A DNA stretch of 64,000 bases, taken from NCBI GenBank assembly GCA_964016885.1, contig OZ024743.1, forward strand, positions 241,180,001 to 241,244,000, read 5' to 3'. Made by a program: the position numbers and the translations under genes. The notes below the pieces were generated by a model. It was not told where the DNA came from and searched no databases. It saw only the letters and a program-made list of their open reading frames with translations. This document shows positions 1-64,000 of this stretch, piece by piece (within the stretch, counting starts at the first letter, position 1; each line of letters opens with the position of its first letter). This DNA is from Eledone cirrhosa (taxonomy: Eukaryota).

Positions 1-1971
1 ATCAGTCATAACTGAATACACATATGACCACCTGATAACAAATGACCTATTTCCCATTGAGCAGAAAGGCTGTAAACGAGGCTCATATGGCTGTAAGGAT
101 CAGCTTCTGGTTAACAAAATGATACTGGAAGATTGTCATAATAGACACAAAAATCTATCGATTGCTTGGATAGATTACAAAAAAACATTCGATAGTTTGC
201 CACACAGTTGGATTGAAAAATGTTTAGAGATTTTCAAAATATCCCCCGTTGTCAGGAGGTTTTTGTCATTCAGTATGAAGACATGGAAAACGACACTCCT
301 TTTGAATAGTGAAACAAAATCACTGGAAGCTGGAGAAGTTAATATTAATTGTTGAATTTTTCAGCGTGACTCTTTATCACCGCTTTTATTCTGCATCGCA
401 CTTATACCATTAAGTAAAATGCTCAATGAAACAAAACATGGATATAAAGTCTATGACAAAACCATTAATCACTGGTTCTACATGGATGACCTGAAACTAT
501 TTGCAAAAAATGATGAACAATTGCAAGGGCTATTATCCACTGTGGACAGTTCAGTGATGACATTAAAATGTAGTTTGGACTAGATAAATGAGCCAAAGCA
601 ACGTTCACCAGAGGAAAGCTGCTGAAGAGTTCAGACATTAATCTTGATCGGGGGAACGTGATAAGAGAACTTGATCAAGAAAAAACTTACAAATATCTAG
701 GTGTTTGTGAAGGAGACGGAATCAAGCACTCGACAATGAGGGAAAGGATAAGGAAGGAATGTTACCGCAGAGTAAGAGCAATCTTAAGAACGGAATTGAA
801 TGCAAGGAATAGGATCGATGCCATAAACACGCTTCCCATACCAGTAGTAACCTACAGTTACAATGTCATCAACTGGTCAAGCACAGAGATCCGTAGGCTC
901 GATACAAAAATTAGAAAATTCTTAACCATGCACAGAATGCATCACCCTAAGGCAGATATAGATAGAATATATCTCCCTAGGAAAGAAGGAGGACGTGGGT
1001 TAATCCAGTTAGACATTGCGTTGAAAACTGCAACAATTGGATTATCTACATATCTAAGGGAATCACATGATTGGATGATCAAACTCGTTTTGAAACACGA
1101 AAGCATCAAAAGATCATATTCCATTACAAAAGATGCACAAAGATACAGTAATGGACTACAAATTTCAGAAGTCCCATTTACTGCTGAAATGGAAAACACA
1201 GAAAAAGCAAAGCAGGTAAAAGTAACTGCAAAGAAAGAACTGCTACAGAAACTGGCTAAGAAATGGCAAGAAAAGCCTCTGTATGGAAAATACCCAGAGC
1301 GAGCTAACAATCCTGATGTTGATAAAACTTTAACCCATCAGTGGTTGGCATTCTCTGGACTGAAAGCGGAGACTGAAGGACTGATTATATCAGCACAAGA
1401 TCAGTGTCTGCCAACAAAAAATTACCAAGCCAACATAATAAAAAATGGATGCAGCCCATTATGCCGTGTATGCAAAAAACAACCAGAGACCATTGACCAT
1501 ATAATTTCAATGTGCAGTCCTATAGCTCCAACCGAATACCTAAACAGGCATGACAGAGATGCACAATACATACATTGGATAATGTGTAAGCATTTTGACC
1601 TGCCCCATCAAAAGAATTGGTGGGAGCATCAACCACCTCCCATACTTGAAAGAGATCACATCTCAATCTTGTGGAACTTTAGCATCCAAACAGACCGAAA
1701 AATAGATGCAAATAGACCTGATATAATATTGAAGGACTTTAAAAAGAGGGTATGCCTGCTGATTGATATGTCTGTTCCAATAGACAAGAATGTATCTATA
1801 AAAACATTTGAAAAATTGAGCAAGTATAAGGACCTGGAGATGGAAATTGGAAAAATGTGGAAATTGAGAACTAAAACAATACCAGTGGCTGTAGGCGCTC
1901 TGGGAATGACACCTAAGGGGTCTAATGATTACTTATCGCAAATCCCAGGAAACCCGCGTATAGGAGAAATA
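1..1971 (+). pseudogene. Degenerate R4/Dong-clade (RT + restriction-like endonuclease) non-LTR retrotransposon, family 1; runs off the window start
   Basis: ORF pieces 119-355 (WIDYKKTFDSLPHSW) and 658-1986 (YKYLG, EGGRGL, CRVC..ETIDHIISMC knuckle, RHD, PDIIL..IDMSVP..KLSKY). A YMDD RT motif lies near 480, with stops and frameshifts in 355-657. Confidence 0.9.
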
Positions 1972-2643
1972 GAAGGAGGAGGCTAGCCCACTATGTAGGA
2001 TATGTGGAGAGAGAGAGGGTACTGTGGCTCACATTGTATCCGAGTGTAAACAGCTAGCCGAGACTCACTATAAAGGCCGGAGACATGATGGGATGGGCAG
2101 GGTGATCCACTGGCACCTATGCAAAGTAAACAATTTACCACATTCTGAGAAGTGGTATGAGCATAAGCCAGAGTCGGGGATAGAAAACGATCAGGTGAAG
2201 GTGCTGTGGGATTTTAGGATACAGACGGACAAGAAACTGGAACACAAAAGACCAGACCTGGTGGTTCTGGACAAGGAAAAAAGATCGTGCCTGATTGTGG
2301 ATGTAGCCTGCCCATTCGACACGAGAGTGCAAGAGAAGGTGAGGGAGAAAATTAACCGATACCAGGACTTAAAGTGGGAGGTAAAAAGGATTTGTAACTG
2401 CCATGAAGTCAAAGTGGTCTCGATTGTCATAGGCGCACTAGGTACTATCTCAAAGAGTTTCCAAGGATGGTTAAAGAAACTTGGTCCCGCCCCGCTTTTT
2501 GGAACACTTCAAAAGGCAAGCTTGCTGAGAACAGCAAGAATCCCCCGATAGGTCCTGAATATCTGAGGCTGCAGATAGTGGCTTGATATTCATTTCAACA
2601 AACTTTCCAGTTAAATAACATCAATGACTGAGACTCAAAGAAC
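1972..2643 (+). mobile_element. 5'-truncated R4/Dong-type element, family 2 (RLE domain + 3' UTR), followed by an (AAT)n tail
   Basis: Closely similar to 10977-11650. ORF 2024-2551 has RHD, PDLVVLD and KINRY motifs. Confidence 0.9.
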
Positions 2644-2961
2644 AATAATAATAATAATAATAATAATGATTACGTTTATTGGCCACAAGGGCCGACATAT
2701 AGGGGACAATACAAAAGACCGGGACAGTGGGGTTTTACAGAAAAATCGAGTAAACTATATGAATCACAATAACAAAGTAACAATAACAAAGTAACAATAA
2801 CAAAGTAACAATAAAGTAACAATAAAATTACAACAAGAAAAATTTTCCCAATAGGGGGGATGATCACCTAGGTTTCGCTCAGGTACCCCACCAGTTCCGA
2901 ACGACCCGACGCTTCGAGAGCACCCTGGAAGGCCCCCCTTCTCCTCCTCAAATTTACCTAC

Positions 2962-5961
2962 CTACAGCCGCATGACCAGAGTAGGCCCACTCACACGGGC
3001 CATTCTCGCCACATTCACCCACCTTTCAGCAAATGTACTGGGGGGCAGCACTTCTCTCTCCACCCTCACCTTCCTTTCCAAGTGAAACTTGAAAAAGTTG
3101 ATGAGGGATTGGCCGAAGAGAAAAGTGTCTATCTTCAGTCCTTTTAATATCGTCCACCACACAACCTCTTTCGCTACTGCCACCAGGCAGAGAAAAATTG
3201 CCTGCCCTTCCTGGCCAAAAGAAGGCGGCGGGTCGATCTTCACTATGGACTCGGCCGATAGCCGGATCCTTTCTACACGCGACAACAGCTGTTCAACATA
3301 ACTCCACAAGTCAGTAATGCACGGACACTGGACGAGTGCGTGCAGAACGGTTCCAGTCTCGGTCTCTTCTTGACCCAGAACTGCAGCTCAGTCATAGAAC
3401 GAGCTGCGGAAAGGCCCGTCTGACAAACGGCGATCACACCTGTTCACCGTTTAGGCAGAATATCTAGAGATGCCGCAGCCTCAGCGCGTGCCTGCGCATC
3501 ATTATCCACGGCATGCCCAGCCCTCCACGTAGAGGGTTCTGGCAGCAGATGGACCCCCTCACCAACGGAACCTGACCCCTCCACAAGTATTTGAAGAGGA
3601 GCCGCTCCAAGATGGCGAGGCGCGAACGGGGTGAAGGGACGAGGGTCAGACGGTAGTAGATGACGGACGCGATGTACGCGTTAGCCACCTCCGCCCGACC
3701 TTTCAGTGATAGCTTTATCCCAGCCCATTTCTGGGTGAGACTGGCTACCCTGTCCGTCACCTCGTCCCAATTCTTTTCCACCTGGAGGTCTGGCCCGAAC
3801 CAAACCCCTAGCAACTTTACCGGTCCGTCCGTCCAGCGGCTAACGACACTGTTGGACAGCATGGACTTGCCTCTCCAGGTGCCGAGTTGCAATCCCACTG
3901 ACTTTTCCGGGTTAAGTTTGCTCCCGTCAACCTTTCATATTCCTCCAATAAGTTGTCGACCACCTCGATTTCTGAGGTGTCCGACACCATCACGGTGATG
4001 TCGTCCGCATAAGCTGACACAGCCTTTCCGCGTCCCGGTTCGAGCGGGATGCCCTGCAACAGTTCCAGCTTCCGCAGTAAAGGCTCGAGAGTCAATACGT
4101 ACAGAAGGGAGGAGAGAGGACACCCTTGACGGACCGATCGGGAGACCTGAAACGGTTCCTCCAGGGTCCGATGGTCGACTCTATAGAATGCTTTCGATTG
4201 ATCTAAATTGATTAGAGCCCCACCGAAGCCAGGTTTACACCCTACCCTCTCTATGATGTATCGCATTAGGTGGAGGTTGTCGTGTATGGACCTGGGTGGG
4301 ATTGCGCAAGTTTGCGCCTCCCCAACCAAATCCCCGACGACAAGCGCCAACCTCTTCGCTAACACCCTGGCCAAAATCTTAAACTCTGTGTTGAGCAGAG
4401 TTATGGGCCTGAAATTGTCTAATGTGTCCCTCTTGTTCTCGTCTTTCCTTATCAGCGTGACCACGCCCCGGCTCACAGAACTGGGAATACTCCCGTGTTG
4501 CTGCCAGTTGCAGTAGAGGACTTTGAGGAGATTGGAGAACAAGTCTGGCATATTTACGTACAGCTCGTAGGGCAGACCATCCAAACCGGGTGACTGGCGC
4601 CTCATGCAGCCGACAAGGGCATCCTGAATCTCGGCTGAAGTAACTGGCTTTTCGCAGCGCCCAGCGTCAGCCGTCGAGAGTTGCGGCAAGCCATTGAGGT
4701 AGGGACTGAAGTCCGCCACCATCTCTGACCCGCCACTTCCCCCGAACAACCGAGCAAAATGTTGGCGAAAGGCCTCACACATCCTCTTGGAATCGCTCAG
4801 CTCGAGCCCGTCTCGGTCCGTCAAAGACCGAATCGTGGTTTTATTACCACGCTGTGCCTCTGCCACGCGGGCCCATCGAACAGCTTTGGTTACCTCGTTT
4901 CTCAGAGCACGCGCCTTAGCTCTGACAATGCAACCTTCGTGTTTCGCATTGAAGAAATGGTCTAATGCCATTCTCGCCGCTAGCACGTCAGTTGCAATTC
5001 CACTACCAATAGCCTCATCTAACTTATCTACCAACTCCCCTTCCTTTCTATTTTTCTCTAACGCTACTTCTTTGCTAAACTCTATCGACATTACTCTAAT
5101 CTCTCTTTTGAGAGCCCCCACCATCTATTGTTGACGACTCCCACCTGTTAACTTTTTCTTAACTAAATTGTTGACCTGGTCCCTGTAAGCCTTACGTGCT
5201 GGAAATGACATGTTTAGCTTCCAGTAACCAGGTCCTAACCCACGCGTCTTATCTAGGTCGACCATACAGATCACAAACTTGTGATCTGAATAGGCGACCG
5301 TTTCAAAACGTGGACAGCTTACACTATTTCTGTCTATTTTCCTAATGAATATCCTGTCTATATACGATCTAGACAACCCTATGTGGTTAGCCCAGGTCCA
5401 CACTGGCGCATTAGGGAAATCTAGTCGGTACCTGTCAGACAGTTGGAACTGGCTGATCAGGTTCTTGAGGTTTTTGCACCCCCCGCTCCTATTGGATACT
5501 CCAACACAGTCCCAGCGTGCGTCTAAGATGCCGTTCCAGTCCCCCGCTAACAGTAAAGGGCGAGACGTACCTAGAAAGACTTCCAGGGGTCTAAAGAAGT
5601 CCGGCCGTCCTGCCCCAGTAGGAGCATAGACGGCCACCTGTCTAAAGGCACCACCTTCGTTATTGTTCACGTCCAAGACCACCAACTTCCCATCCGGGTC
5701 CCGGAAGATCGACCTTACCTCGAGATCCAGGCCTTTCCTAAACACCACTACCACCCCGCCTCCCATTCCCGGCCAGCTAACAGATGCAAAGATCTGATAG
5801 TCGTCGAAAATGGGGGCTTGTGCGCGCGTGTCGGAAATCCTGGTCTCGCTGACTGCAATTACATCCATTTCTATAGATCTGAGGTCGTTGAGCAGGTGAC
5901 CCTGCTTCTAGGATGATCCCAGGACTCGAACATTTAAACATCCTACTCTTAATACAGCCAT
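2962..5961 (-). pseudogene. Tx1/L1 ORF2 (APE endonuclease + RT), disrupted
   Basis: Motifs VYAP, GDWN, IDRIF, SDH (APE); SPGLDGLPYE, FRPITLLN, RQGCPLS, AYADD (RT). Premature stop near 5908, frameshifts, and internal deletions relative to copy B. Confidence 0.88.
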
Positions 5962-5992
5962 GTTGGTAGGTTAAACAGAGAGAGAGGAAGGT

Positions 5993-7990
5993 TTACTTAC
6001 CTTCCGGGCTCTTGTGAAGGTCGGGTTGTTCGACCTCCATAGTTGGTGGGGTTTCTTTTGGGAACCCCTTTAAAAGTCTTGAAGTGGGTTTTACGTTCGG
6101 GGTTCCCACGTCCCGAGTAAAGCTGTCTCGTATTTCTTTGAATATATCGAGCGACATTCGCACCAGAACCAAATCTTCCGGCATTCGAAATGTGCTCGAT
6201 TTAAAAATTTCCCTCTCTATTTGTATATTTTCACTTCGTGCTACGAGGGCCATCAGTTTCTTGTTGGCCCTCCTGACGAGCACGAAGTTTTGTATGTTTT
6301 GTTGGTGTGATTTTATTTGTTTGCGTGGCTGTGGTGGTGATGGTTTTGGTGGTGTTGTTTCGGTTGTATCTGTGTTTGTTGTGAGTGCGGTGTCTGTGGT
6401 TTCAGATGTTTGTGCGTGTATTTGTTCTTGTGTCTGTTTCGGTTGTTTGCGTTTGGGGGATTCTGGTGATGGTGATGGTGGTGTTGATGTTGGTGTTATT
6501 AGAGAGATGTTTGCGTAGGTGGTATCTGCGTTTTTTAATGTGGGTTCTTTTGTGCTTTGTTGAGTTTTTTTTTTCTCTTTGTGTTTACTTTTTTGTATTT
6601 TGGGGGATTTTGGTTTTCCCTCATTTTCACTACTGGTAGATGAGGGGTCTGTGTCTGTAAGTGTGTCTGTATGTATGTTTATGGTTTTATTGGTGTGTGT
6701 ATTTTTTTTGGGGGGGGGGGGGATTTGACAGCTTTCCTCGTTTCCCCCCTGGGTGGTCAATGTTGGTGGTGGTCTTTCTATTGGTGTTGTTGTTGGTGGT
6801 TTTGCCGGTGCTGGTGTTGGTTGTGGTCCTCGCCCCGGCGTCGGCCACAGTGGAGCATTTCCACCCCTTGCCTCTTTCAGCAGTTGACGGCAGAAGTCTC
6901 GCAAATGGGTTTTTTCCCCACAAACAAAACACTGCGGCCTTTTGCCTTCGGTCATAATGTGAATGACCGTCCCATTCTGAAGGCGGATGTGGTCCGGGAT
7001 TGTCTTCACATTCTCGGGCCTGATCTGGAGAAGGATCTCCAGGTCAACCCCGGACCCGTCCTCTCTGGCCGTTCTGGTCACTTCTATAGGGACGGTAACC
7101 GTCCCCTCCACAATCACACATCCCAGAAGCCACGACATGTCAAGTCCTGGTGGGATTCTGGAAATGCGGAGACGGGCCGTTCTTTTTCCCATGTGGGAGA
7201 GGTACATTATGACCTTGCTGGTTTTGCAAGGAGTCATAGCGTGTTTCATAGCGAGGGCTTCTGACTTGAACAACACCTAAATGGTGCCGTACTGTCTGCT
7301 CCTCTCTATGTACTGGGCGTCTTCTCTGATGCACCTCAGCGCGACTTCGACATCTTCTTGTGGGATTAAAGCTGCCCTTTTGGTTTGTACTGAGATGCAT
7401 CTATAATGCACCGTTCTGCGCTCCACTGCCTCAATAGCTTCTACCGGGACAGTTAAGTTGGCCCAGGTTTGCTCTTGCTTGATGAGCTTCTATGCCTGGC
7501 CCAACTTTTCATCTTTGCTTGAGAGGTCCATATTAATGCATGGCCTCTTTTTTGTTGCTGCCGCAACGAAAGTGTTCTTCTTGTTTTCGTTGGGGGTGTT
7601 GTTGTCGTTGTCGTTGTTCTTGTTGGTGTTGTTGTTATCACTGTCGCTGTTATCATTGTTGTCTTTGTTGCCACCGTTGTTCTCGGTGCAGTTGGTATTG
7701 TTGCTGTTGGTGTTGTCGCTATTTGTTTTCATGTTAGTGGTGTTGATATTGTTGTTGTATTTGTTACTTTTTTTTGTTATCTGTATTTTCGTTGTCGCTG
7801 TTACAGTCATATTTTTGAAAATTAGAGTTCTCATTGGTATCATTGGTGTCTTTGTTTACCTTGTTTGTGGTGGTGTTTGTGTTGTCAATGTGTGTTAATT
7901 TCGCTGTAGCGCTCCTCTCAACTTCTACGTCGTTGTCGCACGACAGCCGACATATCGCTGGGGGGGGGGGGGGGGGCGTGGCTCAGCCAT
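5993..7990 (-). pseudogene. Tx1/L1 ORF1 (gag-like, single CCHC zinc knuckle, low-complexity N/T/P tracts), frameshifted
   Basis: CFVCGEKTHLRDFC in ORF 5993-7276. Likely ATG at 7990 (MAEPRPPP). Lies upstream of ORF2. Confidence 0.8.
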
Positions 7991-8206
7991 GTTTTTTTCC
8001 TTCGTAAATTTTTTAACATGTAAAAAAAAGTTCAAATATTTGGGCCAAAAGGACTAAATATTATACTTTCCCCTTCACGGGGCAAAGTCTAAGGGCTTAT
8101 ATCCCTTACACAATAAGAAATATTTAACAACAAATAATTTTAACAGGCAAATAAAGCGACTTACTGTGAGCGAGCAAAATACGCCCGCTTAGACCAATAA
8201 TAATAA

Positions 8207-8567
8207 CGTGGTTTTGGACAAGGAAAAAAGATCTTGCCTGATTGTAAATGTAGCCTGCCCATTTGACACGAGAGTGCAAGAAAAGGAGAGGGAGAAAATT
8301 AACCGATACCAGGATTTAAAGTGGGAGTTAAAAAGGATTCGTCCCTATTGGGATAGGCGCACTAGGTACTATCTCAAAGAGTTTCCAGGGATGTTTAAAG
8401 GGGATTAGTCCAGCCCCGCTTTTTGAAACACTTCAAAGGGCATGATTACTGGGAACAGCATGAACCCTCCGATACGTCCTGAATGTCTGAGGCTGCAGGT
8501 AGCGGCTTGATATTCATTTTAACAAAATTTCCAGTTAAATAACTTCAATGACTGAGACTCAAAGAAC
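8207..8567 (+). mobile_element. Short 3' fragment of Dong family 2
   Basis: Matches 2259-2643 with a small internal deletion; flanked by AAT repeats on both sides. Confidence 0.9.

Positions 8568-8630
<63 letters not shown>
8568..8630. repeat. (AAT)n microsatellite
   Basis: Perfect trinucleotide run between two Dong copies. Confidence 0.98.
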
Positions 8631-8632
<2 letters not shown>

Positions 8633-11600
8633 TCTGAATACTGAGATAAATAATACCTGGAACAGAGATACGGCCACTGAGGAGATGAATGCTGACGGGC
8701 TAGGACAAGATTCGGTTGACATCCTAAATTTAGTGGTAGATAGTGGGAGACCTATGAACCTAAGATTTGTAGACAGGAAAAAGTTAAAAGAAACAACAGC
8801 TAAGGTAAACAAAGTCATCCCATACCTTGAGGCGAGGAGTCTTCACCAGTGCAACAATATCCTCAAAGCAACAGCAAATACGGTGAGGAAACTACTTGGT
8901 ATAAAAGCGAGAGGAAACAACAGACAAGAAAGAGCAGAGCCGTGGTGGAAGAAGCGACTGAGTGGGCAAATCGGGGAAATGAGAAATGACATAGGAAAGC
9001 TTGAGTCACTACTGAATGGGACACTAAAAAACATAGGCACTAAAAATAGACTGGAAATAAAATACAAAACTAGGAGTAAAAAGCTAAATATTATCATAGA
9101 GGAATTGAAGCAACGCATTGTAGCAAAGAGTGCCAAAATCAGGCGATACGAGAACAGAGTCAGTCAGTATAAACAGAACCGCATGTTCGACAACAACCAG
9201 AAGATGCTGTTTGGACAGCTTGAGGGGAAAGAAAGAGGCAACGACTTGATCCCTGGGGCGGAACAAGCTAAAACATTCTGGAGAGGAATATGGGAGCAGG
9301 ATGTTAGACACAATGCCCAGGCAGGGTGGATTGAGACAGTACAGAGGGAGATCGGTGAGCAGGCACAACAACAGACTGATTTGAGTATCATAGTTGAAAC
9401 TCTTAAGGGGCAAGCCAAAAAACTAACCAACTGGAAATCACCAGGCCCAGATGGTGTGCAGGGGTATTGGATTAAACATTTAACATCCCTCCACCCGAAG
9501 CTGACGGCCATGTTCAATGACTGCTTGATGTCGGGTGAGGTGCCAGAGTGGTTGACAAAAGGTACCACAGTTCTGATAATGAAAGACCGAATCAAGGGTA
9601 ATGATGTTACCAACTATAGACCTATCACATGTCTGCCCGTAATGTGGAAACTGTTGACGAGCATTGTGTCTGAGGAAATCTACCATCACCTCCACACAAA
9701 CAACTTGTTACCGGACGAACAGAAAGGATGCCGAAAGAAGTCACGTGGTACAAAGGACCAGTTGCTTATTGATAAGATGGTAATGGGGAATTGCAGGAGG
9801 AGACACACTGATCTTGCCATGGGATGGATAGACTACAGAAAGGCATTTGACATGGTGCCTCATTCCTGGATCACCAAAAGCCTGGAGATCTTCAGGGTGG
9901 CAGATAACATCAGACAGTTGCTGGGCAGGAGTATGGGGTCCTGGGAGACAGAGTTGACATCAACTGGAGTATCCTTGGGAAGCGTGAAGATCAAGAGAGG
10001 TATCTTCCAGGGAGATAGCCTGTCCCCTCTGTTGTTTGTCCTTGCCCTGATGCCCTTGACCATTATGCTGCGAAAAGTGAGAGCAGGATACAAGTTGGGA
10101 AGGGGAGAGCTTACCATCAATCACCTCCTCTTCATGGACGATCTTAAGCTCTTCGGGAAAAGTGAGAAGGAGTTGGATGTGCTTGTTGACACTGTCCGTA
10201 TTTTCAGCAGTGATATATGTATGCAGTTTGGTATTGGTAAATGTGGAGTCATTGTGATGAAGAGGGGTAGGTTGAGCAGAAGTAACGGGATCCAGATACC
10301 AACAGGTGAGATGATAAAGGAAATTGACTCTGAGGAAGGATACAAGTATTTGGGCGTTCTGGAGGCTGATGGCATAAAGAACAAAAAAATGAAGGAATTG
10401 TTAAGAACTGAATACATTCGGAGAGTAAGGAGCGTATTGAAGTCACATCTGAACAGCAGAAATGCCATAAGCGCAGTAAATTCCCGAGCTGTGTCTATTA
10501 TTAGGTACAGTGCGGGAATTCTGAGATGGAATGTTGCTGAACAAAAAGAAATGGATAGGAAGACTAGGAAGCTATTGACTATCTACAACATGTTCCACAA
10601 GAGGAGTGATGTCGATAGACTCTACCTAAGGAGATCTGAGGGTGGAAGAGGTCTTATCAGCATAGAGGACTGTGTTCAGATGGAGAAAAACAACCTATAC
10701 AAATACGTGACCTATAGTAAGGAGCCAATGCTCAGAACTCTACTGAAGGAGGGGACAGTAGGCCAGGGGATGTCCAAGGAGGAAATAACATCAAGGAGGA
10801 AGAGCAGCCTTAAGGGAAAATCCCTTCATAGTACCTTCTTTGAGAAAACTGAATTTAGAGATCCACAGACATGGAACTGGTTGAGAAGAGGAGACCTCAA
10901 AAAGGCTACAGAAGGAATGCTAATGGCTGCGCAGGAGCAGGCCCTCAAAACGAAGTGGTTGAAGCACCATATCTACAAGGAGGAGGCTAGCCCACTGTGC
11001 AGGATCTGTGGAGAGAGAGAGGAGACTGTGGCTCACATTGTGTCCGAGTGTAAACACCTAGCCCAGACCCACTATAAGGGCTGGAGACACGATGTGATGG
11101 GCAGGGTGATCCACTGGCACCTGTGCAAAGTAAACAATCTACCACATTCTGAGAAATGGTATGAGCATAGGCCAGAGGCGGTGATGGAGAACAGTCAGGT
11201 GAAGGTGCTGTGGGATTTTAGGATACAGACGGACAAAAAACTGGAACACAATAGACCTGACCTGGTGGTTGTGGACAAAGAAAAAAGATCGTGCCTGATT
11301 GTGGATGTGGCCTGCCCGTTCGACACGAGAGTGCAAGAGAAGGAGAGGGAGAAAATTAACCGATACCAGGACCTAAAGTGGGAGGTGAAAAGGATTTGGA
11401 ACTGCCATGAAGTCAAAGTGATCCCGATTGTCATAGGCGCACTGGGGACTATCTCCAAAGGTTTCCAGGGATGGTTAAAGAAAATCGGCCCCTTCACGCT
11501 TTTTGGAATGCTTCAAAAGGCATGCTTGCTTGGAACAGCAAGAACCCTCCGATACGTCCTGAATATCTGAGGCTGCAGGTAGTGGCTTGATATTCAATCC

Positions 11601-11650
11601 AACGGACTTTCCAGTTAACCAACATCAATGACTGAGATTCAAGGAATAAC
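8631..11650 (+). mobile_element. R4/Dong-type non-LTR retrotransposon, family 2, probably 5'-truncated, young
   Basis: Uninterrupted ORF, ~80-nt 3' UTR and AAT repeats on both sides. The frame is open back to the AAT tract. Confidence 0.92.
8685..11570 (+). CDS. Reverse transcriptase + CCHC + restriction-like endonuclease polyprotein (961 aa)
   Basis: Motifs KSPGPDG, YRPITCL, IDYRKAFD, FQGDSLSPLLF, LFMDD, YKYLG, CRIC..HIVSEC, RHD and PD..D..K..Y RLE. Confidence 0.95.
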   Translation: MNADGLGQDSVDILNLVVDSGRPMNLRFVDRKKLKETTAKVNKVIPYLEARSLHQCNNILKATANTVRKLLGIKARGNNRQERAEPWWKKRLSGQIGEMRNDIGKLESLLNGTLKNIGTKNRLEIKYKTRSKKLNIIIEELKQRIVAKSAKIRRYENRVSQYKQNRMFDNNQKMLFGQLEGKERGNDLIPGAEQAKTFWRGIWEQDVRHNAQAGWIETVQREIGEQAQQQTDLSIIVETLKGQAKKLTNWKSPGPDGVQGYWIKHLTSLHPKLTAMFNDCLMSGEVPEWLTKGTTVLIMKDRIKGNDVTNYRPITCLPVMWKLLTSIVSEEIYHHLHTNNLLPDEQKGCRKKSRGTKDQLLIDKMVMGNCRRRHTDLAMGWIDYRKAFDMVPHSWITKSLEIFRVADNIRQLLGRSMGSWETELTSTGVSLGSVKIKRGIFQGDSLSPLLFVLALMPLTIMLRKVRAGYKLGRGELTINHLLFMDDLKLFGKSEKELDVLVDTVRIFSSDICMQFGIGKCGVIVMKRGRLSRSNGIQIPTGEMIKEIDSEEGYKYLGVLEADGIKNKKMKELLRTEYIRRVRSVLKSHLNSRNAISAVNSRAVSIIRYSAGILRWNVAEQKEMDRKTRKLLTIYNMFHKRSDVDRLYLRRSEGGRGLISIEDCVQMEKNNLYKYVTYSKEPMLRTLLKEGTVGQGMSKEEITSRRKSSLKGKSLHSTFFEKTEFRDPQTWNWLRRGDLKKATEGMLMAAQEQALKTKWLKHHIYKEEASPLCRICGEREETVAHIVSECKHLAQTHYKGWRHDVMGRVIHWHLCKVNNLPHSEKWYEHRPEAVMENSQVKVLWDFRIQTDKKLEHNRPDLVVVDKEKRSCLIVDVACPFDTRVQEKEREKINRYQDLKWEVKRIWNCHEVKVIPIVIGALGTISKGFQGWLKKIGPFTLFGMLQKACLLGTARTLRYVLNI

Positions 11651-11656
11651 AATAAC

Positions 11657-11704
<48 letters not shown>
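11651..11704. repeat. (AAT)n tail / target tract
   Basis: Direct reading. Confidence 0.97.
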
Positions 11705-11705
<1 letters not shown>

Positions 11706-11948
11706 TTTTTTTTATTAACCACAAGGGTTTACATAAAGTAGACATTAAGGACAGTACAGGACAATACAGGACGGTACAAATGGGCATTTCTGCGTGTAAA
11801 AAAAACAGAGGATGAAATAAAATAACAAAGAAAAATTCCCCAATAGGGGGGAGACTTCCGAGGGACATTTGTGGAGAAAGCCCATTAAAAGACCACAGTG
11901 GCCCTGACCACCAGGGCAAGTGCCCTCTCCCAGTTTTCCACCTTTAAT

Positions 11949-14900
11949 TTACAGACACATACTCAGAGAAGGCCCATTCATTCGGGCCATACTTGCTTCT
12001 CTCACCCATCTTTCAACAAAATGCTGGGAAGAGAGCACTTCCCTCTCTACCCTGATTTTCCTTTTCAAATGAAATTTGAAAAAGTTAATCAGGGCATCAC
12101 CGAAGAGGTAAGTGCTCGTCTTCAGCCCTTTCAAACGTGTCCACCATACTATCTCTTTCGCCATGGCCACCAGACAGATAAAAACTGCCTGCCCTTCCTG
12201 GCTAAAGGAAGGGGGCGGGGCAATCCTCACGATGGACTCAGCTGATAGCTGGATCCGTCCTACACGTGACAGCAGGTGTTCGACATAAACCCACAAGTCA
12301 GCAATGCTCGGACACTGGACGAGTGCGTGCAGGACGGTTTCGTCGCCCTGCGCGCATCTCGGACATGCCCGACTGACGGCACCTCCATGCCTGTAGAGTT
12401 TATCCTGAACTGGCAAGGCTCCTCGGTAGCACTGCCAGGCCAGGAATTTCTGGAAGTTGTCCATAGGCCCCGGCCCGAAAGTCCTTCCGAAGAGATTGGC
12501 TAGTTGATTTTCGTCGACGCCTAGAGTTTCTCCAAGTACGTCGTCGCTCTTCCCCTCCACTAATCCCCTATAGAACGCCAAGGTGGAGTTTCCACCGATC
12601 ACATTGCCCGATTGGTCGAGGGCTGTGAGCGCCTGAAGACATTCCAGTCTCCAAGCGCTTCCTCTCGGTCTTCGCTTGACCCAGGACTGCAGCTCCGTCA
12701 AGGAAACGAGCTGGGGAAATACGTGTCTATCAAACGGCGACCACACCTGATCACCGTCGAGGAAGAGGTAGAGATGTCGTAGCCTGAGCGCGTGTCTGCG
12801 CATTATCAGCCACGGCTTGCCCAGCCCTCCACGTAGAGGGTGTTGACAGCAGATGGACCGCCTGACCATCGGAGCGCGTCCCTTCCACAAAAAGCGAAAG
12901 AGCAAACGCTCCAGCGCAGTCAGGCGGGGCTTAGGACAAGGTACGACGGTCAGGCGGTAGTAGATGACGGATGCGATGTAGGCATTCGCCACCTCCGCTC
13001 GACCTTTAAGGGATAGCTTCCTCTCCACCCATTTCTGGGTGAGAGAAGCCACCCTGCTCGTCACCTCGTCCCAGTTTTTGTCCGTCTGGAGGTTTGGACC
13101 GAACCAGACCCCTAGCAATTTAACCGGTCCGTCCGTCCAGCGCCCGACGACGCTGTTGGACGGCATGGACCTGCCTCTCCAGGTGCCGAGCTGCAGGCCC
13201 ACTGACTTTTCCTGGTTGATCATTGCTCCTGTCACCGCTTCGTATTCTCTTAGTGTAGTGCCGATCGCCTCGATGTGTTTGGCGTTCGACACCACTACGG
13301 TGACATCGTCGGCATATGCTGACACGGATCTTCCGCATCCTAGTTCGCGCGGGACCCCCCTCAACGTCTCCAGTTTGTGCAGTAATGGCTCGAGAGTCAA
13401 TACGTACAATAGGGACGAGAGGGGACATCCTTGGCGGACCGAGCGCATGATGTTGAACGGTTCCGAAAGGTGACCGTTCACTCTCACTACAGAGCAGATG
13501 TAGCTGTGCATGGCAGCGATCCAGCCTCTGAAGACGGGCCCAAAGCCAGCCGCCCTCAGGACTGCCGCTAGGTAACGATGGTCGACCTATCGAAGGCTTT
13601 CGACTTATCTAAATTCATCAAAGACCCACCCGTGCCAGGTTCCCTAGCTACCCTCTCTACGATGTCTCGCATGAGGTGGAGGTTGTCGTGGATGGATCTG
13701 TCGGGAATGGCGCATGTCTGTGCCTCTCCCACCAGACCACCAACGACAAGCGCCAACCTCTTTGCTAGCACCTTGGCCAAAATCTTGAACTCTGTGTTTA
13801 GCAGAGTTATGGCCCTCAAATTATCTATGTTATCCCCCTTGTTCGGATCCTTTCTCAGCAACGCCACCGCTCCTCGGCTCACAGAGCTGGGAATTCTCCC
13901 GTTCTGTTGCCAGTTGCAGTAGACGCCCGCCAAGAGGCCTCCGAACAAGTCTGGCATTTGTACGTAAAGTTCATAGGGCAGACCATCCAAACCAGGCGAT
14001 TTACCCCTTGTGCAACTAGTCATTGCATCCCGTACTTCAGCGGTTGTTATCGGCTTTTCGCAACACTCCGCCTCAGTGGCCGAAAGCCACGGCAGTCCGT
14101 CGAGGTAGACACTAAAGTCCATCCCTCGATCCGGCCCGCCACTGCCCCCGAACATTTGAGCGAAGTGTCGCTGAAAAGCTTCACACATTTGCCCGGGATC
14201 GAGTAGCATGCGCCCGTCGTTTTCCACCAAAGACCGGATCGTGGCTTTGTTGCCACGACGCGCCTCCGCCACTCGGGCCCATTGAACGGCTTTCGTCCCC
14301 TCGTGTCTGAGAGCACGCACCCTAGCTCTGACAACGCAGCCTTCGTGCTTTGCATTGAAGAATTGGTCAAGGGCCAATTTCGCCGCAAGTACGTCGGTCG
14401 CGATGCCTTTGCTAAGCGCCTCATCTAATTTTCTAACTAATTCTCCCTCTGCTCTATTTTTCTCTATTGCTAAAGTCTTACTAAACCTAATGGACTCTAT
14501 TCTAATTGCTCTTTTCAGAGCAAACCACCACTTGTTGTTTACGATGGCCCCCGTCAACGCCCGCTTAACTAGTTCGCTAATCCGGTCTCTGTAGGCCTTG
14601 CGCGCTGGTAAGGATGCGTTTAGCTTCCAGTAGCCGGGTCCTCGTCTATGAAGGCTATCTAAGTCAACCACACAGATCACGAATTTGTGGTCCGTGTATC
14701 TGACTACCTTGAATTGTGGACAGCCTATGCTAGACCTATCTATTTCCCTACAAAATACTCTATCTAGATATGATCTGGATGACCCTATGCGATTTGTCCA
14801 AGTCCACATTGGTACATTCGGGAAATCCATTCGGTACCTGTCAGACAGTTCAAAACGTCTGAGCAGGTTGGTAAGACTCTTGCACCCTCCTTCCCTATCC

Positions 14901-15367
14901 ACTAATCCCACACAATCCCAGCGTGCATCTAAGATCCCGTTCCAGTCGCCCACTAACACTAAAGAGCGGGACGTTCCAAGAAAGGTCTCCAGACGCCGGA
15001 AGAAATCAGGCCGCCCTGCTCCTGTCGGGGCATAGACGGCCACTAACCTGAAAGCTTGCCCGTCTCCGCTGGTCACGTCCAGCACCACCAACTTACCTTC
15101 TGGGTCCAGGAAGATGGCCCGTATGGCAAGATCCAAACCTCTCCGAAAAAGCACAGCAACTCCTCCCCCCGATCCCGGACGGCTGGGAGATGCGTACACA
15201 TCGTAGCCGCCGAAGATCGGTGCAAAAGCCTGTGCTTCGGAGATTCTGGTCTCGCTGATGGCCACTTCATCTATGTTTAGTGACCTGAGGTCGTTGAGCA
15301 GGTGGCCCTGCTTCCATGACGATCCCAAGCCACGCGCATTTATGCTGCCTATTCTGAGTGAGGTTAT
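11949..15367 (-). CDS. Tx1/L1 ORF2: APE + RT + C-terminal CCHC, with one frameshift near 13585
   Basis: ORFs 13568-15328 and 11949-13511 join at KAFDR/VDHRY. Motifs AYADD and CPRC..HALVQC. The codon matching copy A's ATG is ATA. Confidence 0.9.
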
Positions 15368-15401
15368 GTTGAAAAGGAGTGGAAAAGATGGGAAAGACCA
15401 C

Positions 15402-17269
15402 TTACCTTACTTCTCGTAGGGGAAGGACGGTTTTTCCATCCTTTTCACTGCTTGTGGCCTCCTCAGGAAGGATGTCCTTATAAATCCTCCTGGAGAGTGC
15501 TTGTCGGAAGTCTCCGATGTCTTTGGGGAATTTTTGTTTTAGTGTCATGTACGTTTTCTGTGTGATGCGAGTGATTTGTATGTGTGGAGGTGGTGTGAAT
15601 TTTTGGGTTGTTGTGTAGTCTTTTTCTGTGATGCTGGTGTTGTGTTGGATGTAGTGTAATAATTGCTTGTTGTTCAAATTTAATGCTGTGTAGTGTGTAT
15701 CGTTTTGGTTGTTTTGTTTTGTTTGCTTTTGTTGTGGGTTTGTTTCTGTTTCGCATTTTGGTGACTTTTGTGGTGTAGGTGATGGTGGTGCTGGGGTTAA
15801 TGATGGTGATGGTGTTGGTGTTTGGGTTGATGGGGTTGGTGATGCTGGTGTGGATGGTGGCATACCTGTCCTAACTTTTTTGTTTCTTAATTTATTTGTT
15901 TCCCTCTGTATTTTGTTTTTGGAGGGAGAAGGAAGAGAATTTTTTCTTTTTTGGTTTCTTTTTTTTTTCCGGATATCGTTTCCCACTCCTCGTCGTCACA
16001 ATCTGTCTCCAGTTGTGATAGGCCGGGGAGTGGAAAATCCTCCACAGGCGTTAGTTTTGGTTGTGGTGTGGTGGATGGTGTAGGCGCTGGTGCTAGTTCT
16101 GAAGCGTTGGGTGGTGGTGGTGTTGGTCTTGCTGGTGGTGGTAGTGGTGTTGGTTTTGCTACTGTTGCTGGGGTTGTTGCTGTTATAGTTGCTTCTGTTG
16201 TTGCTGCTACAGTTGTTGCTGCCATCTCTGCTACTGGTGGTGTTGATGGTTGTGTCACTGGGGTGGGTAGGAGAGGTGGCCTCAACCTTTTAGCCTGAGG
16301 GCAGAAAGCCCTTAGGTGGGTTCCTTCACCACAAACGACACACCTAGGTCTTCTGCCCTCGACAATTACCGTGAGGTGGCTGCGGTCAGTGAGGTCTATT
16401 ACCTCTGGGATCTCCTCAATGCTTTTTTGGTCCGCTTGGATCAGGCGCTCCATCCCAGATCCGGACCAGTTTTCCTGCTTTTCTTTTGCTATTGCTATTA
16501 TTTTCGTGTTGGCTTCGATGCCGGCGAGGACAGCCGCTATTAGCCAGGGAATTTCGATGGCCGGTGGAACGTGGGTCACCCTGATCTTTACGAGTCTCTG
16601 GCCACAATAGCTTGGGACGAGTGTGAAGTCGTCACTTTTTAATGGGGCCATGGAGTGTTCTCTAGCCTCCTCTGGTGTTTCAAAGAACACATCCACGGTT
16701 CCATACTTTTGCCCACGTCTGATGTGGGTTTTTCTTGCCCACACATGTCCCAAAGCCTTTTGGATTTGGGACTCGGATGCCCGTTCCACTCGGCGCGATT
16801 TTACATTTATTGTTCTATACGACACGGTGCATAGGCGCCGATGCTCCATTTTATTAGGTGGGGGGTAATGTCATTGTTGTTGTTGTTGCTATCGTTAATA
16901 TTAATTTTAGTTTCAGTTGTGGTGGTGGTGACGTCAGTCGTCTTTGGTGGGGAAGAGTCCATTTTGCTTGATTTCATTTCGACATCACGAGTTAATTTAT
17001 TTTTTTCTTCTTTTGTTTCTGTTGTCGCGGTGGTGGTGGGGGGGGGGGGTTGTCGTGGTGGTGGTGGTGGTGGTGGAGGCTTTAACACCTGCAGTCATTG
17101 GTAATGGCGGGAAATGAATGTCTGCCTGAGACAAATTTAAAATATTGCTACTGCTTATATTTTTTTTAGTGTTGACAAACGTAGTAACATTTACAATGGT
17201 GGTGTCGGTGTGAGGTGTTAATTTGTGAGGAAGGCTTTCAGCTGTTTGGTGCAGAGGTGAATTAGCCAT
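15402..17269 (-). CDS. Tx1/L1 ORF1 (CCHC knuckle), split by frameshifts at homopolymers
   Basis: CVVCGEGTHLRAFC. Segments 16997-17269, 16807-17088, 15887-16849 and 15402-15986 overlap near G/T runs. Confidence 0.8.
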
Positions 17270-17477
17270 TTTTTTTCAAAGAAATTTGTTGATAATAATA
17301 AAAGTTTAAATTTTGGGCTCAAGGCCCCAATCGTTTTGGGTGTCCTTTTCGGAAAACAATGTATGTGCGCTTATAAACAGTTAACAATAAAATTTTCCAT
17401 AAATGACAATTTTTAACAAACGGAAATAACAAACCTTTGCGGAGCTCACGATGATACGATTTACTACGTAGGTCGCC

Positions 17478-17491
17478 AATAATAATAATAA

Positions 17492-17570
<79 letters not shown>
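17478..17570. repeat. (AAT)n microsatellite
   Basis: Direct reading. Confidence 0.97.
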
Positions 17571-17571
<1 letters not shown>

Positions 17572-17572
<1 letters not shown>

Positions 17573-17790
17573 ATAGGCGCACTGGGGACTATCTCCAAGA
17601 GTTTCCAGGGATGGTTAAAGAAAATCGGCCCCTTCACGCTTTTTGGAACGCTTCAAAAGGCATGCTTGCTTGGAACAGCAAGAACCCTCCGATACGTCCT
17701 GAATATCTGAGGCTGCAGGTAGTGGCTTGATATTCATTCCAACGGACTTTCCAGTTAACCAACATCAATGACTGAGATTCAAGGAATAAC
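17572..17790 (+). mobile_element. Short 3' fragment of Dong family 2
   Basis: About 4 mismatches by eye against 11432-11650. Confidence 0.92.
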
Positions 17791-18442
17791 AACAATAATA
17801 ATATAATAACTGGTATGCCTATATATGTATATATATATATATATATATATTTTTTTTGCTTAGAGTAATGTGGAATACGAAAACGAAAAGTGGGTATGTT
17901 TAAGAAGCTGCACAATGCAACTGGCTTAGAATTACCAAGGTAACAAGTCGGAGGGGAATTGAGATGAGTGGGGTTGAAAGCAAATGTAGAATAGCTTCGG
18001 ATTTACTTCATATTATGAAGGTGGGATCCATAGGGGAAGGGATTCGGAGAAATCAGTGATTGCCTTCCTTGTCCCCCTTGACAATGGATGGTAAATCCTA
18101 AAAACATATTTTCTGTTTTATTCTGTCACTGACCACAACCTTCAGGTCAAGGTGGGGAACCATCTTCAAGCGATTTAGTCGATCACATAGAGTTGCATGT
18201 GAGACATAGACATAGAATGATAAAGAAAGATATATTGAATTTGGATTTGTTTGAATGAGTATGAAAAAAGAGGAGGGAGTGGGAGTGGGGGAGACACGAA
18301 AGAAATGAATAGTGGAAATAGTAGAAAAATGATAAAAGAGTGGGTGTTTGATGAAAAGGGAAGAGAGTACGGAAAATATAGAAAGAAAGTGTAAAAGAAA
18401 TGAATGAGGTAGGGAGAGGGAGATGAGTGATATATATAAACA

Positions 18443-18446
<4 letters not shown>

Positions 18447-18511
<65 letters not shown>
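18447..18511. repeat. (GA)n microsatellite in a purine-rich tract
   Basis: Direct reading. Confidence 0.95.
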
Positions 18512-18513
<2 letters not shown>

Positions 18514-20734
18514 CAGAGAGAAAGAGAAAGAGAGGGAGAGATAATTCCAGTAGGAATAACGGGAGAAGGAAAATGAAAGATAGTAATAGATGAGAAAAAG
18601 GATTGAGAAATAAGAAAAGAAATACCAAAATGAAAAGAAAGAGGTAAGAAAAAATATACAATGATAATGAAGAAGGCTGAAAGGCAGATAGAATAAAGAG
18701 GGAGAGGGAAAACGAGAATGAGAAGAGGAAGTGAAAAGAGAGAGGAAAAGAGATAGAAGAGAAAAAGATATAGAAAAACAAGAGTGAATTATTTAGACGC
18801 CATATAGTTGTAAGGTCGTGAACTCTTGAAATCGTCCTTGTTGTTTCCTATAATATATTTTCTTTTGGTTTCTTAGGTAACTAGACTGCTAATTTTGCTG
18901 GAGTTAAATACTGCCTTGAAGGAGAGCATGGGGAAGGATGTTGCCTGGGAGGAGAGAACGGAGGCGGCATAAAAAGAGAGAGAGAGAAAAGTATCGAAAA
19001 GTGGTGGACCTGACTCATACCTGTAGAGTTTGGTAATCGAGGGTTCATAGGCCAATGCCCGAACAATGATTACAGAATCCTGGGCATTACGTAAATGGGT
19101 AGACGTAAAACCGTAACGAACGAAGTGTGAAAGTAAAAGAAAGAAGATCTAGATGGCTCTGGCTTAAAAGAAATGTCTAGTGGTGTACGTTGAGTAGCTG
19201 AGAATGTATATTATAAGCCCCAAAGTATGGTGTGTTCAAGTATTTTCATCCGTAAATATGTGAAGAACATGAAATGGCGATGATGATGTAATATAGAAAA
19301 TATATTGCGAAGTTCAGTAAATTCTCTTTAAATTCTAAGTTCAAATCCCAATGTACTGGACTTCTTATTGTTATTGTTTGTTTCATTATTTCATTAATAA
19401 TTCGTTTAATTAGAATTACGAACAAATGACGTCCTGTATTTTATTGATTTTCTTTACATTGTGATTTCAAATCATGTTTCGAAAATCGGTAATTTTCAAT
19501 GACATTACATTATATATTATTTGTTCTATCTGTACTGTCTGGACACTCCTATGATTATCTGAAATGCCATCAACAAATAAATGCTGAAAATATGTAGCCA
19601 TCAATGCTCACCTTCACCAAACGCAACATAAAAGATAAATAAGCAATTATTCCTCTGCCCTCAAAGAATTTTTGGTTTGTGTCTATGTTAGAAGCCTGGA
19701 GAAGGATAGGCTTAGCTTTGGTTCAAATATTCAAGGTAAGCCATATATTTAGACAGTGCCCCTACGAGTTTATCATGAGTTACAGGCCCATACATACAAT
19801 GTTAAAAACGTTTCTTTATTTTTGCTATTGTATAATTACAAGTCAAATTTTGTCGAGCAACACATATGGTCAAATGAATTCTAAACATGATAATTCCATC
19901 TTATTTCTGTAGATACTGTGTATTCTACACTTTTCAGAGTGTCGGTTCTTTAAAACAGTAGTGTGATTTTTTGTTTTTATATTTACATTTATACTAGGTT
20001 TCGTCTTGTAACTCTACTGTACCGAGAGGAAGAAATGACCCCAACCAACATGAAAGTAAAGAGTTGAGGAATCTATAACGAAAACCCCACAAGACAGAAT
20101 AATGTACTTTAGTTCATATGTAGGTTCTTTCATTGAAAAACTTATCGAATAACTGTTTACCTGAAACTCCTGTGACCCTTGAAAGAAAATAGTTTGAGAT
20201 GACAGCAGAGGAATAAAAGATAAGAAAGAAAAGGGAAGAAAATAGAATAAGTAAGGAAGACAGCAAAGGGACAGAACGAAAGAAAAGGAAAGATACAGAA
20301 AAAAAGAAAGGGAAAAGAAATTAAACTAGAAAGATGATAGAAAAACAGATAGAGTGAAAGAAGGTAGAAATAAAAATGAAGATAGATTTGAAGGAAAAAT
20401 TAATGAAGTAAGAAGTGAGGAAAAAAAGAATTGTTGAAGGAAAATGGAAAAAAAGAAAAGATACAAAGAAATAAAGAATGAAAGCGAAAGAAAGACAGAA
20501 AGAAAGAAGAAAAAGAAGAAAAGTAATAAAAAGGACAGAAGGGAGAAAGAAAGAAGAAAGATAGAGAAAATAAAGATAGAAAGAAGGAATAAAGAAAAGA
20601 AAGAGTAACTGTTCTGTACACGAGAAGGTATTATCGTTTGATTTCATGAATTAACCTTGCCGATTATTAAATGTTCACTTCTGTCCTTTGGACTCTGAGA
20701 TCTGAACCGAAAACATTCTTTGGAATAAATACTA

Positions 20735-20774
20735 ACTACTACTACTACTACTACTAATAGTAGTAGTAGCAGTG

Positions 20775-20845
<71 letters not shown>
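20735..20845. repeat. (CTA)n/(TAG)n microsatellite
   Basis: Direct reading. Confidence 0.95.
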
Positions 20846-20846
<1 letters not shown>

Positions 20847-22204
20847 TCGGTGATGGCGATGTGATAACGATAATGACTGAGAATAGTGATGGCAATGCGG
20901 GTGAAGTAATAGTGGTGATTGAATTTTTAAAAAATATTAATAAATATACAATTCAAAATACAAAAATACATTGTATAAGACGTATAAGGAGGAGGAGGCG
21001 GAGGATGAGTAAGAAGGAGAGCAAGGGGAGGAGTGGGAGGTGGACGGGATGAGGAAAACTATTGTTAACGTTACGTTGGTGTTGTTTTTGTTTGGCTGTT
21101 TTCTTGTCTGTTGTTGTTGCTATTGTTGCTACTGCTGTAAGCGTGCAAGGGTCAAGAATATGGTTTTAGAATTATAGCTCTACAAGAGAACAAACATCAT
21201 AAGATTATGTTACCGTCTCTACCTTTTCTAAGAAAATTAATGTAGTAAATGAAGCACTATGACTTATTAATATGAAAGCGAACTTTCCGCAGAAGATTCG
21301 ACTTGCTGGCAACTTATCTACCTCTATCACGGTCTTCCAGCATTTGAGTATTTAAAGCAAGCGCTGTGTACATATTGATTCTAATTAAGGCAGAGAACAC
21401 ATCCTGCAACGGCATTTTACCCGACGCGCTACCAATTCTGCCAATCGAACAAACTGCGCAGGTTACATTATATTTATGAGTAGCCGTATGAATAGAACAG
21501 AAATAGGAGACGAAAAGGGGGAGAAAAATGGTAGGGAGTGTTCTTGATGTTGGCGGTGGTGATGGTGATGATGAAGTTGCAGTAGTTGATAATGATGAGA
21601 ATGGTAAAGATCAATAAACGCAAAATCAACAGCAGTAGTATCAAGAACAATAATAACATAAAGATAAAGGAAACTAATATAGCACTTATAGAATATTTTC
21701 TTCTATTTTTCTTCCTACCATTAATTCCTCTCGGTAACAACTTTAATTTGTACGAGACAATGAGAATTTGGACGAGAAAGCAAAGAAAGTACTCAAAGAG
21801 CCTTGAAGTAATGTCGGAATCTAAGATACTTTGCTTTTTACTTTAATACTATCCTAAATTAGCACTAGAACAGTTCTTAAGCACTAGAAAGTCGTTGAAA
21901 ATAACGTTGTAGCTAAAACACAAGATTGCGGTGAAATGTTCAACTAGCTTCCGGTTGCAACAGTATATTGTCACACGTTCGTCATTAGCTTTGACCAATA
22001 TATGCATATATACATATATGCATGTATATATGTAATGTCTGAAGTAAGAAGCTTTACCGACAATTTGGCGACATGCCAGTCTTATTAATGCGTCATAAAT
22101 TTATAACAGCGATCAAGTAGTATAAATACTCGCCATAAATGGCTTTTGAAAAACCCAGATGCTAATATTCTTCTTCAGAAGCAAATATATTAATATCGAA
22201 AATA

Positions 22205-22384
22205 ATAATAATGGTTTCAGATTTAGGCACAAAGCCAGCATTAATGGTACTTTATTTTATTAACCTCATAAAGTTTAAAGGCAAAGCTAACCTCGGCGAG
22301 ATTTGAACTCAGAAAATAAAGGACCATTACTCTATGCTGTAACGCATGTTGTACAAGGCTCTACCGATACTGCCAATCCACCAA
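22205..22384 (-). mobile_element. tRNA-derived SINE copy
   Basis: Diverged reverse complement of 42005-42192, including the A and B boxes. Confidence 0.75.
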
Positions 22385-22810
22385 TTATTTCATTTATTTG
22401 CCACAAGGGCCGACATATATGGGACAAATCAAAGATAAGGATAGTGGGGGTTTTACATGTATAAACGTGTTACCAATATAAATAACAATAACAAATTAAC
22501 AATAAAAATAAACCTCCTAAAAAGCCACGGTCACCCTGAACTTTATAGCAAATGTTCCTTCTCCCTTGCTCCCTCCAACCCATGCGCATACTCAGAGCGA
22601 ACCCATTCACTCGGACCATACTCGCTACTTTCACTCACCTTTCAACGAACTATTTGGAAGACAGCATTTCCCCTTCCACCCTAGTTTTCTCTACAAGTGA
22701 AACATGAAAACGTTAATTAGGGCTCAACCCTTTCAAACGAGTCTTTCACATGATCTCTTTCGTTACCATGCAGACAACAACTGCCTGTCCTTCCTGGTTA
22801 AAGAAAGGCA
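22385..22810 (-). mobile_element. Old 3' fragment of the same Tx1-like family
   Basis: ccacaagggccgacatat..gggacaa matches 2683-2710. The adjoining sequence is decayed ORF2 C-terminus (cctgtccttcctggttaaagaa). Confidence 0.75.
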
Positions 22811-24309
22811 ACGGAGCGGAAAACGAATTGGCGGATTTCTTTGCAGTCTACGTACGTAACTATTATTCCCGCTGGTGCATTGTCATGCAGCATGACTATT
22901 TCACATTGTTCAATTTCACTCAGCTACCAAAAATTAGATTACTTGGAATTTAAAAGGCCAGCTTTGTGACACACTGTGTCACACTGAATCTCCCTGGAAA
23001 TTGCGTTTATGGTTTATATGTTAATTTCGATAACTGGATGTTCCGTTGGTCCAACAACTGAAACACTCGTTGTCGGAACGGTCGGAGATCCAACACACGT
23101 ATGGCGTTGCAATTGTATAACGGAGGTCAAGACCGATAGCTCAAATCTATGATCAGATGTGTTTCAACGATGACCATCATTTATTTCTTTTTTAATAAAT
23201 AAACAAGACGGAGAAATGTGTTGTTATGGGTGTAGCTGTATTAGAAACACCTTAAACTGAACTTTCCCGTGATCATACAAGGAGATGAAAGCCCCCGTTA
23301 CGTACACACGTTGTATCGATGCATTGCAGACTTAGAAGTTAATGTAAATTAGCTGTTATCACATGCCGTATGTATCCGGTTATAAACTGAATCTATCGTT
23401 ACCCTCTTCCCACCGACATGAGACTCTCGTTATCTTCATTTCTCAAGCTAAGCTCTTGTCAACTTATTTTAATACTGCTTGCATAAGGAGGTAATTTTTA
23501 GGGAAGGAGGAATGTTGCTTTGGTAAATATTATGAAAAGTGTGTGGATGATTGTGAAAATATTGTGGCTTAATGGTCCTACTTTAATTATGTGGACTGCG
23601 TATCAATCATTGGATTTCATTGGTCTCTAGAAATGCTTGGCAATCCCTATCTCTTCTTCAAATGTATATATATATTTGCTAATGTTTGGAGTTGTGTGTC
23701 GCTTAGATGAATATAAACTCGTTTCTATGCCTTAATCCTTATACAAAACATTGTTATATATGATCTCAACTCTTTTTAAGCCTTTGGCTAGGCATATCAT
23801 AGCAGAAACATCCCCATACACGGTAACCCTACAAATTTCCCGTTATCAAGTTTGCATCAGACAATGATGTCATTATAAGGCTAAATAAAACTACAGAAAT
23901 CTGCTTCTGTAAGGAAGGCGTTTTTCCAATAAAGCTTTCTGATATTTCGAAATTGTTGTCTCAAAATCTGACATTAAACGACAGTTGTTCTACATTTGAA
24001 ATGTCAGACATCATATCACATATATTAGAAGAAAATGGCTATGTTTTAAGTTCTGGAACCAAATTTCTTCGAGCAGTTAGAACGAGTAACTCATCTTTTT
24101 GATAACATATCATGCTCAGAGTAGTTATATTCCATTAATAGCTGATCCAAGCTTTGTATTTCCATATCTATAATAGCCATATCTATAATTCATTTAACTA
24201 ATATATATTTGGGGATATATCTTAACTCTAACTGTGATACCTTGCCGAAGTAAGGTGGTCCTAGGGTATAGGCCTAGCTAATGTTTGAGATAAGGTGGGG
24301 AGATGTTAT

Positions 24310-24970
24310 GATAATAATGTCAATGATGCTGTTAATGAAGATGATGATGATGATGATGATGACAACGTCAACGTCGACGATGACGACGACGACAACGATG
24401 AAGAAGATGATGATGATGCTGATGGTGATGATGACAATGACGATGACAAAGCCGGAGACGAGCGTGAGAATGAGGATAAAGAATGGATGAGGATGAGGAA
24501 TGGGAAGAGGTGGAGAGGAGGGGGAAGTGGAGGAGGAGAGAACTACGAGGAAGAGAGGGAGGTGGTGGAATGATTCAAAGGAAGAATAATAGTAGTAGTG
24601 GTTGTGGTGATAATTGGTATGGTGGTAGTGGTTATGGTGGTGGGGTTAGTCGTGGTGTTGGCGATGGTAGGGATGGTGTTGATGGTGGTGGTAGAGTTTG
24701 CGATAGCAGTGATGGTGGAAGAAGTGGTTGTAATGGCAGTGATAGTGTAGGTAGTGGTTGTGATTGTAGTGGTGGTGATGATAGTGTTAGTTGAAGTGGT
24801 TTAAGTGGTATTACTGGTTATTGTAATAGTGGTAGTGGTAGTGTTACGGATGGTAGTGGCGAGGACAGCAGTGATTTTGTATGCATTGGAGGTGATGGCA
24901 GTGGTGTTCATGGTAGTGGTGTTGGTGTTGGTGGGGATATTGGTGGGTGTGGTGATGATGAGGTGGTTGT
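24310..24970. repeat. Degenerate (GAT)/(GAC)/(GGT) low-complexity tract
   Basis: Direct reading. Confidence 0.85.
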
Positions 24971-25214
24971 AGAGAGAATGGAAGTAGCTGTGCTACCGAC
25001 GGAATTGGTAAATGTTACATTGGTTGTAAAAGCAATCGAGTTGATACAAATAATTTCAAATGTCAAAAGTAAAGAGATTTTGTAACCAACCGAAAGAGTT
25101 AGTGATGACATATGATAACACCCCACATCCACACATACAAACACACTCATCTATCCACACGCACACACATATATATGTATAGGGTGTCCCAAAAATGCGT
25201 ATACATACTTTTAT

Positions 25215-25252
<38 letters not shown>

Positions 25253-25263
25253 TGGGTATATAC

Positions 25264-25301
<38 letters not shown>

Positions 25302-25395
25302 ATACTGACGTATGTAATTTTTTCGCTTCTTATACTTTTTCTTTATTCGGTCATGTTCTACCTGACGATTTATGTATAGGAAACATATAACATAT

Positions 25396-25583
25396 AATTG
25401 TTTCTACTATTGGCACAAGGCCAGCAAATACCCAGTACATTACTGGTACTTTATTTTATCGACCCCGTAAGGATGAAAGGCAAAGTTAACCTCGGCGGGA
25501 TTTGAACTCAGAATGGCAAGGGCCGTAACTCTATGCGTCAAAGCATGGCGTCCGACCCTCTACCGATACTGCCAATCCACCAC
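25396..25583 (-). mobile_element. tRNA-derived SINE copy
   Basis: On - strand: TGGCAGTATCGGT (A box), GAGTTCAAATCC (B box) and the shared body. Confidence 0.85.
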
Positions 25584-25993
25584 TCATATAATGCTTACAA
25601 AAGATCAATATAAGTATATGTAATTTGATGAATTTTGTGAAGGCTTTGCTTTTGTATGTATGTCTATGAATGAGTAGATATACAAAATTCTGATAGATTT
25701 TAATCAAACTTATAGCTATTCAAGATTATGATTATGTGTGAATGGCTAAAATTTGTCGTTTGGCTCGAATAACTGATGAATATATAGAGGTCTGCAATAA
25801 TATCCTGGTTGTAATGTGTGATTGTATATGTAAATATGTGTATGTATGTGTGTATGTGTGTATGTGTGGATATATGTGAGTGTGTGTGTGTGTGTGTGCG
25901 TGTATGTGTGTGTGAGTGTGAGTGTGTGTGTGTGTGGTTACAGGAATATATCAAACATTTTGACATGAGTGCATTGTATTTTCTCTCTCTCTC

Positions 25994-26024
<31 letters not shown>

Positions 26025-26258
26025 AAAAACAGTCAGGACCCCGGCGGCTGAGCTCCGGCCGTTTCGATAGCTAGATCCCACACTTACTTTGTTATATATA
26101 TATATAGAGAGAGGGGGGGGGGGTAGAACACTGGAAGGTAAAATCCGTAGTGGTAGAGCACTCAGTCCATGAGGCGAGTTTGGTAGTCTGAAGTCTGAAG
26201 ATCCACTTAAGGTGAAAGAATTTTTCTCGGTATGGTGAATTAACTGTTGTGTTACTAC

Positions 26259-26321
<63 letters not shown>

Positions 26322-26329
26322 AATATATA

Positions 26330-26438
26330 TATTCCGATGATTTGATCAGACACACACACTGTATTTAAGGTCGAGTGACGCAATTTCGAGTGATTAGCGG
26401 CCTTTAGACTCACCTGATCAATGAAACAATTGTTAATA
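26330..26438 (+). ncRNA. Type I hammerhead ribozyme, CCGAUGA core, palindromic stem III
   Basis: tatt-CCGATGA-tttgatcag..ctgatcaat-GAAA-caattg-TT-aata. Confidence 0.7.
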
Positions 26439-27204
26439 CTTGAAATAAAACCCTTTTTGTACAGCCGACCAAGTTATTCTTCACTCTTTCACTACTATTA
26501 CTCCAAGAATAACCTGCATGGGAATTCTCGCAAACTCTCTACCTAACCAAGGAAACCTCTTGCTGAGTCAAACAACGCAGTACGTTAACATTATCCATAA
26601 TACAGAGTACTCACAACTTCTAACTGGGTTACCTAAAACGATAACTTTTTATCCCATATATATATATATACAAATTTAGTTTAACGAAGATATCCATATA
26701 TAATCCGTTGAGCTTCACCGATATCTACTTACTTGATGATTTTACAAAAATCGTATGTAAATACGAACGTATAACTCCGAAGAAGACACTATCCGGGAAT
26801 TATTAAACGGGTTAGTGTAGATACAATGTATAGACCTGAACTGTACAGTTTCCGTGTCACATGCTGCGTAAAACAGTTGCATCAGCAGATTTTAGTCACA
26901 GGAGTTTAGCAATATTTCCAATTATTATCGAACTAGGACTAACTTAATATTCGGGTGTTCAGTCCTAATCCAAACGGGAGACTTATCCGAGAGACTGATA
27001 AAGTGGAACTGGCAAACCATAATGATAATGAGAGCCGTGTCATACTGTAGCAGAATCACGTGCCCTTATAATGATTTAAAATTAAATGAGAAAGAACTCT
27101 AATTATGTGAGTACAAAAAAGATAAACAAGAAAGTATTCTATCTAACCTCGCTTATATATAGATCTCCCTACCATGGTATTAGAGACTAATTAACCTTTA
27201 ATTA

Positions 27205-28700
27205 AACCGTGTAACAAAAAAAAAATGTTTTTCTCTGTTCCTGGCTTGTAATCACATTTTTGTGTTGCTTATGTCCCAAATAAATAAAAAAGTGCTATTA
27301 AACAGTTAAAAGTTTGGGTTTGTAAAAATTCTAATCTATTGACTAGAATTATTTGTATGCTGGATTTTACGTTGTATGTCAGTTTAATTTGCTTGTGTTA
27401 AATGATTTTTTTAATATATGTTTCAGATTAAATTAAAATTATAAAATAAAGAGTAATACCTAAAGAAAATTAGAAAAGTCCAATAAAGTATAAAATTGTT
27501 AAAAAGTGGATTAAAGAGATTTATTGATACTGGATTTTCGCACCCTCAATAAAGGGTAAGTTGTGTTTTAACCATTCGTCTCTAGGATGAAGCAGTGGAA
27601 CTTGGTCAAGGAGGAAGTGCAGGTGACAAGTCAGAGAAGTCGACACGAACCTTTCTCAGGCTTTTACACTCTTAGGGATAGCCTCTGCTTCTGCCATGAC
27701 GTGCCTGGACTCTAAGGAGGCTTTATCAAATTCCAATGCTTCCTCTGCCTTTGGGACAGCAGAGCCACCTCTGACCACTACAACAGAAAGAACTGGGAGC
27801 AGCGAACAGAATTTGTAGTTGGGACCCGGAACGTCATGTGGGAGCCACTGGTTGATCCCAGGATTGTGCTCATGCCGCCACTGCACATTAAGTTGGGGTT
27901 GATGAAGGAGTTTATGAAGGCTCTCAACCAAGAATAAGCCGCTTTTAAGTACCTTCTTGAGTTCTTCCCCAAGTTATCTGGGGCCAAAATCAAAGGTGGA
28001 ATTTTTGTTGGACCTCAGATAAAGAAGGTGTTTGAGTCTACCGAATTCTCCAATAAGCTCAATAGGATTGAGAGAACAGCATGGAACTGTTTCAAGGCAG
28101 TTGTTAAGGGCTTCCTGGGCAACTACAGAGCTGAAAACTATCAGCAACTGGTGCAGGATCTGATAAAGGCTTTTGGCGCCATGGGATGCAGGATGTCGCT
28201 TAAACTCCATATGCAGGACGCTCACCTGGAAAAATTCAAGGACAAAATGGGCGCCTACTCAGAAGAACAAGGCGAACGATTCCAGCAAGATGTGAAAGCG
28301 ATAGAGCAGCGGTACCAGGGCCACTACAATGAAAAATTGATGGGGGACTATATCTGGGATCTAGTGCGGGAATGCGACCTGGACTACAACCGCAAATCCA
28401 GGAAATCCAGTCATTTCTGACGTGTATAACTTGCTTTATCAGTGTTATTTGTTTTGACTTGTTTGCTTTTGATAAGCTTGTGTAATAAAATAAATATATA
28501 TATACTCTGTTGATTTAATTATATGAACTGATAAATTTAAAAAAAATGTTTTTCCTTGAAAAATATGAAAATTTCGAAATATCAAACTCCTGACCACAAA
28601 CCCAAACTTCTGATTAAATAATAGTGTTTTTTTTATAATTGGATATAACAAACTATGAAATGACACTTAGAATCGGGGGAACAAAAAATGTTACACGGTG
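27205..28700 (+). mobile_element. Decayed CMC/Chapaev-type DNA transposon (internal deletion derivative)
   Basis: TIRs accgtgtaaca / tgttacacggtg. Transposase remnant at ~27800-28420: MPPLHIKLGLMKEFMKAL, AKIKGGIFVGPQI, SLKLHMQDAH, SEEQGERFQQD. Confidence 0.8.
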
Positions 28701-28719
28701 TTTATATATATATATATAT

Positions 28720-28892
28720 CTTTCACCGTATTTTTGACTAAATAAGTTTTAGTCTGATAATGGGGTTTAGAACGCTCAGATAAATGGAAAAAGATGAGTA
28801 TTATGTACGTCAATACTCATCTTTTTCCATTTATCTGAGGGTTCTAAACCCCATTATCAGACTAAAACTTCTTTAGTCAAAAACGGTGAAAG
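28720..28892. repeat. Near-perfect fold-back (~80-bp arms)
   Basis: tttcaccg..gatgagtatt | aatactcatc..cggtgaaa. Confidence 0.9.
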
Positions 28893-29816
28893 CTATTCTA
28901 TTTTCTAATTTCAAACCTGCTCACTATTTCAAAACATACTTACTTGTCATATATATATATATATATTATAGATTGGATAATGTATAGGTACTTCTGTAAA
29001 ATGTACCTATGTGTCTCAACCATAGAGTTAAATATGCTGAAATAAAATTCGTTTTTATTTTTGTTTGGATAAAATGAAGATTCTTGAATGCTTAAATATC
29101 TCCATATTTTAAGATGTGTAAATATGTAAGTGTACAAATAAACATACGCGTGAATATCTATCTGTATATATTTCTCTATATTTATTTATGTATATATGAA
29201 TGTGTATGTATATATATGTGTGTGTGCATGTATATGTATCTTGCAAGTATGAACGTTGAATAAATAACCAAATAAACAACCAAAGATTTTTATCTGTGTA
29301 TTTATTTTATTCTTTCAAGAGGTTCATTTTCGATTACTAAATTTCATTATCTACATAGTCTACTTTCACCAATCCAATTTCTCATTTTCATTTATCTTTT
29401 TTATTTCTCATTTTATATTATATTATATTTATTTTTACTTGTATTTTTATATTTGGTTGTGTATCTTTTTATTTATTCTTTGTCCCAGTATCCAATAAAT
29501 ATATTTCAACCACTTTATATATATCTTCAAAATATAACTTCTTATTCATTGTTTCTGTCGAAGACGGTGAGATGAATCTATAGTATAATATGGAGTTATA
29601 TAACTACTTTCTAATAGTCACTATTTATCATGATCGTAAAACAATGAACTAATTAAACACTTAACAGCGCTATTTGTATTCATTGTTCAACTTATATATG
29701 ACTCTGTGGCTCGTTTGATTACTCAATATGATGAAAGCCTACTACAAATCTAATCTCGGTGGTATTATTAATTCCGAACAGCATTATTGGCCCTCATCAT
29801 AGACATTTGCATACCA

Positions 29817-29996
<180 letters not shown>

Positions 29997-31079
29997 GGGG
30001 GGTGTTGTATATATATATATGTATATATATAAACATTTGTTTATCTACATATAATGTTTTTGAGTAGTTGGATTCGATTTTAGTTGATTGAAAAAGTCAA
30101 ATGTTAGCGATACTAGACTGATTATATAACATACAAAGAAACACTAATCAGAGTTATGCAATAAATAATGATCTCCCTCTTCTGGAATGTGATGTTTTAA
30201 ATCATTTTTGTAAATGTCTGTGCATACCCCGTAAATTGTTATATTTGGAACCTTATAGTGGAAGTGCCGTAGGATTTACCAAACGAAATAATTCGACCGT
30301 TGAGTAAAACACTGTAAGTGGTTCCAGTTACTTGTTACACAATCACTCTAAAATAATTGTTAACACTGACGGAAACGGAATACTACTATAACACTCTCTA
30401 TATAAGTCCTGGAATTACTTTCTTTTAACATTGCATGTGTGTCATGGTATTACGATTCCATACATGCACAGATCATCTTGTGGTAGCTTGATTTCGTAAA
30501 TCTATTAGTTTTTTTTTTGCTCCTTGTGATAATTCCAATGGCGTGCCTATTTTAAAAACGCGCGAGAAATTTTCCGTTAACTTCCTGCCTCTGTTAAACA
30601 ACACAGTGGGGAGACAGCGATTTGATTTCGAACCGGTTGCAGACAGTGAAACGAAGCTAACTTCTGTATGCCGGAAAAAATATTTCGTTTTCCCTGTGTT
30701 GTTTACTGGACAAACTCACTGGAGATATATAAGCCAACATCGGGTGTTAAACAACTGACTGTTGGAATATGCACTTATATAACTGATACTAACAGTTTGG
30801 CAACGTTGAAAGACAGCACTGGTTTGGGTATATATCAATATTTTTGATATTTTGTAACGATTGACTTGACCTATTAATTACTTGATATTAGTTGTACTAA
30901 TTTTATTGATAACGGTAATTGATTTGTTCGATTATTACAACCACACTACTAACACTGTATGAGTATACCGTTTCTGGAATTAATTTCAGATATCATTGAA
31001 TAAGATAGTGTGTGCACTGCATAGCACTGTCATAGATGAACAAGGATTATTCTGGTAGTGGAATTTCTTGAATTTATTA

Positions 31080-31144
<65 letters not shown>

Positions 31145-31480
31145 TATATGTGTGTGTATGTATGTATGTGTGTATGTATGTGTGTATGTATGTGTGTATG
31201 TATGTATGTGTGTGTGCGGGGTGGAATTGAAATAAGTGTCTTTAGATAAAAACAACAGGTCCATTCATGTTAAGATCTCTTGGAAAACTATATATATAGA
31301 TGAATCAGGATGGATTCAGTTTGAAACTGGTTAGACTATTACTCAACAGAGTTACACGATACTTGGAGTAGTAAAGTATGGTTATATTATAAAGAATCGC
31401 GACTCGACGGCTGAGCTCTTTCCGTTTCAACACGAGCTAGCTGGAACTAGCTGTTGAAACGGCAAAAGCTGCCGACTCTT

Positions 31481-31512
<32 letters not shown>

Positions 31513-32225
31513 TATATAAATATATATATGTATATATATATATACAGGGAGTGTAACTTGGAGTTACGGTAGGTTCATCCGGCTGAGTACTCGACGTTTA
31601 TGTTCACTTCAGTGTCGAGGTGTAGAGCTAGACAGAATGTATTATAGTGAAATAAGATTACAAGGACGATTGGTTACTCCTTCATTACGTTTATTGGTTG
31701 GTGATGCGTGTTTCGCCGCTGGTCACATCATGGTTCGATCTGTATCGATCTGACCCGACTCTGTAACCCGCGGCACGACAGACCCCTTGCAATGTTAATG
31801 AAAAACTGAATATACATGCCGTATGATAAAGTCAGAAGTTCCTATGGTGGTCAGTGAAGTTTGTTTTGATTGGTGGATTAATTCATAGGGTAGTTTTTTG
31901 CCTGCATTGTGTGTGGGGGTTGGGTGTGGTGATAAGTTGGTGGTGCCGGTCGTAGGTTGAAGTGGGTGCTGGTGTGTGGGTGCTGGTTGTCGGTAGACAG
32001 TTTGGCATGTAGATGTGGCTTATTTTTGTGTGTGGTGTTGTAGTTTATGGAAAAGATGAAAGGTTGCGGTGTTTATGATAGGGTAAGATTTGTGGTAGTA
32101 GGCTGTTAAGTGGGCGCCGTTCCATAAGGAGATAGATATATACACACGTAGCCTGACAAATATATTATATACATACACATGTGTATATATATAGCCAGTA
32201 GGCAGGCCGGTTGTACAAACATACA

Positions 32226-32450
32226 CATGGCGGAGGGGATCTGGGACCGCAAAGACAAGAACGCGGAATTCAAGGTCAAATGGTCTGTAAAAATACGCGG
32301 GGCCCAACTCCCGAACGACAGAAACCATTGCAGGTTATGCCTGGCCGAGGCGGCTGAGATCATTAAATTGAAATTGGCCATAAACTCAAGATCTGACATA
32401 ATAATAAATTGCAGACTCACCAGGATGACCACCTTCTCTGCACAACCGCC
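32226..32450 (+). pseudogene. Penelope-like GIY-YIG C-terminal remnant
   Basis: IWDRKDKNAEFKVKW..CRLCLAEAAEII..NSRSD resembles the C-terminus of the 752-aa ORF. Confidence 0.7.
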
Positions 32451-32599
32451 ATTCCCACTGGCTATATATATACATACATGTGTATGTATATAATGTGTAT
32501 GTATATATGTATAATATATATTATATATATATGTATATATATAATATATATATGTATAATATATATATTATATGTATATGTATATATATAATATATATA

Positions 32600-33145
32600 T
32601 ATTTATTAAAATAACAGATTAAAGTTTAAGCAAAGAATCGCTGCTTTCACCCTTAACGGGATCTTCTGAAACTAACAAAGTCAATCTGTAAACGCAGAAC
32701 TGGATATTTCAAAAAACGTTGCAACCGGAGGAAGACAGGAAGACGATACTTTGGTTCGTGGTAACGTTCGCTGGCAAAGAACGGGAAAAAACGAATAATA
32801 CGTCATTAATAGGAGCGGTGAAAAACAATTACGCGCAAAGACAAAACCACGTTTATGGTATAAAAGAGGTCGTAGACTAATGTTCTCTTAAGTGGTGCAT
32901 AGAGACGTTCTCTGGCAATGAACGAAAAAACGAAGATAATAAGTCATATGTGGAGCGTGGAGAACAATAGCACGCAAAGACAAAACCACGTAAATGGTAT
33001 AGCAGAAATCGTAGACTAAAATTCTAACTAGGAGACCAAATGAATCTCCGCTACAGAGTTAAGAACAAAGTAAATAAATACAATACAGAAGTAATAGGAA
33101 CAAATAAATACATACACGCAAACAGATACGTAAATACACAAGCAT
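32600..33145 (-). mobile_element. Solo 3' UTR/pseudo-LTR of the Naiad-type family at 51049-54670
   Basis: Colinear with ~51133-51680. Confidence 0.9.
32615..32688 (-). ncRNA. Type I hammerhead ribozyme, CAGAAGA core
   Basis: Reverse complement of 37411-37484. Confidence 0.75.
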
Positions 33146-33293
33146 TGTAGATTCGCCTATGGATATTATCTCTGTGCAAAAAAGTGTTGAAATGTATTGT
33201 TTCACAGTACTTGCGCAACACGCGCGTAGACGATGCCAGCCGAACAACAGAGCTGCGATGGAGTTGTTCTGCATGGTTGTCTGTGTGTTTTGT

Positions 33294-33561
33294 AAATTTA
33301 AGACAGTAGGGAGGGTTGTGATATGAGGGATAGTTAGCTGTTGTTTCTAGCAGGTTTAGTGACCTCATAGAGGATATGTGTTTTCTAAATTTAAGACAGT
33401 AGTGAGTGGTGTGATATGGGGGAGAGTTAGCTGCTGTTTCTAGCAGGTTTAGTGACCTCATAGGAGATATGTTTTCTAAATTTAAGACAGTGGGGATTTG
33501 TGTGATATGGGGGAGAGTTAGCTGCTGTTTTTAGCAGGTTTAGTGACCTCATAGAGGATAT
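33294..33561. repeat. Tandem minisatellite, ~92 bp x 3
   Basis: aaatttaagacagt...gcaggtttagtgacctcata repeated three times. Confidence 0.92.
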
Positions 33562-33572
33562 TATTGTTTATC

Positions 33573-33872
33573 ATTATCTATAAAAGGCAGATTGTTGTTG
33601 TTGTGTGTGTGCACATGTTCCATGTTTATACATTTGCACAATTTCAAACCGATTCGATTCAAAGTCTGTAAGAATCCACGTTCGTTGAGAGGTTTTAAAA
33701 AAAGATTTATCGCTTGTTGTTGAATAAATGTATCTGTTGCTTTTGAATAATTGTCGTTTCGTATGAAATGTTATAATTGTTTCTACTTTTTTGGCACAAG
33801 GCCAGCAATTACCCTGTACATTACTGGTACTTTATGTAATAATAAACGTTCTCTCTCTTTCTTCCTCTCACT

Positions 33873-33946
<74 letters not shown>

Positions 33947-34239
33947 GCGTTCCTAAAGGAAGTTTGTAAGCATGTATGTAGTTTTATCGAATTTGAAAGG
34001 GAGTAGAGAGAGGTAAGCAGATTCGATTAGAGGGATAAAGCGTCATGTATTTATTTTTATCGATTATTTCCATAATTGTGGGAATGTTTGAATGAAATAA
34101 TAGTCGACGACCTAAGTTAGACCATTTACAACATTCTTACATAATTTGAGTCGAATCGATTTGAAATTGTGCAAATGTATAAACATGGAACATGTGCACA
34201 CACACACGCAACAACAACAATCTGCCTTTTATAGATAAT
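33573..34239. repeat. Inverted repeat with ~95-bp arms (MITE-like or fold-back)
   Basis: 33573-33665 is the reverse complement of ~34145-34239. Confidence 0.8.
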
Positions 34240-35165
34240 AAAAGAGAAAGTAGCAAAATGTGTGGGTTGTAGATAGTGGAAAAAGCAGATGATATGAGAG
34301 AGTAAAACGGACAGTATCACCATCAACATGAACAATGTAAAATGAAAAGAATAATTTAGTTTCATTTTACGTGTTGTTTCAGCTTGGAAAGAGAAAGTAG
34401 CAGAGAGTATGAAGTTGTATAGATTTTGAATGGTAATGGAAAGACTTTAGCAGTTTAAATGAGAGAGGAATCGTAAAATATTGAGTTTATTCTATTTTTT
34501 GCGTAATTGTGGGGGAAATTGAAAAATATATATGTGCCATGACCCAATCGAAGCTATTTCGAATACTGAATTGTAAATTTCAATTGAGGAAATTCTATAT
34601 CGTAGATTTCTATAACAAAGAAATGTGACCATACACTGAGCTTTATAGATTATGATATATATATATATATATATATTAAATATGTGATTTTTTGTATTCT
34701 TACAAAATTTACACTTCTTTCGCCATATATAGGGGTTCCCTCCCTTGCTGGACTACACGTGCGTCCAGTAACAGGTCCACCTGTATTTTTGAACGAGACA
34801 TCCGCTGAGAAAGCAGTTTTCCACGTTCATCTCTTTACTAGAAGTCAGATATATTTTTTTATGTGGGCTGACAGTAATTGATTAAGGAACTGCAGAAACC
34901 CAAAAAGCTAGAATTTAACATCCTTCTAGCGGGTCCGGGTGAGTTTTTACATTCGTTTAATATATTAATTTATTAATTTATTATTTGAATGACCCGAATT
35001 TTCCTGGTCGTTTTTTTTCGGCTGTGCGAATGATCTAGGCATCGTCTCTATGTGTTGGTATTTTAATGATAGTTATAGCTCTGGTTCATCCAAACTATTG
35101 AGCCCTCTGCCACACATGTCGATGATTGTTTATCGTTATTTCGTAGGCCGAGATTCTGATTTTCG

Positions 35166-35259
<94 letters not shown>

Positions 35260-35290
35260 GAAGTGGTTAAACAACAGTTAGTTAACCATA

Positions 35291-35330
35291 CCGAGAACAA
35301 TTGCTTCAGCTTAGCGTATCCTCAGCTCGG
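35291..35330 (-). ncRNA. Minimal (40-nt) hammerhead-like motif
   Basis: ccgag-CTGAGGA-tacgctaagct-GAAG-caattg-TT-ctcgg; GAAG instead of GAAA and a weak stem II. Confidence 0.55.
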
Positions 35331-35364
35331 AAAACACTACGGATATTACCTTCAAGTGTTCCAC

Positions 35365-35701
<337 letters not shown>

Positions 35702-35988
35702 ATTTTATATATATATATTATATTGTATCTGTATTATTTTTGACCGTCGGTCAGTCAATGGCAACATTGCGGACCGATTAAGTTAGATCGCAGATATAAA
35801 AGACAGCGAGAAGCGAAAACCAACGAAACAGTGAGTGTGTTCTTTTATTAATTCTGGCAATATTACACAAATATGACCCTCCCCGAGTATAACATTATTA
35901 TATTATATATATATATATTCATATATATATATATTATATATATATATTATATATATATATTATATATATATATTTTATATATATATTT

Positions 35989-36020
<32 letters not shown>

Positions 36021-36182
36021 ATTTTATATATATATATTATATATATATATTTTATATATATATATATATTATATATATATATTATATATATATATATTAT
36101 ATATATATTTTATATATATATATTATATATATATATATTTTATATATATATATATATTTTATATATATATATATTTTAAATA

Positions 36183-36278
<96 letters not shown>

Positions 36279-36367
36279 CATATATATATATTATATATAT
36301 ATATATATATATGTATTATATATATATATTTAATATATATATATATTTTATATATATATATATTATA

Positions 36368-37590
36368 TATTTATTAAAATAACAGATTAAAGTTTAAGCA
36401 AAGAAACAAAAAATCTGAGGCAATTTTGGCTTGTAAACATAAATTGCACAAAACTTTCCTGTATTACAGCCCCACGTTATACCCTAACGGATAGCACGAT
36501 CTATACGTGGATATTTTACGTCTTGATGTGGGAGCTAAGTATATGTTTTGTTTATTCCTTTACTTATTTGCATAGGTAAGTATATATTACCCGTATGTTT
36601 TGTGAAGGTATGTATACCTTCTCGTACGTATATTTGACTGTTACGGCGTATAATTTTTACATATTCTGGTATTTAGGGTTTGGCTATGTGTATATGGGTG
36701 TTTTGCGTCTGCGTGAGAATGCAGGTTCGTACGTATGGTGGGTGTGTGTATATGTGTACTTCTTGTTTTAGTTGACTTACGTCTCCGAACCTTCGTGTAT
36801 TTATTTGTAGGTATGTGTGTGCGCTTGTTATATACGTATTTATTTACTTACTTATATACGTTTATATAATTATTTATTTATTTGTACACAAGCATACACA
36901 CATACACATATTTATATGTGCGTGGTTTTGTATACCTATGGTAAGGTTTTGCGTATGCTTGTGTATGTACGTATCTGTTTGCGCGTATGTATTTATTTGT
37001 TTCTATTACTTCAGTATTGTATTTATTTACTTTGTTCTTAACTCTGTAGCGGAGATTCATTCGGTCTCCTAGTTAGAATTTTAGTCTACAACTTCTGCTA
37101 TACCATTTACGTGGTTTTGTCTTTGCGTGCTATTGTTCTTCACGCTCCACATATGACTTATTATCTTCGTTTTTTCGTTCATTGCCAGAGAACGTCTCTA
37201 TGCACCACTTAGAGAACATTAGTCTACGACCTCTTTTATACCATAAACGTGGTTCTGTCTTTGCGCGTAATTATTTTTCACCGTTCCTATTAATGACGTA
37301 TTATTCGTTTTTACCCGTTCTTTGCCAGCGAACGTCACCATGAACCAAAGTATCGTCTTCCTGTCTTCCTCCGGTTGCAACGTTTTTTGAAATATCCACT
37401 TCTGCGTTTACAGATTGACTTTGTTAGTTTCAGAAGATCCCGTTAAGGGTGAAAGCAGCGATTCTTTGCTTAAACTTTAATCTGTTATTTTAATAAATAT
37501 TTGCTCTTCGGTTCTAATATATTTGATATATATTTTCCTTATCGAGCCCTCTTTGGATTTTAGTCTTCAATTTTATTATTATTACTATAT
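36368..37590 (+). mobile_element. 5'-truncated copy of the Naiad-type element (ORF end + 3' UTR) with a short inverted cap
   Basis: 36405-37590 is the reverse complement of ~51049-52235; 36368-36405 is an inverted copy of 37462-37500. Confidence 0.9.
37411..37484 (+). ncRNA. Type I hammerhead ribozyme, CAGAAGA core
   Basis: cagattga..agttt-CAGAAGA-tccc gttaa gggt-GAAA-gca..tgc-TT-aaact ttaatctg; all three stems pair. Confidence 0.78.
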
Positions 37591-37624
37591 ATTTTATATA
37601 CATATTATATATATATTTTATATA

Positions 37625-37658
<34 letters not shown>

Positions 37659-37705
37659 TTTATATATATATATAAATTATATATACATATTTTATATATA
37701 TATTT

Positions 37706-37738
<33 letters not shown>

Positions 37739-37795
37739 GATTTTACATATATATTATATATATATATATATATAATATATATATATTATATATAT

Positions 37796-37827
<32 letters not shown>

Positions 37828-37982
37828 ATATTATATATATATATATTTTATATATATTTATATATTTTATATATATAAATATATATATATTTTATATATA
37901 TATATATACATATTTTATATATATATATATTTATATATATATATATATACTTCATATATATATATATTTTATATATATATAT

Positions 37983-38014
<32 letters not shown>

Positions 38015-38303
38015 ATGTATATTTTATATATATATATTTTATATATATACATTATATATATATATATTTTATATATATATATATTATATCTATATATTTA
38101 ATATATATATATATGTTTTATATATATATATTTTATATATATATATTTTATATACATATTATATGTATATATATATATTTTATATATATATATATATAAT
38201 ATATATATATTTTATATATATATATATATATTATATATACATATTTTATATATATATTTTATATATATATATATATATTATATATATATATTTTACATAC
38301 ATA

Positions 38304-38334
<31 letters not shown>

Positions 38335-38448
38335 ATATATTATATATATATATATTTTATATATATATATATTTTATATATATATTTATTATATATATAT
38401 ATATATTTAATATATATATATTTTATATATATGTTATATATATATATA

Positions 38449-38481
<33 letters not shown>

Positions 38482-39205
38482 AATATTATATATATATATA
38501 TATTTTTTATATATATATATATACTATATATATATATGTATATTATATATATATATATTTTATATATATACATTATATATATTTATATTTTTTATATACA
38601 TATTATATATATATATTTTATATATATATATTTTATATATATATATATATTACATATATATTATATATATATATTTATATATATATATTTTATATATATA
38701 TATTATATATATATATTACATATAAATATATTATATATATATATATATATTATATATATTATATATATTATATATATATATATTATATATATATATATTA
38801 TATATATATACATATATATATATTTTATATATATATATATATATTTTATATATATATTTATTATATATATATATATTTTATATATATATATATATACTTC
38901 ATATATATATATATTTTATATATATATATATATATACTTCATATATATATATATTTTATATATCTATATTATATATATATATATATATATATTATATATC
39001 TATATTATATATATATATATTTTATATATATATATATATTATATATATATATATGTATATTTTATATATATACATTATATATATATATATATTATATATA
39101 TATATATATATTATATATATATATTTTATATATATACATTATATATATATATATATATATATATATTTTATATATATATATTATATATATATATACATTA
39201 TATAC
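37590..39205. repeat. Long T-interrupted (TA)n array (other long interrupted arrays: 35890-36368, 42390-42920, 43522-44300, 45812-46730, 50260-50752, 56085-58770)
   Basis: Direct reading. Confidence 0.95.
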
Positions 39206-39270
39206 CATTTGCGAAGTAGTTTCATATGTTCAAGACTTTTAATAATAATGTTGTGATATATATTTCAATG

Positions 39271-39315
<45 letters not shown>

Positions 39316-39339
39316 TATATATATAAAAATATATATATA

Positions 39340-40016
39340 CATTTTATCTAATAACTCTAAGGACATGATTTATGATATATTGCTTTGATTATTTAATTTA
39401 TTAATTCTTCATTGAGCCACAACGTGACCGGTTGCCACATATACATCTATGACTTTATGTATATGTAAATCTTAATATTTAATAATCTCCCGTTAGGTTG
39501 AGATACAATTGGGCAATATTGGGCTGCGCTTTCTAGCAACAAGCCTACCTGCCGTAAGCAACTAACCACATTCTTTCTAACTTGACCACTGCCAGGTCAC
39601 GATTCTTAGCTATTTTTGGCGCGATCACTTTGGAAAATTAACTGTCCAATCTTGAGTTTTCTCCTGATGAGTCTGTTACTCTGGATATATCGTAATAGTA
39701 GGATGTCTAAAAATATGGACGAAACCATGGTAGAGATATAATTACGGTATGTACACATTTCTTCTAAGTTTGAATTTACACCTAATTGTGTATGGTTCAC
39801 GGTATATTTAGTCAGTTTCTACATGCTGTTGAAATGTTGGATAAATACCCTATTGGGGTCACCGCGAAGAGGCCACTTTCGGTTATTTGTCGAAAATTTC
39901 TTCATAGGAGCATTTATTCTTATAGCCTGGTCTAATTGATTTTTTATATGGTTAACTATGCTAATTGGGAGAGGAAATGTATATATTTTATCTAATAATT
40001 CTAAGGATATGATTTA

Positions 40017-40025
<9 letters not shown>
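39340..40025 (+). mobile_element. Non-coding ~645-bp hammerhead-bearing unit with terminal direct redundancy
   Basis: 39340-39380 recurs at ~39985-40025; homologous to 49021-49897 (+) and 40770-41140 (-). Confidence 0.75.
39660..39736 (+). ncRNA. Type I hammerhead ribozyme, canonical core
   Basis: tctc-CTGATGA-gtctgt..atggac-GAAA-ccatgg-TA-gaga. Confidence 0.9.
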
Positions 40026-40075
<50 letters not shown>

Positions 40076-40122
40076 TATATTATATATATATATATCTATA
40101 TATTATATGTATATATATATTT

Positions 40123-40174
<52 letters not shown>

Positions 40175-40176
40175 GA

Positions 40177-40321
40177 TTATTTCTGAAGACGGCATATGTA
40201 TGTGTTGGTATGTATATTCTATTTGATAGTTTGTATAATTTTGTATAATTTTGTACATAGATCTTTTGAATATGCATGCCAATTCTAACAGATATATGTC
40301 CTAGAAACGATCGTTAAATAA
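40177..40321 (+). ncRNA. Type I hammerhead ribozyme with a long stem II
   Basis: ttattt-CTGAAGA-cggcatatgt..atatatgtccta-GAAA-cgatcg-TT-aaataa. Confidence 0.75.
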
Positions 40322-40421
40322 TGAACTTTTTTTGTTTAAATAAGGAACTGTTTCATTGTTTTATTCATTATTTTTTTAATATTTTATATATATATAAATA
40401 TATATATATATTATATATATA

Positions 40422-40514
<93 letters not shown>

Positions 40515-40622
40515 GAATAAGGAAAAGCGAAATAGTATCATATATTCAAGACTTTTAACAATAATGCTGTGATATATATTTCAATGGCATATATATATAT
40601 ATATATACATATAAAGGTTTAC

Positions 40623-40769
<147 letters not shown>

Positions 40770-40771
<2 letters not shown>

Positions 40772-41140
40772 TTTTGCAACGGGTCAATTTGTGGCTCAAT
40801 GAAGAGTTAATAAATTAAATAATCATAGCCATATATCATAAAACATGTCTATAGAATCACCAGATAAAATATATACAATTTCCTCTCCCAATTAGCGTAA
40901 TTAACCATATGAAAAATCGATTAGACCAAGCTATAAGAATAAAGGCTTCTATGAAGAAATCTCCGACAAATAACCGAAAGCAGCCCTTCGCGTCGGTTGC
41001 GACGGAGTATTTATCGAGTATTTCGACAGCGTGTATAAATCGCTCAGATATACAGTTAACTAAACAGAATTAGGTGTAAAATAAACTAAGAGAAAAGTGA
41101 ACATATTTAGTGACCTCTACCATGGTTTCGTCCGCATTTT
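40770..41140 (-). mobile_element. Partial inverted copy of the ~650-bp unit
   Basis: Contains ctctaccatggtttcgtcc (3' half of the hammerhead) and the reverse complement of the unit body. Confidence 0.75.
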
Positions 41141-41397
41141 AAGATATCCGATAGCAGCGAGCATCTAGTGCAGTGGGGATGGGAGAGTGTTAGTATTTAC
41201 AGGTCTCTATATTACCTCTCACTAATAACTGATCATCAACCCTTAAGAGTATATATTTTTAATTCTATGTATCATAGTTTCATATTGGAAGTTATAAGTG
41301 AAATTAGAACTAAAAATTAGAATTTAAAATCGAAATCTTAAATCAGGTATCAGAAATTATAAATTAAAAATTTAACAAATATAAATTAAACAATTAA

Positions 41398-41478
<81 letters not shown>

Positions 41479-41654
41479 ATTGTATATATATATATATTTT
41501 ATATATATATATTATACCCATTGGCAGATCTCACACAATGCAGCCTCGACAGATGGATACTGCTTGATTATGGCTGACAACTGATGCAACCAATACACCA
41601 TAGTTAAAACCAATGTATGGAACATTATATTATGTAACATTATATCATTATTTT

Positions 41655-41838
41655 GGTGAATTGCAGTATCGGTAGAGGGTTGGGCGCTTTGCTTTCTAGC
41701 ATAGTTACGTTCCTTTACAGTCTGAGTTCAAATCCCGCCGAGGTTAACTTTGCCTTTCATCCTTACGGGGTCGATAAAATAAAGTACCAGTAATATACTG
41801 GGTATTTGCTGGACTTTTGCCTAAAGTAGAAACAATTA
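41655..41838 (+). mobile_element. tRNA-derived SINE copy
   Basis: Same family as 42005-42192. Confidence 0.85.
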
Positions 41839-41860
41839 TTTTAATTTATATGCCTTTGAA

Positions 41861-41980
41861 GTTCCGATGAGCCGCTCTGTCTTTTAAATATGTTAATTAT
41901 TTTCAACTGAACCAGATCAATTATGATACATAGTCATCTGATCCAGAAATATCATATGGAGTAGCGAAACAATTGTAAAC
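41861..41980 (+). ncRNA. Type I hammerhead ribozyme, CCGAUGA core
   Basis: gtt-CCGATGA-gccgctct..ggagtagc-GAAA-caattg-TA-aac. Confidence 0.7.
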
Positions 41981-42004
41981 GGACATTATTATTATTATGA
42001 ATTA

Positions 42005-42192
42005 TGGCGGTGGATTGGCAGTATCGGTAGAGGGTCGGACGCCATCCTTTCCAGCATAGTTCCGTCCCTTTACCATCTGAGTTCAAATCCCGCCGAGGTT
42101 GACTTTGCCTTTCATCTTTACGGGGTCGATAAAATAAAGTACCAGTAATGCACTGGGTAATTGCTGGCCTTGTGCCTAAAGTAGAAACAATT
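42005..42192 (+). mobile_element. tRNA-derived SINE (Pol III A/B boxes), followed by a deleted copy at ~42207-42270
   Basis: TGGCAGTATCGGT..GAGTTCAAATCC, conserved body gccgaggttgactttgcctttcatc..ggtcgataaaataaagtaccag, ATT tail. Confidence 0.88.
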
Positions 42193-42430
42193 ATTATTAT
42201 GAATTGGCTGGCAGTATCGGTAGAGGGTTGGACGCCATGCTTTGATGGCCTTGTGCCAAAAGTAGAAACATTATTATTAATATTATTATTATTATTTTCT
42301 ACATTCCTAACATCAAACTAAAATATGTTCACAATCTTTTAATCATTTCTTCCTTGTGAAATTTGTGGTCTTGTTCTGCTTAAGTAATGAATATATATTT
42401 TATATATATATATTTTATATATATATATTT

Positions 42431-42473
<43 letters not shown>

Positions 42474-42488
42474 TTTATATATATATAT

Positions 42489-42522
<34 letters not shown>

Positions 42523-42644
42523 ATATATTATATATATATATTTTATATATATATATTTTATATATATATTTTATATATATATTTTATATATATATATATA
42601 TTATATATATACATATATTATATATATATTATATATATATATTT

Positions 42645-42676
<32 letters not shown>

Positions 42677-42765
42677 TATATTATATATATTTTTTTATAT
42701 ATATTTAATATATATATATATTATATATATATACATATATATTTTATATATATATATTTTATATA

Positions 42766-42811
<46 letters not shown>

Positions 42812-42920
42812 ATATAAATATATATTTTATATATATATATATATTATATATATATTATATAAATATATATTTTATATATATATATATATTATATATATAT
42901 TATATATATATATATATATA

Positions 42921-43521
42921 TTAAGCATAAAGGAATTGAGAGAGAGACTGAGCATAAGAGGAATCAAATGCTGCGTGCAGGAGGGGCGGTTACGCTGGTA
43001 TGGACATGTCATGCGTATGAAGGATGACAGCTGCATAAAAAGGTGCAGAGCACTAGAAGTTGATGGAAACCGCGGAGTGGGGAGACCCAAGATGACTTGG
43101 GATGAGGTGATAAATGCCGACCTTACCCAACTACACCTCTCAAAGTCAATGACACACGACCGTGACTTCTGGCGTCACGCAGTAATACAGGGTACCCGAC
43201 CTCCCATGGGTACATGCTGAAGCATATAAACAATATGCCCCCCCCCCCACACCGCAAGGTGGTCGTGGAGGTGCCACGGCAAAAAAGCACCCATCCCACA
43301 CTGTAAAGTGGACGTGTAGGCGCCACGAAAAAGCACCCAGCACTCACTGTAAATGAGGTTGGTGTTAGGAAGGGCATCCAGCTGTAGAAATCAACCAGAT
43401 CAGTTCCTGTATGAGCAAGGCATGGTCAGCCGACCAGACACTGCCCACAACAGGACAACCCGTCTAACCCATGCTAGCGTGGAAGAACGGAGTAAAACGG
43501 TGATGATGATGATGATGATGA
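42921..43521 (+). mobile_element. 3' fragment of an RTE-clade LINE with a (GAT)n tail
   Basis: RLRWYGHVMRM..GNRGVGRPKMTW..DRDFWR, then a 3' UTR ending in (TGA)n. Confidence 0.85.
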
Positions 43522-43582
43522 TTATATATATATATTTTATATATATCTATTTTATATATATATATTTTATATATATATATAT

Positions 43583-43614
<32 letters not shown>

Positions 43615-43852
43615 ATTTTATATATATATATTATATATATATATTATATATATATATATATATTTATATTTTATATATATATTTATATTTAATATATATA
43701 TATATATTATATATATATATATTATATATATATATATTTTATATATATATATATATATTATATATACATATATATTTTATATATAAATATAGGAACTCTA
43801 CTACCCTAAGTATTGAGTACTTTGGTTCACCTGGTCCCTTACCACATTTCCT

Positions 43853-43916
<64 letters not shown>

Positions 43917-43942
43917 ATTTTATATATATATATATATTATAT

Positions 43943-43973
<31 letters not shown>

Positions 43974-44302
43974 ATATTATATATATATATTTTATATATA
44001 TATTATATATATATATTATATATATGTATATATATATATTATATATATAAATTTTTTATATATATATAGATTATATATATATATTTTATATATATATATA
44101 TCATATATATATATGATATATATATATTTTATATATATATATATTTTATATATATATATATATATTATATATATATATATAAAATATATATATATATTAT
44201 ATATATATATTTTATATATATATATATATTATATATATATATTTTATATATATATTATATATATATATATTTTATATATATATTTATATGTTATATATAT
44301 AT

Positions 44303-45485
44303 CGATAGGGAGGTATTCAAGTAGAGATAAGCAGAACAAACTTTCCTCCAAGAGATGTTATAGTTAATATTTTTATCTTTCAAGGACCATATGAGTACTC
44401 CCGACGTCATTGTTAACTCTAGGTTGGATTCTGCAAACTCAAATACGACGTCAAACGTAACTTCGTTGAATGTTCATAATACCAATCTAAATCATGAAAC
44501 TATTATTCCTATCGTAAATAACTCCTCGAATCCAATTCCTCCTATAAATAACACTAGGTCACTTGTTAATAACTCTATTAATTTCTCTAATCGCAATTGT
44601 AATTGCCCTGTTAAAACTAAATGTCCTCTCAATAACCATTGTCTTGTAAAAAACTTAGTCTATGAATGTAAGGTTATAACTGATACCAATTCCTTTACCT
44701 ATTTCGGTTCCACTTCCACCTCCTTCAAAGTGAGATTTTATAATCAAAATTCGTCTTTTAGATACCAACTTAAAAGAACTAACACGGCACTCTCAGAACT
44801 CATATGGTCCTTGAAAGACAAAAATATTAACTCTAACATCTCTTAGAGGAAAGTCTGTTCTGCCTCTCCCTACTTAAATGCCTCCCTGTCCAGAACGTGT
44901 AATCTTTGCCTATCTGAGAAATTTACCATTATTTCTAATTTAGATTCTATAATAAATAGACGCACTGATATACTAATTCTTTATAATTATCTCCAAATTA
45001 TTTTGTTGAGCCAAAATTGGCCAAAACTGCTACTATATTTCATAGTAATGGCTCGGCTGCTGTCTTCTTAACAAACCACTCCTCACTGATTATCCTCGAT
45101 GTCACGTGATTGATTCTTTTGTATTTGCCACCGACGTAGTAGGCAGTGATTTTTTCAATGTCTTGGAACTTAGTCCACGCTATGCTTTTTTCCATCCACT
45201 GAATTATTTTTGTATAAGTTCCCTGTGTCCACGCATTGCCTGGAAACTTAGCTGAGAATAGACTTCCCTGATGACGAAAGGCTTCTCCGTACGTTTCTTC
45301 GGAAACTACGTTTATTCCCTTTCAGAAACTAATTAGATGGAGTGAAATTTTAGTCAGTAAGTTAATTTTTATAATTTTCTTATTTTACGTCTTTCATATT
45401 ATTTTTCTGCATCCACATGCATTGAACCACAAAGTTACTAAGACAAAACCTATATATTTGCTGGCATAGGTATGCATCTGTATAT
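44303..45485 (+). mobile_element. 5'-truncated Naiad-type Penelope element (decayed GIY-YIG + 3' UTR)
   Basis: CNCPVKTKCPLNNHCL..VYEC..YFGST..FKVRF..LSELIW..CNLCLSE, with a hammerhead downstream. Confidence 0.85.
45262..45343 (+). ncRNA. Type I hammerhead ribozyme (cleavage site appears mutated)
   Basis: acttcc-CTGATGA-cgaaagg..cctttca-GAAA-ctaattag-AT-ggagt. Confidence 0.7.
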
Positions 45486-46285
45486 ATATGTATATATATA
45501 TTCCCACCCCGGAAAAAACCCCAGTTGATGGACGTGAATCCGAAATATATAGGGACTATTAAATCTCTCCCAAGGTAACTCTCTCTTGTGTTGTTATTTT
45601 TATTTTATCCTTTATACTCTTCCCTTCATTCTACACATCTCACAAATCTTATACACACCACGCATCTCAACGTACACCCACTTACATCTCTCTCACCACC
45701 ACCGGACCTTGTTACCCGGAGATTTACCCATTTGCATTGTCGAGGCTTCCAAACGACTTAAAGATATTTACTAATTGTTCCACATTGCTTCAAGCAAACT
45801 TCACTACTCTCTTATATATATATATAATTAATATATATATATAATATATATATATATAATATATATATATATACATAATATATATATATATAATACATAT
45901 ATATATATATAATATATATATATATAATATATATATATATATTATATATATATAATATATATATAAAATATATATATATATATATAATATATATATAATA
46001 TATATATATAATATATATATATATAAATATATATAATATATATATAAATATATATAATATATATATATATATTATATATATATATATGTATATATATATA
46101 ATATATATATATACGTATACATACTTATATAAATACAATATATATATATACGTATACATACTTATATATATATAATATATATATACGTATACATACTTAT
46201 ATATATATTTATATATATATATATATAATAAATATATATAATAAATATATATATGTATATATATATATATAATAAATATATATAC

Positions 46286-46375
<90 letters not shown>

Positions 46376-46543
46376 ATTATATATATATAGCTATATATAT
46401 TACATATATATATAATATATATAGATATATATAATATATATATATATAATATATATATACATATAATATATATGTATATATATAATATATATATAATATA
46501 TACATATATATATATATAATATACATATATACATAATATATAC

Positions 46544-46661
<118 letters not shown>

Positions 46662-46734
46662 ATATATATGTATATATATTTATTATATATATATATATAC
46701 ATATAAAAAATTAGTATACCTTGTAACATATATA

Positions 46735-47049
46735 TACACAGATGCATATTTATGCTTGCAAATATATAGGTTTTGTCTTAGTAACATTGTGGTTCAATGC
46801 ATGGGGTTGCAGAACAATAATATGAGAGACGTAAAATAAGAAAATTATAAAATTAACTTACTTACTAAAATTTCACTCCCACGTATTGCCTGGAAACTTA
46901 GCTGAGAATAGACTTCCCTGATGACGAAAGGCTTCTCTGTATGCTTCTTCGGAAAGTATGTTTATTCCCTTTCAGAAAGTAATTAGTTGGGAGTGAAATT
47001 TTAGTAAGTAAGTTAATTTTATAATTTTCTTATTTTACGTCTCTCATAT
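46735..47049. mobile_element. Head-to-head inverted pLTR pair of the 44303-45485 family
   Basis: 46735-46881 is the reverse complement of ~45338-45485; 46880-47049 matches 45230-45399. Confidence 0.85.
46912..46994 (+). ncRNA. Type I hammerhead ribozyme
   Basis: acttcc-CTGATGA-cgaaagg..cctttca-GAAA-gtaattag-TT-gggagt. Confidence 0.75.
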
Positions 47050-47082
47050 ATATACATATATATATTTATTATATATATTTAT

Positions 47083-48989
<1,907 letters not shown>

Positions 48990-48990
<1 letters not shown>

Positions 48991-49890
48991 TTTTTGCAAC
49001 TGGTCACTTTGTGGCTCAATGACTATATCTAGGCGGATACGCTGTCGAATTATTCGATAAATATTCCGCTACGGCCGACGCGAAGCGCAAGTTTCGGTTA
49101 TTTGTCGGAGATTCCTTGATAGAAGCCTCATTCTTATAGCCTGGTCTATTCGATTTTTTATATAGTTAATTATGCTAATTGGGAGAGGAAGTAGTATATA
49201 TTTTATCTTGTGATTCTATAGACATGTTTTATGATATATAGCTCTGATTGTTTAATTAATTAATTTTTCATTGAGCCACAAGGTGACCAGTTGCAAAACA
49301 CGTATATGTATATGTATGTATATATATATATGTAAACTTTTATATGTAATAATCTCCCACTAGGTTGAGATACAAATTTGGCTGTATTGTGCTGTGATTT
49401 CTAGCAAAAATGCCACCAGTCGTAAGCAACTACCACACCCCTTCCAACTTGACCGCAACTACGTCACGATTTTTAGCCATTTTGAAATGAATTCTTGGCG
49501 CGTCGCTTTGGAAAATTTCGTGTCTACATATGAGCGAGCTTCCTGAAGAATCCGTCGCACGAGTTTATATAATTATTACATAATTATTAGAAAACTCAAA
49601 ACACGGACGAAACCATGGTAGAGGTATTTAAATGTATTCTATTTTCTCCTAGTTTATTTTAAACCTAATTCTGTTTAGTTGACTATATCTAGGCGATAAC
49701 GCTGCCGAAGTATTCGATAAATATTCCGCTACGGCCGACGAGAAGCGAAGTTTCGGTTACTTGTCGGAGATTCATTCATAGAAGCCTCATTCTTATAGCC
49801 TGGTCTATTCGATTTTTTATATAGTTAATTATGCTAATTGGGAGAGGAAATAGTATATATTTTATCTTGTGATTCTATAGACATGTTTTA

Positions 49891-49897
<7 letters not shown>
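48990..49897 (+). mobile_element. About 1.3 tandem copies of the non-coding ~660-bp hammerhead unit, with a short inverted cap
   Basis: 49021-49240 recurs at 49681-49897; 48990-49022 is an inverted copy of ~49268-49298. Confidence 0.8.
49539..49624 (+). ncRNA. Type I hammerhead ribozyme
   Basis: cttc-CTGAAGA-atccgt..acggac-GAAA-ccatgg-TA-gagg. Confidence 0.85.
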
Positions 49898-49944
<47 letters not shown>

Positions 49945-50124
49945 TTATTTATTATATATATATATATATAAATATATGTATAAGTATGTATACGTATATA
50001 TATAAGTATATATACATAATTATATTTAAGTAACAGCCGTACTAAGTGTGGGAAATGAAATTTCGTTTCATTTTTTCCGTTTAAATATGATTATATATAT
50101 ATATATATATATATATGATTCCAG

Positions 50125-50184
<60 letters not shown>

Positions 50185-50322
50185 TCCAGATCCTCTGTGA
50201 AATAACAACCCAACCAGGAACTGGGCATATCAGAGTATTGACAATATTATACACCTCAACAATATATATATATATATATATATAATATATATATATATAA
50301 TATATATATATATATAATATAT

Positions 50323-50354
<32 letters not shown>

Positions 50355-50468
50355 ATACATATATATATATATAATATATGTATATATATAATATATATAT
50401 ATGTATATATAATATATATATATACATAATATATATATATATATAATATATATATATATATATAATAT

Positions 50469-50516
<48 letters not shown>

Positions 50517-50533
50517 TATATTATACATATATA

Positions 50534-50587
<54 letters not shown>

Positions 50588-50690
50588 TATATATTATATA
50601 TATATATATAGTATATATATATAATATATATATAAATATATATATTATATATATAATGTATATAGATATATAGATATATATAATATATAT

Positions 50691-50755
<65 letters not shown>

Positions 50756-50948
50756 CGAAGGAAATGTGGTAAGGAACCAGGTGGACCATAACGCACCAAA
50801 GTACTCAATACTTGAGGTAGTAGAGTGGGTAATAGGAACCAGTAAGACCCCGACAGCTGAGCTCAAGCCGTTTCGACGGCTAATTCTTGACTAGTCCAGA
50901 ATTAGCCGTCGAAACGGCTTGAGCTCAGCTGTCGGGGTCTTACTGGTT

Positions 50949-51033
<85 letters not shown>

Positions 51034-51148
51034 TATATAATATATAGTGATAATAATAAATTTGAAGACTAAAATCCAAAGAGGGCTCGATAAGGATAAA
51101 TATATATGAAATATATAAGAACCGTAGAGCAAATATTTATTAAAATAA

Positions 51149-51222
51149 CAGATTAAAGTTTAAGCAAAGAATCGCTGCTTTCACCCTTAACGGGATCTTC
51201 TGAAACTAACAAAGTCAATCTG
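51149..51222 (-). ncRNA. Hammerhead ribozyme (3' pLTR), CAGAAGA core
   Basis: Same sequence as 37411-37484. Confidence 0.78.
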
Positions 51223-52147
51223 TAAACGCAGAAGTGGATATTTCAAAAAACATTGCAACCGGAGGAAGACAGGAAGACGATACTTTGGTTTTGTGGAAAC
51301 GTTCGCTGGCAAAGAACGGGAAAAAACGAATATAATACGTCATTAATAGGAGCGGAGAAAAACAATTACTCGCAAAGACAGAACCACGTTAATGGTATAA
51401 AAGAGGTCGTAGACTAATGTTCTCTTAGGTGGTTCATAGAGACGTTCTCTGGCAATGAACGAAAAAAACGAAGATAATGCGTCATATGTGGACCGTGGAG
51501 AACAATAGCACGCAAAGACAAAACCACGTAAATGGTATAGCAGAAGTCGTAGACTAAAATTCTAACTAGGATACCGAATGAATCTCCGCTACAGAGTTAA
51601 GAACAAAGTAAATAAATACAATACAGAAGTAATAGAAATAAATTAATACATACACGCAAACAAATACGTACATACACAAGCATACGCGAAAACACTTACC
51701 ATAGGTATACAAAACCACGCCCATATAAATATGTGTGTGTGTGTATGCGTTATATACAAATAAATAAATAATTATATAAACGTATATAAATAAATAAATA
51801 CGTATATAACAAGCGCACACACATATCTACAAGTAAATACACGAATGTTCGGAGACGTAAGTCAACCAAAACTTGAAGTACACGTATACACACACCCTAC
51901 ATACGTACGAACCTACATACTCACACAGACGCAAAACTCCCGTATACACATAGCCAAACCATATGTACCAGAATATATAAAATTATACGCTATAACATAA
52001 ACAATCAGATATACGTACGAGAAGGTATACTTACCTTCTCAAAACATACGGGTAATATATACTTACCTGTGCAAATAAGTAATGGTATAAACAAAACATA
52101 TACTTAGCTCCCACATCAAGACGTAAAATATCCACGTATAGATCGTA

Positions 52148-54276
52148 CTAACCCTTAGGGTATAACGTGGGGCTGTAATACAGGAAAGTTTTGTGCAATT
52201 TATGTTTACAAGCCGAAATTGCTTCAGATTTTTTGTTTAAGATGTGGTCTGTGGCGTAAAGTATTTCCAGGGCCTCAGCGGCGCAGAGGTCACATGGTCT
52301 TTTATTTCCGTTATACGATCTAGCCCTAGCTAGGATCTCCCAGTGTAATTTATATTGGGTGTGGTTGTCTTTTAGACTCCAGATATAAGCTGAAAGTGAC
52401 GTCATATTCCTTCTTAGAGGGTAACGAAAAGAATGGGTATGCATGTAAAGACGCTGCTTGAAACTATTGGCGGTTAACCCTATGTAGGCCCTACGGGACG
52501 TGGGTGTTACAACCTTACATTTGTAGACAATATTACTAGAGAGGCATTTCCCGGATAGGGGGCAATCAACCCGATTCCTACAATTACGGTTAGTACTAAC
52601 TACAGGATTGCACGTGTTCTTACGGCTAGGTAGTTTAGCTAAATTTGAAGCTGTGATGTTATGTGCAAGGTTAGGAGTCGTAGAGTAAGAAATTTTAATA
52701 GTATTTCTATTAAAAATTCTACTATATTTATGTGTAGGGGGAAAATGCTTCGTAATAAGGGAAAGAAAGATCTTAGCTAATGGTGTGGCCACCTCCATAT
52801 TATATGGTGGGTTATACCAACAAATGCGACGGGATCTATTTCTTCTAGGTCTATTTTCGAACTCTGTATATGCTACCTTATCGACAAATCCACTTCGAGC
52901 AAGAGCTTCATTGTAATAAGTGGAATGGTCGTTGAAAATACACTCGTTGGTGGAAAGACGGGAAAGCCTCAACGAAACGTTTCTTACCAGGTTCTTGGTT
53001 ATGCTGGCAGGATGGTTGGAATGCTTACTTATGTAATTAAGCGTACCATTCGGCTTTCTATATGGGTAATACAACCCATTCAATAAATTGAGGGTAACGT
53101 CGAGGTAATTAAAGACCGAGAGATTGGCCTCAACCTGTATAGGGAGGTTGAAGCCTTTAAAGAAGGCTGTGAGTTCTTTTCTGAACCTGTCGCAAGCACG
53201 AGGTCCGCACTTAGTCATGGTCAAAAGACCATCGTCCCGGTACAAACCACCGCCCGCGTTGGGGAATTCGTCCTTGATAGAGAAAAGAAGGAAAAGGCCG
53301 ATAAGATCAGTAACCTCCGCAGAATCATTGGCGCCCATACTCACGTCGAATGGGGTACTATTGGATTGTTTAATCCAAATAGAGTCGTCGAAATTAATCA
53401 CCGACTTTCGGGCATTAAGGATGACATCAACTTCGAAATCCTTAACCACTGTGAATGTTTTAGCGAAATTGATAACTCTAAGGAGAAGTGGTAAAGTGAT
53501 GGAGGAGTAGTAATTGTTAATGTCGAATTGGATAAAACGGCAATGTTCCTTGTTACATATGCCGTTGAACCAATCAATCACCGCGAAAGAATTGTTCCAC
53601 AGTGCAAGAGGGGCCAAACTTCTAATTTCAGGTATAATTCTATCAAGAATCGTTTTACTAAGTCTACCTAAATCGGACTTCGTAGGGTTAATAAGCCGAA
53701 TAGAGGGGTTGTTCAGAAAATTGGATTTGTGATCCTTCAGGGTAAAGTGGGGAGAAATAGGGTCCAGAGGTTCGGTCCGGTCCAGGATGTTGATATCAGA
53801 TGTGATTTTAAACCCAGCATTGTTGATTTCATTGATGACGCACCGATTAGTTTTACGGTAATCCTTAGTTACAGCATTATGTAGTAGTTTATGGTAAGTA
53901 CTGCGCTCCACTTGATATAGGTTGCCAGTTTTGTCGGAATGGACGTGCACGGCATTAGAATCCTTAATAGAACGAATTCTATTCTTCAGGTCTTGCTGGA
54001 AGGAATTGCTCCTATTCCGAAATTTGATACTCCGAATGAGTTCCAAGACATAATTTTCGAAGGGTAGCAATGCTGGGTTACACGGGGGGTTATTATAGGT
54101 TTTAAATCCAAATTTATCCTGTTTGTTGTCTGCTTTTCGCGGATTATCGAAATAAAAGGCACGCCAACGCAACCTTTTAATGAACGCGTCTGTTTTCTGT
54201 ATCAGGAGTTTAGGTATGTTTTCCTGCTTGGTACGGGTATGTTTTTTGAAGAAATATTCAGATGTTGTTTCTGCAT
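52148..54276 (-). CDS. Penelope-like RT + C-terminal GIY-YIG endonuclease
   Basis: Motifs FDINNYYSSI, MGANDSAEVTDLIG, LYRDDG, YLDV, WYNPPY, NCRNRVDCPLSGKC, IVYKC..YIGLT. Probable start is ATG 54276 (MQKQHLNISSKNIPVPS) with a 1-nt frameshift near 54210. Confidence 0.92.
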
Positions 54277-54422
54277 GATGAATATAAGTCAGTAGAGTGC
54301 TCAACCGAAGGAGCCAAATAGTAATAATAATAAATTTGAACACTAAAATCCAAAGAGGGCTCGATAAGTATAAATATATATGAAATATATAAGAACCGTA
54401 GAGCAAATATTTATTAAAATAA

Positions 54423-54496
54423 CAGATTAAAGTTTAAGCAAAGAATCGCTGCTTTCACCCTTAACGGGATCTTCTGAAACTAACAAAGTCAATCTG
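54423..54496 (-). ncRNA. Hammerhead ribozyme (5' pLTR), CAGAAGA core
   Basis: Same sequence as 37411-37484. Confidence 0.78.
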
Positions 54497-54699
54497 TAAA
54501 CGCAGAACTGGATATTTCAAAAAACGTTGCAACCGGAGGAAGACAGGAAGACGATACTTTGGTTCGTGGAAACGTTCGCTGGCAAAGAACGGGAAAAAAC
54601 AAATATAATACGGCATTAATAGGAGCGGAGAAAAAGAATTACGTGCAAAGACAGAACCACGTTAATGGTAATATATATAGAATATATATATATATATAT

Positions 54700-54732
<33 letters not shown>

Positions 54733-54900
54733 TTATTATATATATATACATACATATATTTATTATATATATATATATATATATATAATACATTGTGAAG
54801 AGAGAAGTAATATTAGATATAATCAGTAATAAGATATATCATACACAACATCTTCTTTAGTCCCCGACTACGTATATATATATATATATATATATATTAT

Positions 54901-55517
54901 GTCAGGTCACCAGTTGGTGCTACTGGTAACATGTATCCCAGTACAACCTCTCCCATGGTCGGGTCGTTGGCGACTAAACTGGCAACCCCACCAAGGTTTC
55001 TTGGTGAGGAGGGTGACTTTGGACATCCTGCAGGACTAAAAACAAAACCTGTCAAAGGGCAAAGGAACTCTTAAGCGTCAATGGCCATCCAAAATCACCG
55101 GGAGAGATGGCCCCTTAGCCTTTGTCAAGGCAGAATTCTAGAAGAAGGAAAGGAGGAGGAAAACTCTGATATAACACCTGCAACCCTGATGATATCCAAT
55201 GATGTTGACTTGTTCTTCATTTTGGTAAATATCATCTTGGTTAAGAGAGTGGGAATGGCTTTGTGCAGTGCCTTTTCTCACTATAAAAGCTTCACGGCAC
55301 AGGCATTGCTTTATATCTGGAGATCTCTCTGCACTTGTCGTCACATGGTACCATGGGCCCAGCACTATGTGTCAATAATTGTCACAAGTGTAGTGTTTGT
55401 ACCAAAGTTTTCAAGTCACTGGCCGGACTGAAAAGTCACATTCGTTCAGCGCATCGGTAGGGGTTCTCCTACATGGATATAAAGTAGTGGCCGTACTCGA
55501 AAACGAGTTGGCAGCCA

Positions 55518-55520
<3 letters not shown>
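54901..55520 (+). mobile_element. Probable internally deleted RTE-like LINE derivative
   Basis: GC-richer island in (TA)n that ends in a C2H2-like peptide (CSVCTKVFKSLAGLKSHIRSAH) and a short 3' UTR. Confidence 0.45.
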
Positions 55521-55553
<33 letters not shown>

Positions 55554-56089
55554 TTATTATATATATTTATTATTTATATATATATATATAGTTAGAGAAG
55601 GAAAAGGTTGCTTATTGTGATCCAGTTTTTGGTTAAGAAAGCCATTTTCATGCATGGTTTCAACGTATACGGTTAGGGGTAACTCCACAAGTTTGAAAGA
55701 ATTCTGTTCAATCTTGGAGTATAAAGTATAAAAGAGAAAACACAGGTAACCATTAAGAGAAGGATTTTATCCAGGTCTTTACGACCGTTTCATTGGTAAG
55801 TGCAACCTTATATTGCTATACTGCAAATAGCAGCCACTCAATTATAATTGTTGTTCACAATCCAAATTTTCAAAATAGTAAGTTACTCTTGAAATAATTC
55901 TTAATATATAGAGACAAACATTTATTTGGAATTGTATTTACTTGTATAGAGAGAGAGGAATCAGAAGCTGAGAGGACAGAGGGAATAGTATAGAGAGAGA
56001 GGAATGGGGAAGAGGTAGGAAGTAGAGTGACAAACTGAGATGGTGGGAGGGGTAGAGGTGGAAGGATTCCTTGGTCAGTTTTGATATAT

Positions 56090-56123
<34 letters not shown>

Positions 56124-56722
56124 ATAATATATATATATTATATATATTATATATATAGTATATATATATATTATATATATATATATTATATATATTTATT
56201 ATGTATATAGTATATATATATATGTATTATATATATAAATTATATATATATATTATATATATATATTATATATATGTATATTATATATATATATTATATA
56301 TATATATTATATATATATATATTATATATATATATATTATATATATATATATTATATATATAGTATATATATATTATATATATATATATTATATATATTT
56401 ATTATATATATAGTATTTATATATATCTATTATATATATAAATTATATATATATATTATATATATATATTATATATATGTATATTATATATATATATTAT
56501 ATATATATATTATATATATATATTATATATATATTATATATATATTATACATATATAATATATATATCATATATATAATATATATATAATATATATATAT
56601 ATAATATATATATATAATATATATATATATAATATATATATGTATAATATATATATATCATATATATATATAATTTATATATATAATATATATATATATA
56701 CTATATATATAATATATATATA

Positions 56723-56758
<36 letters not shown>

Positions 56759-56772
56759 ATATATATATATAT

Positions 56773-56804
<32 letters not shown>

Positions 56805-57309
56805 ATATATAATATATTAAAACTGACCAAGGAATCCTTCCACCTCTACCCCTCCCACCATCTCAGTATATAATATCTCTATATATAATATATCTCTATA
56901 TATAATATATATATATATATATAATATATATATATAATATATATATAAACAATATATATATATATATAATATATATATATATAATATATATATAATATAT
57001 ATATATATATAATATATATATATATAAAATATATATATATATAATATTTATATATAATATATATATATAATATATATATATATAATATATATAAAATATA
57101 TATATATATATATATAATATATATATAATATATATATATATATAATATATATATATATAAAATATATATATATATAATATTTATATATAATATATATATA
57201 TAATATATATATATATAATATATATAAAATATATATATATATATAATATATATATATATCTAATATATATATATATATATTATATATATATATATGTATA
57301 TATATTTAT

Positions 57310-57344
<35 letters not shown>

Positions 57345-57502
57345 TATATATATTTATTATATATATATAAATATATATATAAGTATTTATACGTATATAT
57401 ATATAAGTATATATACATTCTTATATTTAGGTAACAGCCGTACTAAGAATGGGAAATGAAATTTCGTTTCATTTTTCCGTTTAAATATATATATGTTTAT
57501 TA

Positions 57503-57533
<31 letters not shown>

Positions 57534-57537
57534 AATA

Positions 57538-57724
57538 TAATTGTTTCCACTTTAGGCCCAAGGCCAGCAAATACTCAGTACATTACTGGTACTTTATTTT
57601 ATCGACCCCCGTCAGGATGAAAACCAAAGTTAACCTCGGCGGGATTTGAACTCAGACTGTAAAGGGAGGTAACTATGCTAGAAAGCATGGCGTCCAACCG
57701 TCTACCGATACTGCCAATTCACAA
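57538..57724 (-). mobile_element. tRNA-derived SINE copy
   Basis: Same family as 42005-42192. Confidence 0.85.
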
Positions 57725-57821
57725 TACATTATGAAGAGAGAAGTAACATTAGATATAATTAGTAATAAGGTATATCATATCCAACTGCTTCTATAGTCCC
57801 CGACTACGTATATATGTACAT

Positions 57822-57957
<136 letters not shown>

Positions 57958-58073
57958 TATATATAATATATATATGTATAATATATATATATCATATATA
58001 TATATAATTTATATATATAATATATATATATATACTATATATATAATATATATATATATATAATATATATATA

Positions 58074-58123
<50 letters not shown>

Positions 58124-58481
58124 TAAAACTGACCAAGGAATCCTTCCACATCTACCCCTCCCACCATCTCAGTATATAATATCTCTATATATAATATATC
58201 TCTATATATAATATATATATATATATATAATATATATATATAATATATATATAAACAATATATATATATATATAATATATATATATATAATATATATATA
58301 ATATATATATATATAATATATATATATAAAAAAAATATATATATATAATATTTATATATAATATATATATATATAATATATATATATATAATATATATAA
58401 AATATATATATATATATATAATATATATATATATATATAATATATATATATATATTATATATATATATATGTATATATATT

Positions 58482-58553
<72 letters not shown>

Positions 58554-58704
58554 TATATATATTTATTATATATATATAAATATATTTATAAGTATTTATA
58601 CGTATATATATATAAGTATATATACATTCTTATATTTAAGTAACAGCCGTACTAAGAATGGGAAATGAAATTTCGTTTCATTTTTCCGTTTAAATATATA
58701 TATG

Positions 58705-58769
<65 letters not shown>

Positions 58770-58870
58770 TATTGAAATTTCCGTTGCAAACAGAAAAGGT
58801 CATAGAAATGAAGATCGCTCTATGTAAGTACCAGAGCAAAATTTTATGTATAAAAATCAATACAATATAA

Positions 58871-58946
58871 TTACCTGATTACCAGAGGTTTCCCGAATGA
58901 GGCGAATACGAAAGAAACGTCTTCATTCGTTCGTCAGACGAGGCAA
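58871..58946 (-). ncRNA. Type I hammerhead ribozyme
   Basis: ttgcctcgt-CTGACGA-acgaatga..tcattcgg-GAAA-cctctgg-TA-atcaggtaa. Confidence 0.75.
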
Positions 58947-60153
58947 TATAAAACATGGCTAAATACTTGGAAAGTCTCATCAAGAAAAGCAGAAATAAAT
59001 TATATAAATATATACAAAGGAATTACAATAGCCATATGAAATATATAAAAAACTTTCAAGAAATATAGTTAGGTGTGTGTATATGTATGTATGTATATAC
59101 GCTCACAGATGTACATATGTATGTATGTACAAATGTGTACGTATAGTGAAAAAGTGTGCGTAAATATATGTGTTAGGGCAAGTGTATCTGTTTATCTGTA
59201 ACTGCAGACAGACATGATATATTTGTCTGTTTGGCAGGTACACAGAAAAACAGGGTATTAGATACATTATATGAAAATGAAGGCACGCGTATAAACACAC
59301 CCACACGCACGCGTACACTTATATGCGGAAGTAAAAGAGGTAAGGGAGTGTAATAATGAAAAGAAAGTATCATTCTCAATATATTTATAAAAATGGAACA
59401 ATAATTTAGAAGGAAAAAATTAAAGAAAAGAAGACAAACAAGGTACACGCGTACACACACACATATATCTACAAGAAACGTATATCTATAAGAAATATAT
59501 ATATATACACGCAAAAACGTGCAGACAAAAGCGTATGCAAGCACACATACACACACAGGATGGACATATATACGCATATACGCCTCGTCCCATGTATATC
59601 AAATCACGCGAACGCACGCGACTGTATACACACTCGCACACACACACACACGCAGAAATATACATGCTTATATACATACGCACACTTACACATCCATACA
59701 TTCGGTACGTACACACACACATACATACACTCACGCATATTGACCTGTTTACATGCACACACATAAAAATGAGGATGTAAAAAAAGAAAAAAACAAAACA
59801 AAAAACATAGATGTAAAAACACAGATATAAAGACACATATACATATACATATATATATATACACGCACCGCGCGCACATACGGAGGCGTTCGTGTACATA
59901 TATAGAAAGTATACACACATTAAGGCGCTCAGACACATAGATACAGGGGTGTAAAAAGCCTTGTGGATAAGTAAGTACAAATATAAAATTATAAGATTTG
60001 CTGCGAAATAACAAAAAATATCTTGAGTGGAAAACGCAAGTGACCTGTGTAATCAGTTAGTGAAGAAAAATAGGGAAGTAAAAAGTGGAAAGTGAAGATA
60101 TTAGTTAAGTGAATCGGAGAATAAAGGGGGGGGGGTTATTGGTGGATGTGAAG

Positions 60154-60700
60154 TAAAAATAAAAATAAAAATAAAAATAAAAATAAAAATAAAAATAAAA
60201 ATAAAAATAAAAATAAAAATAAAAATAAAAATAAAAATAAAAATAAAAATAAAAATAAAAATAAAAATAAAAATAAAAATAAAAATAAAAATAAAAATAA
60301 AAATAAAAAAAAATAAAAATAAAAATAAAAATAAAAATAAAAATAAAAATAAAAATAAAAAAAAAAATAAAAATATAAATAAAAATAAAAATAAAAATAA
60401 AAATAAAAATAAAAATAAAAAAATAAAAATAAAAATAAAAAAATAAAATTAAAAATAAAAATAAAAATAAAATTAAAATAAAAAAAAAATTAAAAAAAAA
60501 TAAAAAAAAAAGAAAAAAAAAAGAAAAAAAAAAAATTAAAAAAAAATAAAAAAAAATAAAAAAAAAAATAAAAAAAAAAAATAAAAAAAAAAAAAAAAAA
60601 AATAAAAATAAAAAAATAAAAATAAAAATAAAAATAAAAATAAAAATAAAATTAAAAATAAAAATAAAAATAAAAATAAAAATAAAAATGAAAATAAAAA
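60154..60700. repeat. (TAAAA/TAAAAA)n A-rich satellite
   Basis: Direct reading. Confidence 0.95.
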
Positions 60701-61730
60701 CTGGTGAAAATTTCTGTCTTTGTGTTCAGGCAGGTCTTTGGTGATTTAAGATTTTGCAAGATCCAATATTTTTCATTTATGCAGAGCGTGCATTTTCTTG
60801 TTCCTCTTGCATATTCTTTAGATTAGTTCAAAATTGACAAATCCAATTTATATTGGATACCTTGGTCTTTCAAATCCCATATTCTACTAGCCAGAGCTGT
60901 TGTAAATCTTTTTTTCTGGATGTCGAAAGGATGCGACATGTGAGTAATAACGCGTTTTGAATTTGTCTTGCGTCATACCCACATATCGTTCACTGGTGGC
61001 TGGATGGTTGTTGCTGATGGTTGTCACTTTAACCGCATATACAATGGCTTTGGTTTTGCATTTACTTTGTAATGGGCATTCACTTTTGATTCTACAGGAC
61101 CAATTTTGATGTTATCTAGGTGATTTTTTGTTTATGATATAGGATTTAATATGGGGACCGCAGGAGTAGCTAATTTTGACACAGTTTCTATTAAAGATCT
61201 TATAGTATCTATGTGTTCTAGGGAAATGTTTATCTAGGAGCTCTAGGAATTTTTTGCCTACATTAGTTTTAACTGCTAGAGAGTAGGGGGGTGTGAACCA
61301 GATTATTTTTCTTTTCCTGTTTTTATGTTTAATAGAGTTAGTATAGTTGGGTGTGTATTTAATCGGTTCGCTAAAACCGCTATTTTGGAGGGCTTTATTA
61401 TAGTAGGGGGATGCCTTATTAAAAATAGCTTCTGAGGAAGAGAGAGTGGAGATCCTACGGCTAATATTAGGTATAAGGTTTTTAAAAACTATAGGAGGAT
61501 GGTAAGTGCCTTTATTTATATATTTTAAGTTTTCATTAGGTTTACGGTATGGTTTATAAGAAGCAGTAGGCAAATCTAGGTTTATATCCAGGAAATCTAC
61601 ATTGGAAAGGTTAGTGTCAATAGTAATTTTAAGATTAAAACTACCGAAGGTTTTTATTAAGACTTTCCTTAATCTATCTAAGTTATGGCCTATGGTGGTA
61701 TGGGAAAGTATTAGACCATCGTCGCGATAA

Positions 61731-61801
<71 letters not shown>

Positions 61802-61832
61802 AAAGAATAGAGGTGTAACACACAAGTTATTA

Positions 61833-62504
<672 letters not shown>

Positions 62505-62942
62505 AATATTAAATAAATGGAAACTATATTTATAAAACCATATTTATTTCATTATATATATTTCAGGGATATCATATTAACAATATGCTATGCCTTCCTC
62601 AGACAAAATACAATATAAACAGTTTTATAGATAAATAGATTCGACATACCGTAACAACATCGACTTGCATTTGAAAAGGTTGATTTGGTAGTGAAAAAAT
62701 TGTACACAGAGAGAAAGAAAGAGAGAAAAAAAGGAAAGAAAGACAGAAAACGAAGAAAAAGAAGAAAAAGAAGAAATGCATGGAACAAAATAGAGAGATG
62801 GAAAGATAGATAAAGAGAAGAACTTCATGTAAAGAAACAGAAAGAGATATATATATAGAGAGAGAGAGGAAATAGAGATAGATACATATATATAGAAAAC
62901 TAGGTAGTGGGACGTCAGTTGAATAACGTATCAATGATACAT

Positions 62943-62973
<31 letters not shown>

Positions 62974-64000
62974 GCTCTAGTATTAATGTAAGGGAGATAT
63001 ATGGAGAGAAACCAGCTGTTATATATAGAGAGAAAAAAAAAATATAGAGAGAGAAAAAAATAGAGAGAGAAAAAAATTTAAAAATAACCAGACACAGGCG
63101 AGGCGTAAAAACCTCTGTTTTAATGTAGAGGTATTAGTATTTACAAAACCAGCCACTACATTGTAAATATCAGTATTCCTGAATGAGACATGTATCCACA
63201 ATGTGTGAAAATTAATGATCTTATGTTTAGTTTTAAAAAAATTCATATGTTTATGTGATAATTACAAACATCTATGTGAATCTACATGATCAACTCTGCA
63301 AACTCTAAGTTCACGGAAAACATTCTCAATGTGGTATAAACATTTAAGTATACATATATGTGTATATAGAGTCAATATTACTATTTCTGTCTCTACTCTA
63401 CAAGATTATCTATCAAGCAAAAATAGAGCAGATTTCAATATACTAATAAAAATAAAAATATATCAGAAACAAAACTAAAAATAACAATAAAAATAATAAG
63501 TAATAATAAAATAGAAAACTAAAAAAATATTACGAAAGAATATTACATATTAAAAAATATTACATATTAAAAAATTTACATATTAAAAATATTAAAAATA
63601 AAAATATAAATATTAGGAAATACTACAATAATAAAAATAAAATAAACCACAAAGATCAACCCTTCAAAATTAATTGACAATATATTGCCAAGTTCATTAT
63701 AAACATCAGAGTCGAAAAACAGATAAAGCCAAAAATTATCTATCAAATCGCATCTAGCAAAGATCATTTCAAAAAGTTTAGGATGCCCAATTTGGTCTAC
63801 ATGTGTTCTTATATTTAATATAGAAGTTTATCTAGTGTAACGTTTATTCGAAATATTTGGAGCATCAACTTTTAGGGTAGCTTAATTTTTCATGAAGAAT
63901 GTTTAAATAAAAATAAAATAAAATAAAAATAAAAAGAATAAAAAGAGAATCAAAGATTTATCGGCTAGTTTCCCATATAATTATAAATCAAACTAAATAT

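Follow-up and report, generated by a model that had tools for sequence, protein, structure and literature searches.

The Tx1-like elements and the Dong-like 3′ ends that bracket them in the window (a stretch of 64,000 nucleotides of Eledone cirrhosa contig OZ024743.1, positions 241,180,001 to 241,244,000) are neighbours because both families lie in the same (AAT)n target, and the bracket is a by-product of this common microsatellite target. A sequence-only reading of the window, which had drawn attention to the bracket, missed this cause of the adjacency. The region is very probably a stack of separate insertions abutting (AAT)n, in which the brackets would be independent Dong insertions beside Tx1 and not the outcome of target duplication or transduction.

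Positions 1–17790 of the window form a head-to-tail stack of retroelements with AAT runs between them (Table 1), and the same stack extends ca. 8 kb upstream of the window. The 3′ end of DongX is absent, and its junction to A1 lacks AAT. Among the matches listed, the best other copies of A1 are 96–97% identical to it. Tx1A consists of an ORF1 region and a broken APE-RT ORF2, with internal deletions relative to its family, and Tx1B has an ORF1 region at 15887–16870 and an APE-RT-zf ORF2 at 15370–11949 with one frameshift. That a Dong-Tx1 unit had been duplicated inside the window, in tandem or as a segment, was considered and ruled out, the ORF2 sequences of Tx1A and Tx1B being only 73–80% identical. 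A repeat search over the whole window was dominated by TA microsatellites. The genome searched for further copies comprises 3.0 Gb in 1796 contigs.

Table 1. Elements and AAT runs of the stack, in window coordinates.
Feature	Position	Strand	Remarks
DongX (second Dong-like family)	1..1970	+	5′ start 1.9 kb before the window, behind an AAT run; zf-RVT weak
A1, Dong-like, subtype A, 3′ 674 nt	1970..2643	+	90% identity to 10974-11674
(AAT)8 target run	2644..2667	+	
Tx1A, Tx1/L1-like	2668..8195	-	both ends present; Pfam Exo_endo_phos and RVT_1
Short AAT run, 3 units, at Tx1A 5′ end	8196..8206	+	
A2, Dong-like, 5′-truncated, 23-nt internal gap	8207..8567	+	subtype A, sub-group other than that of A1
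(AAT)21 target run	8568..8630	+	
B1, Dong-like, 5′-truncated, 3.0 kb, very young	8631..11647	+	open frame to 11570: RT, putative CCHC knuckle and RLE-type motif
AAC/AAT run, ca. 19 units	11648..11704	+	
Tx1B, Tx1/L1-like	11705..17477	-	both ends present
(AAT)31 target run (ca. 31 units) at Tx1B 5′ end	17478..17571	+	
B2, Dong-like, 5′-truncated, 216 nt, young subtype B	17572..17787	+	followed by a short AAC/AAT run and unique DNA

The Dong-like frame of the B1 type matched RVT_1 (4.7e-23) and, weakly, zf-RVT in Pfam, with no APE in its one-ORF architecture, and its best matches in PDB were R2 proteins (E 3e-30). Its translation contains CxxC-H-C and RPD..D motifs, which we take to be a CCHC knuckle and an RLE-type motif. 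One ORF with a predicted RT, CCHC knuckle and restriction-like endonuclease motif, together with insertion at TAA repeats, is what characterizes Dong/R4; the label Dong comes from the sequence-only reading and is based on this predicted architecture and on the target. The Tx1-like copies matched Exo_endo_phos, RVT_1 and zf-RVT in Pfam, and the best PDB match of their ORF2 was LINE-1 ORF2p over residues 5–594 (E 2e-23). An ORF1 and an ORF2 with predicted N-terminal APE, RT and C-terminal zinc motif, all of the L1 group, agree with Tx1, a name that is likewise assigned from architecture and target. None of the homologues listed, at least 120 for the Dong-like protein and 36 for the Tx1-like one, carries the name of a known element.

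An RLE-type Dong-like family, an L1/Tx1-like family and a SINE adjoin (AAT)n with fixed opposite polarity and stack up: the Dong-like 3′ end runs into AAT, and the Tx1-like elements and the SINE are oriented the opposite way. In all fetched DNA, AATAAT was present within 30 nt at 138 of 144 Tx1 3′ ends and 146 of 148 Dong 3′ ends, with none reversed; 19 loci in this polarity count came from an AAT-containing query, and the rest did not. Among 96 5′-truncated Dong copies, which have 90 distinct truncation points, 72 adjoin AAT, and four 5′-truncated Tx1B copies (L231, L234, L235 and L241; 257–501 nt) adjoin it on the truncated side. Since AAT is found at truncated 5′ ends as well, the repeat serves as the target and is more than a tail. 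Two or more pure AAT units were present at the 5′ junction of 37 of 40 Tx1A and 36 of 40 Tx1B copies. For the Tx1-like family, a single target type thus occupies more than 20% of flanks, which is the threshold for target-specific families given in the text of PMC4494074.

Several of these features have counterparts in known systems. The target of Dong is given as TAA repeats in PMC3812793, and its R4 lineage and TAA 5′ flank are described in PMC3774820. Like the R4-clade elements Dong of Bombyx mori, DongAg and DongBg, the family studied here has a single RT frame with a putative C-terminal CCHC knuckle and RLE-type motif and TAA repeats on both sides; unlike Dong as known, at least two Dong-like families here occur in the same arrays as an APE-type family that has the opposite polarity. 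Octopus vulgaris is reported to have Dong-R4 with five recently active families and 1129 insertions (PMC13282606), and both Dong-R4 and L1-Tx1 are recently active in that species, their targets being unmentioned in the main text of the reports (PMC13282606, PMC9115989). Microsatellite targets described for the Tx1 clade are (TC)n for Kibi, (TTC)n for Koshi and (TTCC)n/(TTTC)n for crocodilian Tx1 (PMC4494074); these elements share with ours the APE-RT ORF2 of the L1 group, the microsatellite on both sides and the tandem copies, but the target here is (ATT)n on the sense strand. In the same paper, tandem SINEU-3 copies are interpreted as insertions that took place one after another, and SINEU is linked to Tx1 through a common target (PMC4494074). 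SART and TRAS, which occupy the telomeric repeats of Bombyx mori (PMC10088271), are like the present case in that two families form arrays in one simple repeat in opposite orientations; both of them are, however, R1-clade APE elements at telomeres, whereas the two element types here, RLE and APE, occur together in dispersed microsatellites. Further background can be found in PMC3747384, PMC4824008, PMC4640811 and PMC5035012. No Tx1 family targeting AAT/ATT was found in the open-access literature searched; one could already be listed in Repbase or in the tables of PMC4494074. (ATT)n is likely a new target for a Tx1-like family. If true, the shared (ATT)n target would account for a large part of the repeat stacking associated with AAT in this 3-Gb genome, and the endonuclease specificity it implies can be tested.

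The sequence-only reading had described each Tx1 copy as bracketed by a subtype-matched pair of Dong 3′ ends, and this observation is borne out in part. Four Dong-like 3′ ends are present, at 2643, 8567, 11647 and 17787, each with (AAT)n behind it, with the first motif set (that with ttaaataac) on the A pair and the second (that with ttaaccaac) on the B pair. B1 and B2 differ at 4 of 219 nt, and Tx1A is more decayed than Tx1B, with 46/2590 (1.78%) versus 24/3401 (0.71%) private substitutions and with an ORF2 in three aligned pieces versus two. What did not hold is the closeness of the A pair: A1 and A2 differ at 39 of 361 nt and by a 23-nt gap. Over the 216 nt common to all four ends, 25 differences separate A1 from A2 and 26 separate A1 from B2 (A1/B1, 30; A2/B2, 35; A2/B1, 39), so that the tail motif common to A1 and A2 goes with a distance little smaller than that of a cross pair. 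Neither left member is a short fragment: A1 spans 1970–2643, and B1 is a 3.0-kb piece (8631–11647) whose RT frame is open. Each Tx1 5′ end is separated from the right-hand fragment by an AAT run (3 units at A and ca. 31 at B), and the fragment is therefore not directly at the junction. By chance, two copies each of A and B would stand in the order A, A, B, B with a probability of 1/3 (two of six orders), and sharing of a subtype is common because both subtypes are large families.

The partners are not each other's closest relatives in either pair. They were compared with 138 unique Dong 3′ ends (146 merged), which came from searches with B2, A2 and A1 (30 loci each) and from the Tx1 loci. In these pools, which are best-match samples (the best 40 of 383–1879 candidates per search) whose counts show existence and not frequency, 12 of 136 other copies are nearer to B1 than B2 is and 8 are nearer to B2 than B1 is; for the A pair, 110 of 136 are nearer to A1 than A2 is and 79 are nearer to A2 than A1 is. 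In a tree of Dong 3′ ends with a rough bootstrap, B1 and B2 fall inside one supported 23-member young clade and are not sisters, and A1 and A2 fall in separate sub-groups. Because the bootstrap of this tree is unsettled (0.945, with 89 of 131 inner branches open), the argument is carried by distances and allele sharing and not by topology. At three of the four B1/B2 differences, both alleles are present in at least 2 of 21 other B-clade copies; since both alleles segregate in the family, the differences derive from different source copies. The same is true of 14 of 25 A1/A2 differences, which likewise have both alleles among other copies. No rare allele common to the partners was found in the A pair or the B pair when their alleles were checked against the sampled copies.

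Private substitutions bear on which insertion came first. B1 has 2/3017 (0.07%), ten times fewer than Tx1B (p = 3e-5), and A1 has 4/669 (0.60%), also fewer than Tx1A (p = 0.03); A2 has 4/360 (p = 0.51 versus Tx1A), and B2 (0/216) lacks the length needed for dating. The nearest sampled relative lies at 1.69% from Tx1B (45 copies) and at 0.41% from B1 (31 copies), and the Tx1B of the window is typical of its family, whose median is 0.71% private substitutions. A duplicated target must predate the insertion that duplicates it, yet B1 and A1 carry fewer private substitutions than their Tx1, which argues against target duplication; by these counts, B1 likely arrived after Tx1B and was not duplicated by it. 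In a look for empty alleles, three contig sets (from one sample) and one RAD run were aligned to 17572–18440; the Dong part drew reads of the whole family, and no piece spanned the junction.

The surroundings of other Tx1 copies were examined at 39 other Tx1B and 39 other Tx1A loci, gathered by their 5′ ends. Both junctions were found at 58 of the 80 Tx1 loci; the 22 loci without a recognisable 3′ junction were left out, as was L066, a tandem duplicate of L065. The right-hand 3′ end at L063, on the far side of a nested insertion, may be that of another copy. Past the 5′ AAT run, the 40 Tx1B loci have Dong A/B (16), Tx1 (7), DongX (6), SINE (4), another Dong-like 5′ end (1) or unnamed sequence (6), and the 40 Tx1A loci have Dong A/B (7), Tx1 (9), SINE (9), DongX (3) or unnamed sequence (12). 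Dong A/B is present on both sides at only 6 of 56 loci outside the window, and when 14 loci were picked for a Dong-AAT-Tx1B junction, Dong A/B was on the far side in 2. In eleven brackets (nine of them outside the window, with the same range), the partners are 2–28 nt apart in ca. 216. The mean of this distance is not clearly below that of shuffled pairings when the window pairs are left out (n = 9, P = 0.14) and is borderline when they are included (P = 0.050).

Three mechanisms had been offered for the bracket, and one of them, contemporaneous bursts of the paired families, survives in part, on the strength of the age coupling presented below; target duplication and 5′ transduction do not. 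According to the former, Tx1 insertion duplicates 220–360 bp of target site and with it the Dong 3′ end, and it is true that each right fragment is a suffix of the left element, that the B pair is 98% identical and that the older Tx1 has the more diverged pair. Precedent for an unusually long duplication exists in R9 of bdelloid rotifers, whose target-site duplication is reportedly exceptionally long, but R9 is rDNA-specific and the pairs here fail the duplication tests. Their partners are not nearest relatives and have no rare allele in common, the B1/B2 differences segregate in the family, B1 is likely younger than Tx1B and an AAT run stands between the fragment and the Tx1 end. For pair A, duplication is already refuted; its partners are 11.6% apart, and Tx1A has 1.8% private substitutions. 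When left and right were compared at the 58 loci, no junction-to-junction repeat of more than 90% was found outside the window. Target duplication of this length by an L1-group element would be a new integration mechanism; it is unsupported here, where we consider it extremely improbable, and the finding as stated is ordinary. No more credit can be given to 5′ transduction, in which Tx1 transcription would begin within an antisense Dong 3′ end lying upstream, and the Dong sequence would move with the transcript. Dong A/B is the commonest named neighbour on the 5′ side of Tx1B (16/40), and at L035 (start 2634 versus 2635 in A2) and L205 (2803 versus 2802 in B2) a Dong fragment by the Tx1 5′ end starts within 1 nt of the window fragment, but these two loci combine another Tx1 family with another Dong subtype. 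Starts of Dong neighbours vary by locus, except in the tandem duplicate L065/L066 and two full-length copies; 24 of 40 Tx1B and 33 of 40 Tx1A copies have no Dong A/B in this place, the sequence past the 5′ AAT run varies by locus in all 40 Tx1B and 40 Tx1A, and the match to the left flank would be left unexplained.

The insertions could also be independent in the main, with local re-insertion or gene conversion added, such that Dong seeds or converts its array neighbours and some brackets are true near-sisters. Enrichment of Dong on two sides (6/11 versus 10/45) reached p = 0.059 without the window and 0.014 with it, and the permutation result that includes the window pairs points the same way. 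At L043 and L054, no sampled copy out of 176 comes nearer to the right member than the left partner does, and one rare allele is common to the L054 pair. Neither bracket is a target duplication, given a left copy shorter than the right one at each locus and, at L054, an identity of only 95.8% over 1556 nt; this identity is low for local seeding too, 9 of 11 bracket partners rank third or lower as relatives, and neither window pair shows the effect. We consider such seeding unlikely as an account of the brackets.

The preferred reading remains a stack of separate insertions into (AAT)n, for which the following steps are proposed. The nicking step is modelled on target-primed reverse transcription: the endonuclease of each family would nick one strand of the AAT repeat, where reverse transcription would prime, and every insertion would leave AAT on both sides as a new target. 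At A, private substitutions suggest that Tx1A inserted first and A1 later, A2 not being orderable against Tx1A; at B, they suggest that Tx1B inserted in a younger wave and that B1, and probably also B2, then inserted beside it. The subtype match would reflect the Dong subtype active when each flank was hit, and neighbours likely match because they arrived in the same activity wave. A wider model, to which we give a little less than an even chance, is that Dong and the Tx1-like family nick opposite strands of (AAT)n, that the latter carries a SINE whose 3′ tail is related, and that the families feed each other, fresh AAT runs being preferred by the next active family, so that arrays record waves and neighbours are age-matched.

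Ages of neighbours were compared between the two Tx1 families, of which Tx1B is the younger (0.9% versus 1.9% from the majority; n = 38 and 29). With the window excluded, the identity of Dong neighbours to the young subfamily has a median of 95.9% at Tx1B (n = 23) versus 91.3% at Tx1A (n = 8), p = 0.004, and neighbours at least 97.5% identical to the young subtype number 9/23 at Tx1B versus 0/8 at Tx1A (p = 0.068). Older flanks are likely hit less by young Dong owing to shorter AAT runs at older junctions, although the evidence on this step is mixed. The AAT run at the Tx1 5′ junction is longer in Tx1B (13.5 units versus 7 in Tx1A, p = 0.002), and fresh flanks would on this account be better targets. 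Behind Dong 3′ ends, the run length is uncorrelated with private substitutions (rho 0.04, p = 0.63, n = 170; medians 7 versus 7 units), which weakens the tract-length step; its correlation with distance to B1 has a rho of -0.25. The matching ages of neighbours provide a means of reading the order of retrotransposon waves from array structure.

Tx1B, the younger family of Tx1-like APE-RT retrotransposons, was found head-to-tail in arrays at loci L034, L035 and L056 and at L065/L066, outside the window. Since the neighbours at L035/L056 have an interrupted AAT run in common, and L065 and L066 share their whole right flank, tandem duplication also contributes to the growth of some arrays. At L033, a 1.4-kb sequence occurs on each side of one Tx1B copy, with 98.8% identity between the two occurrences, which lie at distances of 673 and 576 nt from the Tx1B junctions. 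Insertion of Tx1B into a tandem unit is likely here, rather than target duplication.

AAT runs are also a frequent site of a SINE-like repeat, mostly in the orientation of Tx1, and its tail follows 74 of 521 runs. Its final 30 nt were similar to the Tx1 3′ end in 12 pairings (p 0.0005-0.015 versus shuffles, values to be read in light of the post hoc choice of these pairings, once seen). Because of this resemblance, Tx1 is likely the partner LINE of the repeat. Minimum-energy folds of the 45-nt tails differed, and no common hairpin was obtained.

Positions of the SINE-like repeat and of the Penelope-like candidate
Feature	Sequence	Position	Strand	Length
SINE-like repeat	window	25399-25581		~185 nt
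SINE-like repeat	window	41652-41834		~185 nt
SINE-like repeat	window	42008-42189		~185 nt
SINE-like repeat	window	57542-57722		~185 nt
SINE-like repeat	L050 (oriented)	8008-8195		~185 nt
Penelope-like candidate, open frame	window	52148-54433	-	761 aa

The 761-aa frame had no match in a Pfam search. It is likely a Penelope-like element, judging from a YRDD motif, which we take to be RT-like, and a presumed GIY-YIG-like motif. Near it, 52000-52238 and 54372-54605 are inverted repeats of 36404-36642 and 37302-37535. Arms of ~550 nt at 32599-33145 and 36955-37500, 97-98% complementary and 3.8 kb apart, may belong to a foldback or MITE-like element of recent origin, and a near-perfect hairpin (arms of 267 nt, 13 nt between) occupies 61831-62377.

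At window position 1970, the subtype A Dong-like copy A1 is joined to DongX, a second Dong-like family, with no AAT spacer and with the DongX 3′ end missing, which suggests a deletion or template switch between the two families.

Further AAT-linked families occur among L070 (7001-8065), L037, L057, L134, L138 and L058. One is a third Tx1-like family, with ~80% identity to Tx1B; another is an element “Y”, one end of which adjoins AAT on the side where Dong does. An additional AAT-linked repeat, at L033 and L168, carries ATT at its end.
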